This document shows, in pieces, positions 1 to 64,000 of a stretch of DNA of 64,000 nucleotides. The stretch spans positions 19,028 through 83,027 of IMG/VR virus record IMGVR_UViG_3300047160_014082; one strand, given 5' to 3'. The stretch comes from a virus. Its lineage: Duplodnaviria > Caudoviricetes. The notes below the pieces were generated by a model. The model ran no database searches and had not been told where the DNA came from. It saw only the letters and a program-made list of their open reading frames with translations. The position numbers and the translations under genes are program-made. How positions within the stretch are numbered: position 1 is the stretch's first letter; every line of letters begins with the position of its first letter.

Positions 1-1
1 A

Positions 2-1585
2 GGCACGCCGTTCGGCTTAATTGGGACTTCAAGCGTATACAAAAGGGAAAGCTATCCCCAGGGCAAAGTTACTGCACCTTCGGTGACCGCAGGTTTCAAC
101 GGTGTGCCCCCTGACGATGTCGCTAAGGGTTTCCCCCTGACAGCTCAGACTGCACAGACGACCAATTTCTTCAAGCAGGGGGGTGATCACGGCCTGTATA
201 GCAACGACGACATCGTTGCCATGCGCATCTTGCAGCTGGAACCGCCGAGCCTGCGCATGCGGGGTGGTCCGGTAAACCTCACCAATTACGTGCAGTTCCA
301 GGGTCGTCTTTGGTACAATTCTGCCTACGAAAGGATGAAAATTCTGGGGGAGGTACCGCTCCGCCATTTCAATGGTGGCGTGCAGTTGACCGATCCCGAT
401 GGCAATCCTGATACAAGCTTCCTGGCGGTGATCCCGTCCCTGACTCCATTTACGTTCCAGCTGGTGAACAAGCGGGGTATGGCTCTGACGACGGCGCAGA
501 CCTGGCACCAGCTAGAGCCCGGAGAACTACGTTGGAACTGTGGGGGCTGTCACGCCCACAGCCAACGGCCGACGAGCGTTCTGCAAACGGCTGCGGGTCA
601 GCCCGGCTATGTGCCGCTCGACCTCACGGCCAAGACCTGGCTCTTGACCGCTAAGGCCAACGATCAGTATGGGCAGCAACTTAATGTTGCCAATGATGTT
701 GGCCTACGCTACGTCACGACTGGCCCGGTCATGTTTGACTTCTATCGGGACATCAAACCGATCTTGGTGGCCAAGTGTGTCAGCTGCCATACGACGACGG
801 CCAATCCCCCGCCGATGAATTTGGCCTTTGACCGTACGGGTCGGGAAACGATCCCGAGTACAGGTACTCAGGTCCCAACGGAATATTTCGTGTTCGGGGC
901 TGATGAGAACTTCAAATATGCTCCTATTCCCCCAACCTACCCAGCGGGCTTCTTGCCCTATCGTAGTGTGTATGCAGCCAGCCGTATCATCGCTTACAAG
1001 CAACAGTCCCTTCGTTCCATCCTGGCCTGGAAGCTGGAGAACGCCCGTACGGATGGCTGGCAGAATGGTGTTTTGAATGACAACCTGGACTTTGTTGGCA
1101 CCCAATGTCAGGCCAATGCCGTTACCACGGATGAAGAGAAGCGCTTGTTCTATCGCTGGATCGACACGTGCTGTAGTGTGGACCTGGACCCGGACGGTAC
1201 GCAATGGGGCCTGTTCTGCAACGATCAGCGACCGTCTCTAAACGTGACCATTCCGGCCCCGGGTGCTAATACTAGCTTCACACGGATCTTGCTGGGAGGT
1301 TTTAGCTACAACCTGGATCCTAAGAGCTTGTCTGTGAAGGCCGATTTTGTCATCGACGGCAATCCAGCAGGTACCGAGCTAGCTGGATTGTTCACGGGTC
1401 TGTCTGGCAGCCGTTATCAGTATACTCTGGTGAATCCTCCCCAAAACGGCCAGCCACAAGGAACGCTCACCGTTACCATCAAGGATCTGAACGGTAACAT
1501 ATCTACAGTCAAGCGGACGTTCCTGGTGACGCCACCAATGCAGGCCCGGAAGGGACCGGCCAAGGCGCCGGCCAAGAAGAAGTAA
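2..1585 (+). CDS. HzsA-related (hydrazine synthase alpha middle-domain-like) c-type cytochrome protein, 5'-truncated
   Basis: Frame is open from base 2 (GTPFGLIGTSSVYKRESYP). Segment GEVPL...IPSLTPFTFQLVNKRGMALTTAQTWHQLEPGELRWNCGGCH resembles the HZS-alpha middle domain. Two CxxCH motifs (CGGCH, CVSCH) and an Ig-like C-terminus. Confidence 0.75.
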   Translation, partial: GTPFGLIGTSSVYKRESYPQGKVTAPSVTAGFNGVPPDDVAKGFPLTAQTAQTTNFFKQGGDHGLYSNDDIVAMRILQLEPPSLRMRGGPVNLTNYVQFQGRLWYNSAYERMKILGEVPLRHFNGGVQLTDPDGNPDTSFLAVIPSLTPFTFQLVNKRGMALTTAQTWHQLEPGELRWNCGGCHAHSQRPTSVLQTAAGQPGYVPLDLTAKTWLLTAKANDQYGQQLNVANDVGLRYVTTGPVMFDFYRDIKPILVAKCVSCHTTTANPPPMNLAFDRTGRETIPSTGTQVPTEYFVFGADENFKYAPIPPTYPAGFLPYRSVYAASRIIAYKQQSLRSILAWKLENARTDGWQNGVLNDNLDFVGTQCQANAVTTDEEKRLFYRWIDTCCSVDLDPDGTQWGLFCNDQRPSLNVTIPAPGANTSFTRILLGGFSYNLDPKSLSVKADFVIDGNPAGTELAGLFTGLSGSRYQYTLVNPPQNGQPQGTLTVTIKDLNGNISTVKRTFLVTPPMQARKGPAKAPAKKK

Positions 1586-1592
1586 GAGGCAG

Positions 1593-2204
1593 ATGATGAA
1601 CTTCAAGCAAACGAACCAGAACCAGGGGGACGTGTACAACGTCCCCCACCTCTACACCAGGCCGCTCTGTTGGGCGGGCTTTCTGGATATGGATGGAACT
1701 CTGGTAGATTTTCGCGCGGGCGCCCTCAAGGCCCACGGCTGGACCTTGCCCGATGACGATGGCGAGTACGAATTTTGGAAGAAATTTGAAGTTACGGCTT
1801 CCGACTTCTGGGGGCCGCTACGCAACGAAGAGTTTTGGGCCAATCTGCAACCAACTCCAGAAGCGTTCAATCTGGTGTTGTTGGCCGAGAAGTATTTTGG
1901 CGTCGATAACGTCTTCCTCTGTTCCAGTGGTGCCTGCCCGCGTTCTGGGATCGGCAAGCTGATGTGGATCGAAAAGTACCTGCCCCACTATCGGGGCAGA
2001 GTCCAGCTGTTGGGGCCGGATAAGTACAAGATGGCCCGTCCGGGGTATGTACTTATCGATGATTACGATTTGTACATTGAACAATGGCGTATGGCAGGCG
2101 GACACGCCATCACCTTCCCGCGTCCCTGGAACACGATGCATGCCGCGTCCGTTTCCCAGTTGCGTGTTGTCGAGCAAGGGCTAAAACTCTACATGGGAGG
2201 CTGA
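1593..2204 (+). CDS. HAD-family 5'(3')-deoxyribonucleotidase-like protein
   Basis: FLDMDGTLVDF motif I, CSS motif II, GKxxW...K, LIDDY motif IV. Confidence 0.8.
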   Translation: MMNFKQTNQNQGDVYNVPHLYTRPLCWAGFLDMDGTLVDFRAGALKAHGWTLPDDDGEYEFWKKFEVTASDFWGPLRNEEFWANLQPTPEAFNLVLLAEKYFGVDNVFLCSSGACPRSGIGKLMWIEKYLPHYRGRVQLLGPDKYKMARPGYVLIDDYDLYIEQWRMAGGHAITFPRPWNTMHAASVSQLRVVEQGLKLYMGG

Positions 2205-2206
2205 CT

Positions 2207-2875
2207 ATGGCCGGGGAAATCCAAGCTCGGGGCTTGCCAACAGGCCAGACGGCTTACGCCTTGATCCATAATGGCATCGGCCAATACTGGAACATAGCCA
2301 CGACGCTGTTTGAGAACTTCACCGGCGCCAACTTTGCAAACTATGCGGTTAGCATCGTGGAGCAAGGCTCGACCGGTTGCTACGTCGGCACCTTCCCGCC
2401 ACAGATCACCGCGGGCGTGTACGGCATCGAAGCACGCTTGCAGCTGGGTGGTTCCCCGGCCCAGTCTGATCCGAGTGTAGCAGGCGAGAATTTCCAGTGG
2501 CAAGGCTCAGCTGTTTTGCCCCTGTCCGCTCTGGCGTCGTCGGGACAGGTTAGCCAGATCTTGTTCCAACGTATTCCCAAGGGGGTGATGATTCCGAACT
2601 ATCCCATTTGGCTTGTGCTGGCTACCGATCACATCAGCGATTTCGTTAGCGGCTCGGCCATCAGTGGTCAGATCAAGCGTGACGCTGGGAACTGGGGGCC
2701 GCTCCAGAGTGGGAGCTTTACGGAATGGGGCTTTGGCAACTACACTGTTACCCTGACGTCTGGCGACCTCAACGGCAATTCCATCAGCGTACGCTTCCAG
2801 GGGGCCAATCTGACGGGGGGTCTGAGCGATCCCTACAAGGTAACGTTCCTCACCAATCCCGTAAGTGGGAGTTAA
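2207..2875 (+). CDS. Probable virion structural protein (Ser/Gly/Thr-rich)
   Basis: ATG 2207 follows GGAGG; beta-rich, low-charge composition; repeated SG dipeptides. Confidence 0.45.
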   Translation: MAGEIQARGLPTGQTAYALIHNGIGQYWNIATTLFENFTGANFANYAVSIVEQGSTGCYVGTFPPQITAGVYGIEARLQLGGSPAQSDPSVAGENFQWQGSAVLPLSALASSGQVSQILFQRIPKGVMIPNYPIWLVLATDHISDFVSGSAISGQIKRDAGNWGPLQSGSFTEWGFGNYTVTLTSGDLNGNSISVRFQGANLTGGLSDPYKVTFLTNPVSGS

Positions 2876-2877
2876 GC

Positions 2878-3087
2878 ATGGTCATCGATCATCATAGTGT
2901 CGTCGGCGCGGCCATAAGTGTTCCGCCTACTGCGGAATTCATCCTGGCGGTTCCCCCCATTGGTGGGGGTGGCGTTGGCCTGGGCGGACCCCCGACCTAC
3001 CAGCCCCCCGTCAAACAAGCCAGTAGCTCGCCGGCAACGATTACCCTTCAGGCCAGCTCCCGAGTAATCGACGTCCCGCCGGTTTGA
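2878..3087 (+). CDS. Hypothetical protein
   Basis: ATG 2 nt after the upstream stop; Pro/Gly-rich 69 aa. Confidence 0.45.
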   Translation: MVIDHHSVVGAAISVPPTAEFILAVPPIGGGGVGLGGPPTYQPPVKQASSSPATITLQASSRVIDVPPV

Positions 3088-3141
3088 TATATTGATTTGC
3101 TATTGCCCTAAATTCGCCCCTTCGGGTAGGGTAGTCTTCGA

Positions 3142-3408
3142 ATGCCGAGTTGGATGTTCGATACAAGGGGCCGGATTGTGGAAGAGAAGCAGGACAAAAG
3201 CCTTCTGGAGGGTATGGAAATCAAGGAGAGCCCGAGCTACCGGGAAGCCATGGGTAAGGCGCATGTCATCCAGGAAGCGGGTATCAATGACGTAGATTGG
3301 GCCGTTGTTGGGCACTGCCCAAAGTGTGGCTGCCCGATCTACGGACCCAAGGTGGTCCCGGCGGGGCGGATCCCCACGCTTCACAAGAGCTGTACTTGTT
3401 GCGTATAG
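3142..3408 (+). CDS. Small protein with CxxC zinc-binding motifs
   Basis: CPKCGCP and CTCC motifs. Confidence 0.5.
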   Translation: MPSWMFDTRGRIVEEKQDKSLLEGMEIKESPSYREAMGKAHVIQEAGINDVDWAVVGHCPKCGCPIYGPKVVPAGRIPTLHKSCTCCV

Positions 3409-3552
3409 CGCCAAATCGCCCAGGATCGCTCTGGACGCGATCATCATTGAAAACTGTCCCCCAAACCTTCTTTGCATGATGATCGCGTCCTGAACGAAGC
3501 TAGGGCCTATCCAGGCCAAACGAGCCTTTCCTCCTGGGCAGGGGAAGGACCG

Positions 3553-3586
3553 ACCCTGAGCGGAGCACCCTTCCGCTCAGGGTTTT
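3553..3586 (+). terminator. Intrinsic terminator-like hairpin 1
   Basis: Perfect 12-bp stem ACCCTGAGCGGA/TCCGCTCAGGGT, 7-nt loop, T-run. Confidence 0.6.
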
Positions 3587-3644
3587 AAGCCAGCAAGAGG
3601 GGGCCTTTCTCGTTTGAGAGAGCGGGGAAGGGCCTCATACTCCC

Positions 3645-3676
3645 CCGGGGGGGACTCGTAGTTCCCCCCGGTTTTT
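3645..3676 (+). terminator. Intrinsic terminator-like hairpin 2
   Basis: CCGGGGGGGA/TTCCCCCCGG stem followed by TTTTT. Confidence 0.55.
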
Positions 3677-3723
3677 GACTTTCGCAGTGGCGGAAGCCTT
3701 CCCTTGAGCAAGGAAGGTCATAG

Positions 3724-3761
3724 CCCCGGGGGGGCAGTCACTCCTCCCCCCCGGGGTTTTT
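3724..3761 (+). terminator. Intrinsic terminator-like hairpin 3
   Basis: Perfect 11-bp stem CCCCGGGGGGG/CCCCCCCGGGG followed by TTTTT. Confidence 0.55.
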
Positions 3762-3794
3762 GTTCGGGTTGGGTTATATTGGTCTGCTATAGCC

Positions 3795-3989
3795 ATGAGT
3801 CAACAGGGCGTCACCATCTTCATTGCGGGGCCGGAACGACACGAGCGCTTGCGCGAGTTGTCCCTGCGCACGGACCTAAGCATGGCCGAATGGATGCGGC
3901 GAATGCTGGATCATTGCCTGGCCGAGCCGGTGTTGAACCAGCTGGCACCGGCCTGGTCGGGACAATTAAATAATCGGGAGGTCCGTTAA
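3795..3989 (+). CDS. Ribbon-helix-helix (CopG-like) DNA-binding protein
   Basis: VTIFI strand, then HERLRELSLRTDLSMAEWMRRMLD helix pair. Confidence 0.55.
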   Translation: MSQQGVTIFIAGPERHERLRELSLRTDLSMAEWMRRMLDHCLAEPVLNQLAPAWSGQLNNREVR

Positions 3990-4654
3990 TGCCCGGTAGT
4001 TGGGAACTGATGCAAAATGTTCAAGTACAGTGTTATACATTGCACACCGAGCTGACAACCCTGGCTTGGTCTTACGGCTGGCGCAACCTGATCATCCCGG
4101 GCAACCTGGCGCCTCTGCCTACGACAGGGATGCCTTTCGACCATGCCCGCAACGACGCTACCCAGCATGCCCTGAACGTTGGCGCCGATTGGATCTTTTC
4201 GCTCGACTCGGACGTGATCCCACCCCATGATGCTCTTATACGGTTGATCGCCCGCGGTCTACCGATCATATCGGGAACCTATCATCGGCGCTCCCCTCCC
4301 GAAGGTGTTCCGGTAGCCCAGAAAAACGGCCAATGGTTTGTTCATCCCCCGGCGAACAAGATTGCCGAAGTCGATGTTGTTGGTGCCGGCTGTCTACTGG
4401 TGCATCGCAGCGTATTCGAGAAGCTGCCGTACCAGCGACCGAAAGAGGGTAAGAAGTGGTTCGATTGGCGTGTGGACAAGCGCGGCCTGGAACCACCCGG
4501 CGCGTCCATGAGTGAAGATTTCACCTTCTGCAACTGGGCACGGATGCACGGTTACAAGATCTATCTGGACCTGTCCGTGCAGTGCCGTCATGCGGGCTCT
4601 GCCGAAGCAACCTACGGTCAGCTCAAACCCCTACAAACCCTTTCGGTGACCTGA
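3989..4654 (+). CDS. GT-A fold glycosyltransferase (GT2-like)
   Basis: ARN...WIFSLDSDV (DxD), VGAGCLLVHRSVFEK, SEDFTFC. Confidence 0.85.
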   Translation: MPGSWELMQNVQVQCYTLHTELTTLAWSYGWRNLIIPGNLAPLPTTGMPFDHARNDATQHALNVGADWIFSLDSDVIPPHDALIRLIARGLPIISGTYHRRSPPEGVPVAQKNGQWFVHPPANKIAEVDVVGAGCLLVHRSVFEKLPYQRPKEGKKWFDWRVDKRGLEPPGASMSEDFTFCNWARMHGYKIYLDLSVQCRHAGSAEATYGQLKPLQTLSVT

Positions 4655-4682
4655 TGTATGAACTGACTGAAAAGGATCTGTA

Positions 4683-5213
4683 ATGAAGCAAGCAAGCAAA
4701 ATTCTGCACAACTGGACGGGACACGATCTGAAATGGTGGCTCAATCGGGTTGGTGTGCTGATCGGGGAAAGTTCCTATCCGATGAAGGGAAAGGGAAACG
4801 AAGGCCTGTACAACACCAATACGGTCAAGTGGATCACCAAGCTGTCCGAAGAAATGCGGTCCTTCGCCGAGAATCGCATTCCCATTGCCGCGGATGGGAA
4901 CTTGGTTATGTCCTGCCTGGTAGGTCTCATCCTGATGGCCTTCTTCTACCGCTGTGGCCGGGCTAAGTGTTACGATCCGCGCCGGGATCCTCGTGACCGG
5001 CGCATGGCTCTGAAGCGTATGGCAATGTACGCCCAGATGTTTGCAGAAGTTCTATTGGACGACACCCAGGATCCCAAGTTGTTCCCAGATCAGGAATGGG
5101 ATCATCCGTTTGCCAAGAAAGCCCATCACGAGCCGGATCGGGTTGAAAAACTACGTAAGGACTTCGAGAAGCGCGAACAGGCCAAGCGGAAGAAGAAAGA
5201 AGCTAAGGCATGA
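4683..5213 (+). CDS. Hypothetical protein
   Basis: Operon-like spacing, ATGA overlap with the next gene. Confidence 0.6.
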   Translation: MKQASKILHNWTGHDLKWWLNRVGVLIGESSYPMKGKGNEGLYNTNTVKWITKLSEEMRSFAENRIPIAADGNLVMSCLVGLILMAFFYRCGRAKCYDPRRDPRDRRMALKRMAMYAQMFAEVLLDDTQDPKLFPDQEWDHPFAKKAHHEPDRVEKLRKDFEKREQAKRKKKEAKA

Positions 5214-6268
5214 GAATTTGTGTCATATCGACCCCCGTGTTTCGCATGCCGGTTGCTGGTTACTCCGGCCTGGAGCATCTAGCCTGGCAGATCGCCGCCG
5301 GCCTGGCAGCGCAAGGTCATTGGGTATCCCTCATCGGCCCTGATGGCACCAGCTGTCCGAACGTGGATTGCATCGCGTTCGGACCGGAACGTTCTTGTGA
5401 TGAGAAGACGGCTTATTCGCGCTACTGGCACCGTCTGCCCGATTATGACGTCATCATTGATCATACCTGGGGCAAATGGAGTTACATGCTCAAGGCGGAA
5501 GGCAAGCTCAAGGCGCCGGTACTGGGGGTTTGTCATGCCCCGGTCAACACCATGTACCAGCAGTGGCCTCCGGTCTTTCCGATCCCGAATTCCCAGCCCG
5601 TCACAAAGGGCTGTGCTGTTTGCATCAGTCAGGATCAGGCCAATCACTTCCAAGCCTTATTTAGCGCTCCGGCGCGCGTAGCCTACAACGGCATCGATCT
5701 GGACTTCTACAAGCCGATGTCGGTCAAGCGGAACGATCCCTACTTGTTCCTGGCGCGTTTCTCTACCATCAAAGGTCCGGATATAGCCATCGCAGCTTGC
5801 ATGGCGGTTGGGGCCAAGCTGAACCTGGTGGGCGATACCCAAATTACCCAGGAGCCCGAGTATTTTGCCCGTTGTAAGAGCATGTGTGATGGGGTTAATA
5901 TCAAGCTGGTCGGCCCGGCAACGCGCGGGGAATGCGTTTACTGGTTCTCGCGCAGTCTGGCATTGTTGCATCCGAACCAGCGTTTCCGGGAACCGTTCGG
6001 CCTGGCGCCCATCGAAGCGCAGGCATGTGGCTGCCCTGTCATCGCCTGGGACCTTGGGGCTATGCGTGAGACAGTCAAGCATGGTGAGACCGGCATGCTG
6101 GTGTCGAGCCCGGAGGAATTTGCTGCCCAGGTCAAGCTCGGCCTGACCGGCGTTCCTGATACGGTACGCAAGAAATGTCGTGAATGGGCATCGCAGTTTT
6201 CTATACAGCGCATGGGAGCGCGCTACGCGGAACTATGCACGGAAGCGGTGAATACCGGAGGGTGGTAG
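5210..6268 (+). CDS. GT-B glycosyltransferase family 4
   Basis: YSGLEHL, YNGIDLDFY, KGPD, EPFGLAPIEAQACGCPVI. Confidence 0.9.
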   Translation: MRICVISTPVFRMPVAGYSGLEHLAWQIAAGLAAQGHWVSLIGPDGTSCPNVDCIAFGPERSCDEKTAYSRYWHRLPDYDVIIDHTWGKWSYMLKAEGKLKAPVLGVCHAPVNTMYQQWPPVFPIPNSQPVTKGCAVCISQDQANHFQALFSAPARVAYNGIDLDFYKPMSVKRNDPYLFLARFSTIKGPDIAIAACMAVGAKLNLVGDTQITQEPEYFARCKSMCDGVNIKLVGPATRGECVYWFSRSLALLHPNQRFREPFGLAPIEAQACGCPVIAWDLGAMRETVKHGETGMLVSSPEEFAAQVKLGLTGVPDTVRKKCREWASQFSIQRMGARYAELCTEAVNTGGW

Positions 6269-6715
6269 ATGAAAGAATTCACGCAAATTATTCCGGCTCT
6301 GGTCTACACCACGATTCAGGCTGAGAACGCCGAAGAGGCGCAGCGGATTATCCTGACCATGGCCGGACAGCGCCTCCGGGTCAGGATCGAACAGGAAAAT
6401 TGCCCCAACATCGACGTCAAAGTCACCTTCAGCCTATCCCATCCGGTCGCAGGCTACGAAGAGGAGCCCTCCGCTCCCGCAGGGTGTGGTCTGGGCTGGA
6501 AAAATACTTGGTACACCTATGAGCAGATGAAGAATTTGGACTTTGGCTGTTACTCGGAAGACAGCTATACCTGGACGGAGAAGGATGGGGTGAAGGGTTG
6601 TTATGTCCAGGAAGGATTTTGTGATATTCATGGACTAATTTGTTCCCAATTGGGTAGCATGAGTAGTCCGGACCAGCTACGGCACCCTTGTGGAGCGCCG
6701 AAACATGGATCTTGA
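6269..6715 (+). CDS. Hypothetical protein
   Basis: Abuts the upstream stop. Confidence 0.5.
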   Translation: MKEFTQIIPALVYTTIQAENAEEAQRIILTMAGQRLRVRIEQENCPNIDVKVTFSLSHPVAGYEEEPSAPAGCGLGWKNTWYTYEQMKNLDFGCYSEDSYTWTEKDGVKGCYVQEGFCDIHGLICSQLGSMSSPDQLRHPCGAPKHGS

Positions 6716-6971
6716 TTGGACTTTTGCCAGCCCAGAGCCGATCAACGCCAGTACCCACGTTGTAGCAATCGTGTCGAGTGTGCTGTTCGGCTTTGTGTTC
6801 TTTTACACCCTGTCTTGGTGCTGGCGGGTCATGATGGAACGCTGGATGCGTGCTCATTTCATGAATGACAGCCCGACCATGCGCGACATTCAACGTGCCC
6901 GGCTGTTGGAAATTATGATGGCCCGGGTAGAGCGTACCGATCAGGAATTCGAAGAGGGGGCGGGGATATGA
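6705..6971 (+). CDS. Small membrane protein
   Basis: Hydrophobic segment VVAIVSSVLFGFVFFYTLSW; GGAG upstream. Confidence 0.55.
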   Translation: MDLDWTFASPEPINASTHVVAIVSSVLFGFVFFYTLSWCWRVMMERWMRAHFMNDSPTMRDIQRARLLEIMMARVERTDQEFEEGAGI

Positions 6972-7141
6972 GGTCCATTGACGAGCTGCGCAAGGTGGTT
7001 CAGGAGTTGCGCAAGTTTGGCAAGTTCCCGCCGTCCCATCCCCGTCCCGATGACCAGGTGCGTTACCTGGTCGCCTATGTCCACAAGTTGGAAAAGGAAT
7101 TGGCCGAACGTCGTAAACAAGATCGGAGCTTCTTTGCATGA
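6968..7141 (+). CDS. Hypothetical protein (57 aa, not in ORF track)
   Basis: MRSIDELRKVVQELRK...; ATGA overlaps at both ends. Confidence 0.55.
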   Translation: MRSIDELRKVVQELRKFGKFPPSHPRPDDQVRYLVAYVHKLEKELAERRKQDRSFFA

Positions 7142-7425
7142 CCAAGAGTAAATTCACCTATCGCCCGCGGAACAATATGGTGGTCTGTCAGCGCGTTCCG
7201 CGCGGTGAGACGGCATCAGGTATTTCGGTGCCGACCGAAAGTGCTGAAGGCCATCGTTGGTACGTTGTTGCCATCGGCCCCCAGGTCGAAGACTTGGAAA
7301 TCGGGGATGAGGTGCTAGTGGGTGGCGTTCCGGGCACCCACTACGGCCAGATCCCAACGGAAAAACATCTATGGATGGTCAATGAGGTTAATTGTCTGGC
7401 GGTAGTCGGGAAAGACGAGACATGA
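7138..7425 (+). CDS. groES: GroES-like co-chaperonin
   Basis: RPRNNMVV, TASGISVP mobile loop, VVAIGP, LEIGDEVL, VNEVNCLAVV. Confidence 0.75.
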   Translation: MTKSKFTYRPRNNMVVCQRVPRGETASGISVPTESAEGHRWYVVAIGPQVEDLEIGDEVLVGGVPGTHYGQIPTEKHLWMVNEVNCLAVVGKDET

Positions 7426-8510
7426 GCTTCCATCTATATCTAACAGCTGATGATGTTGGTTCTGCTACGGGTGGTGGTATAGTTACGGCCCAGGAACTTA
7501 CCGCCCTAAGTGATCTGGGCATGACCGAAATCTGGGCGCGTAAGCATCTGGAGACCGTCAGAGTCCCTAATTATAGCCTGGGCCTGGGTATTCCCCCCTG
7601 GGAATGGGATCAGGCTTTCCTGACGGCTTGCGGTTCTGCCGAAAGGGGCCGTTGGGACCTGGCTCATGTTTACTCGGGGACGTTCCCCAAGTCAGTGCCC
7701 TTTCTGAAGTCCCTGGGGGTTAAGGTCACTTACACGGCCGCGGCCCATAACATCAAGAAGTCACAAGAAGAACACGTACGCTTGGGGATCCCCTATGTCT
7801 ACCCTCACCTCACCGAACCTGTATTGCTCGATCACTACCTGGCCGGTTATCGTGCCGCGGACGTCGTGGTGTGTCCTTCCCGGATGTCCGCAGATATTAT
7901 GCGAGGGTTTGGCTGTCAACGGGTTGAGGTTATCCCGCATGGCACCGATCGTGCCGTGTCTGAAATACAACCCCTACCGGGGACTTTCACGGTGGGTTAC
8001 TTGGGTGCAACTGGACCCGACAAGGGACTGAGGTACTTGCTGGAAGCCTGGCGGAAGTTAGATTATCACAACGAGGCTGAGTTGCTTCTAGCTGGTAAGG
8101 ATTCCCAAAGCCCATTCATGCAAGGCCTGGTGCGGCAGTTTGCACCCAATACCCGAGTCCAGTTTTTGGGCTGGGTCGAGAACGTCAGCGATTTCTACAA
8201 CAACATTTCGCTGTACGTACAGCCGAGCGTCACGGAAGGTTTCGGCATCGAAGTCCTGGAAGCCATGGCCCACGGCCGGGTGCCTTTGGTATCTGATGGC
8301 GCCGGCGCTGTTGACTGTTTACCATCGCCTAATTCCATATGTCGCTTCCCGGCCCGAGACGTTGATGGCCTAGCAGAGAGGATCCATCAGGCCAAGCATA
8401 ACTGGGCGTTGGACGCGGCGGGGGTGACCGCTCGCAACCACGTTGCGGCCTACTATACCTGGGACCTGATTCGCGCTCAGTACCAAGCGCTTTGGAGAAG
8501 CTTACTATGA
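7422..8510 (+). CDS. GT-B glycosyltransferase family 4
   Basis: VIPHG, KGLRYLLEAW, PSVTEGFGIEVLEAMAHG. Confidence 0.9.
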   Translation: MSFHLYLTADDVGSATGGGIVTAQELTALSDLGMTEIWARKHLETVRVPNYSLGLGIPPWEWDQAFLTACGSAERGRWDLAHVYSGTFPKSVPFLKSLGVKVTYTAAAHNIKKSQEEHVRLGIPYVYPHLTEPVLLDHYLAGYRAADVVVCPSRMSADIMRGFGCQRVEVIPHGTDRAVSEIQPLPGTFTVGYLGATGPDKGLRYLLEAWRKLDYHNEAELLLAGKDSQSPFMQGLVRQFAPNTRVQFLGWVENVSDFYNNISLYVQPSVTEGFGIEVLEAMAHGRVPLVSDGAGAVDCLPSPNSICRFPARDVDGLAERIHQAKHNWALDAAGVTARNHVAAYYTWDLIRAQYQALWRSLL

Positions 8511-8809
8511 GACAGCTACTTGTCAAGATTCTGCTTCGGGATGGACAGTTCTTCCAAATCGTGTACGACGAGGACCGAGCGCACGCTCTGGTGCGGGATT
8601 GGGCGTCGGGACAATTTGCCCTCAAAGGGTTCAAAATCATCGGTGATTGGGCATCCCCAATGCCTTGGGCGTTGGCTCTGGATGCCATTATTGGTATGCA
8701 TGTGATGGATATGGATGAACTGCGCCGGGCGCATGAAGCTCAGCAACAGAACCTACAACGGATTCCTCCGTATGGCTCGCAGGGTTCCCCTTTTGGAAAG
8801 GGTGTGTAG
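8507..8809 (+). CDS. Hypothetical protein
   Basis: ATGA overlap with the upstream gene. Confidence 0.55.
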   Translation: MRQLLVKILLRDGQFFQIVYDEDRAHALVRDWASGQFALKGFKIIGDWASPMPWALALDAIIGMHVMDMDELRRAHEAQQQNLQRIPPYGSQGSPFGKGV

Positions 8810-9555
8810 TGGCTACCATCTGCGAATACATCAAGAGGGAAATTCCTCCCGAATGGGATACGATGATGATTCGGGAGTTGATCGCTGAAGAAGCCCGATG
8901 TCCCCAGTGTTTTGTTCTCCAGAAAAACAAGAATTGGGACCGCTGGGTCTGTCCCTCGCCAACGGGCTGGAGTGCCCTACACTGGAGCCGGCAAGGGGAG
9001 TATCCTTGGGTGCTGCGGAACCTGTCAGGACTGCCGAAGACGTCTTCGATTCTGGATGTGGGTGGGGGCTGTACTCTGGATCGGTTTCTGGCCCGGCACG
9101 TCGATTCCCTGACGGTAGTAGATACCGACCCCAAAGCCTTAACTCACTTTCAAGCAACGGCTGAGTTGCAAAACATTAAAACTATGCAATTCATCCAGGG
9201 GGATGCCCGGGACTTGCCGATTCCCGATGACGTATTCGATATAGTCCTATCGGTGTCTGTTATAGAACATATTCCAGGCAGCTGCGCTACGTGCTTTGCG
9301 GAATTGGTTCGGGTATGCAAGCCAGGGGGACTGGTCTTGTGTACCATGGACGTATTGCTACGTACGGACGCCGCGGACCGGGACGACAATTTTTGTGTAG
9401 GACGGGCAACTGCGTCGGCTCTGCTTCAGCAGTGGAAGGTCCCCATCCCGAACCCAACCATGAATCCTTTAGGGGCCTACCTGAAGAAAGAGGACTGTCA
9501 GATTATGCCTATTATGATCCGTTATGAGAAGCCGGTGACCGGGGGCGTAGGATGA
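8809..9555 (+). CDS. Class I SAM-dependent methyltransferase
   Basis: ILDVGGG, VVDTD, GDARDLPIPDDVFDIVLSVSVIEHI, LKPGG-like motif. Confidence 0.85.
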   Translation: MATICEYIKREIPPEWDTMMIRELIAEEARCPQCFVLQKNKNWDRWVCPSPTGWSALHWSRQGEYPWVLRNLSGLPKTSSILDVGGGCTLDRFLARHVDSLTVVDTDPKALTHFQATAELQNIKTMQFIQGDARDLPIPDDVFDIVLSVSVIEHIPGSCATCFAELVRVCKPGGLVLCTMDVLLRTDAADRDDNFCVGRATASALLQQWKVPIPNPTMNPLGAYLKKEDCQIMPIMIRYEKPVTGGVG

Positions 9556-9809
9556 GTGATTTCCAAGATCTTCTGGGCCGTAAGGTCACTATCTGCCCGC
9601 ACATTGCAGCCGTATCAGGTTGTAATCCTGTTACTTGGTATAGCTGTCCCTTGATAACTCCAGGGGAAGTGACCTTGCCGGACGGAACCAGGGAAATCGT
9701 TTTTGGGTCTATCGTGTGCCCGGCCTGTTGGGAAGAATGTGACCATTTCAACAAGCCAGCGCGGATCGGCCGAATTGTAACTTTTGGTGTCCAAGGTGAT
9801 CTGAATTAG
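9552..9809 (+). CDS. Small Cys-containing hypothetical protein
   Basis: ATGA overlap; CPACW motif. Confidence 0.5.
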   Translation: MSDFQDLLGRKVTICPHIAAVSGCNPVTWYSCPLITPGEVTLPDGTREIVFGSIVCPACWEECDHFNKPARIGRIVTFGVQGDLN

Positions 9810-9819
9810 GAGACCTCCC

Positions 9820-12800
9820 GTGTCCAAGAAGAAAGTGCTCCTGGTTCAGGTCAATCATCGGTACGGCAAGCAGATTTTCTTGCCGTACTCGGTTGGTCTC
9901 CTACGCGCCTACGCCGAAAGCATCCCAGAAATCCGGGAGGCCTATGAATTCCTGCCTTTCATCTACGAGCGCGAAGACATCGATGAGTTATTCCGCAATA
10001 GCAGTATCAACCACGACCCGGACGTTATTGGACTTAGCTGCTACATCTGGAACTGGGAATGGACGCGCACCTTTGGGAGAATGGCTCGTAAGTTCTGGCC
10101 TGATGTTCTGATTGTTCTGGGGGGACCGCACATCCCGGCCAACGATCCGGACTTTTTCCAGCGCGAGCCCTGGGCCGATACCATCGTGCATTACGAAGGC
10201 GAAGAGACGTTCGCCAAGATCTTGATGGCTCATGACGCGAATCCTTTTTCCCGGGGGAGGATTCCGGGCACCAGTGACAACGCCGGACCGGGCTGGGGAC
10301 TTATCAAAAATCCCCCAGCGGAGCGCATCACCGACCTGGACAAGTTGCCATCACCCTATCTGACGGGGATGTTTGATGATTTGCTCAGGGAGCCGTACCA
10401 GTGGCAGGCCCTGAGTGAAACCCATAGGGGATGTCCATTTTCTTGCGCCTTTTGCGATTGGGGAAGTGCAGTATTCCAGAAGGTGAGAAAGTTTTCTGAT
10501 GAGAGGATCACGGCCGAGTTGGATTGGTGCGGGCATAATAGGATCGAATTGTTGTACAACTGTGATGCCAACTTCGCCATGTTTGAACGTGATGTGGCCT
10601 ACGTCCGGCGCATGGCCGAATGCAAACGCACCTATGGGTTCCCAAGCAAGTTCCGTGCTGCCTACGCCAAGAACTCCGGTGAGCGCGTCTTCGAGGTGAG
10701 CCGGATCCTGAACGACGCCGGCCTGAGCAAGGGAACGACCCTGAGCTTTCAGAGCATGAACGAAGAGACCCTAGGCCTCATCAAGCGCAGTAACATCAAG
10801 ATGAACAACTTCAAAGATCTAGTGGCGAAATATCGTATCCATAATATTCCCACGTATACAGAGCTGATCATCGGTCTGCCGGGGGAGACCTACGATAGCT
10901 TTGCTAATGGCATTGAACAGCTCCTGGATGCGGGCTGTCATGACGGCCTGTCGGTGTATACGTGCCTAGCCGAAGGGTCTTCGATCTATACGATAAACGG
11001 AAGCAAGGCGATTGAAGACATAGATCCTGGTGAACAGATCCTTGGCTGGGATGAGTTTCTAGGAAAAAGGGTTATCTGCACAGCTTCTAGGTCGGTGTAC
11101 AACGGGCGCAGGAGAACATGGAAGCTGACGCACGACCAGGGAAGTGTTATAGCTACCCACGACCATAGGATCTTCACCACTAATGGGTGGAGAAAGCTCT
11201 GTGAACTCAAAGAGGGTGATCAAGTTCTGTGCAAACTGCGGGGGGACGGCTTGGAGAAGCCGGGCCAAGAGGTATTGCTCCAGGAAGTGTTGGCTAGAAT
11301 CGGGGGAGTTCAAGGCCACGAGCCGACAGGTCCAGCTGGAAGGGAAGCATGGGAGGAACAAGGCCAAGAGAATAGCGGCGGTCTTGGCTATCCTCCGGAA
11401 GAAAAAATGTCTGTCTTGTGGGGGGCCGCTCGACAAGATGAAGACGGCTCGCAAGCTGAACATCAAGAAGGCGCTGAAGGCCAAATGCTGTTCCCAACAA
11501 TGCCAAGGGAGAAATCCCGAGAGGATCAAAAAAGTCAAGCGGGCGCACAAGAATGGTCGATACGATTACTCCCCCCTTCTAAATCATGTGAACTCGAATC
11601 AAAATTGGGTCAAGAACCGAACGCCGGAACAGGAGAGACAAAGAGCAAAGAAACATCGCAAGTCGATGGAGAAATACTATACCGATCCGAAGTGGGTAGT
11701 AGCCCACATGAAAAAATCGGGTCGTGCCCCGAACAAATTCGAGAGGAAAATAATTCGATTTCTCAAGAAGAGGGGGCTGCCGTTCGACTTTACGGGGGAC
11801 TTCAGCTTTTGGGTTCGCCCGAAAGGTGTGACCTCAAGCAAGAACCCGGATTTTGTTCACGAGAACAGGAAGCTTCGGTTGGCAATACTGGCCCACGGAA
11901 CCTACTGGCACCGGGACAGCAGGAAGGTCCAGGAGGAGTTGGATTTTTACCGCGGGGCCGGTTGGAAAGTGTTCATCATCTGGGAGGACGATCGTTTTTG
12001 CGACCGGCTGGAAGATCGGATTCGGATGTTTGCTGGTCTACTGTAAGGGCTATCGAGTTTGTTGGGACAATTCGGGTCTACGATCTTTTGGGCGTAACCC
12101 CTACCCAAAACTTTTTTGCTGACGGGGTACTCGTTCACAATTGCGAGCTACTTCCTAACTCTGAAATGTCCCAGCCCGAGTATCGGGAAAAGCATGGCAT
12201 CAAGAGCGTCAACACCCCCCAGTTGTTCTATCATGCGAGCCCGGCGCCGGATCCGCACACGGAGAAGTACGAACTTGTCATCGGCACCAATACGCTCGAC
12301 CCGGGGGATTGGCTCGACTGCCAGATGTTCGCCTGGGCCGTGCAAGCCTTCCATTGCATGTACCTGACCCGGGCTGTAGCCATGATGCTACGGCACAACA
12401 AAAATATGGGCTATCGCCAGTTTTACGAAGCCTTGCTGGACTGGGCCAACCTGAACACGGATACAATCCTGGGCAAGGCGTACAAAACGGCCCTGAACTT
12501 TTACGAGCGCATGCGCGAAGGCAAAACCCCAACGTTGGTAGACAAGCGCTTCGGGGATGTCTCCTGGCCCCCGGAGGAATTCGCCTTTTTGCAGTGTGTC
12601 AACTCCATGTTCTTCTGGCCCGAGCTGGTAACTTTCATTGAAACTCTGGGCTGGCGCCCGGATGAGCGCCTGATAGACGAGCTGGTCTATTTCCAGGAAG
12701 CGACCACCAAGAGCCCGCGGCCGGCGGCGCGTGCGCTGGAGTTCATTTTTGACATCCCGAACTATCTGAGCGATCCGACGGCCAATGTCGGCCCTAATCC

Positions 12801-12957
12801 TTGGGTCAAAGTGGCGCCTCTGGCCAAGCATTTTGGCTACGCCGTCGAATGTAACGAACCACGTAACCTGGAACAGTTTGCCCGCGAGGTCGTCTGGTAT
12901 GGACGCAAGGGTGGCACCTTTGCTCGTAAGGTCACCAAGTTGGAGAATGTCCAATGA
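9820..12957 (+). CDS. B12-binding radical SAM protein interrupted by an intein
   Basis: N-terminal B12-binding domain (PDVIGLSCYIWN, IVLGGPH); RGCPFSCAFC (CxxxCxxC); YTELIIGLPGETY; intein at residues 382-774. Confidence 0.9.
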   Translation: MSKKKVLLVQVNHRYGKQIFLPYSVGLLRAYAESIPEIREAYEFLPFIYEREDIDELFRNSSINHDPDVIGLSCYIWNWEWTRTFGRMARKFWPDVLIVLGGPHIPANDPDFFQREPWADTIVHYEGEETFAKILMAHDANPFSRGRIPGTSDNAGPGWGLIKNPPAERITDLDKLPSPYLTGMFDDLLREPYQWQALSETHRGCPFSCAFCDWGSAVFQKVRKFSDERITAELDWCGHNRIELLYNCDANFAMFERDVAYVRRMAECKRTYGFPSKFRAAYAKNSGERVFEVSRILNDAGLSKGTTLSFQSMNEETLGLIKRSNIKMNNFKDLVAKYRIHNIPTYTELIIGLPGETYDSFANGIEQLLDAGCHDGLSVYTCLAEGSSIYTINGSKAIEDIDPGEQILGWDEFLGKRVICTASRSVYNGRRRTWKLTHDQGSVIATHDHRIFTTNGWRKLCELKEGDQVLCKLRGDGLEKPGQEVLLQEVLARIGGVQGHEPTGPAGREAWEEQGQENSGGLGYPPEEKMSVLWGAARQDEDGSQAEHQEGAEGQMLFPTMPREKSREDQKSQAGAQEWSIRLLPPSKSCELESKLGQEPNAGTGETKSKETSQVDGEILYRSEVGSSPHEKIGSCPEQIREENNSISQEEGAAVRLYGGLQLLGSPERCDLKQEPGFCSREQEASVGNTGPRNLLAPGQQEGPGGVGFLPRGRLESVHHLGGRSFLRPAGRSDSDVCWSTVRAIEFVGTIRVYDLLGVTPTQNFFADGVLVHNCELLPNSEMSQPEYREKHGIKSVNTPQLFYHASPAPDPHTEKYELVIGTNTLDPGDWLDCQMFAWAVQAFHCMYLTRAVAMMLRHNKNMGYRQFYEALLDWANLNTDTILGKAYKTALNFYERMREGKTPTLVDKRFGDVSWPPEEFAFLQCVNSMFFWPELVTFIETLGWRPDERLIDELVYFQEATTKSPRPAARALEFIFDIPNYLSDPTANVGPNPWVKVAPLAKHFGYAVECNEPRNLEQFAREVVWYGRKGGTFARKVTKLENVQ
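10963..12141 (+). mobile_element. Intein (393 aa) in the radical SAM gene
   Basis: Begins CLAEGSSI; block B ATHDHRIFT; block F VYDL; ends FFADGVLVHN followed by extein Cys. Confidence 0.92.
11201..12046 (+). CDS. Zn-finger plus Vsr/DUF559-like endonuclease nested in the +1 frame of the intein
   Basis: CxxC/YCSxxC repeats; PNKFE, NPDF, HGTYWH, GWKVFIIWE. GTG 11201 has GGAG 8 nt upstream (the ORF track start is ATG 11183). Confidence 0.8.
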   Translation: MNSKRVIKFCANCGGTAWRSRAKRYCSRKCWLESGEFKATSRQVQLEGKHGRNKAKRIAAVLAILRKKKCLSCGGPLDKMKTARKLNIKKALKAKCCSQQCQGRNPERIKKVKRAHKNGRYDYSPLLNHVNSNQNWVKNRTPEQERQRAKKHRKSMEKYYTDPKWVVAHMKKSGRAPNKFERKIIRFLKKRGLPFDFTGDFSFWVRPKGVTSSKNPDFVHENRKLRLAILAHGTYWHRDSRKVQEELDFYRGAGWKVFIIWEDDRFCDRLEDRIRMFAGLL

Positions 12958-13241
12958 ATGTTGGTGAGCTGCGCAAGGCCCTGGAAGCTTACCCGGATGA
13001 TGCTTTGGTGCTCCGGGAAAACGTAGATCAGGATGATGGGGTGATGTTGGATGAGGACATAAAGATTGGCTATGAAGATGTGGCCAAGCTGGCATATGCG
13101 AACGAGCGCTCTGATGTGGACCAGCGCTTTAATTCTATTGGCTGGCATGTTCGTACTAAGGAAGCCAAGGATTACCTAGAAAATAGATACGTTCTGTACT
13201 GTCGAGTGTGTGATGATATAAAAGCCGTTATCATTTACTAG
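12954..13241 (+). CDS. Hypothetical protein
   Basis: MNVGELRKALEAYPDD N-terminus typical of small phage proteins; ATGA overlap. Confidence 0.6.
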   Translation: MNVGELRKALEAYPDDALVLRENVDQDDGVMLDEDIKIGYEDVAKLAYANERSDVDQRFNSIGWHVRTKEAKDYLENRYVLYCRVCDDIKAVIIY

Positions 13242-13251
13242 GGGAACTAGC

Positions 13252-14655
13252 ATGAACGTTGGCGTTATTGGTTTGGGCAAGCTTGGATTGCCAGTTGCTG
13301 TTTGTCTGGCGTTGCGTCACAACGTTTGCGGCTACGACCTGAACCCGCCGACGCTCAAGCCCTACCCGCATCGGGAGACCGGCCCGGGTGGTCGTAGTCC
13401 GTTTCAGCCCTGGCTGGATCAAAGCAAGCTGTCGGTTCAGTTCGATCTGGAGGTGGTCTGCCAAAACAGTGACATCCTATTCGTTGCTGTACAGACTCCC
13501 CATCAGCCCCGCTTTGAGGGTACGACCCATCTGCCCGCGGACCGAGCGGACTTCAATTATTCTTTCCTCAAGACGGCGCTGCAGTCCCTAGTCCCCTACC
13601 TCAAATCCAGCCATACGGTCGTGGTGATATCGACCGTGCTGCCGGGGACATGCCGGCGCGAGTTGTACTCCATCATCAAGCCATCCAAGGCTGGCCTGGT
13701 GTACAACCCGCTGTTCATCGCCATGGGTACGGTCATGAAGGATTTCCTGAACCCGGAGTTTGTGCTCCTGGGCGGGGATAATACAAAACGGGAGGATCCG
13801 GTGCCGGAAGACGTGGCGCGCTTGATGACGTTCTACGAAGACTTCCACATGCACGTCGGCCCGGATGGTAAGAATTACCAGCAGTGGCATCGCTATCGTA
13901 CGCCCGAAATTCGTGTCATGTCTTATGAGTCAGCTGAGCTGACCAAATGCGCTTATAACACCTGGATTTCAGCGAAGATCCATGTGACCAATACCCTGAT
14001 GGAAGTGGCCCATCAGACCCCCGGCTGTCATATCGATGATGTTACCGAAGCGCTAAAGTACGCTATGGATCGGATCGTTTCACCCAAGTACATGGATGCA
14101 GGTATGGGAGACGGCGGGGGGTGTCATCCACGGGATAACATCGCCATGTCCTGGTTGGCGCGCAAGCTGTACTTGTCGTATGACCTGTTTGGAGTCCTGA
14201 TGATGGCACGGGAGAAGCAGGCGACCTGGCTGGCGAATCTGGCCCGGAACTACTGCATCGGGCGCAGTCTGCCTCTGGTTTTGCTGGGCAAGAGCTTCAA
14301 GCCGGAAACAAACATCACCACGGGCTCGCCGGCTATGCTCGTTGCTAACATTCTGAAAGCCGCGTCGGAGTCGTTTCCTTTTACCCATCACGATCCCTAC
14401 GTTGATGGGGTAAAGTGGGAACCGGAAGCGGGAGCCGATCCGAAACCCGCCGTATTCCTGATCTGCACCAAACACGAATGTTACGCCAAGATGTTTTTCC
14501 CCCGCGGCTCGGTCGTCCTGGACCCGTTCCGCTATGTCTGGAAGGGACAAGAGGGAGTTGAAATCGTCCCTATCGGCGTTGGCCCAACGCCGCAGAACTG
14601 TATCCCTCCGGATGATAATGCTAATTATGCTTCTCTTGGAGTAAATCAATCATGA
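13252..14655 (+). CDS. ugd: UDP-glucose/GDP-mannose dehydrogenase family protein
   Basis: VIGLGKLGLP Rossmann motif, FVAVQTP, ISTVLPGT, YNPLFIAMG, GDGGGCHPRD, GKSFKPET. Confidence 0.9.
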   Translation: MNVGVIGLGKLGLPVAVCLALRHNVCGYDLNPPTLKPYPHRETGPGGRSPFQPWLDQSKLSVQFDLEVVCQNSDILFVAVQTPHQPRFEGTTHLPADRADFNYSFLKTALQSLVPYLKSSHTVVVISTVLPGTCRRELYSIIKPSKAGLVYNPLFIAMGTVMKDFLNPEFVLLGGDNTKREDPVPEDVARLMTFYEDFHMHVGPDGKNYQQWHRYRTPEIRVMSYESAELTKCAYNTWISAKIHVTNTLMEVAHQTPGCHIDDVTEALKYAMDRIVSPKYMDAGMGDGGGCHPRDNIAMSWLARKLYLSYDLFGVLMMAREKQATWLANLARNYCIGRSLPLVLLGKSFKPETNITTGSPAMLVANILKAASESFPFTHHDPYVDGVKWEPEAGADPKPAVFLICTKHECYAKMFFPRGSVVLDPFRYVWKGQEGVEIVPIGVGPTPQNCIPPDDNANYASLGVNQS

Positions 14656-15626
14656 AGCTTTCTATTATTCATCTGACCTATCGTCCGGGCGGCCTGGGGA
14701 TCTTCCTGCATTCCTTAAATCACCAAAAGTCCCCCCCGGACTATGAATTGATCATCGTGGACGACTACCCCGGCCGTCCCGAGCGCGGGCAAGTCAAAGA
14801 CTACTGTACTCATCTGGACATTCCCCTGGTGTGGCACGGTCCAAGTAAGGAGAAGAGCTACCCGAAAACCTACCAGGGTCTGCTGAACGCCATGAACACC
14901 GGCGCCATGCAAGCCTCCGGTAACTATGTGCTGTTCACGCACGATTTCACGGCGTTCACCACGGAGTTGATGCTTCAAAGATGGATCAAGGCGATGTGCT
15001 TTCGGTCCAAGGTTCTGATCCACGGCCGGGCGGAAGTTTTCCGGACGCAACCCCCGAACATCGTCGATGATATTTATACCTGGGAAATAGACAGAAATAG
15101 TCTGACTTCTGGTATCAAGATCAATTCCTGGTGGGCGCAGGAAGCCAAGTTCCGGGATATCTGGCAGCCGAAAGAATGGGAAATGTTCTACTTTGCCTGC
15201 CCTACGGATTACCTGGACAAGATCAACGGCTTTGACGAGCGTGGGGATCATTCCGGCCTGGACATTCTGGACAGCACCATGGGCCAGGCCAAGGCAAATG
15301 GCTATCTGTTGGTGGTCGATCCCGAACTGGTTTGCATCATGATTGACCATCGCATCTGGGGCGATGCAGTAGCGGCCAACAAGATGCCCCTATGGAAAAT
15401 CGCTGCCGAAACCGGGGCCGGACTAGCCCCGATACTACCAGAGTGGCCCGCATGCAGCCCCAACCCATTTTCCTTCGCCTACAACCGTGAGAAGAACGTA
15501 AAAAGGAGGATTTATGGCCAAGAAAGAGAAACCAACCAGCGACCAGTTGTGGGACCGCTTCCGCCCGCGGAAGTTCAAGGCGGACCAGGGGGAACGGGCA
15601 GAACAGCTCCTGAAGGCGACGTTTGA
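14652..15626 (+). CDS. GT-A glycosyltransferase (GT2-like)
   Basis: MKLSIIHLTY, YELIIVDD, NTGAMQASGNYVLFTHD, KINGFDER. Confidence 0.8.
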   Translation: MKLSIIHLTYRPGGLGIFLHSLNHQKSPPDYELIIVDDYPGRPERGQVKDYCTHLDIPLVWHGPSKEKSYPKTYQGLLNAMNTGAMQASGNYVLFTHDFTAFTTELMLQRWIKAMCFRSKVLIHGRAEVFRTQPPNIVDDIYTWEIDRNSLTSGIKINSWWAQEAKFRDIWQPKEWEMFYFACPTDYLDKINGFDERGDHSGLDILDSTMGQAKANGYLLVVDPELVCIMIDHRIWGDAVAANKMPLWKIAAETGAGLAPILPEWPACSPNPFSFAYNREKNVKRRIYGQERETNQRPVVGPLPPAEVQGGPGGTGRTAPEGDV

Positions 15627-15747
15627 GTGTGCCAAGCAATTAGTACAACACACCCCGGCCAGCAAGGAACAGGATGAGGCTCTGGTGCATCTTGAACTGG
15701 CCTACTACTACTCCGTCCAGGCCATGAAGCTCAACGAAGGCGACTAA
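15514..15747 (+). CDS. Acb2/Tad1-like helical hairpin protein (divergent)
   Basis: DRF...DQGERAEQL...CAKQLVQHTPASKEQDEALVHLELAYYYSVQAM pattern resembles the RFTYH..DQ.ERY...L....P.SRE.SLA.TKLEEA family; GGAGG upstream. Confidence 0.45.
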   Translation: MAKKEKPTSDQLWDRFRPRKFKADQGERAEQLLKATFECAKQLVQHTPASKEQDEALVHLELAYYYSVQAMKLNEGD

Positions 15748-15765
15748 CACGAGGTCTTTCAACTG

Positions 15766-17289
15766 ATGATTACTTTGAACAAAGCCCCCGGACAGCGCGT
15801 TCTGGAACTGGGCGGCGGCCAGAATCGTAATGCAGCCACGGACGTCAATGTCGATGTACGTCCCGGGTCGGGTGTAGATATTGTCCATGATCTGAGCAAG
15901 CCCCCAATTCCAGGGCTCAAGGATCAGGATTTCGATGCTGTTATCATGCACTACTCCCTGGAACATGTCACCTATCCAAGGGTGCGCGAGCTGCTCAAGG
16001 AAGTCTGGCGCGTTCTGAAGCCAGGCGGACGATTTGTAATCGTCACGTCTGATACCTACCAGCAATTCCGCTGGCTGGTGGATCATCCGCACGGCTGGGA
16101 CGGGAAGCCGTTCTGGGAAAGGGCTAGTGAGCTGCTGTTTGGCAGTCAAGACTACCCCGAAAACTCCCACAAGTGCTATTTCGATCAGCGCACCCTGCGC
16201 CAGCTGCTGGAAGAAGCCCTTTTTGTGGTGGAGAAGATCGAAAACCACAACCCGCGCAATACGGACCTGGAAGTAGTGGCCAAACGGCCGCATACGCCGG
16301 AGACTTATGTAGAGACAACTTTCAGTTTCAGGGTTCCGAAGCCTCAGATAGGAGTACAGGATCCGCTTGGTTCGGGTGGGATTGGATACTCGCATTCCCA
16401 GATCATCGAACGACCTAAGATTAACCCATTCCAGGAAACAAGTGTGGAAGAAATTGGTGTTATCGAGAAGACTCCTGTTTTCGAGAAGACACCGAACCCT
16501 CTTCCGGGCTTGCCCAGGTCAGTAGATGCACCAGCAGACAGACCGATGGTTCAGGTGGGCCAGTATTGGCTGGAACTGCACCAGAATGATCCCTGGATCA
16601 ACCCGCCGCTGCTGGCCGGAACATACGAAAGCAACGAAACCAAGCTGATCCGAGAGTACGCTCAGAAATACCCCGATCATGCCATACTCGACATCGGAGC
16701 GCATGTAGGGTATTACACCCTGGTCCTGGCGGATGCTACCAAAGGCGCGCGGGGCATGATTGTGGCGTTTGAGGCCAGCCCGGACAACTTCAAGCTGCTG
16801 GAAAAGAACATCCGGCGCAATGATTTGGGTGGCCAGGTGATGGTGTTTAATCTAGCCGTAGCAGACAAGCCCGGCACGATCGGTCTGAGTCGCAATCCCT
16901 ACTGCACGGGGGATACCCGGCCCTGGGAAGCTGGCTTCGGTCCGATGACTCAAGTAGAAGCAATCAGCTTGGATGACATGATAGGTCGGGAATCAAAGAT
17001 TTCAGTCATCAAGCTGGACGTTCAGGGTGGCGAGGTCAAGGCCCTACGCGGCATGAAGGAACTGATCGCTGCCCAAAAGAATCTGGCTGTATTTGTCGAG
17101 TTCTGGCCTTGGGGACTGCAACAGGCCGGCAATACCATTGATGAGTTCATCGAGTGCTTCTGGAAATTCTCCAAGGTGTACGAAATCTGGGAGGATCCCC
17201 CCGGGCTCAAGGAAATAAGGCTCTCCGATCTGCCTACCCTTGTCGCCCCAAACACCGATCATTTTACCAACCTGCTTTTCATCAAGTGA
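15766..17289 (+). CDS. Two-domain methyltransferase (class I MTase plus FkbM)
   Basis: VLELGGG...LEHV...VLKPGG; second domain ILDIGAHVGYY, AFEASPDN, IKLDVQGGE. Confidence 0.85.
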   Translation: MITLNKAPGQRVLELGGGQNRNAATDVNVDVRPGSGVDIVHDLSKPPIPGLKDQDFDAVIMHYSLEHVTYPRVRELLKEVWRVLKPGGRFVIVTSDTYQQFRWLVDHPHGWDGKPFWERASELLFGSQDYPENSHKCYFDQRTLRQLLEEALFVVEKIENHNPRNTDLEVVAKRPHTPETYVETTFSFRVPKPQIGVQDPLGSGGIGYSHSQIIERPKINPFQETSVEEIGVIEKTPVFEKTPNPLPGLPRSVDAPADRPMVQVGQYWLELHQNDPWINPPLLAGTYESNETKLIREYAQKYPDHAILDIGAHVGYYTLVLADATKGARGMIVAFEASPDNFKLLEKNIRRNDLGGQVMVFNLAVADKPGTIGLSRNPYCTGDTRPWEAGFGPMTQVEAISLDDMIGRESKISVIKLDVQGGEVKALRGMKELIAAQKNLAVFVEFWPWGLQQAGNTIDEFIECFWKFSKVYEIWEDPPGLKEIRLSDLPTLVAPNTDHFTNLLFIK

Positions 17290-17295
17290 GACCCG

Positions 17296-18732
17296 ATGAG
17301 CATTACCTGGAAAACTCCGCCGAAGCCGACGATCAAAGTTGTCGAGAAGCCGGACCCTCCAACGCTAGCCGGCTATCCCATCAAGTTCGTGAATAAGCCT
17401 GGCACGTTGGGCGTTTCTGGCCCCATGATCCTGGGCACACTTGATGATATGCGCCCGCCCCAGATCGAGCGGGAACAACTGTTCGACAAGGCATACTTCA
17501 ACGGCGGCGGGAAGGTCGGCGGCTACGCCCGCGAAGGTTACTGGGATTACCCGGTGCATGAAGTCACGGCCCGGCATATCCTGGCTCGTCACCCTGAGTC
17601 GGTACTGGAGCTGGGCTGCGCCCGCGGTTACATCCTGAAGCGCTTACAGGACAAGGGAGTTCCGGCGCTGGGTATGGAAATCAGCAAGCATTGCTATATG
17701 ACGCGCGTTGCTAGTGGAATTTTACAGGGGGATATGTGCCAAACCCCCTGGACGCTTCCATCAGTAGCAGAACAGGAACGGACTTGCCTGGGGGCAAGCG
17801 TTTATACGCTGCCCATTGATCTGTGCTACTCCGTGGCTACTTTGGAGCATATCCCCGAGAATTTCTTGCCGTCCATTATCGGCGAAATGGTCCGTTGCAC
17901 CAAGCGCGGCCTTCATGGTGTGGACTTTGGTGCTAACGATGATGGTTTTGACAAGACCCATTGCACCTTAAGGCCCTATGAATGGTGGCGGGATCTGTTC
18001 AACAAGCTGGCTCCGGGCTACCCCGTGGAAATTGTGGACAAGCAGGAGCTGGAACAGGGCTTTGTGCCCCCGGAGGTGCTTCGTGGCGACGGCAAGCTCA
18101 AGCTCAACATCGGTTCCTTCACGACTATGTTCCACCACGGCTGGATCAACCTGGATATATTCGGAGAGCTTCATCAATTTGCCCAACAGCACGGCTACCG
18201 TTACCAGCAGTGTGATGTCCGGGGAGGTATGCCTTATCCTACCGAAAGTGTAGACCTCATCATGTCCTGCCACATGCTGGAACACCTCACCTACGAAGAA
18301 GGCATCCGCTTCCTGCGCGAATGCCGGCGCGTCCTCAAGCCCACGGGGGCCATGCGCATTCTGGTGCCAGATGCCAGAATGTTGTGCAACATGTATGCTG
18401 GTGAGCAATATGATGGGAGTGAGCTTGCAGAGTTTGATGAAATAAATGATGGCTGTGCCCAGGCGCCCACGCTTCTGGGCAAGCTCTGGGCTCTGCTGCA
18501 CGCGGGCCACTCGGCCGCGTACGATGATGTAACGCTGACGAAGGTTTTGGAGCTGTCCGGCTTCAAGGCTTACCTGTCTGATTTTCGGGGTTCACCAATC
18601 CTTTACGATGATGTCGGAACGGTTTGCAACACAAGCTTTGCGGCTCAGGAAAAGCAGATCCTGGCCGAAACTCTGGACATGCTCCCGTGCCTGACGCTGT
18701 ACATGATGGCCGTTCCCGACACGGGTGCGTAG
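17296..18732 (+). CDS. Two-domain class I methyltransferase
   Basis: VLELGCARG...LEHIP; second domain KLNIGS...WINLD...HMLEH...RVLKPTG. Confidence 0.85.
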   Translation: MSITWKTPPKPTIKVVEKPDPPTLAGYPIKFVNKPGTLGVSGPMILGTLDDMRPPQIEREQLFDKAYFNGGGKVGGYAREGYWDYPVHEVTARHILARHPESVLELGCARGYILKRLQDKGVPALGMEISKHCYMTRVASGILQGDMCQTPWTLPSVAEQERTCLGASVYTLPIDLCYSVATLEHIPENFLPSIIGEMVRCTKRGLHGVDFGANDDGFDKTHCTLRPYEWWRDLFNKLAPGYPVEIVDKQELEQGFVPPEVLRGDGKLKLNIGSFTTMFHHGWINLDIFGELHQFAQQHGYRYQQCDVRGGMPYPTESVDLIMSCHMLEHLTYEEGIRFLRECRRVLKPTGAMRILVPDARMLCNMYAGEQYDGSELAEFDEINDGCAQAPTLLGKLWALLHAGHSAAYDDVTLTKVLELSGFKAYLSDFRGSPILYDDVGTVCNTSFAAQEKQILAETLDMLPCLTLYMMAVPDTGA

Positions 18733-18895
18733 CGCTATTGCCCAAAAATAGCTAGTTAGGATAGGGTAGTCCTTTGTGACTGTATGGGAGAGCCGTCCTG
18801 GGGTGGTCGCGCATCCCAGGACGGATCTTTTTGGTCCGGTTCGCACCAGAGCCGGACCGGCAAACCAATGCCACCTAGCACAAAGGATCGGACCC

Positions 18896-19387
18896 ATGCC
18901 TGAACGTTTCCCAACCTCTAAGCCGGAAGTCATCTGCGGGACCAACCTGTTTTCCGGCACCCCCAACACGGGTCAGCAGCCGACAACCTACGGCGGCTCC
19001 AACAATTTCCAGAAGTTTTCGGGCACCGTCGGCCCAGACCTAAGCATCTGGGTAGGTGCCGGCCGTCTGGACAACTTTGCTTCTCTGGGAACCATCGGCA
19101 CCACGGACATCAAGCAAGCCAGCGGCCAGCCGATCATCTTTTACGATTCGGCCATCGCGGCTTCGGGTGGTCCCATCGCTGCTTCTGGTCACAAGATCAT
19201 CGCCATTCTGGACACCCGCGGCTTTCCTTTGCCTGGGGGTAACCCGAACATCTTTAACTCGGGCGCTCTGTCCTACGGCTACCCGCCGACCCCCGTGGGC
19301 GCCGTTTTCACTTCTGGGCTGTGCGTCAGCATGACCAGCGGTCAGGTCGGCTTTAACGTCAGCTTCACCCCGGTCGTCAGCGGTTGA
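18896..19387 (+). CDS. Probable virion structural protein (SG-rich)
   Basis: AAAGGA upstream of ATG 18896; 9 SG dipeptides in 163 aa. Confidence 0.45.
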   Translation: MPERFPTSKPEVICGTNLFSGTPNTGQQPTTYGGSNNFQKFSGTVGPDLSIWVGAGRLDNFASLGTIGTTDIKQASGQPIIFYDSAIAASGGPIAASGHKIIAILDTRGFPLPGGNPNIFNSGALSYGYPPTPVGAVFTSGLCVSMTSGQVGFNVSFTPVVSG

Positions 19388-19423
19388 TGCAAACCCCTTG
19401 CCGGGATTGTCAGGGCCTTTCCT

Positions 19424-22400
19424 ATGCATTCGGATCCAACCACGTCCTGGCCCGAATGTGCCTTGGCGATCCCGGATTTTTTTCCGCTCACATCTGGTTC
19501 GGTCAAGTCTCATGGAGAGCATCGATGGGGATGCCTTCTCGGTGTTTTGCCTGATGTCCAGCGCAAGACTCTGACGGACTGGACGCTGGAGAACGTTCTC
19601 GATGCTCACCTTGGGCCGGGCGGTCGGGAACTCCGGCCCCATGTCACCGTTGCTTATGGCTTTGATGAGCCAGACCTGGACAAGCTCAAGGAAATTTGTC
19701 ATCACCCCTATGGTCTTACGGCTCATCTGACTGGTCATTCCTATTTCGAGCCGGGTCCGGATGGCGCACCCTGGAAATACGACATCGCCAGCGAAGATCT
19801 GCTCAAGCTGCATGACAAGATTCGAAAGAACTTTCCCTTGCCGGGTGAGAAGTATCATTCCTACCGGCCGCATGTCACCATCGCCTATTTGGATCCATCG
19901 GCACGAGCGGTCTATGCCGAAGAGGTCCCTCCCCTGATTGGAGAACACCTCGTTTTGCATGAGCTGTTCTATGTCTCTCCGGATGGTCAGACGCAAACGG
20001 TCATCCCGATAACCCAGGCCTTGCCCATTCTGGGCACCAAGTCCCACAAGCAGCCCGATGAAGAAGTCGATTGGGAGCTGTGGAAGGAAATCGTCATCGC
20101 TTTTCGTGGTCTGAAGCGCCCCCAGCGTACCCCCTATAAAATTGGTCGGGTACGGGGCTTTAAGATCATGCTCGTTGATGGCGACCGGCAGAAGATCGAA
20201 CACAATATGGATTACATCGAGGGGGGTAATGGCTATCGCTATTCCTGGATCCCCAAGGATGAAATCTGGCTGGATGACAGCCTGGAAACGCACGACCTGT
20301 CGCTCATCTGCTATCACGAAGTTCACGAATCCCTTCTGATGATGCATGGCATGAAGTACGAGACGGCGCATGAGAAAGCCGACAAGGCCGAGCGTGTCCT
20401 GCGCGTCCGCTACTTTGAGCCGCACGGTAAGACCATGCCCGAGCTGGTCAAAGGGAGCTATTTTGATACTTGTCCTAGGGATGAAAGGGGTCATTGTCTG
20501 CCAGAAGAGCTATCCGACCGGATGAGGCAGAAGGAAACCGACGACAAGCCCAGAAGGCGCGCCAATATTGATCCGGTAGAAGGACCAAAAGCTCCGGGGG
20601 AACCGGCACCCGTCCCGGTCAAAGGCAGTAAACCCATCCGGACATCGGCAAGAAAGGGGGATGATACTCTTGTCAAGGTGTACGTGGGAATTCCCAAGGA
20701 TCATACTCCGCAGGACGAATTCGTATTCATCAGCACCAGTCCGGAACTGGCCAGCCTGCACGGCATGGTCCATGAGTATCAGTTGCTGCCCGGTGCCGTC
20801 TTACATCCGGATCCTGCACTAGAGGAACAATTTCTGGAGTCTCATCCTGATGAGGAATTTACGGGTGCAGCTTCCTTGAAAATGGGATCTGCTCTTGTTC
20901 ATCGTATGTTCCTGGGTCGCAGGAAGGTGGCCCCTTCTGGCATAAACAAAAAAACCATGTCCTGGCTGGCGGCGGGGCATGGTGCCGAGCTGGTCAAGCC
21001 CCCCAAGTTTCCGAAGAAGCTCAAGGATCTACGATCCCAATATCGGGCCAAAAGTCACTTTGTCGAATCCCAGCACCCCCGCGGACAGCCCGAGAACACC
21101 GGCCAGTTTGTTGAGAGCGGCCGGGAAAGCACAGCCAGGCCAAAGCCACCAGAAGTTCGACCGGCTAGTTCCCGGGGCAAGCTCTTGGAGCAGCTCAAAA
21201 AGACGGGCCATAATATCCAGCACATCGAGCAAGTTGCCAAGGAATGGGCGCAGGATCGCATCGAAGAAAACCTTAACAAGCTGCCGCCCCGGATCCAAAG
21301 TATCGCTCAGAAGGTCTGGGTTGCGATCCGCTTCGGAACCAAAGCTAGCTTTGTGACTTACCAGGCCGGGCAGGCACTGGCGGAACGGATAGCCCTTGCT
21401 AAAGGAGTCCCTCCGGAGCAAGCGCGCCGCCTGCGCGCCGTGCTTAGCGCCATCGATGTGATGACTTTAAAGCCGGTAAGCATCGGGTTAGGAGCCATGG
21501 CTGGGCCGGCGGCAAGCCTGGGGGTTAGTTTCATCCCGGTAGGAAGCTTCACCTATCTGGCTTACTCGACCGCTACGGATCCGATGGCAACTCTGCGCGC
21601 TGCCAAGCAGATGGCTCAGGACATGATCATCGGGCGTAAGGATCTGGACACAACGGAACTGGTAGAAGAAATCTGCACCTGGCTAGATTATGATAGCAAG
21701 ATGGCGCTCTTGCTGGCACTGCTGGATGAAACCAACTCGCTTGATGAAGCCTGGCAAGCTGCCCGAGGTTCCAAGCCAGATTCTTCCCCCCAGGAAAAGG
21801 CCCTTCTGGACTACGACGTCAAAGCAGGCTTTACCGGCATGCGCCGGGATCGACTCGGCCGGCGTTTTTGTTTCAGAATGGGGGTCCGAGTTCCGTGTGT
21901 CCGCCCGAAGCCTGTTTCTACCCCCAAAAAGCCTAGCGCCAAGCCCTTGGAAGTCCAAAAGCGGCCCGAAACCCCTCCGGAGGAACATCAGGGCTCTAAA
22001 CCCGCAAAACTAAGTTCTACCCGGGTAAAAATAGGGAAAGCTCCGGAAGGAGTGGAACGGGCATTCCGGGGGGATCAAGTTAATGTCCAAACCAAGCTCA
22101 GCAAGCAACTAGCCGGAGTCATCGGTGAGAAAATCGCCATCCATTATCTGAAAAGCATCGGTCTGGAGGATGCACGCACCGCTGACTTGGATCGGAACAA
22201 CTTCCCCCTGGATGTCATCGCCGGCTTTGAGGCAGTGGAGGTCAAAACGGGCAATGCCGGTAATGGCCCCGGCGCTCAGCAATGGCGTTTAACCATCGGC
22301 GAGCCGGGAAAGAAGGAAAAGGAATGGCTAGCCAAAGCCACCCCCGAAGAGAAAGCGTTCTGGAATGCCAACAAGCAACAGATGATTCACGACCGCAAGG

Positions 22401-22594
22401 GAGCAGCTCTGAAGGAGCTGGAAAGCAAGCTAGGAGGGAAAGTCAAGGCCCGGACGATAGCGCTTATTCTGGATCCCGACCGTGGTGTGGCGGACGTGTA
22501 TAGTTTTGATGACTGGCACGACCGTATTGGCTGGAACTCGGAACAGGCCAAGAAAGGTTATGTCCGCAGCTTTACGTATGAAGTCGAACAATGA
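19424..22594 (+). CDS. Multidomain head-associated protein: 2H phosphoesterase (Acb1-like), HExxE domain, possible ART-like segment, C-terminal PD-(D/E)XK nuclease-like domain
   Basis: PHVTVAY and PHVTIAY (paired HxT); YHEVHE...AH; FISTS; QHPRGQPENTGQF; PLDV...VEVKTG; lies directly upstream of the head genes. Confidence 0.65.
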   Translation: MHSDPTTSWPECALAIPDFFPLTSGSVKSHGEHRWGCLLGVLPDVQRKTLTDWTLENVLDAHLGPGGRELRPHVTVAYGFDEPDLDKLKEICHHPYGLTAHLTGHSYFEPGPDGAPWKYDIASEDLLKLHDKIRKNFPLPGEKYHSYRPHVTIAYLDPSARAVYAEEVPPLIGEHLVLHELFYVSPDGQTQTVIPITQALPILGTKSHKQPDEEVDWELWKEIVIAFRGLKRPQRTPYKIGRVRGFKIMLVDGDRQKIEHNMDYIEGGNGYRYSWIPKDEIWLDDSLETHDLSLICYHEVHESLLMMHGMKYETAHEKADKAERVLRVRYFEPHGKTMPELVKGSYFDTCPRDERGHCLPEELSDRMRQKETDDKPRRRANIDPVEGPKAPGEPAPVPVKGSKPIRTSARKGDDTLVKVYVGIPKDHTPQDEFVFISTSPELASLHGMVHEYQLLPGAVLHPDPALEEQFLESHPDEEFTGAASLKMGSALVHRMFLGRRKVAPSGINKKTMSWLAAGHGAELVKPPKFPKKLKDLRSQYRAKSHFVESQHPRGQPENTGQFVESGRESTARPKPPEVRPASSRGKLLEQLKKTGHNIQHIEQVAKEWAQDRIEENLNKLPPRIQSIAQKVWVAIRFGTKASFVTYQAGQALAERIALAKGVPPEQARRLRAVLSAIDVMTLKPVSIGLGAMAGPAASLGVSFIPVGSFTYLAYSTATDPMATLRAAKQMAQDMIIGRKDLDTTELVEEICTWLDYDSKMALLLALLDETNSLDEAWQAARGSKPDSSPQEKALLDYDVKAGFTGMRRDRLGRRFCFRMGVRVPCVRPKPVSTPKKPSAKPLEVQKRPETPPEEHQGSKPAKLSSTRVKIGKAPEGVERAFRGDQVNVQTKLSKQLAGVIGEKIAIHYLKSIGLEDARTADLDRNNFPLDVIAGFEAVEVKTGNAGNGPGAQQWRLTIGEPGKKEKEWLAKATPEEKAFWNANKQQMIHDRKGAALKELESKLGGKVKARTIALILDPDRGVADVYSFDDWHDRIGWNSEQAKKGYVRSFTYEVEQ

Positions 22595-22740
22595 ACAAAC
22601 CTCAAAACCCCCCTGATGATGTCGTTAAGGAGTTCCAAGAGGAGCTGGATGACGAAGCCGGCCGTTGGGTCGAAGCCGTGTTTAACATCCTCAAGGACAA
22701 GAAGCGCTCGGATACCGAGCGCGACAAAACACCTGAATAG
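22591..22740 (+). CDS. Hypothetical protein (49 aa)
   Basis: ATGA overlap with the upstream gene; open to TAG 22740. Confidence 0.45.
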   Translation: MNKPQNPPDDVVKEFQEELDDEAGRWVEAVFNILKDKKRSDTERDKTPE

Positions 22741-22784
22741 CCTTGCCGGAAAATCGCCTTTTGCCTTAGAGTAAAGGTCCTACG

Positions 22785-23006
22785 ATGATGCGTCCTCTAC
22801 AGATGGCCCAACCAAGCAACAAAGTAGAAGAACCGTTGACGAGCTTTCGCGCGTCCCTGGAAGACGCCCGGGACATCCTGATGAAACTCGGCCCCTTTTG
22901 TTCCACCCTGGATGATGCTATCAGGGTGTTCGATCTGGGGGCCACGGACGAAAGCCAAGCCCGCTTCTTGTATAACCTCATGTTCGCGAAGGATCATCCC
23001 CCGTGA
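22785..23006 (+). CDS. Hypothetical protein
   Basis: GTGA overlap with the protease gene. Confidence 0.5.
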   Translation: MMRPLQMAQPSNKVEEPLTSFRASLEDARDILMKLGPFCSTLDDAIRVFDLGATDESQARFLYNLMFAKDHPP

Positions 23007-26000
23007 ACCCGGAACTGGAAGCCATCAAAATTCTGGAAGCTCGTTCGGATGTACAAACTCCGGGCTGGAGCTACAAACTTCAGGGCGGCATGTATGGGCT
23101 TGACTATGCCATCATGCCCGAAGTCCTGGACATTGATGAAAAAGCCATGTCCGTATGGATCCCCTACGCTTCGGGGATCAATCGTGATGGCGTAGGGGAT
23201 CTGTTGGAAATCGGAGGTATCGAACTAGATCGACACCGCAAGAATCCCATCTTCCTCTTCGATCACGGCAAGAACGTTCAGCTTCCCATCGGGCTCAGTT
23301 GCGTACGCTCGGGCGACGGCCGCTACGATCTGGCCCAATACACCGGGGTCCTGGACCTGGAGCGCAAGGAAGCGCGCGACAATGTTTTCTTCTACCAGGG
23401 CAAGCGCGATTGGATGGATCTGAACGGCCAGATACCAGAATCGTTGATTAGCAAGAACCAGGAATACCAGCACAGCCTGTATGCTGAGCAGCTCTATCAC
23501 ATGGTGGCTGTGCGCCTGTTAGGCGCTGGTTCCATTGGCTACCAAACCATCAAAGCTTATCCCCTACGCCCGGATCCGGAACAGGGTATCCCCCAGGGCA
23601 TGCACCTCCTGCGCGTGCGCCGGCTAGAGGGTAGCCTGGTGGTGCTGCCAGCCAACGGTGATACCGTGCGCAAGGCTCTGGCCATGCCGACCATCTGCGG
23701 CAAGCCTATGTGCGAGTACCTGATCAAAAGCCTAACTCCCTGGTCGGACCCCAAACCGGCGCAGGTCACGGGAGGATACGAAATAAAGTCAGCGGACGCC
23801 GACAAGTTTCTCGCTGTCCTGCAACAGGCCGTAAACAAGGCGGCGGCGCAGGAAGATGAGGACACAAACGGCGGTATTGGCGTCTTTTACCAGAAAAATC
23901 CCCCTCATAACGTGTTCATCGACGTGCGTGACTGGGGTGATTCGGATTTGGGGCGCATGATCGGCGCGTCGGTGCATAATTACCTTTCTGTGCAGTACGG
24001 CAACGAACAAAATCCTCCGAAAGAGTGGGGGGAATGTATGAAGATCAAACCTACTGAGGGTGTGAAGCACCAGCCTAGTGATGATATTACTCCTGAGAAA
24101 GCTCGCCAGATGCTGCGCGACGGTACGGCTCAGGGACATCCGCTTACGGACAAGCAACGGCGCATGTTGGGGGCTGCCGCGGGGAAGGACAAGAAAGCCC
24201 TGCGCATGAAGTACCGGGCCAAGGGCAAGCTCCCTTACACCCATGGTGAGTTCCAGAGGCGCTACCGGGCCGTCGGCCACATGTCCGAAGGCCAGATGAA
24301 CGAATTTCGGGATACAGCCCATCGGGCGGGTGATGAAGACGCTCATGAGTACGCCCGGGGTGTCGAAGCCAATCATGTGCATACGGCCGACGAGCTGCAC
24401 CGTCACATTGGGGAACACTGGCAGAGGGAACGCAAGCGCCGGGGGGTCAAGTCCAGCGATCCCGCAGAGTTCATGCACGGCTTCGACAGCGTAGATCGAA
24501 GCTCAGGGGGACATAACTTCGTTCACGTTGGCAAGCTGCGCAACCATTTGGGATGGGAGCGCAGTCGCTTCGACAATGCTTATTCTCATCATCGCCGTTC
24601 CGGCACCCTCACCGTGGCCGGACCCGAAGGCCGGGAAGGACTGAGTGAGGAAGATCGAGCCGCCATGATCCGAGACAAAAACGATGGTGATGTAATGTAT
24701 CTATCACGGCGCACCAAAGGCCTGGAACTACGTCAGAAATACCGCAAGGGCTCGATGAAACGCCTGCGCCACGGCTCCCCCGGCTCGGCTGTGGTGCGTG
24801 TCTCGGAAAAGGATCTGGACATGGTTAAGAAGGCCGTGGCCGAGCACAAGCTCAAGATGGAACACATGGGCGTAGTTGGGGGACTGGCGCGCGTGAAACT
24901 CATCGGGGCCGACGACGGCATTGATGCTGTGGCTAAGGCCTTTGGCGTATCCGGAAAATCCTTGGAACAGGGGAGCAAAGCCATGGGCGTTGCCACGAAA
25001 AGCGAAATCGACCAGGATGCCGCCGATATGAACGAGGAGCCCGAAGGCACTGGCATGGAAGAAGGAGGGGGAGGCGGCGAACCTCACGGTGCCCAAGTCA
25101 TCCGGCGCATTCACTCCGATTTCAGCGAGCATATGGAGGAATATGACTCGTGGTTGCCACACACCGAAAACCAACGGGTCGAGAAGTTCGTTCACAAGCT
25201 GCTAGAGCAGTTTGAAGCTGGCTTGTCCGAAGCCGAGCAGATCTTTTCCAGCGAGGAGAAATACAAGGATTTGCCAGAGCTGGAAGGGGGGATGAAGCCG
25301 GAAGAAGAAGGCATCGACAACGAGGGGGAGGAAGCCGCGGGTGAGGAAGTTCCGGAGGAAGGAGCTGGAGGGGAGGAAGAAGGGGGAGAAGAAGCCGGCG
25401 GCAAGAACGACAGCGATACCAGTCAGGAAGAAGCCGCCCCGGCCACCAGCGAAACCCGTGAGGAACCGCCGCCGGAGGAATCGGTGCAGGGCATGGAAAA
25501 GAGCAAGCTGGACAAGGCTCTGGAGCCCTATAAGCCTCATCCGATGAGTCAGGCGGCCCATGATGCTTCACAACGGGCTCACAGCCAGACTCAGAACAGT
25601 CAAAATCGCAATGCAGAAGCTGAAAAGCATTCGGAAGCTGCTTTAGACCAGTCGCATGTTGCCAAAGCCGGATATCATGCTTCCCATGAAACAGCAGCTC
25701 GTCATCATGTCCAGGCAGGGCACGCTCATAGTCACGCTGCGGAACATCGGCAGGCTTCGGCTCACTATGAAGCTGGCGCCCGGCACTACGAAGCGCACAA
25801 CGAACTGGTTCATGGCATCAAGCCCAAGGAAAAGGCCCTGATGAAAGTTCCGCCCGCCGAGAAGGCCGAACATAATGCTCTGGCTCGGGCCAACAAACTG
25901 GGCAAGAAATCGGGCATGTGCCAGTGTCCGAATAACGGCCGGGCCAATTGTACTTGCAAAGCTTGTATGGGTACTAAGAGCGCTTGCCCTCATTGTGGTA

Positions 26001-27025
26001 AGGAACCATGCGAATGCGGCCGGCACCCGGGCAGCGAATCGACAGAACAGGCCAAGCCTGGACATCCTGGAAGGACCAATGCCTCCGGCGAGGATTTGGG
26101 GCATGAGTCTGCCCAGCAAACCCCCGGCAGTACCCCAGAGAAGGATCCGGCCGCAGGGGAGGACCTGGGTGAAGAGGCCTACGCCCAGGAAGGTAAGCCA
26201 GCATTCCACGGAGCTACGGAGTTCCAGGATCATGAGAAGAAATCGCTCGGCGAAGCCTCTGGCTTTCTGGGCATGCTGGGACAGGCCGGCTCGCCCTTCG
26301 ACAATAGCCATCGCATGGATGCCTGGCACTACCACAAGACCCTGACCGGAATGCTCCAGCTAGAACAAGCGCACGAAGATCTAGCACAGACACCAACGCA
26401 AGATCATGTACCTCCGGCTGAATGGGAACCAGGCGTTGGGGCCAAGGATCATGGCAGTGTTGTAGCGCAGCAGGTAGCACAACGACGGCGCCAGCCTTTG
26501 AACGACATTCATACACCAGAGGATAAAAAGAAGTCGGTGCAAACCGGTCCCGAGCGCCACGAAAATAATCGTGAAGTAGTACCGGCCACGGCCGAAAACA
26601 ACAACCGGGGGGTGAACATATACGATCCGAACAAGAAGAGTCAAATCCCCGGTGATCTGGACTACTGGCAGGAAGAAGGCCGTGAGTCTGGGCATCGCGG
26701 CCAGAATGGTCCGGTAGCGCACGCCGCCAAGTGGTTCAAGGCCTTGTCGATGACCCCCGACTTCGGCGATCCGCACCGGGCCAAATGTATGATGGTCAAG
26801 AAGTCCCTGGATGACATCTTGACAGAGAAGGAGGAGCTACACGAAGGGGCCGGGCCGGATACGTTGGTCGGGGACGGAGCCGAATCGACTCCGGACCAAC
26901 CTGGTCCTGGTGAAGTTGAAACCAAGATGCAGGAATGGCTGGAACAAGAAGAAGATCACAACTCCCAAATTGAGGAGTTGTACACGACGTTGCAGAAACT
27001 CCAGAAGATTACCACCCCACGATGA
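23003..27025 (+). CDS. HK97-type prohead maturation protease with ~1100-aa C-terminal extension
   Basis: DGVGD...NPIFLFDHG...PIG; GSIGY; EGSLVVLPAN; located upstream of the MCP. Confidence 0.8.
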   Translation: MNPELEAIKILEARSDVQTPGWSYKLQGGMYGLDYAIMPEVLDIDEKAMSVWIPYASGINRDGVGDLLEIGGIELDRHRKNPIFLFDHGKNVQLPIGLSCVRSGDGRYDLAQYTGVLDLERKEARDNVFFYQGKRDWMDLNGQIPESLISKNQEYQHSLYAEQLYHMVAVRLLGAGSIGYQTIKAYPLRPDPEQGIPQGMHLLRVRRLEGSLVVLPANGDTVRKALAMPTICGKPMCEYLIKSLTPWSDPKPAQVTGGYEIKSADADKFLAVLQQAVNKAAAQEDEDTNGGIGVFYQKNPPHNVFIDVRDWGDSDLGRMIGASVHNYLSVQYGNEQNPPKEWGECMKIKPTEGVKHQPSDDITPEKARQMLRDGTAQGHPLTDKQRRMLGAAAGKDKKALRMKYRAKGKLPYTHGEFQRRYRAVGHMSEGQMNEFRDTAHRAGDEDAHEYARGVEANHVHTADELHRHIGEHWQRERKRRGVKSSDPAEFMHGFDSVDRSSGGHNFVHVGKLRNHLGWERSRFDNAYSHHRRSGTLTVAGPEGREGLSEEDRAAMIRDKNDGDVMYLSRRTKGLELRQKYRKGSMKRLRHGSPGSAVVRVSEKDLDMVKKAVAEHKLKMEHMGVVGGLARVKLIGADDGIDAVAKAFGVSGKSLEQGSKAMGVATKSEIDQDAADMNEEPEGTGMEEGGGGGEPHGAQVIRRIHSDFSEHMEEYDSWLPHTENQRVEKFVHKLLEQFEAGLSEAEQIFSSEEKYKDLPELEGGMKPEEEGIDNEGEEAAGEEVPEEGAGGEEEGGEEAGGKNDSDTSQEEAAPATSETREEPPPEESVQGMEKSKLDKALEPYKPHPMSQAAHDASQRAHSQTQNSQNRNAEAEKHSEAALDQSHVAKAGYHASHETAARHHVQAGHAHSHAAEHRQASAHYEAGARHYEAHNELVHGIKPKEKALMKVPPAEKAEHNALARANKLGKKSGMCQCPNNGRANCTCKACMGTKSACPHCGKEPCECGRHPGSESTEQAKPGHPGRTNASGEDLGHESAQQTPGSTPEKDPAAGEDLGEEAYAQEGKPAFHGATEFQDHEKKSLGEASGFLGMLGQAGSPFDNSHRMDAWHYHKTLTGMLQLEQAHEDLAQTPTQDHVPPAEWEPGVGAKDHGSVVAQQVAQRRRQPLNDIHTPEDKKKSVQTGPERHENNREVVPATAENNNRGVNIYDPNKKSQIPGDLDYWQEEGRESGHRGQNGPVAHAAKWFKALSMTPDFGDPHRAKCMMVKKSLDDILTEKEELHEGAGPDTLVGDGAESTPDQPGPGEVETKMQEWLEQEEDHNSQIEELYTTLQKLQKITTPR

Positions 27026-27114
27026 CCTTTCACCCATAACGAAAGGGAACCTATCCCGGTGACGCGACCGCCGGGGAAAGGCCCAAGTGACCTTTACCCA
27101 AAGGAGCAATTACC

Positions 27115-28578
27115 GTGGATCAGGACAATTCTCTGGCCATTGCCACCAAGGCGATGGAATTGAGCAAGAAGAACTCGGAGGCCCTTGCCGGCATCCAGCA
27201 GGGCGTCAAGGCCCTGACAGACCGTCTGGGGGCCATTCGGGATCCGCGCCACCCGAGCGCCAGCGATGTATTCGGCGTGCCCCATGTCCGCAAGGGCGAG
27301 GACAGCATGGGTTCGCGCGGTTTCAGCCTGATCAAGATGTTTGGCCTGATCACCAAGCAGCTTCAGCCTGACAATGCTCGCACCGAATACGACTTCCACA
27401 ACCGGCTGCACAAGATCTACAACGAGGGGGGTGGCGAGCGCTACGACTACAAGAGCGGTCATGTCCCTGGCGACCGTGCTTTTCTGGCCCCCCTGGCGCC
27501 GGCCTTCTTCCCGGACAACTACGTTCCCGCAGACTTCCGCCGGGAAATGAAGATGTCCATGCAAGCGGGCGTGGATGGCTACGATCCGGATGAAGCCGTT
27601 CGGATACAGAGCAAGTTTTTCGAGGCCAAGGGCTACGACGTCAAGACGTTGTCCTGGCTCAACGAAATTCTGGGCGGCTCGCTGGTGGCCCCTCCGGAGC
27701 AAGGCGAACTCATCGAACTGCTTCGTAACAAGGAAGCGCTTGTCAACGCCGGCGCCCGCACCGTGCCGCTGCCCCCGCAAGGGCGCATGAAGTACCCGCG
27801 GCAGACGGCAGCTTCACTGACCTTCTGGGTCGGCGAAAATTCGCCGATCACCAGCAGCGACATCGGCACGGGTGAAATCATCCTGCAAGCGAAGAAGCTC
27901 ACGGTTCTTATCAAGATGCCGAATGAGCTAATTCGCTTCGCCAACCCGGCCGCGGAAGCGCTGGTGCGCGACGACATGACCAAGAGCCTGGCGCTCGGCA
28001 TGGACCTGGCCGGCCTGGAAGGTCTGGGCGGTGATAACCGGCCGCTCGGTCTGATCAATCGTCAGGGCATCCAGAACATCACGTCGTCCCAGCCCGGGCC
28101 GAACGGTGATCGTCTGGTTGCCGAAGACATCTATCGTATGGTGGCGGCTGTCGAAGAAGGTAACGCCACTTTCGAAAGCTGGATCATGCGTCCGAAGACC
28201 TGGTACAAGTACCTCCAGCTGCGGGCCGATGCCGTCAGCCAGGGTGACCGCCAGGGCATGTTCCTGTTTAACATGATTCGCGAGCCTGGCGAATCGTCCA
28301 AGCCGACCCTGGCGACCTACCCGGTGACCAAGAGCACTCAGGTTAGCCAGGTCCGTAGTAAGGGTGGTTCCACCAATCTGACCTACATCCTGGGCGGCAT
28401 GTTCTCCGACGTACTGATCGGTATGTTCGGCGCCATCGAGTTCAGTGCTACTACGCTGGGCGACACGCCGTTCGTGAATGATCAGACGTGGGTCAAGGGC
28501 ATCCTGTCCGCGGACGTCCAGGTCCGCCACGAAATCGGCCTGGTGCTGATGGACAATCTGGACGTCGTGAACCAGTAA
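27115..28578 (+). CDS. Major capsid protein, HK97 fold
   Basis: GGSLVAPP, GARTVP, KYPRQT, WVGEN, AKKLTVLIKMPNELIR, WIMRP; AAGGAG upstream of GTG. Confidence 0.92.
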   Translation: MDQDNSLAIATKAMELSKKNSEALAGIQQGVKALTDRLGAIRDPRHPSASDVFGVPHVRKGEDSMGSRGFSLIKMFGLITKQLQPDNARTEYDFHNRLHKIYNEGGGERYDYKSGHVPGDRAFLAPLAPAFFPDNYVPADFRREMKMSMQAGVDGYDPDEAVRIQSKFFEAKGYDVKTLSWLNEILGGSLVAPPEQGELIELLRNKEALVNAGARTVPLPPQGRMKYPRQTAASLTFWVGENSPITSSDIGTGEIILQAKKLTVLIKMPNELIRFANPAAEALVRDDMTKSLALGMDLAGLEGLGGDNRPLGLINRQGIQNITSSQPGPNGDRLVAEDIYRMVAAVEEGNATFESWIMRPKTWYKYLQLRADAVSQGDRQGMFLFNMIREPGESSKPTLATYPVTKSTQVSQVRSKGGSTNLTYILGGMFSDVLIGMFGAIEFSATTLGDTPFVNDQTWVKGILSADVQVRHEIGLVLMDNLDVVNQ

Positions 28579-28580
28579 AC

Positions 28581-28603
28581 AGGGGGTTATGCACCCTCTT
28601 TTT
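28581..28603 (+). terminator. Intrinsic terminator after the MCP
   Basis: AGGGGGT-tatgc-ACCCTCT followed by a T-run. Confidence 0.5.
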
Positions 28604-28638
28604 CTTGTACCTTTAACCTCCTGTTAGGAGCTGTAATC

Positions 28639-29196
28639 GTGAGCGCGAATCTTGTGGTGGATCTGGCCAATACTACCGACTATCGAGTCAGCGTTTCGCT
28701 CGGCTCGGGTGGTGGCGGCCCTCTGGTCGGTGAAATCATCGACATGGAATTTGCCAATACGTTGACAAACATCTTCTGCGCCGGCGGCCCTGGTTCGGGC
28801 GCTATCAACCTTCAGGTGCAGACCTGCGACGGTACGGCCTCTGGTTCGTTCACGGACCCGACGTCCGGTCTGTCGGCGGGTGCGGCCCCGGGTGGTCTAC
28901 CCGTGGGGCAGACTAACCTGGTATCGGGCGGTAACTTCTGGGTGAATTCCGGACTATGGACGTCCGGTAACTTCAGTGTGACGGCCCCAGTCAACAATGC
29001 CCCGGTGTTCTGCTCGGGCGGCATTCAGTTCGGCGCCTTCCAGATGCCGCACCGCTTTGCCCGTCTGATCAGTCTTTCGGGGGCATTCCCGAACTTCTAC
29101 AACGCCGGCTTTATCAAGCAGAAGCGCACCGTGGGTTCTGGTGCTGGCTTCACGTGGAGTCCTGGCAGCGGGGCGTCGAACTTCCCGCAAGTGTAA
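28639..29196 (+). CDS. Putative head decoration/cement protein
   Basis: Immediately after the MCP; AGGAG RBS; Gly/Ser-rich beta composition. Confidence 0.55.
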   Translation: MSANLVVDLANTTDYRVSVSLGSGGGGPLVGEIIDMEFANTLTNIFCAGGPGSGAINLQVQTCDGTASGSFTDPTSGLSAGAAPGGLPVGQTNLVSGGNFWVNSGLWTSGNFSVTAPVNNAPVFCSGGIQFGAFQMPHRFARLISLSGAFPNFYNAGFIKQKRTVGSGAGFTWSPGSGASNFPQV

Positions 29197-29214
29197 CCAA
29201 CGTAAAGCCCGAAA

Positions 29215-29255
29215 CTGGCGGGGGGTGGAGGTGATCCTTAAAACCCCCCCGCCAG
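29215..29255 (+). promoter_or_regulatory. GC-rich intergenic hairpin
   Basis: CTGGCGGGGGGT ... ACCCCCCCGCCAG inverted repeat; no T-run. Confidence 0.35.
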
Positions 29256-29272
29256 ATACAGGAGCCTTGGTT

Positions 29273-29965
29273 ATGCCGCTGTTCACCGATTTGGATACTC
29301 TGAAGATCTATTTAGAAATAGATCCGGACAACACGGAAGAGGACGCCAAGCTGACGTTCATCAATACCTGCGCCGCTAACTTGATCGAAGAGTATCTAGG
29401 CCGGCAGAACTCGGGCATTTTTTACAATCATCATGTGGATTTTTACAACGGTACAGGTACGCAAAAACTAGTGTTGCGTAGCCGGCCCGTATACACCGTG
29501 CCCACCATTCAGGTATGGATTGATGAGGGGGGATTGTGGGGGCAGGCACCCAACAGCTTCGACAACAACCCCCAGCCCAATCAACTGGTATTCGGCACGG
29601 ACTTCGCGTTGTGGGTGGATCAGGATGATGGTAGTTCTCGGCGCGCCATCTTGATCCGCAACAACGACTACTGGCCCCGCCCGGTGGTACGTACGGTCGG
29701 GCTCTTATCGAGCTATCTGGGAACAGGCTACGGCACCATCAAGGTCGATTACTATGCGGGCTGGACCCCGGACCAATTGCCGGCCTCGTTCCAGATGGGG
29801 GTGACCCAACTGATTTCAACCATGCGCAACCTGTTCCCCCTGGGGGAACCCCTGAGCAGCGAAAGTTACGAGGAACGGGCCATTAGTTACCTCAAGCAAC
29901 ACAAAGCCGCCCTGACAGGCTTTATGAAACAAACCTTGTTCAACTTTCGTAATTGGCACTTTTGA
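29273..29965 (+). CDS. Head-tail adaptor (gp6/gp15-like)
   Basis: LKIYL...EDAKL..I..A..LIEEYLGR; IKVDYYAGW...LPASFQMGV. Confidence 0.75.
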   Translation: MPLFTDLDTLKIYLEIDPDNTEEDAKLTFINTCAANLIEEYLGRQNSGIFYNHHVDFYNGTGTQKLVLRSRPVYTVPTIQVWIDEGGLWGQAPNSFDNNPQPNQLVFGTDFALWVDQDDGSSRRAILIRNNDYWPRPVVRTVGLLSSYLGTGYGTIKVDYYAGWTPDQLPASFQMGVTQLISTMRNLFPLGEPLSSESYEERAISYLKQHKAALTGFMKQTLFNFRNWHF

Positions 29966-29966
29966 C

Positions 29967-30191
29967 ATGGCTATACTAGCAGGCTCAGAACGGGCAACGG
30001 AGGTTTTTAATCATGGTTGTGACGCTCGGATTCAGGGGGTGGCGTATCGGGCTAATCCGTACTCGGTAGTTTGGCAGCGTACGGATCACAACAACTGGAA
30101 TCGGGGTTGGCTAGATGTTCATGCGTACTGGGGCAAATGGGTGCGAGGACGTTGGCCATTGTGGCGCCTGCCGCTAGTTAGGGAGCCTTGA
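29967..30191 (+). CDS. Hypothetical protein
   Basis: Tight spacing within the neck module. Confidence 0.45.
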   Translation: MAILAGSERATEVFNHGCDARIQGVAYRANPYSVVWQRTDHNNWNRGWLDVHAYWGKWVRGRWPLWRLPLVREP

Positions 30192-30194
30192 GCA

Positions 30195-30626
30195 ATGCCG
30201 CTGAACCGGCGCACAACCACGACGACGGCCTACCGCACGGTGTATGCGGGCATTACCCAGTCCATCTTTCTGCTCAAGCGTGGCAACGATCAGTTCCAAG
30301 GCCAAGTGGTGCAATATAAGCTGTTCAATTGCCGGATTTCCAGGCAGAACAAGACGGGTGAGACAGTCCAGCGCGATATGACGGTTAGCCATCGGGCCAT
30401 CTGGCACATCCCGAAGAAAGAGCTACTGCGCTTTGGTATTCACTACCTCAACGCTCTGGATCGTATCGTGCAGATCCAGGGGGATGAAGCCGGTTTTACC
30501 TGGCAACCGGAAGGCACCACGGATATCGAGGTCAAGCTTTTTGGCAACGAAGTGGATTTGCACTGTCTGCGGGTAGATCCGTTCAGCTTGGGGGATCCTA
30601 GCAACGGCCCGGGAGCAAACCTGTAG
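30195..30626 (+). CDS. Putative head-closure/neck protein
   Basis: Position after the adaptor; size and beta-rich pattern. Confidence 0.5.
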   Translation: MPLNRRTTTTTAYRTVYAGITQSIFLLKRGNDQFQGQVVQYKLFNCRISRQNKTGETVQRDMTVSHRAIWHIPKKELLRFGIHYLNALDRIVQIQGDEAGFTWQPEGTTDIEVKLFGNEVDLHCLRVDPFSLGDPSNGPGANL

Positions 30627-30649
30627 TTTGAGAAGGAGGAGTCTGGCCC

Positions 30650-31283
30650 ATGGCCAGAGACTTTCATAATCCCCGGTGAGGCCCTCATCAAGGTCGCTTT
30701 CGGCGCCCATGTGCCGCCGACCGCATCGGGCTTGACCAACAAGGTCGAGCTGGGATTGTGCCTGCATGAAGTCCACGTCGGCTTGCAGTTCAAGCACAAG
30801 GAACTCAGTTGTGATGATTTCGGCCCAACCATCCCAGCCGAAGTTATGTACAACCTGGCCAGCGCTACCATCGCGCTGCGTTTGTGTCATTGGGACATTA
30901 GCGTAGTCAACCGCTGTTGGTCGGAAGCTTGCGGGGGCAACGCCTTCCCGGGTGACGTATTGGGCATGAATGGTGTGCTTCAGAATGCCGGCACCTTGCC
31001 CCCTAATGGCTTGACTCTGGGGCGCGGACGACAGCCGATGGCGAGTGGCAATCATTACGTGAGCCTCAATATTCTGTCGCCACAGTTGCAATATCCATTT
31101 CGTTTTCCGTTTACCTACATCACGGGTGATCCTCCTTCAGTATGGCCGATGGGAACGGAGAAAAGCATTCTCGATGTTACTTTCCGGGCGATACCCTACG
31201 TGCCGCCCTTGACCCCCGGTGGTACGCCACAAGAGCTGTCTAGCTCTGGGGCTGTGCTCTGGGGTTATATCGAAGATATGTAG
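30650..31283 (+). CDS. Tail tube-like protein 1; needs a +1 frameshift at 30662-30665 (or carries a 1-nt insertion)
   Basis: AGGAGGAG then ATG 30650 reads MARDF then stops at 30679. The +1 frame continues IIPGEALIKV, matching paralog MPRDFQITGESLVLV. Shared C-terminal motif MG.EK.IL..T.RAIPY. Confidence 0.6.
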
Positions 31284-31293
31284 GAGGTGAATT

Positions 31294-31896
31294 GTGCCTC
31301 GTGATTTTCAAATTACAGGTGAGTCGCTGGTGCTGGTCAAGGGAGCGGTTGATACAGCCTTTCCGACCTTGACGCAGCTTGGGCTGCCCTTCGACCGTAT
31401 CAACGTTCAGGTCCAGTACAAGAACCGGGACATGAATCTGGACGCCTGGGGTGGTGAGGTCCCTCCGGATACTCAGATCATGCTGGCCATGGCCATAATC
31501 CGGATTAACTTGATCCATTTTGACCCGGCGGTGCTGGCCGAGTGTAGTCGTCTGGCCATGGGTGGAGGTAACGTGTATGGGGCTGTCGGTCGAGCCGGTA
31601 CACGTATGGGCGGGCCAGTGGGGGGTCTGGCCCAGCCCCGCTTTGGCGCCGGCAACAAGTATGTCGGGCTCAACATCGCTGTACCTACCGCGGTCCAGGT
31701 TGGCACCAGCCAGCCTTATTGCTTCCTGTACAGTCAATTGATCGACGCCATCGAAATGCCCTTGGGGGTGGAAAAGCAAATCCTCAGTACAACCTGGCGG
31801 GCCATCCCATACACAACCGATCCGGCCGGTATTGTTAACGGCGTCGTTACGGGCGCCACCAACGCTCTCATCTGGACGAACGTTTTGGACACCTAA
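31294..31896 (+). CDS. Tail tube-like protein 2
   Basis: Paralog of 30650-31283; AGGAGG RBS; directly upstream of the frameshifted chaperone. Confidence 0.6.
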   Translation: MPRDFQITGESLVLVKGAVDTAFPTLTQLGLPFDRINVQVQYKNRDMNLDAWGGEVPPDTQIMLAMAIIRINLIHFDPAVLAECSRLAMGGGNVYGAVGRAGTRMGGPVGGLAQPRFGAGNKYVGLNIAVPTAVQVGTSQPYCFLYSQLIDAIEMPLGVEKQILSTTWRAIPYTTDPAGIVNGVVTGATNALIWTNVLDT

Positions 31897-31907
31897 GAAG
31901 AGTACCT

Positions 31908-32480
31908 ATGATATCTGAAATTATAAGGTGGTTTTCTGGCAAGCCCCCTGAAGGCGTATTTGTCCCAAGTCAGCGGGAAATTTACTACTATTGGGATGGG
32001 GTGAAGTCTCGACGGGCAGACCCGCTAGTGCTATATCGTCGCTTCATGGAGGTTGGTCCGGAGTTGCAAGCCGATGCTAAGCTGGCCAAGAGTATGAGCA
32101 AGGATAAGCTCAAGGGCCTGGAAGGTGTGATGAAGAAGATTCGTTATGTCTTCAACCTAGATCCGCTGGGGCAGGACAATGGCCTGGAAGACCTGGCCTG
32201 TCTGGAATTGCTCGATCACTTCCTGGATTGGGCGGGGGTGGTAAAAAAAAATTCGAAGAATACGCCGATGTCTGCGATGGCGACCCCGGACGTTACCAAA
32301 CCCTCGCCGGACGTCCCATTACCTACCTCGAATATTTTGGAATCTGGCTCAACCGCCGGCGCATCCAGCACCGCCGCGCCGGCCCCGTCCTCTACGCCAT
32401 CAACGCCGGACTTGGGCTCATCGAACCAAGCGATGAATTCTGGAACGCCAACAGCGACGGCCTTGGAGAAGCCCTCTTAG
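31908..32480 (+). CDS. Tail assembly chaperone (gpG-like)
   Basis: Between tube and tape measure genes; A9 slippery run at 32243-32251 followed by KN.S. Confidence 0.75.
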   Translation: MISEIIRWFSGKPPEGVFVPSQREIYYYWDGVKSRRADPLVLYRRFMEVGPELQADAKLAKSMSKDKLKGLEGVMKKIRYVFNLDPLGQDNGLEDLACLELLDHFLDWAGVVKKNSKNTPMSAMATPDVTKPSPDVPLPTSNILESGSTAGASSTAAPAPSSTPSTPDLGSSNQAMNSGTPTATALEKPS

Positions 32481-32533
32481 CCAAGGCGATATTCACCCAG
32501 GCCCACCGGAGCAAGGCGGACACCAATGCCTAG
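32243..32533 (+). CDS. -1 frameshift extension of the tail chaperone (gpGT-like)
   Basis: -1 frame open from A AAA AAA (KKKFEEYADVC...) to 32533, overlapping the tape measure start. Confidence 0.7.
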   Translation, partial: KKKFEEYADVCDGDPGRYQTLAGRPITYLEYFGIWLNRRRIQHRRAGPVLYAINAGLGLIEPSDEFWNANSDGLGEALLAKAIFTQAHRSKADTNA

Positions 32534-33755
32534 TTCTACCCCCGAACAAGATCGCTTTGATCAGGCCCTGCGCCGCCTGGAATCGCGTCTCAATGATTTG
32601 CTGCCAGCTTATGGTGTTTATGGGACCGCGGCTCCAGCCATGGCCTACCCTACGGATGAGGCAGAGGCCAGCAAGTTCGCGGATCAGTTGGAGCGCGCTC
32701 TTAGTAGCATCGGCCAGCGCATGGCGCGGGGATCAGATGTAACCCAGCCCCGGCCGCTGGAACCAGTTGCCGAAGATCGTCTTGGCCAGCAACTAGCACA
32801 GATTATGGGGGGAGCCCTATCGAGCCGGCTGGAAACTGCGGTAAGCCAGCGGGCCGGAGAACGACAGGCACCAGGGGTGCCCCTGGGACCTGGTGAGGAT
32901 TGCTGCGAGCGCTTGCTGGAACAGTTTCGTGAGCTGATCAATCGGGTAGCTCAGATTGATCAGCATGTGATGAACATAACGGGGCGTGGGGGCAGGGAAA
33001 AGCCGGAGAAAGCAGAATCGGATCCTCTTGGCATTTTCCGAGACTTTGTAGAGAAAAAGTTTCCTGTGTGGTTGCAAAAAGCTACGGAGGATGCTGTAAG
33101 AATCTTCCCAGCTATGGCACGAGGTTTCAAAGGTCCGGCCGGGGGTCTGCTACAAAGCGAACGCTTTGGCCATATCGTGGGAGGGGTTGGCGGGATTGGT
33201 GAAGCAGCGGGAGCGATGATTCCCGGACCGGCCGGAGTTGGGATCGAGACCGCTGGTAAGCTCGTGCGGGTGATGGGAGAAGCGTTAGAGAAGCTCCGCG
33301 ACTTCGCCGAAGGATTACATCAAGCCAACATGCGCTTTGCTCGCATATCCCCATCTATGTCGGTCGTGCAAGCTGAACATCAGATGCGCCAGATGTTACT
33401 GGATTTCCAACGGGGCCAACGCCGAGCCGAGCCGGCCCGGGATCTGAGCGCCGCTCTGGATCGTCTCAACGCTCGTCTAGCAGTATTTGAGGACTTCTGG
33501 GCTAATGCTAAGGCTAAAGCTGCAACCATCGGCCTGGGCATTGCTGATGTTATGGTCCAGAACCTGACCCCTGCATTCATGGGAATTATTCAATCGAATG
33601 GTTTGTTGTTAGCGGCCATGAATAAGCTTGCCGATATATTCGGGAAGGGGAAAGCTCAGGGGCCTATGAATGCGCAGACTGCGGGGGAATGGGCCGAAGC
33701 GCTTGGGGGTGGCCCTTGGTTCCAGGCTCATGGACGGCCGCCGTGGATGAAATAG
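32526..33755 (+). CDS. Putative short tape measure protein
   Basis: Follows the G/GT pair; Ala/Gly-rich helical composition. Confidence 0.6.
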   Translation: MPSSTPEQDRFDQALRRLESRLNDLLPAYGVYGTAAPAMAYPTDEAEASKFADQLERALSSIGQRMARGSDVTQPRPLEPVAEDRLGQQLAQIMGGALSSRLETAVSQRAGERQAPGVPLGPGEDCCERLLEQFRELINRVAQIDQHVMNITGRGGREKPEKAESDPLGIFRDFVEKKFPVWLQKATEDAVRIFPAMARGFKGPAGGLLQSERFGHIVGGVGGIGEAAGAMIPGPAGVGIETAGKLVRVMGEALEKLRDFAEGLHQANMRFARISPSMSVVQAEHQMRQMLLDFQRGQRRAEPARDLSAALDRLNARLAVFEDFWANAKAKAATIGLGIADVMVQNLTPAFMGIIQSNGLLLAAMNKLADIFGKGKAQGPMNAQTAGEWAEALGGGPWFQAHGRPPWMK

Positions 33756-33765
33756 GGGAGCAACT

Positions 33766-35610
33766 ATGTCGGTAGTAACTTACAATGGGGTGCAGCTTCC
33801 TTACGCCACGACGACTAATTTTGCGCAGGCGACTCGAAAGGATGGCTCTGATACAGATTGGCACCTTATTGACTATGACATCCAAGTAACATGCATCATC
33901 AATACCGACTACCTGGTGATGATTGCTAATGACTTGGTAGGTCAAGAGTCTGTGTTCAACCCAGCTAACATTCTCCAGCTACTACGCAAGCGCCTGATGG
34001 TGCATCGCAAAAAGCTGTCCTTCACCTACAATGGCCGGGAACTTGTCACTCTGCCCCAGACCGGTTTACCTGGCACCGTAGATGCCGAGAACGGCCCCAA
34101 ACCGGTCAGTTGCGATTGCTTGGAAATGAACAACCAGACCTGGATTTTGATGTATCACATCAAAGGTGCTTATTGGGAATGTAATACTACTACAGGCCAG
34201 GGGGTCATCCAAAATACTGTTGGCCGGGATGTGCTCTACAACCGTTGGAGCGAAAACGTTACTCTGGACGAAAACCAGATGAGCCGGCGTGTCCGAGAAG
34301 GCATTTACGTTATCCGTAGTGATAATGTACATGGCAGCATTGCCGACTCTTACCGTAGCGATTTTGCTGTGGTTGGGGTGCCTATTGGCTGGATCCGGGT
34401 GAGTAGTTATTATGCGATCGATCCGGATGGCCTGAAGCTGCGCTATCGGGTAGAAGACCGGGAAGTTTACTTAACTCCCCCGTCTCCAGCTTTCACTGCA
34501 CGCGGGAACTATTCGGAGACCAGCGCTCCTTATAATGGCCAGCCGATGCGTCTTATTCAGTGCAATGTGGAAATGACCGCGGATAAGCTTACCAGCAAGG
34601 TGCAATTGTTTAATACGTGCGTTGGCGTAGCCATTAGTAAGGTGATTGCCGCACTTAATCCCAATGAAACTTTTATTCCCGTATCGGCCCGAGTTAGCAC
34701 TGAGCTGTACGAAAACAAGGTCGATTGTGCTATTGAAGCATTGTCACCACCCCTACCCGGATCCAGCGATGGCTCTAATCAGGGCAAAGGTATCTATACG
34801 GCGTTGTGGGGCTTTTCGCGTTGGGCAAACTTTGCAACTACCCCCGGTGCCGGAAGTCAGGGAGACGGTTTCCAGCCCCCCGGCTATTTTGATCGTGGTT
34901 CTGCTGGTGTGTTGCTCCAGGCTGCCGCTTACAACGATCCTTGCTTACAAGCCACCCTAGACGGCACAACCGGGCAGATGCTAAAGGGACTAGCTCCGGG
35001 ACAAGCAGGCCAGCAGCTGGAAACCTCCGCTTCTACAACTACGGGTATGCCGCAACAGGTTTTGTTCCACGGTACGGAAAATCAGGAATTCACTCTGGCA
35101 TCGGTGTTAATTACTCCTATTGATTACACCAACTTCAATGCGCGTTACCAGCCGCATTCGCCTGATCTGAGCTTCTTCACCGAATACTATGTGGAGAACG
35201 AGTATGAAAATGACCAGCATAAATACATGGGGGGCCTGACGTCACCTAGTGGCTTCAACGGCAGCACCGTAGCTTTCGTGCAGTTAGCCATGCCAACTAC
35301 TCTACTAGTCAGCAAGTGGACGGCGCTAAAGGCTCTGAACCAACCTGAGTATCCTACTTACCAGATAAGTGATGGTTCTCCTTGGCTGATACTGGATGCC
35401 TGGTTTACGCCTGCCAGCATGACAACCGGCTCTGACGGTACCACGGTGTTGTATCGTTTGTCTGGTGTGTACATTTTCGGGGCCAAGAACCCCAGCGCCC
35501 AGATAACTAATGATATGAATTTCCCACGTCCGGCGTGGCTCAATCCAGCGGGTGTAGATCGTACCTTGCCTGCAACCAAGCAAATACCTGATTTGATATT
35601 TAGTAGCTAG
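33766..35610 (+). CDS. Tail tip/baseplate structural protein
   Basis: Position after the tape measure; aromatic/beta-rich. Confidence 0.55.
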   Translation: MSVVTYNGVQLPYATTTNFAQATRKDGSDTDWHLIDYDIQVTCIINTDYLVMIANDLVGQESVFNPANILQLLRKRLMVHRKKLSFTYNGRELVTLPQTGLPGTVDAENGPKPVSCDCLEMNNQTWILMYHIKGAYWECNTTTGQGVIQNTVGRDVLYNRWSENVTLDENQMSRRVREGIYVIRSDNVHGSIADSYRSDFAVVGVPIGWIRVSSYYAIDPDGLKLRYRVEDREVYLTPPSPAFTARGNYSETSAPYNGQPMRLIQCNVEMTADKLTSKVQLFNTCVGVAISKVIAALNPNETFIPVSARVSTELYENKVDCAIEALSPPLPGSSDGSNQGKGIYTALWGFSRWANFATTPGAGSQGDGFQPPGYFDRGSAGVLLQAAAYNDPCLQATLDGTTGQMLKGLAPGQAGQQLETSASTTTGMPQQVLFHGTENQEFTLASVLITPIDYTNFNARYQPHSPDLSFFTEYYVENEYENDQHKYMGGLTSPSGFNGSTVAFVQLAMPTTLLVSKWTALKALNQPEYPTYQISDGSPWLILDAWFTPASMTTGSDGTTVLYRLSGVYIFGAKNPSAQITNDMNFPRPAWLNPAGVDRTLPATKQIPDLIFSS

Positions 35611-35622
35611 GAATCTTCCCCT

Positions 35623-38562
35623 ATGCCGATCATCTGGAACCAAAACACCGCTTTTGAACTCAGCTTTAACGGGATCCCTTTCTTTGCTGATGATGCCAAA
35701 GCCTACCGCATGCCCAGCAAGGTATCGGACTACATAGGCCAAGAACGCTCCCCCGTCCAGCAACAGCAGCCCCTGGAAAACCTGGTCGAAGAATTAGACC
35801 GGCTGCTGCCGTTCCGCTACCTGGACGACTACTATGAGGTGGCGTCCTTCCCCGGCCGTAATCTGGCTGGTATTGCGCGGCAGACTGTCGATGAGTACAA
35901 GCTTAATCCGGAAATCAAAATAGGAGAGTTCTTTTATCCCAATGGTGCTTCGCGCTGGAGCGTGTTTCGTGGCCTGATGACCAGCAGCCAGGTACGGGCG
36001 CTGATCCGCACGACCCAGCTACCGATGACCAGCGGCAGCTATTCGACGTCGGGACAACGAGCCGATTCTTTGGGCAACGTCCCGGGTATCTTCCACATCA
36101 AGGCTCTGCCTCTGATCTTTGCACCCAATACACCGCAAGACGCTCTCGGAGCTGCCCCCTATTCGATCATCACCAATATGTACATGCTGCCGCCGCGGCC
36201 CCTGGCGGAACATGGTGGCAACTTCGATGGCCTGTATCTTATCACCCTGGTTGATGAGCGCTTTTGGTGGCAATTCTCCCCCGTGAGCCTGATGGCTCCT
36301 CAATTTCCGCACGACGCTTTCGATACGCTACTAGCACGCCTGACCATCGGCGAATCGAGCTGGCAACAGATCTTGTTCTCCCTGGCCGAAGCTCTGGGGA
36401 TCTTTCTCTTGCTCGATCCCATCGACCCGGCCTATGTCGTACCGGAGCGGGATTCACCGTTCTGGTGCAACTACGAGAACGCTGCCCAGCTGCTGGACGC
36501 GGTAGCGGCTAATGTCGGCGCCGTGTTCGTCCGGAAATTCAACGGCACCTACATTCTGCGCAGCACAACTCAATCTATTTCCACGGTGCAAACCAACCTG
36601 GCCGAGCTGGGCGGGATTGTCACCAGTGGACTTCAGCGCCTGCGCACGGCCGGCGGGGACTTGTTCTCGCCATCGGGTAGTGCCTTACCCGTGGGGGATC
36701 TGACGACGGCGCGGAACTTTGCCATCCCGGCCAGCGTTACGGTGACCTTTCCGAGCTACGTTTACAACGATGCTCCTGTACCTCACTTCTACAACAAACG
36801 CACCATGCCCCCGGATGCTACCCTCTGGCATCAGGAGAGCTTTGGGGGTGTCTGGCCTCTTACAGTTGGTATCAAGTCTGGGGGGCCGTATGTCTCGGGT
36901 CTAGGCGGGACCGGACCGCAACAATCGGGATGGTTGATTTCCGGAGTGACTGGACTGCCCATTGATTTCTCGGGTGGTTACTCCGTCGTCCTGCGCACCA
37001 CGGCCAAGGCGCTGTTCTCGGGGGAACGGGCTTGTGAGCCGGCTTCGGGCTTGACCCATCTGGACGTCCATCCGGCCAATGAAAGCGGCTTGACTGCTCT
37101 GGCAACGGCCCTGGCAGTCAACTACTACACAACCCAGGTTGCCGTAGCTCTGGACGAAGTATTTCCCGGGACCTTTCTTTGGGATCCGGAGGGCTTTCAC
37201 GATCTGCTTTACACCTACTCACCAAGGCAAAGACTAGCGACGACGCGGGTGATGCGCAGTCAGCCCTGGAATCAGAAAGTAGAAGAGTACCAATACGGCA
37301 CACCCCCCTTTAGCGGCTTCGGGGGCACGGTCAAAGGGGTGGGTGGTCCCTTGCCAGCGCAGAGCTGGACGGACAAGGATCGCCTGAGCGGCACCTACGC
37401 CCAGGGCTCGGGCTTCTGTGCGTCGGGGGGTAGTGGACTGATCTTTACCACATTGGCCAACAACTACTTCTCGGGGACGTTCACCTTCATCTTCGTGGAT
37501 GAAGAGACCGAAGCCATTGCCGTTGCTGCTCAGGACTACTTTCCAACGGGAAATCGCTGGAAAGGCCAGATCCTTAGCAACCTGTACCAGGATATCAGTC
37601 TGGCCATCCAGTACAGCGCTACTATATCGGGCTATTGCAATAGCGGTGTACTGGTCTCGGGGATTGACCTAGGGGATCCGAATATCCAATCTGGATATGT
37701 CATAGAGAATTTGTTGTTTGAGGGCACCAGCGGCGGCCGGAATCTGGTAGGGGGTGCGCAGAATCCTCCCTTCCTGTCCATCTACTGGCGCGGTATCGAC
37801 GGCACCAAGCCCTTCCCGATTCATCACAGCGGTGCCATCCTGACCATGATCAACCCGAACACGATGTACGGGGCCAACGTGGTCAAACACGGCAAGATGC
37901 AATACTCGTTCCCGGACGATTGGACCGCGGGCGGCGCCAAGGCGGTGCATGTCGTGCCGCAAATGCAGACTGTGCGCGTCCATAGCGAAAGTGGCATTTA
38001 CATCAACAACCTGCGTCACTACTCGGGGGCCGTATATGCCTACGATACCGCCCAGCGTAGCAGGAACATGTCCGGCCTGTTCACCAGCGGCATAAGTCCT
38101 GTATCTGGCTGGCAAGGCTTATCTGGACAAGTCTACGGAACCGATCCGCATGTTAGCGGCCTGCCCAAACAAGAGCCCTGTTGGATCGTGGAGCGCAACA
38201 ACTACCCGCTGACGTCGGGGATCTATTATGATGGTCAGCTCGTGGGCTATAGCGCCAAGTTCTCGGGGATTCTGGCTTCCGACGAGAGTGGGGGAGCTGT
38301 CTTCCCAGGCACAAATACCCAGGTCGGCAGCGGTAACTATGTGCCTGGCACGGCCATATCGGGCACGGCCCCTGTCTACCTGGTCAACTGGGATCCCCCC
38401 GAAGTGCAGATGGTGCGCATTGTCGGCCCGGGGGATTTTGGCTTTCTGGATGCTTACGTACAAAAGCCAAAGGTCGATCCCGTTACGGGCATCTGGAACG
38501 GTACTGATTGGGTGGATGTGGAACGAATTCTCTTCCAGGATGCGAACTTCACTGGTGGGTAG
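35623..38562 (+). CDS. Large tail/baseplate protein, SG-rich
   Basis: 979 aa; about 36 SG dipeptides; tail module position. Confidence 0.55.
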   Translation: MPIIWNQNTAFELSFNGIPFFADDAKAYRMPSKVSDYIGQERSPVQQQQPLENLVEELDRLLPFRYLDDYYEVASFPGRNLAGIARQTVDEYKLNPEIKIGEFFYPNGASRWSVFRGLMTSSQVRALIRTTQLPMTSGSYSTSGQRADSLGNVPGIFHIKALPLIFAPNTPQDALGAAPYSIITNMYMLPPRPLAEHGGNFDGLYLITLVDERFWWQFSPVSLMAPQFPHDAFDTLLARLTIGESSWQQILFSLAEALGIFLLLDPIDPAYVVPERDSPFWCNYENAAQLLDAVAANVGAVFVRKFNGTYILRSTTQSISTVQTNLAELGGIVTSGLQRLRTAGGDLFSPSGSALPVGDLTTARNFAIPASVTVTFPSYVYNDAPVPHFYNKRTMPPDATLWHQESFGGVWPLTVGIKSGGPYVSGLGGTGPQQSGWLISGVTGLPIDFSGGYSVVLRTTAKALFSGERACEPASGLTHLDVHPANESGLTALATALAVNYYTTQVAVALDEVFPGTFLWDPEGFHDLLYTYSPRQRLATTRVMRSQPWNQKVEEYQYGTPPFSGFGGTVKGVGGPLPAQSWTDKDRLSGTYAQGSGFCASGGSGLIFTTLANNYFSGTFTFIFVDEETEAIAVAAQDYFPTGNRWKGQILSNLYQDISLAIQYSATISGYCNSGVLVSGIDLGDPNIQSGYVIENLLFEGTSGGRNLVGGAQNPPFLSIYWRGIDGTKPFPIHHSGAILTMINPNTMYGANVVKHGKMQYSFPDDWTAGGAKAVHVVPQMQTVRVHSESGIYINNLRHYSGAVYAYDTAQRSRNMSGLFTSGISPVSGWQGLSGQVYGTDPHVSGLPKQEPCWIVERNNYPLTSGIYYDGQLVGYSAKFSGILASDESGGAVFPGTNTQVGSGNYVPGTAISGTAPVYLVNWDPPEVQMVRIVGPGDFGFLDAYVQKPKVDPVTGIWNGTDWVDVERILFQDANFTGG

Positions 38563-38567
38563 CTTCT

Positions 38568-39380
38568 ATGACGGTCAACAACGCGCGCTTTCGGGCTATC
38601 CATCATCGGCTTGTAGATCCACGTACCGGGACGCGCATTTTCGTAGCTACCTGTCCGGACGGAATAACGGGACATCGCTTTTTGGCTACCTATCTACGCT
38701 TGTTGGAACCGAGAACCTACAAACGCATATTCTCCACCAACTTTTGCGGCCAGATTGTCAATAGCGAGCGCTTCCTATCGCGCTATTTGATCCGCGATCC
38801 CAAGACCAACAAGCGCATTTTCACCAGCGACTGCTGTCCGGGGGGGACTGGTTCCGGCACGGGCTTTCGTGCCTGTTCCTGTTGTCCGGATCCCAAGCCT
38901 TGCTATCACGTCACCTATAACAGCGCTACCCGTCCAGGAACATTCCCTCCATGTCCTGGCTGTCCCTGCACCGATGGCATGACGCATCAAATTTGCATCT
39001 ACCAGTTTTTGGTGGTAGATAAAGCCCAATGTCAATATGGCCAAGTAGCTCTGGTTTGGCGGGGCTCTGTAGGTGGCATCAATTGCATTCCTGAACAGGG
39101 TCCGAAATGCTTTGGCGCTCAGCTACGCTGCAATTATGTCGTCGGCGGCCCGCATGAGGGTTGTGGCCTGTATGAGTTCAAGGTACGTTGTAAGCCAGAT
39201 GGCGATTGTGGTAACGACAGCATTAGCATGGACTGGAACGACAGTCAGCTCGACAATGGCGTCACGGCTTGTACGTGTGATCCTTTCCATCTGGTGTATG
39301 GTTTCCAGCAAATTACATCAGCCTCAACAGACTGTTGTCTGGCCGAGAATTGTATGGTCACCGCAGACATTGTGAATTGA
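38568..39380 (+). CDS. Cys-rich putative tail fibre/adhesin with triple N-terminal repeat
   Basis: Three (D/E)P(R/K)TxxRIF repeats; more than 20 Cys. Confidence 0.45.
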   Translation: MTVNNARFRAIHHRLVDPRTGTRIFVATCPDGITGHRFLATYLRLLEPRTYKRIFSTNFCGQIVNSERFLSRYLIRDPKTNKRIFTSDCCPGGTGSGTGFRACSCCPDPKPCYHVTYNSATRPGTFPPCPGCPCTDGMTHQICIYQFLVVDKAQCQYGQVALVWRGSVGGINCIPEQGPKCFGAQLRCNYVVGGPHEGCGLYEFKVRCKPDGDCGNDSISMDWNDSQLDNGVTACTCDPFHLVYGFQQITSASTDCCLAENCMVTADIVN

Positions 39381-39383
39381 ACT

Positions 39384-41189
39384 ATGGATACTCCAACTAC
39401 AGCAAATACAGCTCCGAAAAAAATCAGATCCTTGGATTGTGAGTGCCCAGCTCCGGGCTATTGCCCGAAATATGAACGCAAGATGCTAGGACGCTTATGG
39501 GAGCTGTGTAGCGGTCATTGCCACCCGGAGCGTCCCTGCACCCGGGATATGATTCTGTCCTATCGGAAACACTTCGTTGAACTCTATTTAGGCTTGAGTA
39601 AGGAGGAAATCGACCGTCTGGAAGTAGAAACAATCGTTGAGGAGCATAAACGCACACCAAGTCCGGCTCCTAGAGAAATGCGCCGGGCGCTGCCTTGTGC
39701 CTACCTAGGACCTGAAAAGGACCAGAATGTCTGCGGGAGCTGCACAAATAATACTCGTGTCAAGGTCTTTTCTTGTTCTAATCCTGGCAAGCCTGATGGC
39801 CGCACTACGTTACGATTTTGCTGGGATCATTGCCCAATTTATACCCCTGAATACGGATCCTGGAACGATCTGCCCGAACCTGTGCAGATGCCATCGGAGA
39901 ATATGAGCCTGGTGTCTGCTCTCAAGCTTCTGGATTCTCCCCCCATCGTTCCCCAAGGAAGCCAGGCTGAATGGTCCAGCTGGAAGGTAGTATCGGACGC
40001 TCACATAATTGGTGCTGATGCTGCTGCGGCGAGGGCGCTGCGCCTATCCTGTCCTAGCCTGCCCCAGGAAAAGGGTATTGTTATGGGTGTGGGGGGAACA
40101 GACTTGTATACTCAAGCTTGGGTTTGCACCAAGCGCCTGCGCGACCTGGGTTGTAAGCTGCCGATTCAGTGGTGGTATATCGGGCTTGGGGAAATGGACC
40201 CGACGATGATCGACCTGGTACAAAGCGAGTTGAACGTCGAATGCGTTAACGCTCGGGACCATACAGCACTACATCCGGCGCGGATCCTGGCCGGCTGGGA
40301 ACTCAAGCCTTACTCTATTATCCATTCTCCTTTCTACCAGGTCTTGTATCTGGATGCAGACAATACCCCCTGCCGGGATCCTACTTACTTGTTCGATGCT
40401 ATGTTATTCCAAGAGCTTGGCGCTGTGTTCTGGCCCGACATCCCACCGCCCAACCGGATGGAATGGATTCCGCCCAAAGCTTGGGAATCGTGTGGTATGG
40501 CTTACATCAGCAGCCGCGCTTTTGAAACGGGCCAACTTATGGTAGACAAGCGCAAATGTTGGCCCGCGCTACAACTTACCATGTGGATCAATGAGCACTC
40601 GGATCGTTTCTACCGGGTCGTGTATGGGGATAAGGATACTTTCCTGCTAGCCTGGACAAAGACGAATACCCGCTATGCCATGCCTGGGCGTGGCGCTGAT
40701 GACAACGGTGCCGGCTTGACTCATTTTGATCTGCAAGACAATCGAATCTTTCAGCATCGCTGTCAACACAAATGGCGCTATCAAGGACCGAATCGCAGCC
40801 CCCGTACCTTCTATTTTGGTGCGGAATGCCTGCAAATCATCGATGGCCTATGCCAGCGTTGGTGTGGGCGTCCTTGGGATCCTCAGTATATGAGCCCGGA
40901 TGAAGACAGGCTAGCAGATGAAGTAGTCGGCCTATATCAATACGAGCGCATTGGTTTGAATATCCGGCCCTTGCAATTGATGCAGAATGGGAAGATAGGA
41001 ACAGGACGTGCGGGCTGTGAAGATTATTGGAGTTTGTATATCTTGAATGGAGTTCCGACGCTGATTATCGGCGGGGGTGGACGAGCAACGATGTTCTTGA
41101 CCGGGGGTTTGAACCGTGGGATTTGGCGCGGGCGTTGGGAATACTACGAGCGCTGCCCCGTGGCTTTGGTAAAATTGGAGGGGTGCTAA
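39384..41189 (+). CDS. GT71/Mnn2-like mannosyltransferase with Cys-rich N-terminus
   Basis: LGCKLPIQWWY, KPYSIIHSPF..VLYLDADN, VFWPD, ETGQLMVDK, YGDKDTF.LAW. Confidence 0.8.
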   Translation: MDTPTTANTAPKKIRSLDCECPAPGYCPKYERKMLGRLWELCSGHCHPERPCTRDMILSYRKHFVELYLGLSKEEIDRLEVETIVEEHKRTPSPAPREMRRALPCAYLGPEKDQNVCGSCTNNTRVKVFSCSNPGKPDGRTTLRFCWDHCPIYTPEYGSWNDLPEPVQMPSENMSLVSALKLLDSPPIVPQGSQAEWSSWKVVSDAHIIGADAAAARALRLSCPSLPQEKGIVMGVGGTDLYTQAWVCTKRLRDLGCKLPIQWWYIGLGEMDPTMIDLVQSELNVECVNARDHTALHPARILAGWELKPYSIIHSPFYQVLYLDADNTPCRDPTYLFDAMLFQELGAVFWPDIPPPNRMEWIPPKAWESCGMAYISSRAFETGQLMVDKRKCWPALQLTMWINEHSDRFYRVVYGDKDTFLLAWTKTNTRYAMPGRGADDNGAGLTHFDLQDNRIFQHRCQHKWRYQGPNRSPRTFYFGAECLQIIDGLCQRWCGRPWDPQYMSPDEDRLADEVVGLYQYERIGLNIRPLQLMQNGKIGTGRAGCEDYWSLYILNGVPTLIIGGGGRATMFLTGGLNRGIWRGRWEYYERCPVALVKLEGC

Positions 41190-41190
41190 A

Positions 41191-41877
41191 ATGGGGCTGT
41201 GCTTCCGACCAAATACCTGGGATCAAGCCATCTGGGAAAGCGTGTCTCTGCGGAACGAGTACCAACTACCCGATTCTCTGGTAGGCCGCAGTGTGGTAGA
41301 TATTGGCGCGCATATTGGTTCTTTCGCCGCTGCCTGCTTGCGCCGGCACGCTGCCAAGATCTACTGTTACGAGGCCAATTGGGACAATGTAAAGTGCATG
41401 GTTCATAATCTGCATTCTGCTCTGGAGGCTTGGCAGACGGTAGAAATACATCACTTGGCAGTCTGGAGAGCCAATGAAAATCCTGGCTATATGCGTCTAG
41501 TCGAGCCAGCTGGCGTAGATTGCAATACGGGTGGACGGTTTGTTACTACGGATAATCTAGGGATGGAAACTGTGGGGGTTGTGGGTATTGATGAAGTGCT
41601 ACAACGGACAGCTACGCGCAGTTCTACAAATGGCTGCCCAAATCGAGTGGGCTTGCTAAAGATGGATTGCGAAGGAGCGGAATGGGACCTGTTGCGGACC
41701 AGCCAATGTTTGGATCTGGTAGATGAAGTAGTGGGAGAGTATCACTTGGTTCCGAGACAGGAAGAAGAACGGGGCAGCGTGGAAAACCTAATGACCTACT
41801 TACACCGAGCTGGCTTTCAGACACGTACTAAGCTGTCCTCGACTTACTTGGGATTATTCTGGGCCTGGAGGGGTTAA
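41191..41877 (+). CDS. FkbM-family methyltransferase
   Basis: VVDIGAHIGSF, CYEAN, LLKMDCEGAE, VVGEYH. Confidence 0.85.
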   Translation: MGLCFRPNTWDQAIWESVSLRNEYQLPDSLVGRSVVDIGAHIGSFAAACLRRHAAKIYCYEANWDNVKCMVHNLHSALEAWQTVEIHHLAVWRANENPGYMRLVEPAGVDCNTGGRFVTTDNLGMETVGVVGIDEVLQRTATRSSTNGCPNRVGLLKMDCEGAEWDLLRTSQCLDLVDEVVGEYHLVPRQEEERGSVENLMTYLHRAGFQTRTKLSSTYLGLFWAWRG

Positions 41878-41894
41878 TTGGAGGAGGATGAGAC

Positions 41895-42233
41895 ATGCCT
41901 GTCGTACAAAGTTTCCAATTCATTCGGTTCCAGGACGGCCTCCTGGAAATTGGTATGCTGCCGTCTGAGCCCATTTCCGGTTGGAGCATCAACTTTCAGG
42001 TCTTTACCCGGCCTGGGGGTACAGTACCGCTCATCAACAAGTACCTGGCATCGGGCTTCATCAACGGCGAGAGCGGCATGTACCTGGTGAATGGGGCCGC
42101 GGGTGTGTACTCGGTGGCGCTGCACGCCGGCGATACTAGTGGTTTTCTGAACGCAAATTACTATTACACCAATACGCGCACGGATTCGGGGAACGTCAAG
42201 GAATTGTCGCGGGGATTCATCACGATGAGGTGA
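41895..42233 (+). CDS. Small beta-rich structural-like protein
   Basis: GGAGGA RBS; Ig-like pattern; 5 SG dipeptides. Confidence 0.5.
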   Translation: MPVVQSFQFIRFQDGLLEIGMLPSEPISGWSINFQVFTRPGGTVPLINKYLASGFINGESGMYLVNGAAGVYSVALHAGDTSGFLNANYYYTNTRTDSGNVKELSRGFITMR

Positions 42234-42241
42234 GGTGGGAT

Positions 42242-42625
42242 ATGCAGAAGGTGAATTTGAAGGCGACGGGGCAAGCGGCTCTGGTAGCCGTGAAAGCCAT
42301 TCTCAAGCTGGCTGACAAAGCGGTGAAGAAGAGGGAGCCGGAGGCCCCCAAGGTTCACCGCACCCACAAGCTCGACTCCGCGGGCTGGCTGGAGAGCGGC
42401 CGCTGGGTGAACGTGTCGAGCAGTAACGTCCATTCCATCCGGTACGACCAAGCGATGGCCATCTTGTTCGTCCGTTTTCAGAACGACCAAGGTGGCCCCG
42501 GCGCCGAGTATGCTTACTACAACGTGCCGCGGCGGATCGCCAAGGGGATGTTTAATGCGGGATCGATGGGAAAATATGTTTGGAGTCATTTGAGGGATAA
42601 ATATTCCTATGCTAGGCTTAATTGA
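42242..42625 (+). CDS. KTSC domain protein
   Basis: VSSSNVHSIRYD...LFVRF...YAYYNVP...NAGSMGKY. Confidence 0.85.
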   Translation: MQKVNLKATGQAALVAVKAILKLADKAVKKREPEAPKVHRTHKLDSAGWLESGRWVNVSSSNVHSIRYDQAMAILFVRFQNDQGGPGAEYAYYNVPRRIAKGMFNAGSMGKYVWSHLRDKYSYARLN

Positions 42626-43193
42626 CAGTTCTCCACTTCTTGCGGTTTATAATATGGCAAACTAGGGTATCACTTATGTTGAAACGCTCGGCCAGTTCTT
42701 TTTGGGTGTAATGGCCAGAAGTGTACAAAGCTCGAAGTTCCCTTACTGACTTTACAGTCATCTTGCTTTGCATTCCGTTTGATTCACCTATATTATAATG
42801 TACCCCTTTTGGTCCTATCCTTCGATCCGTTCCGTGAAACACCTTGTCCCGTTCATTTTCTTGGTACGTTCCCCATTGAATATTATTAAGATTACAATTA
42901 GACGGGTTCCGGTCTGGAAAGTGCCGACAAATCATCCCTTCGGGGCGGGGTCCTACGAAGGACAAGAGGACTAAATGATGAACAAAAAAGACTTTGACCT
43001 GTTTTTCTTTGCATAGGGTGACAGTGAGCCGGCCCTTGTTATCCGCACGGGGTTTTAGAATTCTTCCTTGGATTTTACACGTTTTTCCTTTCCCATAGGG
43101 AACAATACGAGGTATGGAACGGATGCTTCCTAAATTAGAAGCCTGATAATACTCCTCGTATCCAGGAACATCTTTCCATACCTCGTCTTTCAT
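42618..43193 (-). CDS. NUMOD4-HNH homing endonuclease with C-terminal HTH
   Basis: EVWKDVPGYEEYYQASNLG (NUMOD4); VHHLVLLSFVGPRP...CRH...N..LNNIQWGT..EN; AT-richer than its flanks. Confidence 0.9.
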   Translation of the reverse strand: MKDEVWKDVPGYEEYYQASNLGSIRSIPRIVPYGKGKTCKIQGRILKPRADNKGRLTVTLCKEKQVKVFFVHHLVLLSFVGPRPEGMICRHFPDRNPSNCNLNNIQWGTYQENERDKVFHGTDRRIGPKGVHYNIGESNGMQSKMTVKSVRELRALYTSGHYTQKELAERFNISDTLVCHIINRKKWRTVN

Positions 43194-43207
43194 ATTTTTC
43201 TCCCATC

Positions 43208-43270
43208 ATGGGCAAGTACGTCTGGGCCAAGCTGCGCGACAAGTACAGCTATGCCAAACTCAACGGCTAG
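43208..43270 (+). pseudogene. Displaced original 3' end of the KTSC gene
   Basis: MGKYVWAKLRDKYSYAKLNG* is 16/19 identical to the current KTSC end but uses GC-rich codons. Confidence 0.75.
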
Positions 43271-43485
43271 GTTCGGGCCACGGGATTGGTGTAGGTCCCG
43301 GAAATGCGCTTGGTGCTGGCCCCGCAGCCCTCGTCCCAGCGCTTGCCCATGTCTTCGATTTCCAGGGTGAAGATGATCCGGCCACAGTTTTTGCATTTAC
43401 GTTTGCGGACCACCTTGCCAGGGCGCTCGTCCCGAGTATCCAGAACTTCCTGACGGCCCTTCTGGCAATACTTGCAGATCATCAT
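43267..43485 (-). CDS. NrdR N-terminal-like zinc ribbon protein
   Basis: MICKYC...VLDTR...VRKRKCKNCGRIIFTLE. Confidence 0.7.
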   Translation of the reverse strand: MMICKYCQKGRQEVLDTRDERPGKVVRKRKCKNCGRIIFTLEIEDMGKRWDEGCGASTKRISGTYTNPVART

Positions 43486-43831
43486 TCCCTCGCACTTCTT
43501 CATGGGTCCATATGTAGGTCACACCAGCGATGGTAAAGATTTCTTCGTCGTAGCGCTTTCTCAGGTCAGTAAGGTGATAAACCATCGTTTTCTCGTAAAC
43601 GGCTCTTATGGCATAGGCCGCACCAAGACAATACATCGCTTGGCAGAGCACAAACGATAGCCACGGAAGCGGTCCCATACCTAATTGCCAGGTCATAAAC
43701 CAGACATAGACTTGGAAGGCTCCCCCAGCCACTACAAACATAATCAAGGGGGCTCTCATCAGGAGTGCTCGTAGCACGAGCTTGGCCCAGCTGCGCTTGG
43801 TACGCTTAAATCGTCGTTGGGGTAAAAGCAT
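43397..43831 (-). CDS. Membrane protein
   Basis: Two hydrophobic segments; the 3' part overlaps the next gene. Confidence 0.5.
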   Translation of the reverse strand: MLLPQRRFKRTKRSWAKLVLRALLMRAPLIMFVVAGGAFQVYVWFMTWQLGMGPLPWLSFVLCQAMYCLGAAYAIRAVYEKTMVYHLTDLRKRYDEEIFTIAGVTYIWTHEEVRGNDDLQVLPEGPSGSSGYSGRAPWQGGPQT

Positions 43832-43833
43832 AA

Positions 43834-44421
43834 CTACTCTCCTAAATCGTAAACCTTGTTACCCACACACAGGTCGGGGATGTGGGTGGCCATGATGAAT
43901 TGGATCCCTAATTCCTGGGCCAGCTCGCGAATGAGCTGAGCGGCCCGGGGCCGGCATTCCTTGTCTAGGAACTTGAACGGCTCGTCTTGAACGAGCAACT
44001 TGCGTTTCGCGGGATGGCTCAGACACAAGCAGGCCAGGCGCTGGGCGAAACCGATCATATCGCAAACCCCCCCGCCGGCCTGGTGCAAAGGGTCGTCCAG
44101 CTCCAGGCCGTCCCGATACAGAACAACAACGGCTTCCGTCTTGCCACGCTTCTGTTCGAACTTGATTTCTACTGAGTAGGGCTGTTCATACACGGCTTCC
44201 AAGCAGCGTGTAACGACCTTGGCAATTCTTTGGCTGACCTGGTTCTGAACCTGTTGGGCGACCTCCTGGCAAAGCTTCTGGGCGCCCTGGGTATACCCCA
44301 AGGCAATCTTGTCGTTCTTGATGGCCTTCTTGATGGTCTTGATGTCCCGTACGATCCCCTGATGTTCCGTTAATAGCCGGTCCAAGTTTTTCCGCCATCT
44401 GTCTAGCTCGACGTCGAGCAT
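43834..44421 (-). CDS. sbcC: SbcC/Rad50-like ABC ATPase, C-terminal half
   Basis: Coiled coil, AGGG signature, LLVQDEPFKFLD Walker B/D-loop, MATH H-loop. Confidence 0.8.
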   Translation of the reverse strand: MLDVELDRWRKNLDRLLTEHQGIVRDIKTIKKAIKNDKIALGYTQGAQKLCQEVAQQVQNQVSQRIAKVVTRCLEAVYEQPYSVEIKFEQKRGKTEAVVVLYRDGLELDDPLHQAGGGVCDMIGFAQRLACLCLSHPAKRKLLVQDEPFKFLDKECRPRAAQLIRELAQELGIQFIMATHIPDLCVGNKVYDLGE

Positions 44422-44650
44422 GATTGTCGTTGCTCCTTTTCCGGCACGTTGGGCACAAGACGATCCCAGGACCGCGCCGCCGGCCGCAGACGGGGCACAA
44501 GCCCTGAGCCTTGCGTTGTTCATAACGTTCCTTGGCCTTAGCGATGATGCTGCGCATACATTCCTTGCAAACGCTGGCCCCAGGTTGGGGGGCACCACAA
44601 GCACCACAACGGTCGGCTTCCCGGTAACGTAAGTATGATAGGCTACTCAC
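44186..44650 (-). CDS. Zinc-finger protein (the 3' part overlapping sbcC-C may be non-functional)
   Basis: CGACG..CKEC and CPVCG..CPTC. Confidence 0.5.
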   Translation of the reverse strand: MSSLSYLRYREADRCGACGAPQPGASVCKECMRSIIAKAKERYEQRKAQGLCPVCGRRRGPGIVLCPTCRKRSNDNHARRRARQMAEKLGPAINGTSGDRTGHQDHQEGHQERQDCLGVYPGRPEALPGGRPTGSEPGQPKNCQGRYTLLGSRV

Positions 44651-44905
44651 TTATAGATCCTCCAAGGCTTTGCGGACTTGAGGCTCCGTCTGTTCCCGCC
44701 AGACGGTGCGTCTCTCATCTACTTCGGGCTCTTCCTTCGCTAGCAGTTGTTGTAATTTGGCCAGGCGCTTCTTCAGCTGCTCCAGGTCTAAACCCTCATC
44801 TTCCTTGTGTTGCTGAATCTGGCCTTCGGTCTGATGTAACAGGCGCTCATACTGCTTCTCCAGTTCTTTCAGCTCCCGATACTCATCTGGGGTTAGGGGT
44901 TTCAT
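44651..44905 (-). CDS. Coiled-coil hypothetical protein
   Basis: Heptad-like E/K/L/Q composition; coupled to sbcD. Confidence 0.55.
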   Translation of the reverse strand: MKPLTPDEYRELKELEKQYERLLHQTEGQIQQHKEDEGLDLEQLKKRLAKLQQLLAKEEPEVDERRTVWREQTEPQVRKALEDL

Positions 44906-45912
44906 TTTTTGTCCCCACCCATGGCTGCTAGGGCACGTTGCCGCAAGCCATCGGAAACTTGGCCATGATCCATGGTCCGAATTACGGCCGCGGCGTAGTC
45001 CATAGCGGACTGTCCCAGATCCCCCAGGGAAGCGATGACGTCATCAAAATAGCCTTCCTGCTTCAGCTCGCCGGGTTGTTGAGGGGTAAACTTGTCATCA
45101 CCGATGTTGAGCGCCTGACGCTTCACAGAGCCATCGGAGTAGATAATGCCAATGCTAGGCCAGTGTGCCCGCTCGACCATGCGCCTCCGGATGAACGTCC
45201 CACAGTTGTAGACGTAGGCGCCATGATCCAACTTGGCATCAAAGGGGGTGTGGTTATCCCCGACTACGACAACATCGTAACCCCGGAACGAGTCGGACAG
45301 GCGCATAAGACGATCTTCGACCTTGGCCCCCTCATAGCCAGTCTTTTTCGTCCAGATGTATTTGTGAACTAGAGCGATATCTATTGCCATATCGTGGGGC
45401 CGTTCCAGAGGCATAGGCTTGTGTCCCCAGGGGAAGCCGTGTAGGCGCAGCACTCGCCCCTTGGTGGTTGGGATTTCGATGAACTCTTGTGGAAAGCCAT
45501 CTTCAAATTGGGCTGGGGGGACATTAATGACCTTGCCGGCCTTGACTAGTGTCCAGTAGGCGCTGCGTTCGATGTCATCATAACGGTGATGGGGCAGATC
45601 ATGCTGGCCGGGGATGGCATAACACCGCGGGGGTAGCATTCCCAGAACCCAATTGATCAACTCTGGGGGACAACGATGGGGTCGCCAGCCGTCATCAAAT
45701 ACATCCCCAGCGATCAGAATGGGCAGTAACCAATTTTCTCCTATCATTGGGGGTTGTTGCTGGGATAGCCTTTCTTGCAAGGTGTGCAACTGGCGCAGGT
45801 AGCCAGTCTGGACTGCATACCAGTAGAGGGACTCTTGCTCCCGGGCCAGGGGTGCCTTGTGGGATAGGTGTAAATCCCCGATCACAAGGGCGACCGGATC
45901 GGCTGGCCGCAC
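44902..45912 (-). CDS. sbcD: SbcD/Mre11-like metallophosphoesterase nuclease
   Basis: GDLH, AGDVFD, PGQHD, LVH, GDNH; start placed at GTG after GGGGAGG. Confidence 0.85.
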   Translation of the reverse strand: MRPADPVALVIGDLHLSHKAPLAREQESLYWYAVQTGYLRQLHTLQERLSQQQPPMIGENWLLPILIAGDVFDDGWRPHRCPPELINWVLGMLPPRCYAIPGQHDLPHHRYDDIERSAYWTLVKAGKVINVPPAQFEDGFPQEFIEIPTTKGRVLRLHGFPWGHKPMPLERPHDMAIDIALVHKYIWTKKTGYEGAKVEDRLMRLSDSFRGYDVVVVGDNHTPFDAKLDHGAYVYNCGTFIRRRMVERAHWPSIGIIYSDGSVKRQALNIGDDKFTPQQPGELKQEGYFDDVIASLGDLGQSAMDYAAAVIRTMDHGQVSDGLRQRALAAMGGDKK

Positions 45913-46787
45913 AGCGGACACCTCCCCTTTGTCCCCTTGGCGATTCGCTGGCGGATCTGGGCCAACTTTTCTTGTAGTTCGCATCGCGTTTCCTGTAGTT
46001 TGGTATACCTACGTATAGCATTTTCGACGTCCGCTAGCTCGACCCGGTAGTCCAGGACCCTCTTAGCCTGGACCAATAGGGATTGCAACGCCGTACGCGC
46101 TCGTAGGAGCGTTTTCTTGCGTTGGGCTAGTCTCTCCCCCTCTTGGAGCTGATCGTTGATCCTGGCGCATTCCTGACGGGTTTTCGCTATGGACGTGGAC
46201 AAACGTTCTATTTCTGCTAGTTCGGTATTAGCTTGTAATACCCAAGCTAGGGTATCCCGCTTGCCCCGGGCATCCTTCAGGGACTCCCGATGCAGGTCGA
46301 GTTGCGTCTTTTCACGGCGGACCCAGCTGGCCAGATTGGCAAGGGTGCTGTCAATCAAGGTGAGGTCAACAACGGCGTTTAGTTCCCGGGCCAGCTGACC
46401 CCCCGTTAGGTTGAGCCAGAACGGGGGGTCGTGCTGATCCTGGAAGTTCACGTTTCCGACATTGAGGAGCTTGGCGACGCCAGCGGGGACTTCGGTGCCG
46501 ACTTTTTGGAACTGACCAGCGCCAAGTTGATAGCTATTGTCTGACCGGCTTCGATAGCGGGTACAGGTTTGTCCATCAACGAACAGAATGCATTCAGAAA
46601 AGTCTGTTCCTTTTCGGATAAAGGATACTCCAGAAGGATAGTTTGTTGCCAGCCACCTAAGACATCGGAGCAATGCAGATTTTCCCGCATCGTTAGGTCC
46701 TGTAAATACGGTAACGAGCGGGTCAAGTACGAACTCTTCCCGCTCGTGTTTCTGGAAATTCACGACGACGATCTTTTCAAGAGCCAT
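45882..46787 (-). CDS. sbcC: SbcC/Rad50-like ATPase, N-terminal half ending in a zinc hook
   Basis: VVNFQKH, GPNDAGKS Walker A, FQDQHD Q-loop, C-terminal CPLCG. Confidence 0.85.
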   Translation of the reverse strand: MALEKIVVVNFQKHEREEFVLDPLVTVFTGPNDAGKSALLRCLRWLATNYPSGVSFIRKGTDFSECILFVDGQTCTRYRSRSDNSYQLGAGQFQKVGTEVPAGVAKLLNVGNVNFQDQHDPPFWLNLTGGQLARELNAVVDLTLIDSTLANLASWVRREKTQLDLHRESLKDARGKRDTLAWVLQANTELAEIERLSTSIAKTRQECARINDQLQEGERLAQRKKTLLRARTALQSLLVQAKRVLDYRVELADVENAIRRYTKLQETRCELQEKLAQIRQRIAKGTKGRCPLCGQPIRSPL

Positions 46788-46795
46788 GGTTGTTG

Positions 46796-47059
46796 CTAGG
46801 GGGATCCGGGGGTGGGGCGCAGGTTCTTGATTGTAGTTGTTACTCCATCTATTCCATCGTTACGACAAACTTCGGCGATGGTCTTGATGATAGCAATATG
46901 GCCAATGTCTAGTCCTTTGGCGTGCAGCTTGGCATCGGTGCAAACTTGCTTGTAGGTCTTGTAGCCGGACGCCCAGCCTACCTGTCGGGACCATACGATA
47001 TGGCCATAGTGGTCTTCGAGGATGTGGAGCAAGAAATAGCGATTCTTTTTGGTGCTCAT
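46796..47059 (-). CDS. Hypothetical protein
   Basis: ATGA overlap with the upstream fragment. Confidence 0.5.
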   Translation of the reverse strand: MSTKKNRYFLLHILEDHYGHIVWSRQVGWASGYKTYKQVCTDAKLHAKGLDIGHIAIIKTIAEVCRNDGIDGVTTTIKNLRPTPGSP

Positions 47060-47148
47060 GCCAACCCCTTTTCCCGGGCGATCCAGGCAGATACAGCAAC
47101 GTCAGTCAGATCCTCATCACCTAAGTAGTAGTCGTTAGGATCGGCCAT
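47056..47148 (-). pseudogene. C-terminal fragment of a small gene split by an HNH insertion
   Basis: MADPNDYYLGDEDLTDVAVSAWIAREKGLA*; ATG 3 nt after the HNH stop. Confidence 0.55.
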
Positions 47149-47151
47149 CCG

Positions 47152-47802
47152 TTAGCTTGCAGCCGTATTCTGAAATCGAGGCCAACTAAGAGCCGACTTC
47201 CAACAAGCAACCATGGTTCTTAATTCTTCCCAAGTGGCATTGTTCTTAATGGTATTTGCCCGATAGCTGATGACCCACACGTTCCCAGGAATGTAGTCCT
47301 TCAAAGGGTCGATCCGATCTACCGAAGCCGTAAATCTTCTCCCATACCCGCGTGCTCCTCTACCATAAATAAGTTCTACTCCAAGCAGAGGGCAAACTTC
47401 AGGAAGAGGAAGCAAATCGCCAACCGAAATTGTACACTTCATTCCTTTCTTAGCAGCAGACTTTCTACACCCCCTAATAGCCTGCTTGGCCCACATTTCA
47501 GGAATCTGCCGCACCCTTTCTCTCCATTTCTCTTGAGCCCGTTTGTTGCTCCTAGCTGTATCGGCACGCTCGGCTCTGTAAGCAAAGCTGCATTCTCTTG
47601 AACAAAACTTTGGGGTCTTGCGCTGAGCCTCCGAATCGGATCGCTCGAACTTATTCTTACAGTATTCACAGAAAAAAGTCCGAAAGCTGGTCCGTATGGA
47701 TTCCCAATAACACTCAAGGGAGCAGTACACAGCAGCTTTCGCAGGTTCTCCACAAGTCGGGCAAAGTTTTCTTTTAACTTTTTTCTCCCTAAAAACTTTC
47801 AT
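47152..47802 (-). CDS. Zn-finger HNH-like (His-Me) endonuclease
   Basis: YCSxxC repeats; CPLLG...SVDRIDP..DY.PGNVWVISYRANTIKN; AT-rich. Confidence 0.8.
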   Translation of the reverse strand: MKVFREKKVKRKLCPTCGEPAKAAVYCSLECYWESIRTSFRTFFCEYCKNKFERSDSEAQRKTPKFCSRECSFAYRAERADTARSNKRAQEKWRERVRQIPEMWAKQAIRGCRKSAAKKGMKCTISVGDLLPLPEVCPLLGVELIYGRGARGYGRRFTASVDRIDPLKDYIPGNVWVISYRANTIKNNATWEELRTMVACWKSALSWPRFQNTAAS

Positions 47803-47915
47803 TTTTTACCTCCAGGGATCCATTCCTCCCGGCCATCGGGCAGCTGAAACAGAAAAGCCTTGCTGGTAGACCGAAGGATTTTTTCCACTTCGATGTAGAC
47901 CCATTCATCAGGCAT
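47799..47915 (-). pseudogene. N-terminal fragment of the split small gene
   Basis: MPDEWVYIEVEKILRSTSKAFLFQLPDGREEWIP followed by GGKK*. Confidence 0.55.
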
Positions 47916-48252
47916 CGAAATTCTCCAGTTTGATGGATTCCATACGGTATTGCCAGGTTTTCCGTTTCCCGCGCTTGCCCTTCTTGGCCCAGCTGACGAT
48001 CCAGATGAGTCCTCCATGTTGTAGCCAAAGCTTGGCACGTGGCTCGGCGAGAATCTTTTTCCGCCGAGCCACGTGGTTCGTGCCACTGGTAGCTTGGACA
48101 CCAACAATACTGGTAGCGTCCAGCACAACCAGATCGATGAAGCCAAACAAATCCTGGCGCACGCGCGCATGGGGGTTCCAGCGCTCGACAATAGCGACCG
48201 TCCAGCCGTTCTTGCGAAACAATTCCAGAGTTCGTTGTGTAGGGCTGGACAT
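47908..48252 (-). CDS. PD-(D/E)XK nuclease (resolvase/VRR-NUC-like)
   Basis: QRTL...GWTVAIVE...DLFGFIDLV...VQAT. Confidence 0.7.
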   Translation of the reverse strand: MSSPTQRTLELFRKNGWTVAIVERWNPHARVRQDLFGFIDLVVLDATSIVGVQATSGTNHVARRKKILAEPRAKLWLQHGGLIWIVSWAKKGKRGKRKTWQYRMESIKLENFDA

Positions 48253-48254
48253 TT

Positions 48255-48740
48255 TTACTCTTCCACAACAGCATCAATGGCTTCGATCACCGCGGCGAAT
48301 TCATCCAGATGAGAAATGCGCAGGCGCACCCCCTTGAGCAACCGTCGTGCCTCGTTGAGAGCCTGTTCGCGTAGATCACTATTGGTCATGACCGTTTCAA
48401 CCGGAAGATAGCCGCGGCCATCTTCCGTGGTCACGCACAGATAGGCGGCGCACATCTTTTTGTCGCCTTGCTGGTCTTCATAGACCAGCCGGCAGCAGTG
48501 GATGATGCTCCGGGCCTGGTGCTCTTGCCAGCGCCGCGCGGCTCTGTTTTTGTTCCAATCAATCAGCTCATGGGCAGGGGAGCGGGGATCCTTGGCTTCA
48601 TCAACGAAGCGCGAGGCGCTGACCTGTCCGTCCCGCGCCAAGCGGTCGATCATACGTCCAATGGCATTAGCCTCCGCCTTGCCCGGCCGGAAACCCTCTG
48701 CCCATTCCCACTGCTTCTGTTTCGCCTTAGTCGTCGTCAT
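48255..48740 (-). CDS. Uncharacterised protein directly downstream of array 1
   Basis: AAGGGG RBS; SPAHELIDWN..AA..W..HQARSII pattern. Confidence 0.7.
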   Translation of the reverse strand: MTTTKAKQKQWEWAEGFRPGKAEANAIGRMIDRLARDGQVSASRFVDEAKDPRSPAHELIDWNKNRAARRWQEHQARSIIHCCRLVYEDQQGDKKMCAAYLCVTTEDGRGYLPVETVMTNSDLREQALNEARRLLKGVRLRISHLDEFAAVIEAIDAVVEE

Positions 48741-48762
48741 GATGTTCCCCTTCTTGCTGTCT

Positions 48763-48791
48763 AAAAGGGGGAGGGCACCAAAGCCCTCCCC
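48763..48791 (-). terminator. Intrinsic terminator at the 3' end of array 1
   Basis: Minus strand GGGGAGGGC-tttggt-GCCCTCCCC followed by C and TTTT. Confidence 0.7.
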
Positions 48792-48804
48792 GAAACCAAA
48801 GGTG

Positions 48805-49828
48805 GCAAGACCCGCCGGAGCCCGTCTAGCCTTGCCTTGACGCCCCATGTCTTGGAAAACCAGCTAGACAGGTCTAGCCGTGCCAAGACTCGGCATGGTG
48901 AGCCAAGTAAAACCAGCCATGTTCAGACCTGTTCGGTCCGGACTTGCCGTGCCTTGTAAAACCTGCCGAGACCCAACGAGACTTGGCCGGTCCTGGACAG
49001 CCACCGCGCTCCCAGCCGAGTCGTGTAAAACCAGCCGGACAGGTCTCGGCTCGTCTTGTCTCTACTCCATGTGCCTAGCCGTGTAAAACCGGCCTGGGCG
49101 CGTCTTGTCTCGTTCTGCCTAGACGATGCTTGCCCTGTAAAACCAGCCAGGCCGGGACTAGCACCGGCCGGACCCGGCTCGACTAGGCTCGCCCTATCTT
49201 GTTCAACACATCAGGCCTCGTAAAACCCTCTCGACCAGTCTGGCCTTGTCTTACCAAGACACTCGTGGTCCGCCACGCAAAACCGGCCAGGCCGGGACAA
49301 GCCGCGGCCCGCCTTGGCGAGGCTCGGGGTTTCTAGTCTCGTAAAACCTGCCAAGTCAAGACCGTACTTGCCTAGGCGGGGCGCTACATGCCTTGTAAAA
49401 CCGGCCGTAGCTCGACCTGCCGACACCAGTCTTGACGTCCCATGCCTAGTAAAACCAGCCCAAGACATGGCGCGCCATGTCGCCTCTTGCCCAGACTCGT
49501 CTCGTAAAACCTGCCTGGACATGCCGCGGCCCGTCCTGACGCTGACGACCCGTGACACACCTCGCCTAGAAAAAGTAAGGCCAGACAGGACTGCCCTTGG
49601 CAGGCCCAAGCTTGTACAGCCCTGTCTAGCCGTGCCGAGTAAAACCTGCCGAGACCCGGCTTGCCTTGCCTAGGCCCTACCCGGCCTGTCTTGACGCTAC
49701 CAGCCATGTAAAACCGGCCTGGGCGCGCCATGTCTCGACTAATCAGGTCTCTACTCGCCTTGTAACATCCCAGCTTGGCCCGACGAGGCTCAGCGCCCCG
49801 TGGCATAACCGGACCAGGAAGACAACAA
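48805..49828 (-). repeat. Array 1 of NN-G(G/N)Y pentamer units, each closed by GGTTTTAC (about 17 units); putative guide-like ncRNA array
   Basis: Plus-strand anchor (G[T/A/C/G]AAAACC) at 48854, 48907, 48956, 49025, 49083, 49137, 49220, 49277, 49341, 49395, 49449, 49504, 49639, 49708; degenerate copies at 48805, 49569, 49762. Spacings are mostly 49/54/64/69 +/-1. Confidence 0.9.
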
Positions 49829-50551
49829 CTACAGCCCTTGCACTTGCCACAGCCCCAGATCCCCGGTGTTGCTCTCGGGAGAAGAGGGGCGCATTTCGCA
49901 CACCCCGACATTCATACCGGCCCGGGCGCACAGATTCATCAAGTGCTCCAGACTCAGGATGTCGGCATCGAAGGAAATCCGCAGCCGGGCCGCCCATTCG
50001 GTGTATTCGGCTCGGAAGCGCACATCCGCTGTGCGCCCGTTGTTGATTCGTACCATGTCCTCGCGCATGTGTGGTTTGCCGTCGATCAGCACACAGCGCA
50101 TGCCCTCGGTGCTGATGAAATTGAAACGCACGAAGAACAGTTGCTTGGCGAAGGTCATGGTCAGATCAGGCACAAAACGGCAGGCCTGAACCATCGCATC
50201 CTTGAACGCTCCAGCCGGGACGCCGTGTTCCCCGCGCGGGCCGCGGTACATGCTGGCTTCGTAGCACGCCTCCGGATCCTTGAACTCCTGCTTCACCACC
50301 TTTCCCATCTGCTTGGCCAAAATCATTTCCCGAGCCTTGGCATCCCAGGCATGGGTGACCAGGGGAGTGATACCGACGATATCGATGTGAGCTTCCAGAC
50401 GGCGCGGCTTGGGGATGACGATCCCTGTCATCTTCTCCGCCTTCTTGGAAGGCGGCTTCTTGGCCTTGCCGTTGCCATTAGTGCTTGGAAGGACCGCTTC
50501 CAGACGATTTGTCGCTTCGACCTTCTTGCTCGTCTTCTTGCTCGTAGCCAT
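49829..50551 (-). CDS. RAMP/Cas7(Csm3)-like protein between the two arrays
   Basis: IDIVGITPLVTH first strand; GVPAGAFKDAM (cf. IPGSSLKG); C-terminal Gly loop GMNVGVCEMRP...GDLGLWQV. Confidence 0.7.
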   Translation of the reverse strand: MATSKKTSKKVEATNRLEAVLPSTNGNGKAKKPPSKKAEKMTGIVIPKPRRLEAHIDIVGITPLVTHAWDAKAREMILAKQMGKVVKQEFKDPEACYEASMYRGPRGEHGVPAGAFKDAMVQACRFVPDLTMTFAKQLFFVRFNFISTEGMRCVLIDGKPHMREDMVRINNGRTADVRFRAEYTEWAARLRISFDADILSLEHLMNLCARAGMNVGVCEMRPSSPESNTGDLGLWQVQGL

Positions 50552-50574
50552 GATGTAACCCTTTCAATTGAAAA

Positions 50575-51281
50575 AACAAACCAAGACTCGTTCACACATT
50601 ACGGCACATGCCTCTTCTCGTCCCTGCCCGTCATGTAAAACCAGCCATGTTCTGTCGGTTCACCTCCAGGCCTCATAAGCCATGAAAAACCGGCCCTGTC
50701 CTGGCAAGACGTGCCGGGACTTGTTCTGCCTGACCTTGCCTCGAAAAACCTGCCCAAGTCTCGTCATGCCGATACAGCGCTCGTTCCAGCCAGTCAGTAC
50801 AGACCCGGCCCAGTAAAACCTGCCGTGACATGGACTGCCGGTTCGCGCCCAGACTACCTGGGCCATGTAAAACCCGTCCTCGCCACGGCTCGGCCACACC
50901 CTTCCTAGCGCTACCGGTCGCGTAAAACCGGCCGTGTCAGGTCTGCACACGCCGACACAGTACGGGACGATCCTAGTAAAACCGGCCGTGTCATGTCATC
51001 GCTAGCCACCTCCTATCCAGACCATACGAGTAAAACCCTCGCGACACGCGGCTAGCCCTAGCTTGCCAGCGCCCGCCAGAACGCCCCTAGCCGTGTAAAA
51101 CCGGCCGTGCCTTGGCGCCGTCTCGCCCCGTCTCGCCATGCCCTGTCCCATCGCGCCATGTAAAACCTGCCTTGACTAGGCTGGACGATGCAAGTCCAGG
51201 CCTGATATGCCACGTAAAACCGGCCGCGACTTGGCCGGACATGCCCTCACAGAACCTGCCGATACAGGCCGGGAAAAACTC
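50575..51281 (-). repeat. Array 2 of NN-G(G/N)Y pentamer units (about 13 units)
   Basis: Anchors at 50635, 50684, 50743, 50813, 50867, 50922, 50976, 51030, 51095, 51160, 51214; degenerate at 50575 and 51273. Spacings 49, 59, 70, 54, 55, 54, 54, 65, 65, 54. Confidence 0.9.
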
Positions 51282-52316
51282 CTACTGGTAACGGGTTTTG
51301 CGATTCACCGAACACGCTTTCTCGACTTCGCGCCAACGCTCAACCACGAGCTGGCGCAGCTTGGGCTCTTCGTTGTTATTCTGGATCTGATGGATGAGTT
51401 TTTCGGTATCCCCCTTGAAGCTAAATTCGGGGGCGGTGACTATTTTCTCCTTTCCGGTCCAAACACCCTCATCAACCAGGAAGTAGATACACGACGCCAG
51501 CTCATCGAAGCCGTAGCGCTTGCGAAAGGGTAGCACCACGTCCCAGTCGAGCCCGGCCGTGGAATTCTTCTTGACCTGGATGCGCAGCAACTGGCCTATG
51601 GTGCGATCTTTGCCCAGGACCTTTTTCTTCAGCTTGCTCTTGACCGAGAACCACAGTTCCAGATTGGCATAGAAGGTCAGCGCCTGACCCCCGGAGCGCG
51701 TTTTGGGATTGAAGACGGCTTTGGGACCGATGTTTTGTCTTGTTTGCTTGATGATCAAGAGAATGCTGTTGCTGGGCTTGACGAACCGATTAACGACCAC
51801 CCCCAGGCGCTCGGAATTCATGCGGGCTTTTTCAGTTTTGTAACCCTGGGCTTTCGCATCGGCTGCTTCCAACGGATCTTCACTGTCCAACAGGTAGATA
51901 CATGGCCCTTGAGAACAGAAGCGCTGTACGTTGTCATAGAAATCCCCCAACGATTTTGATGGCCCATTCTGGTGTGGTGAAATCATTCGTTTTAGGAGTA
52001 CCTTCCCGTAGTAGCGCTCGAAATCCATCAGGTCACCGCGGCCCTCCGTATTGTCGTAGATGAGAGTGTACTTGTCGTACGCGGAATCCAGGCAGGCTTC
52101 GGCCAGCGCTTGCACGCCCAGCCAAGATTTGCCGGCCTGGGAATCACCAACGATCAGGTTGTAGTAACCTGGCACCAAGCCCAGGTCAGGATCCCCCGAA
52201 CACGCCAGGTTCAACATGGTCGAGCCCAGGCTCAGGCCCTTGAGCCGGGGGGGCAGCTTCTTGACGCCTAGAAGCTTTTTCTTCAGAGCTTCAATACTGG
52301 CTTTGTTGTTGCTCAT
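51282..52316 (-). CDS. recA: RecA/UvsX-like recombinase
   Basis: GSTMLNLAC, GDSQAGKS Walker A, LLDS, KQTRQNIG, RSGGQALTFYA. Confidence 0.9.
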   Translation of the reverse strand: MSNNKASIEALKKKLLGVKKLPPRLKGLSLGSTMLNLACSGDPDLGLVPGYYNLIVGDSQAGKSWLGVQALAEACLDSAYDKYTLIYDNTEGRGDLMDFERYYGKVLLKRMISPHQNGPSKSLGDFYDNVQRFCSQGPCIYLLDSEDPLEAADAKAQGYKTEKARMNSERLGVVVNRFVKPSNSILLIIKQTRQNIGPKAVFNPKTRSGGQALTFYANLELWFSVKSKLKKKVLGKDRTIGQLLRIQVKKNSTAGLDWDVVLPFRKRYGFDELASCIYFLVDEGVWTGKEKIVTAPEFSFKGDTEKLIHQIQNNNEEPKLRQLVVERWREVEKACSVNRKTRYQ

Positions 52317-52426
52317 TCTTTCGTCCGGCTGCTTAAATAGCCTAGGATCATCAACGCCAAGATGAAGATTAAGATCCCCAACCAAAACAAGATGTTTTCA
52401 ATGTGAACCCAGTCGGTTTCTTTCAT
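52313..52426 (-). CDS. Tiny single-TM protein (37 aa)
   Basis: ILFWLGILIFILALMILGYL; ATGA overlaps at both ends. Confidence 0.5.
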   Translation of the reverse strand: MKETDWVHIENILFWLGILIFILALMILGYLSSRTKE

Positions 52427-52536
52427 AGAAATAGCCCCCAAAGAGTCAGTCCTATCAGGGCGAGCAAACCAAGCAGACAGATGAAGTCGACGACGATTGA
52501 TCCCCAAGCGAAAATATCTTTGAAGAATTTATTCAT
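52423..52536 (-). CDS. Tiny single-TM protein (37 aa)
   Basis: MNKFFKDIFAWGSIVVDFICLLGLLALIGLTLWGLFL; ATGA overlaps. Confidence 0.45.
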   Translation of the reverse strand: MNKFFKDIFAWGSIVVDFICLLGLLALIGLTLWGLFL

Positions 52537-52637
52537 CCGAAGATCCACCAGAAGATTAGGGCAACAACAGTTGCACCTATACTGAAACCCTCCACGAAGA
52601 GAATCCAGAAATTTAGATTGTCCAGGTACTCTTGCAT
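52533..52637 (-). CDS. Tiny single-TM protein (34 aa)
   Basis: MQEYLDNLNFWILFVEGFSIGATVVALIFWWIFG. Confidence 0.45.
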   Translation of the reverse strand: MQEYLDNLNFWILFVEGFSIGATVVALIFWWIFG

Positions 52638-52639
52638 GT

Positions 52640-52753
52640 TCATTGGAAAATCCATCCCGAAATAACCAGGGCGACGAGGATCCCCGCCAAGACGGCTAAC
52701 AAGATTGTCGGGATCCAGATATGGGGATCCTCCCAGAAGTCGGGGTCGAGCAT
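52640..52753 (-). CDS. Tiny single-TM protein (37 aa)
   Basis: MLDPDFWEDPHIWIPTILLAVLAGILVALVISGWIFQ. Confidence 0.45.
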   Translation of the reverse strand: MLDPDFWEDPHIWIPTILLAVLAGILVALVISGWIFQ

Positions 52754-52757
52754 TGTC

Positions 52758-53000
52758 CTAATCCTCCAGATGCCAAAGGGTGCTGAGCAGAAAGCACCAG
52801 GCCACGGTTGCCAGGATAAACAAGATGAACACGCCGACGACCCAACCAGCCGTAACACCTTCCCGCGCCCCCTGGGGGCGGTTGATTTCTTTGTAGTACA
52901 GATGGCCGAATAGAGCCGTGAGGGCATAGGTGACGAGAACCGAACCGCCCCAAAGCAGGATGACCACGCCGCGGATCGTGTATTCATAGGAAGTATCCAT
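52758..53000 (-). CDS. Small two-TM protein
   Basis: Two hydrophobic segments; GGAGAG RBS. Confidence 0.55.
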   Translation of the reverse strand: MDTSYEYTIRGVVILLWGGSVLVTYALTALFGHLYYKEINRPQGAREGVTAGWVVGVFILFILATVAWCFLLSTLWHLED

Positions 53001-53010
53001 AGAGGCTCTC

Positions 53011-53235
53011 CTAGAGGTTGGGGGCTGAGCGCGCTTTGGCTTCGCGCGACCGCTGGGCCTTGAGAATTTCGCTGACCCGGAATTTGCTGATCTTGAACTT
53101 AACGCCCAGGCTGCGCATGGAATACCGTCCCGTGCGGTACAGGCTGAGCATGGTGGCGTTGCGGAGAAGCTTACTGTGGTCCGGCACGGTGTACGTCCTC
53201 AGAAAAAGGCCCGCAATCTGCGGGGCGGGCATCAC
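53011..53235 (-). CDS. Small HTH protein
   Basis: RNATMLSLYRTGRYSMRSLGVKFKISKFRVSEIL. Confidence 0.55.
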   Translation of the reverse strand: MMPAPQIAGLFLRTYTVPDHSKLLRNATMLSLYRTGRYSMRSLGVKFKISKFRVSEILKAQRSREAKARSAPNL

Positions 53236-53390
53236 CGGAAGCTATCCGGATCCTCCCATTGCCCCGCAGGGGAACAAGGTGAGCGGTCAGCCCCGTTCTT
53301 TACTATCCAGGCCGCGCGACCTGAGTAGCCTATAGTTCCCACTTTGCTCTCTCTTACCGGTCCCGATCAAGTACGGTTGGAATCAGGTCC

Positions 53391-54680
53391 TCATTTACGG
53401 GCACGCCGGCCGGGCTTCTTAGCGGCAGAGGGTTTCTTGAAGGGTTTTTTGCCATTGCGCTGGGGCTTGGGAGCCTCTTCGTCCACGTCCTCCTCTTCCT
53501 CGAACGACTCTTCTTCGTCACCTTCAGAGTCATCGTCGTCCCCAGAATCGTCATCGTCACCTTCAGAATTGTCGTCACCTTCTTCATCCTCACCCTTCGT
53601 GTTGTCGTCATCAGTCTCCTCGTCCTCCGACCCTTCTTCCTCTTCTTCCACCTCGTCCAGATCGTTGGGAGCGACGGCGCGCAGGACCTTACCCTTAGCG
53701 CTCTTGAGGGTCAGGTTGGTGCCATCAGGGCTGATCTTGATGACCGTGTATTCCTTGCCCTTGTACTGGACTTCATCGCCCTTGTGGATGTTCAGATCGC
53801 TAGCCGTGGGCTCAGTCTCCTCTTCCTCCCCACCACTTTCCGGGTCTCCCGTCTCGTCGTCGTCGTCGGTGTCTTCGGGCTCGCCGGCTTCGTTGTCCTC
53901 CCCCTCCTGATCCTCGTCGCTTCCCGTCTCGTTCTCCGTCTCGTCCACACTGCCTTCCTGGTACATCTTCTTGATGACATCGTAGGGCAGACACACAATC
54001 AGATCGTCCAGACATGGGACCTCCTGCAAAAGTGCAAGTCCAGGAGGCTTGCGCTCGGAGAATTCAATATCCACCACCTTGGCGAAGGGCCGGCCGCCCT
54101 CAAAGGAAGCGTTTTTGGCGGAAATCTTGACGCGCTTGCCCCCCTGCGGATCGTAGAAATGGTCGTAGCCATCGTCGGGATCGGACAAGTTGAGCTTGTC
54201 TGCCATCTGGGCGCCGAAGTTGAAATGGGCCATATTGATGATTTCAATAGGGCCAAACGTGCCGTCTTTGATGTAATAATCGCGCCAGGCGCACAACTGC
54301 CATTTCTTGGTCTTGAGGCTCTCAATGGCCTCTTCGTCGGCGCCGGAGCGAATCATCTTTTCCCGGTCGTCGCATAGCGGGCATTTCTTGCCGCAGCACA
54401 TTTTGGGACAGGCGATGGTGGCGTTGCCGATGCCCACGCCCGGATGGATCCAGTAAGTACGCTCGTAATTTAACGAGCCTTCTTCAGCATACGGGTTGAA
54501 CTTGCCGACGACATAGGCCAGTATGTCCCCGCGGTAACTCTTGCCTGCTTCAATTTTCTTGAAGCTGAACCCTTGCGGCAGCTTAACGGCCAGGCGGTTG
54601 CCGGAAACCATCTTGGCGGCGCTCTCGCGCGCGGATGTCAGTTTGTACTGACGTTCGGCTTGTTTGTTCTTTGGTGCCAT
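53391..54680 (-). CDS. gp32-like single-stranded DNA-binding protein with long acidic tail
   Basis: YWIH...CPK..GKKCPLCD; very D/E-rich C-terminus; next to recA. Confidence 0.75.
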   Translation of the reverse strand: MAPKNKQAERQYKLTSARESAAKMVSGNRLAVKLPQGFSFKKIEAGKSYRGDILAYVVGKFNPYAEEGSLNYERTYWIHPGVGIGNATIACPKMCCGKKCPLCDDREKMIRSGADEEAIESLKTKKWQLCAWRDYYIKDGTFGPIEIINMAHFNFGAQMADKLNLSDPDDGYDHFYDPQGGKRVKISAKNASFEGGRPFAKVVDIEFSERKPPGLALLQEVPCLDDLIVCLPYDVIKKMYQEGSVDETENETGSDEDQEGEDNEAGEPEDTDDDDETGDPESGGEEEETEPTASDLNIHKGDEVQYKGKEYTVIKISPDGTNLTLKSAKGKVLRAVAPNDLDEVEEEEEGSEDEETDDDNTKGEDEEGDDNSEGDDDDSGDDDDSEGDEEESFEEEEDVDEEAPKPQRNGKKPFKKPSAAKKPGRRARK

Positions 54681-54715
54681 AATGCTACAGATCCTTTCGT
54701 GATGTAAAGAGAAAA

Positions 54716-54982
54716 CTACTGCTGGTCTTTGTAGTGAGGTTCTTCGACCCGGCATTTGATATTAGCACCCACATGGGGGCCGGAATTCATCACCCCGTCC
54801 ATTTGACTTATCAGCCGGTCGATTTCATCGAACAGGTTTTGCTTGGCTTTCTCGTGGGCGGTGCGGGCCTTCTCCTGATCGAGAGGGTTACTCTCGCCGG
54901 CCCAGGATAGTCGGATGGCCGCTTCGCTATAGATCAGAGCGAGCCCCTTGATCTTGTCCCCAAGTTTATTCTTTCTTCTCAT
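54716..54982 (-). CDS. Hypothetical protein
   Basis: ATGA overlap with the upstream gene. Confidence 0.5.
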   Translation of the reverse strand: MRRKNKLGDKIKGLALIYSEAAIRLSWAGESNPLDQEKARTAHEKAKQNLFDEIDRLISQMDGVMNSGPHVGANIKCRVEEPHYKDQQ

Positions 54983-55512
54983 TCTTGTTTTCCTTTCTTG
55001 ATGACCTTGCGCCGGGGATCAGGTAGGGGGTGAGTCGCTTGGCGTTGCTTGAAATTTTCAGCCTCATCATGGGTGAGGCGCACTTTAGGTTCGGCGAAAT
55101 ACTGCTGGCCGCGCAGGATTACCAGGTCTTCCAGAGCTGCTTTGCGATGGGCGCTGGCCTGGACGTTAGCGACACAGATTTCCACGGCATGAGCCGCGAC
55201 GATTTCCCGCTCGACTGCTTTGCGCACTCGGGGATCTACTTCGGCTCGGTCGTTCACTACGTCATTGCTCAGCTTGATAATGCCGTAATGCTTGGGGCGC
55301 TTACGGATGTCCAGGCGGACTTCAGCCCGGATCACTTTGAGCTGGGCCTCCCGACGACGATGCTCTGCTTTCTTGTCGGCCTGCTCCCGGCAGAAGCGCC
55401 GATGAGTCTTGACCTGGGCACGCCATTCTTGAACCAGGTTGCCCTCATCCACATCAAAGAAATCGAAGTCTGCATCGACGTCTACAGCAAGAGGTCGGCG
55501 CCGGACCTTCAT
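54979..55512 (-). CDS. Possible UvsY-like recombination mediator
   Basis: Long helical protein between clamp loader and SSB; assigned mainly by context. Confidence 0.4.
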   Translation of the reverse strand: MKVRRRPLAVDVDADFDFFDVDEGNLVQEWRAQVKTHRRFCREQADKKAEHRRREAQLKVIRAEVRLDIRKRPKHYGIIKLSNDVVNDRAEVDPRVRKAVEREIVAAHAVEICVANVQASAHRKAALEDLVILRGQQYFAEPKVRLTHDEAENFKQRQATHPLPDPRRKVIKKGKQE

Positions 55513-55997
55513 GGGTGGATTTCCTCCACCTTGGGCACTAGATAGCCTTTGGGCCGGTTGATGATGTTGCTGGCGTTCCAGCTTCGTAGGGAGCTTTCGG
55601 CTTCGTGTTTAGCCTCAAAGGATACGATGACGTCATAGATAGCGTCTTGTGAGGTCGGGCCTTTGCCGTTGTCAAATCCCGTCCAAACGAACTCTGCCTG
55701 GTCTTCACCTTCATAGGACAGCCAGAGCGGAGGTCGGCGGGTGTTTTTGTTATTGGGGTTCTGCCTGGCCTTCGGGTCAGGTAGACAGCAGATGGCGTAA
55801 TAGTGGTGTTCCTGTTCTATGTACGCATCTGCATCTTCTGGAACCGGGTCTTCATCGTCCCGATCACAGCGCGGTAGGTCGACGGTCTCTTGCAGCTCGG
55901 CGATGTTTTCGTAGTCTCTTTTGTGGCAGTCTTGCAGATTTTGCACCAATGTTTCCAGAAGTTCAATGCGCCCCAGCAACGACTTTTGTTGATCCAC
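55509..55997 (-). CDS. Hypothetical protein
   Basis: AAGGGG RBS before GTG; ATGA overlap. Confidence 0.55.
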   Translation of the reverse strand: MDQQKSLLGRIELLETLVQNLQDCHKRDYENIAELQETVDLPRCDRDDEDPVPEDADAYIEQEHHYYAICCLPDPKARQNPNNKNTRRPPLWLSYEGEDQAEFVWTGFDNGKGPTSQDAIYDVIVSFEAKHEAESSLRSWNASNIINRPKGYLVPKVEEIHP

Positions 55998-56035
55998 GTC
56001 CGTCCCCTTTGTAAAAAGTTGAATTCCCCCAACGT

Positions 56036-56063
56036 ATTATAGCGCCAGGCGACCGATTTCTAA
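56036..56063 (-). promoter_or_regulatory. Possible sigma70-like promoter
   Basis: Minus-strand TATAAT at 56041-56036 with a weak -35 (TTAGAA, 16-nt spacer). Confidence 0.25.
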
Positions 56064-56977
56064 CGGCCCTGGAGAACTTCCCAACAAGATGCTACCAGGC
56101 CGCTCTCTGGGCAGCTGTAATAGGGTTCCTTGAAGGCGATATGCACCAGGTAGCCTTGGCGAACGTGCCGTTCACCCTTGAGCATTTCTGTCCGCGCCCA
56201 GGCCAGCATCATGTGCCGGAAACGCTCTGGATCCTCGATCTGCTTGAGGATGGGGAGGGCTTCGTTCCAGCCTTTCTTTTCGTACATCAGGATCCGGCCT
56301 AGCTGGTAGGCTAGACCCTCTTCCTTTTTGTCGATGTCCAGAACCGTAAGCGCTTGCTGGGTGTCCAGGCCAACAACTTTCTCCAGTAGGGTTAGAACCT
56401 GGCGGGCCGAGCCGTCCGCATGCGCAATTAGGACATCCCAAATATCGTCTGCGATCTTCAGCTTCTCCTTGGCGGCAACCTCCCGGGCCAGGCTTTCCAA
56501 GTCATCATTGTGGATGCGCCCGAACTTGAGCGGCGTGCAGCGTGTATGGATCGTGGGGATGAGCCGGTCAGGCTGATTGGTGCAAAGGAAGAAGTACGCC
56601 GTTTCGGGCATGTTCTCCAGGGGGAGCAACAACGCTTCCTGAGCGGCCCGAGTCATCTGATGTACTTCGTCTAGGATCCACACCCGAGCCCGGTCTCCAA
56701 ACATCGGGGGGGACGTATGTAGCTTGCTGATGTCCCGAACGTTGTCGATAGAACGCTCATCGGCAACATTGGTATGCACCAAGTTGTAAGAGGACTTGCA
56801 GCCCAGGCGCCGCGCCAGGATCAAAGCTGCGGTGGTTTTACCACAACCGGATGGCCCAGTAAACAGAGAAGCATGGGGAAAGCCACGCTCAAGCATACCA
56901 AGAAGAGCGGCTATGGTGTCATCCTGGCCAACCATGTCTTTAAGACGCTGGGGGCGGTATTTCTGATACAGTCCCAT
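56060..56977 (-). CDS. Clamp loader subunit (DnaX/RFC-like AAA+)
   Basis: LYQKYRPQ, GPSGCGKTT, ILDEVHQ, CTN, TRC, GSARQ. Confidence 0.9.
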   Translation of the reverse strand: MGLYQKYRPQRLKDMVGQDDTIAALLGMLERGFPHASLFTGPSGCGKTTAALILARRLGCKSSYNLVHTNVADERSIDNVRDISKLHTSPPMFGDRARVWILDEVHQMTRAAQEALLLPLENMPETAYFFLCTNQPDRLIPTIHTRCTPLKFGRIHNDDLESLAREVAAKEKLKIADDIWDVLIAHADGSARQVLTLLEKVVGLDTQQALTVLDIDKKEEGLAYQLGRILMYEKKGWNEALPILKQIEDPERFRHMMLAWARTEMLKGERHVRQGYLVHIAFKEPYYSCPESGLVASCWEVLQGR

Positions 56978-56979
56978 CC

Positions 56980-57168
56980 TTAATGGCTCCTTAGTAAAAG
57001 CTCGTGCAGAATTTCAAGAATGGCCTGTTGGTTCTGGAGTATTTCATACAGCATCTGTCCAGGACCCAATGTCTGAACGGCATCAGGGCGGCTCAGTTTG
57101 ATGCCTGTTATTTCCTGTCGGTCCTGACATTCCTTCAACAGTTTCTTCTTTCGTTCCTGAAAGTTCAT
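56980..57168 (-). CDS. Hypothetical protein
   Basis: ATGA overlap. Confidence 0.5.
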   Translation of the reverse strand: MNFQERKKKLLKECQDRQEITGIKLSRPDAVQTLGPGQMLYEILQNQQAILEILHELLLRSH

Positions 57169-57527
57169 GGCTTGTACCTCACCACTTTGACCTTGAGTTT
57201 TGCTTGATAGGCCAGGGCGATCATGCTTCGGGTGCCAGGGGATTTACCATCCCAGAAGGCTACTAAAGCATCGGGCTCGGCGTTGATCATTTCCTTGTTG
57301 CGCATCGGACCCGCGGCCTTGCCGTGCTTGTCCCAGTCGGCATGGAAGACCAGCATATGCACCATGCGGTGAAAGGCCCAGTCGTTGGCCAATGTGTCTG
57401 CCCCCTTGGCCCCGCCATGTATGATGGTTAGCTTCTTCTTGTCGAGCTTAGCGGTGAAAGCATCGAGCTTGCGGAACAGTAAGTCCCGGTCTGTGAAGGT
57501 CCGGGTGCCGCAGACGATCAGACGCAT
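57165..57527 (-). CDS. DUF2493/YspA-like SLOG-family protein
   Basis: RLIVCGTR, IIHGGAKGAD, AAGPMRN, AFWDGKSPGT. Confidence 0.85.
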   Translation of the reverse strand: MRLIVCGTRTFTDRDLLFRKLDAFTAKLDKKKLTIIHGGAKGADTLANDWAFHRMVHMLVFHADWDKHGKAAGPMRNKEMINAEPDALVAFWDGKSPGTRSMIALAYQAKLKVKVVRYKP

Positions 57528-57748
57528 TCTTCCAGCTCCTTCCCGATGCTTCTGTACGCATCCAAGCCCAGAAAACCTAGTTCGGGATTGTCCGGACCCC
57601 AGTTAACTTTGTGTTCAAGAAGCTTGTGAAGATGTCTCAGGGCCAGGATGGTCTTGTTGAGCTTCCTGTTGAGCTTAAAGATTAGGGCCTTTTGATCATT
57701 GATGGTTTCTACCATTCTCAGGATCTTTTCTTGCTGGTTCATGGTCAC
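57518..57748 (-). CDS. Hypothetical coiled-coil protein
   Basis: GTGA overlap with the MTase stop. Confidence 0.5.
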   Translation of the reverse strand: MTMNQQEKILRMVETINDQKALIFKLNRKLNKTILALRHLHKLLEHKVNWGPDNPELGFLGLDAYRSIGKELEECV

Positions 57749-59001
57749 ATCCCCTTTCGTTGGATCCCTTCCCGGACACGCTTCTTGATGAGTTCGATGT
57801 ACTTAGGGTTTAGTTCACACAACACCGCAGCTCGACCCAGGCGCTGGGCCACGGCCGCGGTAGTACCCGATCCTCCGAACGGATCACACACGGTACAGGG
57901 AACCGTTTCCAGCTGGGCATACTTGGGAGACTGGAACTCCCAAGCTTCCGACCATCGGGTTTCCCTATCCCTGTAGGTCAACCAACGCTCGGAGAAGTCT
58001 TTTATGGTTTCCTTGGCCTTCTGGACTGGGGGTCGGGGCGGATCAGCGATCAGAGGAATCCCATAGCATTCACAGCCTGGGCGCCAACCTAGCGTTTTGG
58101 TTTCGGTCACATGGCGCTGGGGATCCCGGTTGCCGATGACACTGCCGGCCTTGCCGGCAACCTTGGTGTCTTTCCCCGGCCGGGTTGTTTTGCGAGTATG
58201 TTTCACCACACGTTCCCAGGGGGCACCACACTTGGGACAACAGCCCTTCTTGCTGGTGCCGGCTTTGATGCACAGCTCGGGCAGGGCTTCGGAAAATACG
58301 GCAAAGTGGGATCCCTTATAGCTCTCCGTGCTAATGGTCCATACGGACCTACGCACAGCCTTATCACCAGAAGGACTAATAGTTTTGATAGCTTCAGCAT
58401 CGAAGTAGTATTTCCGGTTCAAGGTCAACTGGAATACGTGTTCGTGGGCCTTGATACAGCGGTTGCCTACGCTTTCGGGAATGGGGTTGGGCTTGTGCCA
58501 AATGTTGTCCATGCGCAGGATCCAGCCATCATCCTGAAGGGCGAAGGCTATACGCCAGGGGATCCCCAATAGGTTCCCCTCCGGAACGTCTGACGCCGCC
58601 CGGCTCGGGCCAATGTGTCCTTCGATGCCCTGATCGCGGCCAGCTGTCCAGCGCTGGCCCTTGTCGTGTTCGCGCTCATCAAAACTATGGGGGGTCAAGC
58701 GGTGAGTATTAGCCGTAGCATAGGTATCACCCAGGTTCAAGAACAATACCCCGTCATCGCGGAGCACTCGTTTGATGGCCTGGCAGACCTTGACAATGGC
58801 TCGCACGTACTCATCAGGGGTCTTCTCCCTGCCAATCTGGCCTTTGCCACACTCGTAATCGCGCAATCCGTAGTAGGGAGGGCTGGTCACCACCATCTGG
58901 ATACTCTTAGCAGCTACGATCCTCAAGCAGCGTATGGCATCCCCGCAATAGATCCGCGTCCGACCCAGCTTGGTCAAGGTCAGTTTTGTTCTAGTTGCCA
59001 T
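57745..59001 (-). CDS. N4/N6 DNA methyltransferase (beta class) with Cys-containing insertion
   Basis: VTSPPYY, FLNLGD, WHKPN, SVWTI, DPFGGSGTT. Confidence 0.92.
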   Translation of the reverse strand: MATRTKLTLTKLGRTRIYCGDAIRCLRIVAAKSIQMVVTSPPYYGLRDYECGKGQIGREKTPDEYVRAIVKVCQAIKRVLRDDGVLFLNLGDTYATANTHRLTPHSFDEREHDKGQRWTAGRDQGIEGHIGPSRAASDVPEGNLLGIPWRIAFALQDDGWILRMDNIWHKPNPIPESVGNRCIKAHEHVFQLTLNRKYYFDAEAIKTISPSGDKAVRRSVWTISTESYKGSHFAVFSEALPELCIKAGTSKKGCCPKCGAPWERVVKHTRKTTRPGKDTKVAGKAGSVIGNRDPQRHVTETKTLGWRPGCECYGIPLIADPPRPPVQKAKETIKDFSERWLTYRDRETRWSEAWEFQSPKYAQLETVPCTVCDPFGGSGTTAAVAQRLGRAAVLCELNPKYIELIKKRVREGIQRKGM

Positions 59002-60440
59002 AGTCCCTTCTCGTTCTTCGCCCAGGACTTCTTCAGATACCAGTTGTCCCGAGCGACTTCAGTTTCGATCACCATCGGCACATTGATCCATGGCCAGTGC
59101 TTAGGAAGGCGCCGGCCTACGATGTCGTCGGTGATTTCCAGGTACTGGTCGATTTCTTTCTCGGGCGTATCGGACAAGAGGCTGTCGTGGATCTGCCCGA
59201 TGAGTAGAGTTTTCATCTTGTACTTGTCGATGGCTTTTTGCGTCTCGATGGCCGTCCAGAGCAGACAGTGAAAAGCCGAGCCCTGGATCGGGTAGTTGTT
59301 GACCTGATTGCGGCGGTACATGCCTTCGGCCTTGAAGCCGGTCAGATAACCGAACCAGCCTAATTTACGATACTCCTGGTAGAAATCTTCCTTCCATTGG
59401 GCGTAAACCTTGAAACGCCGCCCCCAGAAGTCCCCTTCGATGGCCTTGACGTGATAGGCAAAGGTCCCTTCCGCGGGCTCAGCATCGGCAGCGCATTCAC
59501 CTAGCTCGGTGATGCCCTTTTTCTTGAGCCATTGCTTGACCGGCCGGCCGTCCAATACTACATGCTCGTCGTCCAGGGCTTCCCAGATGGCCGGGGCGCA
59601 CTGATACCAGACGCTGCCATAGAACTGGGGGAAAACAAACTGGTTTTTGGCTATATGGCGCAGGGTCTTCTTGGTTTCTGCTACTTGCTTATCGAATAGG
59701 AAGAACAGTTGCTTGGCCACGTCCCGATGCATGTCTGATTTTGGATCCGTGACATACTTGATCATCACGGGATCTTTGTGATAGCAACAGGACATCACCA
59801 CTTCAATGCCTTTGAAATCGCGCTCGACCAGCACCCGGCCCTTACGCGGGATAATCGCTCGGCGCACGACCTCCCCTTGCTTGGGATCCCGTACGGGTAG
59901 GTTTTGGAAATTGAACGCTTGCGAACTAGAGCGATAACTGCGGGCGCCTCCCTTCTCGGTGTCTTTGCCCGTACCGCCGGCCAGGTTGAAGAAGGGATGC
60001 ACCAGGCCATAGACCAGCTCGCGGCGCAGGCCGGTCAAATACGTGCCCTTGACCTTCTCTAGCTTGCGCAGCTCTTCGACCATGCGCAGGTAGGGATGGT
60101 CGATCTTGGCCAGAACGTCTTTATCACTTCGATAGCGGCCGGTCTTAGTTCGCCCCCATTTCTTCTTGTACTTGAAGCCCAGATCACCGAAGAAGACGTC
60201 AACGAGCTGCACGGGACTTTCAAAATTGGTTTTGGTGCCAAAGCGCCGTCGCCAGGGCTTAACAACGTCGGTGTGGTTGGTCAGTTCCTTTTTGAGTTTG
60301 CCGATACGAGCGTTGGTTTCACGTTCGGCTTTATCAAGATATTCGACATCTATTTTGATGCCATTTTGCTCCATGCGGGCCAGGACGAGGGTGCCCGCAT
60401 GGAACAGTTGATAAGCCGCCTTGGTGTCCGGCTTGATCAT
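58980..60440 (-). CDS. polA: Family A DNA polymerase, polymerase domain only
   Basis: MEQNGIKID, NFQNLP, DFKGIEV (motif A), RHIAKNQFVFPQFYG (motif B), NYPIQGSA, QIHDS (motif C); no exonuclease domain. Confidence 0.9.
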   Translation of the reverse strand: MIKPDTKAAYQLFHAGTLVLARMEQNGIKIDVEYLDKAERETNARIGKLKKELTNHTDVVKPWRRRFGTKTNFESPVQLVDVFFGDLGFKYKKKWGRTKTGRYRSDKDVLAKIDHPYLRMVEELRKLEKVKGTYLTGLRRELVYGLVHPFFNLAGGTGKDTEKGGARSYRSSSQAFNFQNLPVRDPKQGEVVRRAIIPRKGRVLVERDFKGIEVVMSCCYHKDPVMIKYVTDPKSDMHRDVAKQLFFLFDKQVAETKKTLRHIAKNQFVFPQFYGSVWYQCAPAIWEALDDEHVVLDGRPVKQWLKKKGITELGECAADAEPAEGTFAYHVKAIEGDFWGRRFKVYAQWKEDFYQEYRKLGWFGYLTGFKAEGMYRRNQVNNYPIQGSAFHCLLWTAIETQKAIDKYKMKTLLIGQIHDSLLSDTPEKEIDQYLEITDDIVGRRLPKHWPWINVPMVIETEVARDNWYLKKSWAKNEKGLWQLEQN

Positions 60441-60844
60441 TTTGGATTATCTACCTTTGGTATGTTAACCCAATCACCACTAACGATGTAACCGAAAGGC
60501 ATGTCGTGTTGCTGGGACGTGGCGTTGAACTTGCTGACGATGATATCATCCATGTTCAAGCCCAGACGCATCACGAGCAAGTCCAGGTAGATGTAAACGT
60601 CCGCCAGTTCATCAGCCAGGAAGGCCTGCAATTCCTTTTCGGTAACTCCCTTGTTGCCGGGGACGCCATCACGGATGCGGTTTAGCTTCTTGACAAGATT
60701 GGCAGCTTCGCCCACTTCGCCAGTAAGAGCTGTCATCCAATCCGATAAGGACCAAGAGTCGAGCTTGTGGTTGAAGCCATTCGGATCTTCACAGCGCAGC
60801 CGGTTGAGTTCCGAGAACTCCTTGAAGGTCAAATCAAGCTTCAT
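60437..60844 (-). CDS. mazG: MazG-like nucleotide pyrophosphohydrolase
   Basis: LTGEVGEAANLVKK...LADELADV. Confidence 0.85.
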   Translation of the reverse strand: MKLDLTFKEFSELNRLRCEDPNGFNHKLDSWSLSDWMTALTGEVGEAANLVKKLNRIRDGVPGNKGVTEKELQAFLADELADVYIYLDLLVMRLGLNMDDIIVSKFNATSQQHDMPFGYIVSGDWVNIPKVDNPK

Positions 60845-61241
60845 CAGATTTATCCTTTCTGTTTTGGCGATATTGGCGTAAGAGCATTTCCAGATGTCTT
60901 TCGACTGCTTCCTGGCGAGGCTTGAATTTCATCCAAAAGGTGTTGTACTCTTCGCGCAGCATCTTGATCTGCCAATAAGCAAGGAACAGAGGTTTCAGGT
61001 CTTGGAACATGCCTGAGACTGGTTTCTGGACTTCCCGTTCCAGAGCCGTGTAGCAGTTGATGCAGTAACAGCCGTCGTTTGATCCTTCATGGAACACCCC
61101 GCACGACATCTGTACGGCGTAGGCTTTGCTGCACTCGTAGCAGTAGCTTTTGCCGCAGGCTAGGCAACGCGAACGATAGCCGGCCTCGTTTGTCTCGCAG
61201 ATATCGCAGATGTCAATTTCCTTGGTGACTGTTCTCTTCAT
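60834..61241 (-). CDS. Zinc-finger protein
   Basis: CDIC, CLACGKSYCYEC, CINC. Confidence 0.65.
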   Translation of the reverse strand: MKRTVTKEIDICDICETNEAGYRSRCLACGKSYCYECSKAYAVQMSCGVFHEGSNDGCYCINCYTALEREVQKPVSGMFQDLKPLFLAYWQIKMLREEYNTFWMKFKPRQEAVERHLEMLLRQYRQNRKDKSDEA

Positions 61242-61465
61242 GTTGATCCTCCCTCGTACTTTCCGCGTCCCCAGCCCTTATTGTAGATGGCCCGTAGGAC
61301 CATAACTGCTGTTCTAAGATCGGACGCGAAGAGCCGGCCACAATTGTCGGTTTCCCTGAACAACTCGTAAGCGACTCGGTTTAATTCATCATCGGTCGGG
61401 TCTTCCTGATCCTCAATTGCATCCAGGGCTCTTCGCAAACGAATTAAGTCATTCTTCGTACCCAT
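61238..61465 (-). CDS. Hypothetical protein
   Basis: MGTKNDLIRL...; ATGA overlap. Confidence 0.5.
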   Translation of the reverse strand: MGTKNDLIRLRRALDAIEDQEDPTDDELNRVAYELFRETDNCGRLFASDLRTAVMVLRAIYNKGWGRGKYEGGST

Positions 61466-61478
61466 GAGAGGTCTTCTC

Positions 61479-62096
61479 CTAAGCACGAGCCGGGGTAATG
61501 CCTGTCTGGCCCTGATACTTGGCGCCACGCTTGGCGTAATCACGTTCGGGGGCGAAGCTCAGGCGCTCGAATTCCAGCTGGGCGATCCCTTGCATGGCGT
61601 AGATCCGCGCCGGGGCCGGGCTGACGTTGCCGATTTCGATGGTTAGATGGCCTTCCCAACCAGGCTCCAGGGGGGTGGTGTTGACCAGGACGCCGCAGCG
61701 GGCATAGGTTGATTTACCTACGCAGCGGGCCTTGAGTAGACTCGGGATGCGAATGTACTCGTAGCTGCGCACCAGGGCATAGCTATGCGGAGGTAGGTCA
61801 AACCACTTGTCCATAGTGATGCTTTCAAAAACCTTGGCTTCATATTCCTTGCCCCCGCTCTTGAAAGCCTTGGGGTCGATGACCAACGAGCTGGTGTTCT
61901 TGAAAACCAATAGCTCGGGGGACAGGCGCAGGTCATAGCCGGCGGCGCTAAGACCATAGCTAATAGATCCTTCTTCTACCGGGCCGGGCCAATCCTTCCA
62001 CCAGTCTTCCACGAACGGGTCGATCATGGGCTTACCGTCCGGCATGTACAGCTTAAGGGTGCAGAAGTTGCGGATTTCTATGTCGGTCAGTATCAT
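61479..62096 (-). CDS. dcd: dCTP deaminase
   Basis: SYGLSAAGYDLRL, VGKSTYARCG, TPLEPGWEGHLTIEI, GIAQL, KYQGQTG. Confidence 0.95.
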   Translation of the reverse strand: MILTDIEIRNFCTLKLYMPDGKPMIDPFVEDWWKDWPGPVEEGSISYGLSAAGYDLRLSPELLVFKNTSSLVIDPKAFKSGGKEYEAKVFESITMDKWFDLPPHSYALVRSYEYIRIPSLLKARCVGKSTYARCGVLVNTTPLEPGWEGHLTIEIGNVSPAPARIYAMQGIAQLEFERLSFAPERDYAKRGAKYQGQTGITPARA

Positions 62097-62107
62097 CGTC
62101 TAGTCTC

Positions 62108-62236
62108 CTACAAATCGAACGGCGGTAGAATATGTGTGAGAAGAATACGCTCGGCTTCCACATAGGGTATTCCTACCGTCCAGGCCAGGAAGAACCAGCC
62201 TAGCCCTACCACCAGGGCTAGGAACAGATAGGCCAT
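62108..62236 (-). CDS. Tiny membrane protein (42 aa)
   Basis: MAYLFLALVVGLGWFFLAWTVG... Confidence 0.35.
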   Translation of the reverse strand: MAYLFLALVVGLGWFFLAWTVGIPYVEAERILLTHILPPFDL

Positions 62237-62250
62237 TTCGAGGGCGCCAT

Positions 62251-63522
62251 CTAAGTAACGTTCCAACATGGCCGGTGCAACCCCCTCTTAGATTGGATCC
62301 GGGCGACCATCCACTCCATCAAACTGTCCATGGCGTTGTATTCCAACAGCGCCCGCAGATCGCATTGCTTGATGCGATTCTCACTGTTGCTGTCCGGAGC
62401 TTTCAAGTAGGGCTTGACTCCGGAATCCCATTCGTCCTGACCGAGCAGCACAAAGGCTTGAAACTTAATACTGGTGATCCCAGGGGTGTTTTGTAGGACA
62501 TGCGCCCCCAGCATCGTGTCCTGCGCCCAGTTGCGCACATAGGAGCCCAGTTTTGTCCTGGTCCAACGCTCCTCAAACTTCATGTTCGAAGCGATCTTCG
62601 GCACGAGACCGCGCAGAAAATCCTTCATTGGCTGGACAATGGCTCCCGTCCAGGGGAAAGCGATGGACAGGGTGCCGTCACTCATAGAGCAGGTATAGAT
62701 AATCCCTTTTGTCCTGTCGGGCTTAAGCATGTTAGTTTCATAGTCAAACGCTATCGGGATCTGCTTGGCGATGGCGTTCGTGACCATTTTTGTAATAGCA
62801 AGGGCCGCAGCTACCGGATCGAACAGAACCATCAGCTTGCTCTTGAAATCGGGGGGCTTGTCCCAGGGACGACCCTTAAGAGCAAAGGCGCGCTTGAGAG
62901 CCCGGCGGAAGTCCAGATGCATAACAGTGTTCTTGCTGCCTTGACTTGACTCATCGGCTTCGGGATCATCCTTGTGCAAGAGGGCAGCGGGGTGCCAGGT
63001 CGGGCAAATCCAGGCATTCAAGCGTTGGTGGGGAATGCGCCAGTTGCGCCAACGCTCGGGTGTGCCGATATCCTCTTTCCAGAGCCAGCCTAGTACAGAC
63101 TTCATCGGGCTGGCGCCGAGCAAGACGATTACCCGGGGTTTCAACTCCTTGATGGTCTGAATTACCGCCGGCCGGCAATAGCCGATTTCTAGGTTTGTGG
63201 GGGTGCGGTTCTTACCGTCGGGATGCTTGGGACGGCAGATGTTACTGTTGGTGATCCAGCAATCCCGGCGCAGGTTCACACCGATGGAATGAAGAACTTC
63301 CTGAAGTTTCTGGCCAGCAGCACCAACGAAGGGGTGGCCACAACGATCTTCATTGGCCCCGGGGGCTTCACCGATGATAAGAACTTCGCGCTTACCCTTA
63401 CCGTCTACTTTCATCTTCGGGCTATGACAGGTCTTGTGCAGACCACAAGCGCCACACTGGGGTACAAGCGCCAGCGGAGTACGGCCCTGGGCCGGGGCCG
63501 TACTCGTGTAAAAGCTTTTCAT
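62251..63522 (-). CDS. Family-4 uracil-DNA glycosylase fused to a 3'-5' exonuclease (N-terminal part of a SPO1-like PolA)
   Basis: CGACGL, GEAPGANED, FVGAAG, CRP, TWHPA; then AFDYET (ExoI), SNMKFE (ExoII), DTML..HVL, YNAMD (ExoIII). Confidence 0.85.
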   Translation of the reverse strand: MKSFYTSTAPAQGRTPLALVPQCGACGLHKTCHSPKMKVDGKGKREVLIIGEAPGANEDRCGHPFVGAAGQKLQEVLHSIGVNLRRDCWITNSNICRPKHPDGKNRTPTNLEIGYCRPAVIQTIKELKPRVIVLLGASPMKSVLGWLWKEDIGTPERWRNWRIPHQRLNAWICPTWHPAALLHKDDPEADESSQGSKNTVMHLDFRRALKRAFALKGRPWDKPPDFKSKLMVLFDPVAAALAITKMVTNAIAKQIPIAFDYETNMLKPDRTKGIIYTCSMSDGTLSIAFPWTGAIVQPMKDFLRGLVPKIASNMKFEERWTRTKLGSYVRNWAQDTMLGAHVLQNTPGITSIKFQAFVLLGQDEWDSGVKPYLKAPDSNSENRIKQCDLRALLEYNAMDSLMEWMVARIQSKRGLHRPCWNVT

Positions 63523-63827
63523 AACTCCAGGATCCTCTTGATCTGATCGCGTAGTTCCGAAGACTTGAAAGCCCCACGCACTTCGGCCATGGAGTGACCA
63601 GAAAGCGTGACCGGATCAATCGAGCCTTCCGCGCGGTACTGCTTCCAAAAATACTTTTTTAGTCTTTTAAGGAAGCCTTCGATGCCACCGGTCCTTTCAT
63701 CCAGAACGATGCGGCGAATATCATCGATTCCACCCACAGAATCCACGATGCGCTCAAGACCAAAAACAACTTCTTCCGTTACAGTCATCGGCTGTAAGCG
63801 CAGGGACTTCGTGATGTAGTCGCGCAT
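63519..63827 (-). CDS. Hypothetical protein
   Basis: Probable start MRDYITK; ATGA overlap with the UDG-exo gene. Confidence 0.5.
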   Translation of the reverse strand: MRDYITKSLRLQPMTVTEEVVFGLERIVDSVGGIDDIRRIVLDERTGGIEGFLKRLKKYFWKQYRAEGSIDPVTLSGHSMAEVRGAFKSSELRDQIKRILEL

Positions 63828-63858
63828 GGCCGGAGAGACCCAAGCTTCTTGGTAGTCG

Positions 63859-64000
63859 CTAATTGTATGGCCCTGGGAATCCATACCCCTTGGCATGGAC
63901 CACCTCCACATAAGCACTGTTTTCGTTAGCAATCCGGCGGGTGAATTCTCCCACACCACCCATGTCGATGATTACTTGCTTTAGGTAGTTCGGGCCTATC
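63859..64000 (-). CDS. 3' end of a gene truncated by the window edge
   Basis: Open frame ...KQVIIDMGGVGEFTRRIANENSAYVEVVHAKGYGFPGPYN*. Confidence 0.4.
   Translation of the reverse strand, partial: IGPNYLKQVIIDMGGVGEFTRRIANENSAYVEVVHAKGYGFPGPYN

What the first reader, a model, noticed from the sequence alone, without database searches (positions are those of the whole stretch)
48255..51281. Candidate RNA-guided system: a RAMP-like gene between two arrays of NN-GGY pentamer units
Seen: about 1.7 kb of non-coding DNA on both sides of one 240-aa gene has strict 5-nt periodicity on the minus strand (the direction of the flanking genes). An almost invariant G-starting triplet (GGC, GAC, GTC, GCC) alternates with a freely variable dinucleotide, and an 8-nt anchor GGTTTTAC closes each unit. 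Example 49448->49395: TA-GGC-AT-GGG-AC-GTC-AA-GAC-TG-GTG-TC-GGC-AG-GTC-GA-GCT-AC-GGC-C-GGTTTTAC. There are about 30 units, nearly all different. Established: Cas7-type RAMPs bind RNA in fixed-length repeating segments. Inference: each unit is a processed RNA in which one RAMP subunit binds each pentamer, and the 8-12 NN dinucleotides (16-24 nt) together spell a discontinuous target address, for example against competing phages or host genes. I recall a recent description of this architecture under the name VIPR, but cannot verify that here. If it is unrelated to that, it is an undescribed system.
Basis: partly seen in the sequence, partly recalled or inferred. Interest (0 to 1): 0.96.

Follow-up and report, generated by a model that had tools for sequence, protein, structure and literature searches.

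The report
Phage VIPR guide-RNA locus, relaxed scaffold
This soil-phage locus is a genuine example of the VIPR systems first described in 2026 (a small Cas7-like protein plus arrays of five-letter-repeat guide RNAs): a real but already published kind of system, here with about 25 different guides and an unusually loose repeat scaffold.

Summary
On the minus strand, 25 GGTTTTAC-type anchors (21 exact; 2 exact elsewhere in 64 kb) divide 1.8 kb on both sides of a 240-aa gene into units of 49-69 nt, mostly 5n+4. The units consist of G-N-Y + NN pentamers.

The gene is a Vipr homologue. A 16-sequence family profile hits the solved SUSP1 Vipr chain (E 9e-9; hhalign 97.6%), and the model has a Cas7/Csm3 fold (Z about 11).

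A conserved 161-aa accessory gene follows. 43 of the 48 loci examined have adjacent pentamer arrays. The contig is a virus record with no Cas1 and no CRISPR-type repeats.

So this is a VIPR system (bioRxiv 10.64898/2026.04.26.720920), of the 'staggered array' design rather than the SUSP1 type II design: no long structured tail and no Vap1 homologue.

Its own peculiarity is a nearly free middle base in the triplet, the most relaxed of 43 arrays. I could not link this to the W-to-M change in the G-loop.

No targets were found: nothing on its own contig, and no exact hits for four guides in public collections. No RNA data exist.

Earlier notes of this scan record VIPR loci on other DNA in at least 253 genomes.

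The parts
50635..51281 (-). Array A: 11 vrRNA-like units upstream of vipr, each closed by GGTTTTAC (two by GGTTTTTC)
   Evidence: Anchors ending at 51214, 51160, 51095, 51030, 50976, 50922, 50867, 50813, 50743, 50684 and 50635. Constant-phase G-N-Y/NN parse. A 264-nt contig from another soil metagenome (51105-51368) is identical.
49829..50551 (-). vipr: 240-aa minimal RAMP (Cas7-like). Residues 1-47 are a disordered Lys-rich tail and 48-240 the RAMP core. The G-loop reads G-V-C-E219-M220-R221 and the thumb carries R180.
   Evidence: Family profile vs PDB 36pp_D 'SUSP1 Vipr protein': E 9.2e-9, next hit E 1.2. hhalign vs SUSP1 Vipr: 97.6%, E 3.7e-12. AlphaFold2 pLDDT 80.3. VIA-align Z 11.1, rmsd 3.6, 155 aligned residues to Csm3. 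phrog_4652 at E 1.8e-18.
48800..49775 (-). Array B: 14 anchored units downstream of vipr, plus one terminal unit (48853 to about 48800) with a degenerate anchor. The unit 49638-49504 (135 nt) looks like two fused units.
   Evidence: Anchors ending at 49708, 49639, 49504, 49449, 49395, 49341, 49277, 49220, 49137, 49083, 49025, 48956, 48907 and 48854. Identical contigs from other soil metagenomes at 49337-49602 and 48922-49072.
48763..48791 (-). Terminator-like hairpin (9 G+C-rich pairs, 6-nt loop, then CUUUU) between array B and the accessory gene
   Evidence: Present in both the MFE and the centroid fold. The 81-nt region as a whole is no more stable than its shuffles (z -0.9) and the simple terminator scan did not list it, so this part is weakly supported.
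48255..48740 (-). Conserved accessory gene (vap-like), 161 aa: an N-terminal winged-helix-like domain (weak support) and a C-terminal helical hairpin
   Evidence: phrog_15946 at E 1.7e-22. Homologues lie just downstream of vipr or its array in 9 of 10 loci (the tenth is truncated) and also in L011. Model pLDDT 89.8. Only Z 5-6 matches to winged-helix domains such as MecI, IdeR, Fur and SelB. No similarity to SUSP1 Vap1.

Best explanation
The locus is a VIPR (Viral Interference Programmable Repeat) system on an 83-kb soil phage. It has a vipr gene for a minimal Cas7-like RAMP, two flanking arrays that encode about 25 different vrRNAs, and a conserved accessory (vap-like) gene.

Inferred mechanism, by homology to the SUSP1 system. 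The arrays are transcribed on the minus strand with the surrounding genes. The transcript is cut at or next to the short U-rich anchor into RNAs of about 49-69 nt. Vipr protomers polymerise along each RNA, one per pentamer. They flip out the three scaffold bases and present the two NN bases. The 9-13 dinucleotides of a guide then pair with double-stranded DNA, skipping one target base per dinucleotide (footprint 3n-1, about 26-38 bp). The bound filament blocks transcription, most likely of a competing phage, satellite or prophage, or possibly of a host gene.

The array design is the published 'staggered' one. Units follow each other without a long structured tail and each unit is one base short of a whole number of pentamers. 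This phage's own feature is that internal pentamers keep only G at position 1 and a pyrimidine at position 3, while the pentamers next to the anchor stay canonical GGC.

Shown here: the anatomy, the homology, the fold and the conserved linkage of gene and array. Inferred: transcription, processing, binding rule and targets.
For: Anchors and pentamer periodicity are far above chance.

The only PDB sequence hit of the protein is SUSP1 Vipr. With a family profile it is significant (E 9.2e-9, next hit 1.2), and hhalign gives 97.6%. The model has a Cas7/Csm3 fold over residues 48-240 (Z about 11).

The residues that read the triplet in SUSP1 (paper .720927) align to conserved residues here: D177=E219, R179=R221, R138=R180.

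43 of the 48 loci examined, the window included, carry at least 25 in-phase pentamers next to the gene. They come from IMG/VR contigs, a cultured mycobacteriophage and a Xanthobacteraceae MAG.

The 5n+4 unit length recurs in relatives that use different anchors. It matches the legend of fig. S18, 'staggered arrays, 1 nt overlapping'.

An accessory gene is conserved beside vipr.

The record is viral, with no Cas1 and no CRISPR-type repeat. There is no self-targeting on its own contig, as in the published control.

My array parser recovers the four experimentally defined SUSP1 vrRNAs.
Against: There is no RNA evidence for this locus or its clade, so transcription, processing sites and RNA ends are unknown.

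No target was found for any guide, so the 1-nt-skip rule is untested here.

The scaffold's middle base is nearly random, and the residue that stacks on it in SUSP1 (W178) is methionine here. The binding geometry could therefore differ from the solved structures.

The accessory protein has no detectable similarity to SUSP1 Vap1, and its fold assignment is weak (Z 5-6).

The homology to SUSP1 Vipr is detectable only over the C-terminal ~68 residues at sequence level.
Confidence: 0.87

Rival explanations
1. A decaying or inactive VIPR locus: the gene and arrays descend from a VIPR system, but the relaxed scaffold means the RNAs are no longer loaded or used.
For: The middle base of the triplet is nearly uniform, the least constrained of 43 arrays. 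A few units change phase or have degenerate anchors. The G2-stacking tryptophan is replaced by methionine. No targets were found.
Against: The ORF is intact and the acid, arginine and thumb arginine that read the triplet are conserved. G at position 1 (about 90%) and the pyrimidine at position 3 (about 85%) are well kept over 315 pentamers. 21 of 25 anchors are exact. All 25 guides differ while the scaffold is held, which is the pattern expected under selection. Methionine at this site recurs in 8 of 160 family members, including the two closest homologues.
Confidence: 0.06
2. An RNA-guided system of the same ancestry that targets RNA (as type III Cas7 complexes do), or that reads DNA with a different gap rule from the published 1-nt skip.
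For: The closest solved folds are RNA-targeting Csm3/Cmr4 subunits. The free middle base and the W-to-M change could alter the geometry. No target is known that would fix the rule.
Against: Sequence homology is to Vipr specifically, not to any CRISPR Cas7. The published family-wide analysis reports DNA targets on both strands for several types. The accessory protein looks like a DNA binder, though weakly.
Confidence: 0.05
3. The periodic DNA acts as DNA, for example as protein-binding iterons or a recombination or replication element within the phage replication module, and its position next to a RAMP gene is incidental. Alternatively the tracts are protein-coding.
For: The locus sits among replication and recombination genes: a UvsX/RecA-like gene upstream, HNH and DNA polymerase genes nearby. 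ORF finders call spurious ORFs across the arrays, and one such tract is annotated as a protein in a mycobacteriophage.
Against: A 5-nt period with a one-base phase slip per unit cannot be coding. The linkage of array and RAMP gene, on the gene's strand, holds in 43 of 48 loci with otherwise unrelated neighbours. The same architecture yields protein-bound small RNAs in the published systems.
Confidence: 0.02

Closest known systems
VIPR systems with 'staggered' vrRNA arrays (bioRxiv 10.64898/2026.04.26.720920, fig. S18 legend)
   Same: A Vipr RAMP gene sits next to back-to-back pentamer-repeat units with no long tail. Unit length is one base short of a multiple of five, which fits vrRNAs that overlap by 1 nt. 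This holds here and in relatives with other anchors.
   Different: The figure itself and the type assignment could not be read, since no supplementary files are held. I therefore cannot say whether this clade is the one shown, or which of types I-VII it belongs to. Here the internal triplets are G-N-Y rather than GGY.
Type II VIPR of Escherichia phage SUSP1 (KT454805.2; PDB 36pp) and the Pseudomonas fulva prophage
   Same: The Vipr protein is homologous, with a conserved G-loop acid and arginine and a conserved thumb arginine. It is phage-encoded. Guide arrays lie on both sides of the gene, a small accessory gene is present, and there is no self-targeting.
   Different: SUSP1 has 4 vrRNAs of about 100 nt, each with a roughly 40-nt structured tail and strict GGT triplets. 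This locus has about 25 units of 49-69 nt with an 8-nt anchor and a free middle base. The accessory protein is unrelated to Vap1. The array lies between vipr and the accessory gene. W178 is replaced by M220.
Class 1 CRISPR-Cas backbone subunits (Cas7 family: Csm3, Cmr4, type VII Cas7)
   Same: The RAMP fold with RRM core, thumb and glycine-rich loop is shared (Z about 10-11 over 145-156 residues). Both polymerise along a guide RNA with periodic base flipping (established for Cas7; shown for Vipr in paper .720927).
   Different: There is no repeat-spacer array, no Cas1 and no other cas genes nearby. The period is 5 nt with 2 pairing bases, against 6 nt with 5 pairing bases. Sequence identity is only about 10%.

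Membership tests
VIPR system | A Vipr protein: a minimal single-RRM RAMP homologous to the described Vipr family | tested here: met
   Profile vs PDB: SUSP1 Vipr at E 9.2e-9, next hit 1.2. hhalign 97.6%, E 3.7e-12. Cas7/Csm3 fold, Z 11.1.
VIPR system | G-loop and thumb residues that read the scaffold triplet (SUSP1 D177, W178, R179, R138) | tested here: inconclusive
   D177=E219, R179=R221 and R138=R180 are conserved, but W178 is M220. Across 160 family members this site is W 93, G 31, H 10, M 8, N 7, so W is not required in the family.
VIPR system | vrRNA loci: tandem 5-nt units of a conserved triplet (GGY 'or a related consensus') alternating with hypervariable NN, at least 4 units | tested here: met
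   About 315 in-phase pentamers in 25 units. Position 1 is G in about 90% and position 3 is C/T in about 85%. NN columns are hypervariable. The middle base is free, so the consensus is G-N-Y.
VIPR system | No CRISPR array and no adaptation genes; a minimal two-gene locus | tested here: met
   No 20-mer occurs 3 or more times on the 83-kb contig. No Cas1 was found, while the control genomes were positive. Neighbouring genes carry no Cas families. The record is estimated at 73% complete, so absence applies to the held part only.
VIPR system | An adjacent accessory gene (vap) | tested here: met
   The 161-aa gene is conserved beside vipr in 9 of 10 loci and in L011. Which of vap1-6 it is, if any, could not be tested. 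It is not Vap1.
VIPR system | Encoded mainly by phages or proviruses | tested here: met
   The tools class G000 as a virus record. PHROG hits cover phage replication genes. Homologues occur in cultured Mycobacterium and Gordonia phages.
VIPR system | Arrays expressed and processed into discrete RNAs that co-purify with Vipr | not testable with these tools
   No RNA run is listed for this sequence. This needs small-RNA sequencing and pull-down.
VIPR system | Guides match natural DNA targets under the 1-nt-skip rule, and do not match the system's own contig | tested here: inconclusive
   No self-target above shuffled guides. No exact hit for 4 guides in public collections. No excess over the null in 1.78 Mb of fetched DNA. 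A mismatch-tolerant search of large collections was not possible.
VIPR type II (SUSP1 / P. fulva clade) | vrRNA with a conserved, structured 3' tail of about 40 nt after the repeat tract | tested here: not met
   Units are separated only by the 8-nt anchor within a conserved core of about 17 nt. The SUSP1 control shows the long tails. There are no Rfam hits, so no hammerhead either.
VIPR type II (SUSP1 / P. fulva clade) | vap1 accessory gene | tested here: not met
   hhalign of the accessory-protein alignment against SUSP1 Vap1: probability 0.08%.
CRISPR-Cas class 1 | Repeat-spacer array with repeats of about 24-40 nt, plus cas operon genes | tested here: not met
   none found on the held contig.

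The most novel reading that the evidence does not exclude
This phage and its closest relatives (G-loop E-M-R) represent a VIPR variant in which the protein reads only G1 and Y3 of the scaffold. The repeat is then G-N-Y-N-N, written YNNGN in the authors' notation, a form not among the alternatives named in the paper's text (NNNGG, YNNNG, NNNNG). It is combined with short-anchor staggered arrays and an accessory family unrelated to Vap1. The free middle base might be neutral, or it might carry extra information such as contact with the skipped target base.
Probability: 0.3. Interest if true: 0.5.

Novelty: new member of a known kind. Interest (0 to 1): 0.3.

Why it matters
VIPR is a very recent class of RNA-guided DNA-binding system, proposed as the ancestor of the CRISPR RAMPs and of interest as a compact programmable repressor.

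This locus adds a well-preserved natural example with a large repertoire of about 25 distinct guides in two arrays. It comes from an uncultured soil phage and uses the less studied 'staggered' array design.

Two points could be useful to people working on the class.

1. The scaffold's middle base can be almost free in a locus that otherwise looks selected. That bears on how much of the GGY triplet the protein really needs.
2. Across 43 arrays, the residue that stacks on that base in SUSP1 does not predict whether the base is conserved. Specificity for it must lie elsewhere.

The homologues in cultured mycobacteriophages such as Donkeykong, where the array is annotated as a protein gene, offer a tractable host for testing this clade.

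None of this changes the picture of what VIPR is.

Tried and rejected
1. **Covariation between the G-loop residue and the scaffold's middle base.** I proposed that W178-to-M220 explains the free middle base. Across 43 arrays the G fraction at that base has median 0.71 for W-type (range 0.02-0.98, n=28), 0.73 for G-type (n=8) and 0.74 for H-type (n=5). One W-type locus (L264) uses G-T-T. Rejected as a general rule. Only one M-type array, this window, could be examined.

2. **Targets.**
   - Own contig, skips 0-3: no guide beats its shuffles.
   - Three 13-NN guides trimmed to 22 specified bases: 0 exact hits in IMG/VR.
   - One full 10-NN guide: 0 hits in the metagenome collection.
   - All guides against 1.78 Mb of fetched loci, including relatives' VIPR loci: mean best match 0.761 against a null of 0.763.
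   - Only exact patterns can be scanned in the public collections, so the published criterion of at least 80% NN match could not be applied there.

3. **Reading guides as the first two letters of codons**. I could not assign any decoded peptide to a known motif without subjectivity. NN usage does not correlate with codon positions 1-2 of the phage's own genes (r about 0).

4. **Close relatives via the anchor.** Three anchors at unit spacing gave more than 230 loci in two collections.

5. **Host.** A single-protein scan of bacterial genomes found nothing. An alignment scan found only a Xanthobacteraceae soil MAG at 36% identity. The host remains unknown.

6. **RNA evidence.** No RNA holder is listed. 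The laid DNA contigs from four soil metagenomes are short, low-depth and identical to the window, so they say nothing on array turnover.

7. **Accessory protein.** No Pfam family, no PDB sequence relative, no Foldseek match at E <= 1e-3, and only Z 5-6 winged-helix rows.

8. **Other.**
   - No Rfam family in the arrays.
   - The promoter scan found no more than its shuffles did.
   - The paper's supplementary tables are not held.
Full report
**What is in the sequence**

Read on the minus strand, the 240-aa ORF at 49829-50551 is flanked by two non-coding tracts: 50552-51281 (730 nt) and 48741-49828 (1088 nt).

The 8-mer GGTTTTAC occurs 21 times exactly and 4 times with one mismatch between 48854 and 51221, always on the minus strand. 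Only two exact copies occur in the rest of the 64-kb window. Successive anchors are 49, 54, 59, 64 or 69 nt apart, i.e. 5n+4, with a few exceptions.

Aligned to the anchors, the preceding 45 nt show a strict 5-nt period. G holds one position (69%) and C the position two further on (60%). Summed information is 1.25 bits, against at most 0.22 in 1000 random samples of the window.

A phase-tracking parse puts almost every unit in a single phase with this layout:

- AC, then two variable bases
- 8-12 pentamers of G-N-Y plus two variable bases
- a canonical GGC-nG pentamer
- GTT-tt

The next unit starts one base early.

There are 25 anchored units, 11 upstream of the gene and 14 downstream, carrying 9-13 variable dinucleotides each. 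One has 20 and is probably two fused units. One has 6 after a phase break. All 25 differ, and every NN column except the last holds 9-14 different dinucleotides.

**The protein**

Pfam finds nothing. PHROGs places it in phrog_4652, of unknown function.

Against all PDB sequences the single hit at any threshold is 'SUSP1 Vipr protein' (36pp), weak on its own at E 1.4. A profile of 16 homologues raises it to E 9.2e-9 while the next hit stays at 1.2. After I fetched phage SUSP1 (KT454805.2; the tool confirmed the identity), hhalign gave 97.6% probability and E 3.7e-12 over the thumb-to-G-loop region.

The AlphaFold2 model (pLDDT 80; residues 1-47 disordered and lysine-rich) matches only Cas7-family RAMPs: Csm3, Cmr4/6, type VII Cas7 and Cas7-11 domains. 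The best match has Z 11.1, rmsd 3.6 and 155 aligned residues.

The cryo-EM paper names the SUSP1 residues that hold the GGY triplet. In the alignments:

- D177 corresponds to E219
- R179 corresponds to R221
- the thumb R138 corresponds to R180
- W178, which stacks on the second G, is M220 here

The first three are invariant in the family.

**Linkage of gene, array and accessory gene**

I examined 48 loci, the window included. They were IMG/VR contigs found with three different family members, the cultured mycobacteriophage Donkeykong, and a Xanthobacteraceae soil MAG. 43 carry at least 25 in-phase pentamers next to the gene. The other five gave too few pentamers to call.

Relatives use other short anchors (GGCAGTCA, GGCAGTC, GGCAGGAA) but mostly keep the 5n+4 unit length.

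The 161-aa ORF after array B (48255-48740; phrog_15946) has homologues directly beside vipr or its array in 9 of 10 loci and in the MAG. Its confident model (pLDDT 90) gives only weak winged-helix-like matches (Z 5-6) plus a C-terminal helical hairpin. It shows no similarity to SUSP1 Vap1.

The contig is classed as a virus record (linear, about 73% complete, 55.7% G+C). It has no Cas1 and no CRISPR-type repeat. The arrays hold no Rfam family, so there are no hammerheads.

**What it is**

Three 2026 preprints describe VIPR. Its features are:

- a minimal RAMP (Vipr)
- vrRNAs of tandem GGY/NN pentamers
- protomers polymerising along the RNA and flipping out GGY
- NN dinucleotides pairing with dsDNA with one skipped target base
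- transcriptional silencing of competing phages and satellites
- seven types, six accessory gene families and several array designs

One of those designs is 'staggered arrays' in which adjacent vrRNAs overlap by 1 nt.

This locus meets every membership feature that can be tested on sequence. It fits the staggered design and not type II (SUSP1), which has long structured tails and Vap1. My parser recovers the four SUSP1 vrRNAs with their tails as a positive control.

Transcription, processing at the U-rich anchor, filament assembly and the 1-nt-skip rule are inferred for this locus by homology. None is shown here.

**What is particular to this locus**

The middle base of the triplet is nearly uniform (G .33, T .29, A .21, C .18 over 315 pentamers). 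That makes it the least constrained of the 43 arrays. Position 1 stays about 90% G, and the pentamers next to the anchor stay GGC.

I tested whether this follows from W178 to M220. Among 160 family members the site is W 93, G 31, H 10, M 8 and N 7. However, arrays next to G-type and H-type proteins keep G at the middle base as well as W-type ones do, and one W-type locus uses G-T-T. The simple covariation is rejected, and the cause of the relaxed scaffold is open.

In the authors' notation the repeat here would be YNNGN. The methods text does not list that form among the alternatives, but I could not read their supplementary data.

**Targets and expression**

No guide matches its own contig better than shuffled guides under any skip rule, as in the published control.

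- Three long guides (22 specified bases) had no exact match in IMG/VR.
- One complete 10-NN guide had no exact match in the metagenome collection.
- The guides show no excess over shuffles in 1.78 Mb of fetched DNA, including relatives' VIPR loci.
- Decoding guides as codon letters gave nothing I could name objectively.

The host is unknown. Only soil metagenome DNA runs hold pieces of the locus. Those pieces are identical to the window, and no RNA run is listed.

A G+C-rich hairpin followed by U residues lies between array B and the accessory gene, but support for a terminator there is weak.

**Verdict**

This is a real, intact-looking VIPR system, so it is a new member of a kind published in 2026. 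The family is large: 7,241 cluster representatives at E <= 1e-3. Earlier notes of this scan report VIPR loci on other DNA in at least 253 genomes. Those notes are unchecked, and I used them only as leads.

Interest is modest. The points worth passing on are the free middle base, the negative covariation result, the accessory family unrelated to Vap1, and the mis-annotated arrays in cultured mycobacteriophages, which offer an experimental handle on this clade.

Noticed in passing
L010:2499-2822 (Mycobacterium phage Donkeykong NC_051648.1, about 36889-37212): The pentamer array of this cultured phage (GGC in 52 of 62 triplets) lies under the annotated 'gp48 hypothetical protein'. gp49 is the Vipr homologue and gp50 the accessory-gene homologue. 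The same probably holds for the other 26 Mycobacterium and 5 Gordonia phage records that matched.
   Followed up: partly
L264 (IMGVR_UViG_3300037504_000365), flanks of 3501-4070: A Vipr homologue with the usual G-loop tryptophan sits next to an array whose triplet is G-T-T (68 of 110) or G-T-C. G at the middle position is only 2%, so this scaffold is specific but not GGY.
   Followed up: partly
L011:4600-6500 (Xanthobacteraceae MAG DASXJB010000068.1): About 1.9 kb of array lies between vipr and the accessory gene. GGC (169) and GCA (109) triplets often alternate, which suggests a 10-nt super-period. The anchor is GGCAGGAA and the spacing 5n+4.
   Followed up: no
window 49775-49708 vs 49136-49083; 49707-49639 vs 49024-48956: Two pairs of units share their three anchor-proximal dinucleotides but differ elsewhere. 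Several other pairs share the last one or two pentamers. This hints that units arise by duplication, or by recombination near the anchor, followed by diversification.
   Followed up: partly
window 58980-60440 (-) and 62251-63522 (-): The family A DNA polymerase is split into two ORFs. They match consecutive parts of phrog_17 (positions 475-826 and 832-1239) and are separated by about 1.8 kb that contains another ORF (61479-62096). This could be an inserted mobile element or a naturally split polymerase.
   Followed up: no
window 47908-48252 (-) and 47152-47802 (-): Directly downstream of the accessory gene lie a 114-aa ORF with no family hit and no homologue in any related VIPR locus, then an HNH / endonuclease VII-like gene (phrog_3322). 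They do not appear to belong to the system.
   Followed up: partly
window 13252-18729 (+): The phage carries a UDP-glucose dehydrogenase-like gene and two large methyltransferase-domain genes. This may be a DNA or surface modification module.
   Followed up: no

Follow-up and report, generated by a model that had tools for sequence, protein, structure and literature searches.

In the window, by which we mean the whole 64-kb stretch of DNA that was analysed, two genes and two arrays of short units lie together on one strand, and we read them, with a probability of roughly 87%, as a phage-encoded VIPR system (Viral Interference Programmable Repeat) made up of vipr, vap and two 'staggered' vrRNA arrays. 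VIPR, as its authors present it, is a CRISPR-related, RNA-guided silencer of DNA and was first described in a preprint of 2026 (10.64898/2026.04.26.720920). Along the minus strand, from array 2 to vap, the features are the following:

50575..51256, minus strand: vrRNA array 2, upstream of vipr, with about 12 units of 35-70 nt built of NN-G-N-C pentamers
Anchors of array 2, minus strand: 11 copies of GGTTTTAC or GGTTTTTC, with the degenerate edge words GGTTCTGT (51256) and GGTTTGTT (50582)
49829..50551, minus strand: vipr, a 240-aa stand-alone minimal RAMP (Cas7-like); phrog_4652, E 1.8e-18
48805..49812, minus strand: vrRNA array 1, 16 units of 49-83 nt set off by 17 anchor words, of which 12 are exact, 2 differ by one base and 3 are degenerate
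48763..48791, minus strand: terminator-like hairpin with a 9-bp stem and a 6-nt loop, then C + UUUU, which closes array 1
48255..48740, minus strand: vap, 161 aa, phrog_15946; its core (residues ~14-119) is faintly like a winged helix and is followed by a helical hairpin at the C-terminus

The source is a virus record, and the neighbour genes (UvsX-like, clamp-loader, SbcD-like and endonuclease VII) are those of phage replication and recombination. About 28 guides are packed into 1.7 kb on both sides of vipr, and in the whole 83-kb genome long pentamer tracts, that is tracts exceeding one 40-nt scan window, are confined to the two arrays. TRF reported no repeat array at the locus, and Rfam (at the gathering threshold) and ARAGORN found no ncRNA family, ribozyme or tRNA in the 64-kb window. 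According to the text and legends of the preprint, a VIPR system comprises a phage-borne minimal RAMP (Vipr) and an accessory gene (vap), together with vrRNAs that consist of 9-16 pentamers, each with a constant GGY and a variable NN; seven types are distinguished, with the alternative consensus forms NNNGG, YNNNG and NNNNG, and the definition permits a 'related consensus'. Several array layouts are described there, among them 'staggered arrays', in which vrRNAs arise from positions that overlap by 1 nt (10.64898/2026.04.26.720920). The window matches published VIPR in gene content, strand, pentamer structure, guide length and phage context.

The arrays are marked out by a short recurring anchor word. 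Exact copies of GGTTTTAC occur 23 times in the 64-kb window, where 100 shuffles gave a mean of 1.17 and a largest count of 4, and 21 of the 23 fall within 48907-51221 on the minus strand, in two arrays that flank the ORF at 49829-50551. When one mismatch was allowed the anchors numbered 25, with 14 in array 1 and 11 in array 2. Two of those in array 1 depart from the word by one base (GGTTTTGC at 49284 and GGTTTTCC at 48861), and three further anchors of this array are degenerate (GATGTTAC at 49769, ACTTTTTC at 49576 and GGTCTTGC at 48812). The initial annotation had placed the start of array 1 right after the RAMP stop, and this is where we found it, the first anchor-like word, GGTTATGC at 49810, lying 19 nt past the stop codon (49829-49831). 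It had also listed 16 distances between successive anchors of array 1 (49, 53, 49, 69, 58, 54, 83, 57, 64, 54, 54, 55, 65, 70, 69 and 54), all of which we reproduced; anchors with at most one mismatch define 13 intervals in this array, and the 135-nt interval among them is the 65 + 70 of the earlier list.

These distances had been described as mostly 5n+4 +/-1, with units growing or shrinking by whole pentamers. Taken modulo 5, nine of the 16 intervals of array 1 leave a remainder of 4, three leave 3, three leave 0 and one leaves 2 (P=1.5e-3 against 0.2), and in array 2 the remainder is 4 in six of ten intervals and 0 in the other four. Pooled, a remainder of 4 is left by 15 of the 26 (P=2.6e-5), and the 11 that are not 5n+4 fall on 0 (7), 3 (3) and 2 (1). 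Growth by whole pentamers thus stands, with 5n+4 as the exact rule, but the tolerance of +/-1 does not add to it, since it spans three of the five residue classes and is weak as a criterion (15/16, P=3e-3). In units that depart from the rule, extra register breaks occur inside or the anchor is degenerate.

Between anchors the DNA consists of NN-G-N-C pentamers, 263 of which were parsed over both arrays, with the G present in 89-92% and the C in 74-75%. In a strict-register set obtained without fitting (13 units of length 4 mod 5, with 98 inner pentamers), G stands at position 3 in 89% of the inner pentamers and C at position 5 in 74% (n=98). The middle base at position 4 is as free as the NN positions in these inner pentamers, with frequencies of.26 for A,.22 for C,.21 for G and.31 for T and an information content of 0.01 bit (n=98). 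Inside the units the canonical GGY, with its conserved second G, is not kept, and GGC is kept only in the pentamers that adjoin a junction: the pentamer preceding the junction reads NNGGC in 13 of 13 clean units, and the first pentamer past the anchor has G at position 4 in 77%. The fixed triplet would thus seem to tolerate any middle base. In the related loci described below, the middle base is G or G/T, and the lowest information content that we met there was 0.17 bit, at n=13, among 94 loci. In the SUSP1 system disturbing the GGY motifs abolished silencing, and legend S12 of the preprint includes GGY>GAY among the substitutions tested (10.64898/2026.04.26.720920).

The triplet G-N-C is identical on both strands. 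Given this symmetry, we took the strand call from the GGC end pentamers, the junction, the orientation of the genes and the hairpin.

At the junctions the consensus is GGC-N-GGTTTTAC-NN-GGC, with 8-9 conserved bases between units in the sequence logo. The unit boundary itself reads GGC-N-GGT, so that two fixed triplets stand one base apart instead of two, and an invariant TT-TAC follows. Because this one-base junction shifts the register by -1, a unit amounts to whole pentamers minus one base, which is 5n+4, and this quantisation is the signature of the 'staggered' vrRNA layout. Inspection by eye of the 25 anchor contexts revealed no hairpin between the anchor flanks. When IMG/VR was searched with the motif GGC-N-GGTTTTAC-NN-GGC, the matches listed were single ones, with no second array. 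One IMG/VR contig among the matches listed had two matches to the motif, 1.35 kb apart.

A set of 117 related loci was gathered in IMG/VR, GTDB genomes and metagenomes. Pentamer tracts lie beside vipr and on its strand in 94 of the 117, with neighbour genes that differ among loci, and in 22 of the 94 tract-bearing loci an array separates vipr from vap, as in the window, where vap sits past array 1. Of 260 internal register breaks 234 measure 4 nt, 4-nt breaks dominate 41 of the 43 loci that have at least three breaks, and the runs between breaks mostly comprise 8-17 pentamers. At least four junctions are present in 25 loci; in most of these the junction reads GGC-A-GG(C/T), and none of the 25 has a U-rich extension. 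Among relatives with DNA context, identity reaches at most 47% in IMG/VR and at most 43% in metagenomes, bar one 88-residue fragment at 52% (L220), and GTDB genomes hold a single locus, at 36%. The relatives P0004 (63%) and P0005 (55%) come without DNA context. Four soil-metagenome runs yielded nine pieces of the locus, eight of them identical and a ninth that differs at 5 positions over 35 nt; at 151-320 nt each, these pieces taught us nothing about polymorphism of the arrays.

The initial annotation had recognised a RAMP next to array 1, and both structure and profile searches agree with it. The AF2 model of the vipr product (pLDDT 80.6) returned 40 Foldseek matches at E<=1e-3, which include, among the matches listed, chains of Csm3, Cmr4, type VII and type I Cas7 and Cmr1, the best being 6xn3_F at 5.6e-5. 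A profile of 16 homologues searched against the PDB gave one good match, the 'SUSP1 Vipr protein' (36pp_D, E 9.2e-9), over the thumb and the G-loop, and it was through this match that the three VIPR preprints of 2026 were traced. The vipr product (P0001) matched no Pfam, NCBIfam or PADLOC family. Its N-terminal ~34 residues, rich in Lys, have low model confidence, and its G-loop reads GVCEMRP. In SUSP1 Vipr, D177, W178 and R179 of the G-loop and R138 of the thumb are reported to contact GGY, with W178 stacking on the middle G (10.64898/2026.04.26.720927). The residues aligned to these four are E219, M220, R221 and R180, so that three are kept in kind and the stacking Trp is replaced by Met; a G-loop Met in place of Trp also occurs in P0004, P0005 and L024.

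We considered the idea that the Trp/Met change tracks the middle base and rejected it, as the W-type loci L002, L005 and L007 are rich in T or C there and L024, the only other locus with Met, has 66% G.

A homologue of the vap product (P0002) was found in 85 of the 117 related vipr loci, and vap is a conserved accessory gene of this vipr clade. Its model is of high confidence (pLDDT 93.9), and VIA-align gave Z scores of 5-6.4 to winged-helix proteins and helical hairpins, which lie below the tool's caution level. The vap product matched no Pfam, NCBIfam or PADLOC family and no sequence relative in the PDB, and Foldseek gave no match at E<=1e-3. The protein encoded at 48255-48740 had been put forward as a partner in processing, a suggestion that found no backing here: it bears no mark of a processing enzyme and shows a weak winged-helix likeness.

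Array 1 had also been said to end at a 9-bp GC hairpin followed by a T-run. The hairpin is real, extending from 48791 to 48768 as GGGGAGGGC, a 6-nt loop and GCCCUCCCC, with a folding energy of -22.2 kcal/mol (z -3.67) that one of 200 shuffles equalled, but the T-run is just four bases long (C + UUUU, the U-run at 48766-48763). The site at 48791-48768 is missing from the list of our terminator scan since its U-run of 4 falls short of the 5 T in 8 that the scan needs. Five of the 11 terminator-like matches in 47500-52500 combine the GC stem of the last pentamers of a unit with the T-run of an anchor. Promoter-like sites were not above chance, with one found where 1.8 were expected. A single transcription unit, in which array 2, vipr and array 1 would be co-transcribed and end at the hairpin, is plausible, and read-through to vap would be likely given how short the U-run is. 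A check for RNA runs that contain the locus brought up none.

One could also take the arrays as DNA-level repeats, for instance iterons or protein-binding sites of the replication and recombination module, or else as decaying, functionless remnants. The arrays do lie between the UvsX-like recombinase gene and endonuclease genes, their G-N-C is strand-symmetric, and the promoter count just given would suit such elements. Against this, they flank vipr and vap, an arrangement that recurs in the 94 of 117 related loci whatever the neighbour genes, and in their hypervariable NN, the constancy of their G and C and the conserved one-base junction they bear the published signature of vrRNA. The GGC end pentamers are moreover asymmetric and stand on the vipr strand in all 13 clean units, and the hairpin with its U-run is on the same strand. 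We consider it very improbable indeed that the arrays act at the level of DNA or are mere relics, and we retain the reading as a VIPR locus with staggered vrRNA arrays.

What we observed directly is the anatomy of the locus, the family of its protein, the pairing of its genes and a junction rule shared across the clade, and from these a working model of the system can be built. Each unit between anchors would provide one guide, about 10-14 five-base steps long, and in every step the fixed G and C (G-N-C, the counterpart of the published GGY) would be held by the protein and NN left free. One Vipr protomer would sit on each step, by homology with the SUSP1 structures. The initial annotation had proposed that the number of bound subunits sets the length of a unit, which is indeed what homology leads one to expect, one Vipr protomer being reported to bind one pentamer in the cryo-EM study (10.64898/2026.04.26.720927). 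In the VIPR preprints of 2026 the NN bases are described as reading dsDNA with one target base skipped per step; by homology the same reading could take place here and would silence a competing mobile element. At the one-base junction neighbouring filaments would come out of register, which should interrupt the filament and so mark where one guide stops and the next begins. The exposed, U-rich GGUUUUAC may then be a place of cleavage for a host RNase, or may serve to cap the filament.

The locus could also be VIPR with its arrays left uncut, each of them a long multi-guide transcript on which separate filaments are kept out of register and GGUUUUAC acts as a spacer or as a pause or termination signal. 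There is no ribozyme or Rfam family in the window and no Cas6-like gene among the neighbours tested, and since five of the 11 terminator-like matches end in the T-run of an anchor, RNA polymerase might be halted or delayed at some anchors; a terminator-like stem is found, however, at just 5 of the 25 anchors. Staggered arrays are the sole layout that the text of the preprint does not state to be confirmed by small-RNA sequencing, yet its legend to fig. S18 speaks of 'individual processed vrRNAs', and the vrRNAs of SUSP1 are described as discrete species of ~100 nt (10.64898/2026.04.26.720920). A U-rich, single-stranded word between tracts covered by protein would, in addition, be an obvious substrate for an RNase. 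Taken together, these points make uncut arrays unlikely, if still worth keeping in mind, and we continue with arrays that would be resolved into separate guides.

We searched for targets of the NNx type, with skips of 0-3 nt, in the phage's own genome and in 234 loci (1.05 Mb), and the best matches equalled those of shuffled guides. With a skip of 3, the arrays themselves were the only matches in this 1.05 Mb, with no self-target and no match to a related vipr/vap locus.

The freedom of the middle base raises another possibility, that this base is a third guide position, so that three of every five bases would be read; it may pair with the base that SUSP1 skips, which would give a contiguous or otherwise different code. 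Its 0.01 bit in 98 inner pentamers, set beside the G or G/T of the relatives with their minimum of 0.17 bit (n=13, 94 loci), would fit such a role, as would M220 in the place of SUSP1 W178, the residue that stacks on the middle base. On the other hand R180, the counterpart of the SUSP1 arginine that binds the middle base, is kept, and the W-bearing relatives L002, L005 and L007 also take T or C there. Read as triplets, n1-n2-n4 show no likeness to codons (z=-1.48, p=0.92 against 2000 shuffles of the middle base), and 10 of 124 are stop-like, though the test is a weak one. The base may also be flipped out and ignored. On balance we find a third guide position improbable. We would give as little credence to an evolutionary account in which the Vipr lineage with Met in its G-loop gave up recognition of the second base, leaving three free bases per step, and in which a nine-base U-rich junction replaces both the tail and the plain stagger. 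The reading that we prefer remains that of a staggered VIPR locus whose NN bases would act as the guide.

VIPR is a kind of system already known, and its general picture is left unchanged by this locus; what is new here is a looser five-base code and a longer, U-rich junction word. If the freed middle base did read the target, the locus would represent a second and denser recognition code for VIPR, and if the U-rich word by itself defined where guides end, no smaller self-delimiting punctuation of a guide array would be known. The locus thus offers a compact natural test case of an 8-9-nt delimiter against a 40-nt tail, which bears on the ends of vrRNAs and on where a filament starts and stops. 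A free middle base in a protein without the stacking Trp bears on how strictly GGY has to be read, which matters for the re-engineering of short, multiplexed guides. VIPR is known only from the preprints of 2026, whose text and legends give no RNA-end data for the staggered type.

Among known systems, Class 1 CRISPR-Cas (Cas7/Csm3/Cmr4) has in common with this locus the RAMP fold (Foldseek probability 1.00, TM 0.36-0.52), a protein filament along a guide RNA and guides that are separated by a conserved word. It differs in its periodicity of 6 nt, against 5 nt here, and in that the guide here is non-contiguous. The separator has 8-9 nt where CRISPR arrays have a repeat of 23-50 nt, and the 'spacers' have an internal 5-nt periodicity. 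The present system is furthermore phage-encoded; cas1, cas2, cas6 and a large subunit were not found among the neighbour genes tested, and none of the nine ORFs tested matched a PADLOC Cas model. We tried CRISPR-Cas as an identity for the locus and rejected it on the 8-9-nt anchor, the 5-nt periodic 'spacers' and the lack of a cas family among the neighbours tested.

With type II VIPR, represented by Escherichia phage SUSP1 and a Pseudomonas fulva prophage (10.64898/2026.04.26.720920; structures in 10.64898/2026.04.26.720927, PDB 36pp; biology in 10.64898/2026.10.15.759431), the locus shares the protein family, the vipr-vap pair and guides of 9-16 pentamers, and one protomer per pentamer would be expected here too. 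As described in these sources, the vrRNAs of SUSP1 are ~100 nt long, with a conserved ~40-nt 3' pseudoknot tail and a strict GGY, none of which is found here, and SUSP1 has four vrRNAs against the ~28 of the window. Likeness in sequence between the two Vipr proteins (202 aa in SUSP1, 240 aa here) is confined to the C-terminal third, and the Vipr of the window has a Lys-rich N-terminal extension of ~45 residues relative to that of SUSP1. A SUSP1-like, type II assignment finds no support in the tails, for there is no structured 3' tail of ~40 nt and the units, of 49-83 nt, have 8-9 conserved bases between them.

The nearest known counterpart is staggered VIPR (10.64898/2026.04.26.720920). Three differences stand out, as judged by the text and legends of that preprint, whose figures S16-S18 and data tables may already show the same consensus or clade: the junction is extended here to GGC-N-GGTTTTAC (TTTAC), where the relatives have GGC-A-GGY; the code here is G-N-C with a free middle base, where the methods of the preprint name YNNGG, NNNGG, YNNNG and NNNNG only; and the arrays here lie on both sides of vipr, with ~28 guides. 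In the remaining respects the locus resembles the staggered systems as they are described, for in both a stand-alone Vipr RAMP and a small vap gene are carried by a phage, neither ribozymes nor a long tail come between the guides, and pentamer arrays run on the strand of vipr with guides that abut by a one-base shift, 5n+4.

Within array 1, the guide-RNA (vrRNA) array downstream of vipr, we found that units which are not adjacent to one another have their last 11-17 bases in common, for example GTCCCGGCCTGGC and GGGTCTCGGCA, and are otherwise different:

49227-49348, minus strand: array 1 units with shared ends
49032-49715, minus strand: array 1 units with shared ends
49144-49769, minus strand: array 1 units with shared ends

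Such identity confined to the unit ends suggests duplication of units or recombination within array 1. When the region 47500-52500 was scanned for terminators, five of the 11 terminator-like matches proved to be GC stems built from a unit's final pentamers, with the T-run of the anchor that follows at their end. Within the arrays, transcription could pause or partly terminate at these places:

49146-49162, minus strand: GC stem and anchor T-run
49283-49295, minus strand: GC stem and anchor T-run
49648-49660, minus strand: GC stem and anchor T-run
50693-50710, minus strand: GC stem and anchor T-run
51220-51238, minus strand: GC stem and anchor T-run

The protein collection also includes a longer call of vap, the vipr-accessory gene:

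48255-48848, minus strand: P0019, 197 aa

Its start at 48848 lies inside array 1, and its frame crosses the hairpin before reaching vap proper. Since homologue alignments to the 161-aa form begin only at residues ~5-24, and the ATG of that form at 48740 has a GGGG-rich ribosome site, P0019 looks like an over-extension.

Four soil-metagenome runs from four studies contained short, low-depth pieces of 48419-51368 (eight identical, and one of 35 nt with 5 differences), which argues that this phage or a near-identical one recurs in soils. The 83,027-bp contig opens with a CCACCG/CCACCA-type triplet repeat run about 19 kb ahead of the window, and its two ends are not joined by a direct terminal repeat in the 11-200 base range, so the genome may not be complete.

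Elsewhere in the window, on the strand opposite to the replication module, are phage-borne sugar-modification genes:

39384-41877, plus strand: mannosyltransferase-like gene (601 aa), then FkbM-type methyltransferase gene

On the minus strand, an SbcD-like gene is flanked by ORFs carrying ATPase parts (43834-46787):

43834-44607, minus strand: ORF with C-terminal ATPase part (weak SbcC-like PHROG)
44902-45984, minus strand: SbcD-like phosphoesterase gene
45882-46787, minus strand: ORF with N-terminal AAA_23/SMC_N ATPase part

The two ATPase ORFs may represent a split SbcC arrangement.

Follow-up and report, generated by a model that had tools for sequence, protein, structure and literature searches.

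Why should a phage encode a Cas7-like protein with no other cas gene near it? This question is raised by an open reading frame in a 64-kb stretch of DNA (the window, all 64,000 nucleotides of which were analysed) from an 83-kb IMG/VR virus record, which a first-pass annotation had described as a stand-alone Cas7/Csm3-like RAMP protein, possibly acting by binding or blocking rather than by cutting. Here it is argued that positions 48255-51270 of the window, on the minus strand, very probably constitute the complete locus of a VIPR (Viral Interference Programmable Repeat) system (bioRxiv 10.64898/2026.04.26.720920) in an uncultivated phage, arranged in the order array A, vipr, array B, terminator and vap. 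The assignment is made because Vipr is flanked by pentamer arrays and accompanied by a vap gene, an arrangement that is conserved across related loci. VIPR represents a newly described, programmable and PAM-free form of dsDNA recognition, and has been proposed as the ancestor of CRISPR RAMPs; the window locus would provide a well-delimited natural example, with a double array that is unusually large, at about 25 guides.

The RAMP protein and its relationship to SUSP1 Vipr

The vipr gene (49829..50551, minus strand) starts with ATG and encodes a minimal RAMP (Cas7-like) protein of 240 aa, in which the motifs quoted in the first-pass annotation are present exactly as described (HIDIVGITPLVTH at residues 55-67, GVPAGAFKDAM at residues 110-120 and AGMNVGVCEMRP...GDLGLWQV at residues 211-238). 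Residues 48-240, which comprise an RRM core, a thumb hairpin and the G-loop, are folded with confidence in the predicted structure (mean pLDDT 80, most blocks 80-97), and this predicted fold is that of a Cas7/Csm3-type RAMP, in agreement with the initial assignment. The basic and probably disordered tail of about 45 aa that had been noted ahead of this core was also recovered, as codons 1-45 (50417..50551, minus strand) encode a lysine-rich N-terminal extension with 11 K/R against 3 D/E that is modelled as disordered (pLDDT 39-51, mostly below 50); N-terminal extensions are variable among homologs in a 16-member family alignment. The only family match obtained in the searches of Pfam, PADLOC and PHROGs was PHROG 4652, of unknown function, with no match in Pfam or PADLOC. 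The further claim that the window holds no other cas genes or CRISPR repeats was borne out by Rfam, PADLOC and tandem-repeat scans of the 64-kb window, in which CRISPR repeat families, other Rfam families and long tandem repeats were all absent and no Cas or defence HMM in PADLOC matched Vipr or its neighbours.

The first lead to the identity of this protein was a weak PDB sequence match to the 'SUSP1 Vipr protein'. When the comparison was repeated with a profile of the 16-member family, PDB 36pp_D (SUSP1 Vipr) was matched with an E-value of 9.2e-9, while hhalign against the SUSP1 coding sequence (KT454805) gave a probability of 97.6% and an E-value of 3.7e-12 over 68 columns, and the two single sequences aligned in pairwise BLASTP with an E-value of 2e-5. 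By sequence comparison, then, the window protein is a homolog of SUSP1 Vipr, and the homology is statistically solid. The beta1 motifs of the two proteins correspond (ITGTRPFLSH17 in SUSP1 and IVGITPLVTH67 in the window, with H17 equivalent to H67), having in common the strand pattern G-(T/I)-x-P-h-h-x-H, and in the hhalign alignment R138, D177, W178 and R179 of SUSP1 are placed opposite R180, E219, M220 and R221 of the window protein. Among the positions that contact RNA in SUSP1, H67, R180, E219 and R221 are conserved in the window protein, and W178, which stacks on G2 in SUSP1 Vipr (VIPR preprints, bioRxiv 10.64898/2026.04.26.720920,.720927, 2026.10.15.759431), is replaced by M220. Across 165 family members this position is occupied by W in 57%, G in 20%, H in 6% and M in 5%, and the closest relatives of the window protein (P0002 and P0003, 63% and 55% identical to it) are both of the M type. 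The Vipr family as a whole is very large in metagenomes, with 7,241 cluster representatives at 50% identity being detected at E <= 1e-3.

Vipr has been described as a minimal RAMP that is encoded mostly by phages (bioRxiv 10.64898/2026.04.26.720920,.720927, 2026.10.15.759431), where long intergenic regions flanking vipr encode vrRNAs of 9-16 GGY/NN pentamers (bioRxiv 10.64898/2026.04.26.720920). Each pentamer is bound by one Vipr protomer, which sequesters GGY and exposes NN, and the NN steps pair with dsDNA such that every third target base is skipped (VIPR preprints, bioRxiv 10.64898/2026.04.26.720920,.720927). Transcriptional silencing of competing phages and satellites is attributed to the filaments that Vipr forms on vrRNAs, and seven VIPR types have been distinguished, which differ in array architecture and in their accessory vap genes (vap1-6) (bioRxiv 10.64898/2026.04.26.720920). 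By analogy with the homologous SUSP1 Vipr, which acts by RNA-guided DNA binding and transcriptional silencing, the window protein would be expected to bind or block rather than cut, as the first-pass annotation had suggested.

Pentamer-repeat arrays on both sides of vipr

The window Vipr is not stand-alone, because period-5 repeat arrays fill both of its flanks; vipr belongs to a three-part locus, the other parts being the pair of guide-RNA arrays and an accessory gene that is conserved. A check of the flanks for 5-nt periodicity, which had been proposed at the outset, was strongly positive on both sides. Of the 266 positions in the 64-kb window with a high phase-aware period-5 score, 258 are located in these flanks, which are without clean ORFs, and the 74 highest are there without exception. 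The phase-aware score was used in place of a 100-nt Fourier scan, which is blurred by a register slip of -1 per unit. One period-5 outlier elsewhere, at about 42755, was considered as a solo vrRNA and was ruled out as T-rich coding sequence.

Array A, upstream of vipr (50585..51270, minus strand), starts directly after the stop codon of a UvsX-like gene and consists of one untagged leading unit, which follows a GGCAG boundary, and 11 units tagged at their start with GGTTTT(A/T)C. Array B, downstream of vipr (48800..49828, minus strand), has 13 tagged units and a last unit whose tag is degenerate (GGTTTTCC, at about 48861), and is closed by an intrinsic-terminator-like hairpin (48764..48791, minus strand) with a 9-bp GC stem, a 6-nt loop and TTTT; this hairpin, which was read directly from the sequence and scores below the T-run rule of the terminator scan, supports a defined transcript. 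Together the two arrays hold about 25 head-to-tail units of 10-14 pentamers each, on the same strand as vipr. The layout of a unit on the minus strand is GGTTT-TACNN-(GNCNN)n-GGCNG, where the last G doubles as the first G of the next unit, and units that are in frame are accordingly 49, 54, 59, 64 or 69 nt long, equivalent to 10-14 pentamers with a shared boundary G.

The 8-nt tag at the head of each unit, GGUUUUAC, is invariant in 22 of 24 units. For the sequence GTAAAACCNGCC, 22 of the 23 matches in the window lie in the flanks of vipr, against 1.1 expected, and these 22 copies, found between 48907 and 51225, are every one on the plus strand; a logo anchored on them keeps a strict 5-nt register for 45 nt on one side and 30 nt on the other. 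The arrays are not uniform throughout: of the 22 units with a tag at both ends, 9 depart from the 5n register or carry indels, and one unit has lost its tag and extends over 135 nt. No known RNA family, ribozyme or structured 3' tail was detected in the arrays by Rfam or from the unit layout, and a search of IMG/VR for arrays of the GGUUUUAC tag yielded, among the matches listed, only chance singletons and unrelated tandem repeats (e.g. L177). A short GC hairpin (CCGGCC...GGCCGG) ends a few units directly before the TTTTAC or TTTTGC of the next tag; such terminator-like hairpins within the arrays are seen at 51238-51220 and 49295-49283 of the window (minus strand) and are not conserved across units.

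The 111 internal pentamers, read on the minus strand, have G at position 1 in 90% and C at position 3 in 76%, with no preference at position 2 (G 28%, T 28%, A 24%, C 20%) and N at the last two positions, and a phase-independent measure of the array windows likewise finds the signature G-n-C in 96% and GG in 0%. The canonical GGY trinucleotide is thus absent as a rule from the internal pentamers, and GGC or GGT occurs at boundary pentamers only. These non-GGY pentamers do not exclude the locus from VIPR, because the preprints allow 'a related consensus' besides GGY, describing internal degeneracy of vrRNAs as frequent (bioRxiv 10.64898/2026.04.26.720920), and report non-canonical motifs. Variation of this kind has in fact already been described, since 21 clusters of Vipr-associated non-canonical arrays have been reported with GAC/NN, CAC/NN, WGT/NN and one-position-degenerate motifs (bioRxiv 10.64898/2026.10.21.760802, October 2026).

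The internal logo alone does not reveal the strand of the arrays, since the complement of G-N-C falls in the same class. The minus-strand call is instead based on three lines of evidence, namely the boundary pentamers, which read GGC or GGT on the minus strand only; the related loci, in which the array is always gene-sense and GGY-NN, with a GGCAG boundary where one unit has only four bases; and the terminator-like hairpin after array B, which is on the minus strand.

Proposed mode of action and target search

Reasoning from SUSP1, the arrays would be transcribed on the gene strand and processed into about 25 vrRNAs of 50-70 nt, on which Vipr would assemble as a filament with one protomer per pentamer, the G-N-C trinucleotide being held and the variable NN exposed. 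The 8-12 NN steps of such a filament would then pair with dsDNA, leaving out each third base of the target, and the bound filament may block transcription of the target gene, the likely targets being genes of competing phages, prophages or satellites. It may further be, although we put this forward only tentatively and regard it as rather doubtful, that the repeat code has been retuned, with position 2 left unread (G-N-C/NN) in association with M220 and with the 8-nt GGUUUUAC tag serving as a nucleation or processing signal, so that the locus would represent a VIPR subtype whose guide repertoire, at about 25, would rank among the largest, in a large and apparently lytic phage; the role of the tag would in that case resemble that of the 8-nt 5' handle of crRNAs. 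The free middle base and the G-loop without a G2-stacking Trp offer a natural test of how much of GGY Vipr needs, and the seamless staggered arrays offer a test case for the cutting of such arrays into units.

Targets were sought under the rule that a protospacer consists of xNN repeated in guide order. When the phage's own 83-kb record was searched with 0-2 skipped bases, no self-target was found (best 4-9 mismatches, no better than shuffled guides), which fits the absence of VIPR self-targeting as reported in the preprint (bioRxiv 10.64898/2026.04.26.720920). A search of IMG/VR with exact 8-NN seeds from two long guides of the approximately 25 returned 12 and 5 sites, at which the 4-5 held-out NN matched at chance level, and 13 guides compared with both strands of the 4.8 Mb of collected loci performed no better than shuffled guides.

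That these searches found no target could be set beside the degenerate position 2, the Trp-to-Met change, the non-canonical consensus, the out-of-register two-tag units and the 135-nt unit with its lost tag, and taken to mean that the locus is a decaying or non-functional VIPR relic, whose arrays no longer load Vipr productively. We consider this quite improbable, as the vipr and vap ORFs are intact and the contact residues conserved, and the retention of G1 and C3 over 111 pentamers, together with the near-complete invariance of the tag, argues for ongoing selection. Nor are the departures from the canonical pattern peculiar to this locus, in that internal degeneracy is frequent in vrRNAs (bioRxiv 10.64898/2026.04.26.720920) and non-canonical pentamers beside Vipr-like folds form a recurring class (bioRxiv 10.64898/2026.10.21.760802).

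Accessory gene, related loci and comparison with known systems

The candidate vap gene (48255..48740, minus strand) encodes about 161 aa, counted from M37 of a 197-aa ORF that is open to 48848; M37 (window 48740) is taken as the true start because the alignment of homologs places it there, and GAAGGGG is found just before this codon. The product has a weakly winged-helix-like domain and a C-terminal helical hairpin. It matched nothing in Pfam or PADLOC, the PHROGs matched by Vipr and vap are all of unknown function, and hhalign gives its profile a probability of 0.1% against SUSP1 Vap1, so that the two are unrelated in sequence. Just 3' of vap are a 114-aa ORF (47908-48252, minus strand) and an HNH/endonuclease VII-like gene (phrog_3322; 47152-47802, minus strand), both of which are placed outside the system because they never co-occur with Vipr in the 49 related loci described below; the same count of 0/49 was obtained for UvsX. 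The wider neighbourhood of vipr is made up of replication and recombination genes, including those for SbcCD-like proteins, a clamp loader and the UvsX-like recombinase, whose identity to Vibrio phage RecA, at about 25%, is too low to place the host. Also in the window is a 454-aa protein (53391-54755, minus strand) outside all Pfam and PHROG families, which has a Cys-rich motif (CxxC...CPLC) and whose C-terminal half is acidic and very long; judging from its place among the replication genes and its layout of a zinc finger plus an acidic tail, it may be a gp32-like ssDNA-binding protein.

The 49 homolog-bearing loci comprise 9 from IMG/VR, 4 from GenBank phages and 36 from metagenome contigs; a related-locus search with P0002 as query gave no match, and a scan of genome contigs no relative. 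A sense-strand period-5 array is present in about 40 of these loci, mostly 0-150 nt from the vipr homolog (8 of 9 IMG/VR loci, all 4 GenBank phages and most of the 36 metagenome loci), and the loci without an array are mostly short truncated contigs. In 33 of the 49, vipr is followed by a vap homolog. In most relatives the GG signature is seen in 11-100% of array windows, as opposed to 0% in the window, and the only relatives that resemble the window in their non-GG pentamers are L256 and L257 (G-n-T). The L256 array (1905-2260 of Ga0255047_10035869; L257 is near-identical) reads G-(T/N)-T/C-NN, with G-n-T in 82% and GG in 0%, has the usual GGCAG boundaries, and follows a vipr with the G-loop EGRP and a vap. 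The loci that lack the GG signature are both non-Trp at the W178 position, with M in the window and G in L256/257. Loss of this Trp was considered as the explanation for the loss of G2 and is not established, as Cy-LDV1, L264-266 and L275 are non-Trp and yet have GG.

These related loci also bear on whether the flanking repeats act as RNA at all, since they could instead be iteron- or centromere-type DNA elements, that is, double-stranded binding sites through which the encoded protein controls replication or partition (cf. P1 oriR-repA-incA and F sopC). Repeats in the same orientation on both sides of the gene, a spacing of about 54 bp that is close to five helical turns, and the replication and recombination neighbours would all suit such an element, but the protein is a RAMP by its fold and a homolog of Vipr, which binds RNA, and is neither a winged-helix Rep nor a ParB; a 5-nt register with dinucleotides that are hypervariable runs through the repeats, a feature that iterons lack; and the same arrays lie beside homologs in unrelated contexts such as lysogeny modules and tail gene clusters. 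An element of this type is thus very improbable, and an iteron replicon like that of P1 RepA or F RepE was rejected as a candidate, as it needs a winged-helix Rep and iterons of about 19-22 bp, while the window has a RAMP and units of 49-70 nt.

With the flanking repeats read as vrRNA arrays of a VIPR locus, the nearest comparisons among cultured phages are Mycobacterium Cheoctovirus (Donkeykong gp49), Gordonia phages ODay and Pipp, and Cyanophage Cy-LDV1, whose Vipr proteins are 35-39% identical to that of the window. As in the window, the vipr homolog of these phages is accompanied by pentamers arrayed on the sense strand, with GGCAG at the boundaries, and by a homolog of the window vap; unlike in the window, the pentamers are canonical GGC-NN and the units far fewer. 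These phages are temperate, with the locus in the immunity or early region or among tail genes, and their Vipr homologs are all annotated as hypothetical proteins only.

Several gene calls in these phages deserve separate mention. In Donkeykong (NC_051648.1), gp48 (1980-2366 of locus L134, record 36870-37256) lies directly upstream of the Vipr homolog gp49, with the vap homolog being gp50, and is almost wholly occupied by a GGC-NN array (1991-2345), so that it is probably a CDS mis-called over a vrRNA array; about 27 related Cheoctovirus-type mycobacteriophages share this locus. The same is probably true of gene 43 of Gordonia phage Pipp (MN234179.1; L136 3078-3347), which coincides with a GGC-NN array (3075-3306) 3' of gp42, its Vipr homolog. 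The tail assembly chaperone and tape measure genes of Gordonia phage ODay (L135) lie on either side of the VIPR locus, and in Cy-LDV1 (BK059895.1, L137, g34/g33), a phage of Cylindrospermopsis, canonical GGC-NN arrays (3128-3318 and 3903-4072) accompany a Vipr with Gly at the Trp178 position and the same vap family, all annotated as hypothetical. Several actinophage 'hypothetical protein' genes can accordingly be recognised as Vipr, vap or probable mis-called vrRNA arrays.

The class 1 Cas7 RAMPs (Csm3, Cmr4, type VII Cas7 and the Cas7-11 domains) have only their fold in common with the window Vipr, to which they are about 10% identical in sequence and which no Cas7 HMM matches, and the window offers no Cas7/Csm3 profile match, cas genes or CRISPR array. 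Their systems work in a 6-nt register as opposed to the 5-nt register found here. Repeat-mimicking RNAs encoded by phages are known, and the Cas7-like fold in a phage context might on this basis be read as a Cas7-derived anti-CRISPR decoy, with a phage RAMP and repeat-like RNAs poisoning a class 1 CRISPR effector of the host, but such a decoy has next to no probability given repeats unlike CRISPR direct repeats (no Rfam CRISPR-DR match), a register that differs from the 6 nt of class 1 crRNPs, and a closest characterised homolog that is an RNA-guided DNA binder in its own right. VIPR differs from the Cas7 systems also in that its guide is gapped and its dsDNA target is silenced, not cleaved (VIPR preprints, bioRxiv 10.64898/2026.04.26.720920,.720927).

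The closest characterised counterpart of the window locus as a VIPR system is that of Escherichia phage phiSUSP1 (KT454805; PDB 36pp), a type II VIPR with Vipr, Vap1 and four vrRNAs. The two Vipr proteins share the beta1 His, the thumb Arg and the G-loop (D/E)-x-R-P, and in both phages vipr is flanked by long non-coding regions with pentamer guides on the gene strand, a small accessory gene is found downstream, and DNA-metabolism genes adjoin the locus. SUSP1 has four separate vrRNAs of about 100 nt, built of GGT/GGC-NN and each ending in a pseudoknot tail of about 40 nt, whereas the window has about 25 seamless units with the 8-nt GGUUUUAC tag, a 1-nt overlap and no tail; its pentamers are G-N-C and not GGY, W178 is replaced by Met, and its vap is unrelated to Vap1. 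In addition, the window Vipr carries the 45-aa basic N-terminal tail, while SUSP1 Vipr begins directly at strand beta1. With a vap that is not Vap1, and with units that abut without a pseudoknot 3' tail, the window locus stands apart from the SUSP1-like type II.

A further likeness is found in the staggered and non-canonical arrays of the preprints. In 'staggered' arrays there is a 1-nt overlap, where the end of one vrRNA is the start of the next (bioRxiv 10.64898/2026.04.26.720920, fig. S17/S18), and the arrays described as staggered or non-canonical have, like those of the window, head-to-tail units with this overlap, a fixed or partly degenerate trinucleotide with a variable dinucleotide, and a Vipr-like fold beside them. 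Among the examples named in the running text of the preprints there is neither a G-N-C/NN pentamer whose middle position is fully degenerate nor the GGUUUUAC tag. The window locus thus belongs to a kind that was described in the 2026 preprints, and is unusual within it for its G-N-C code, its Met G-loop, its tagged double array and an accessory gene other than Vap1.
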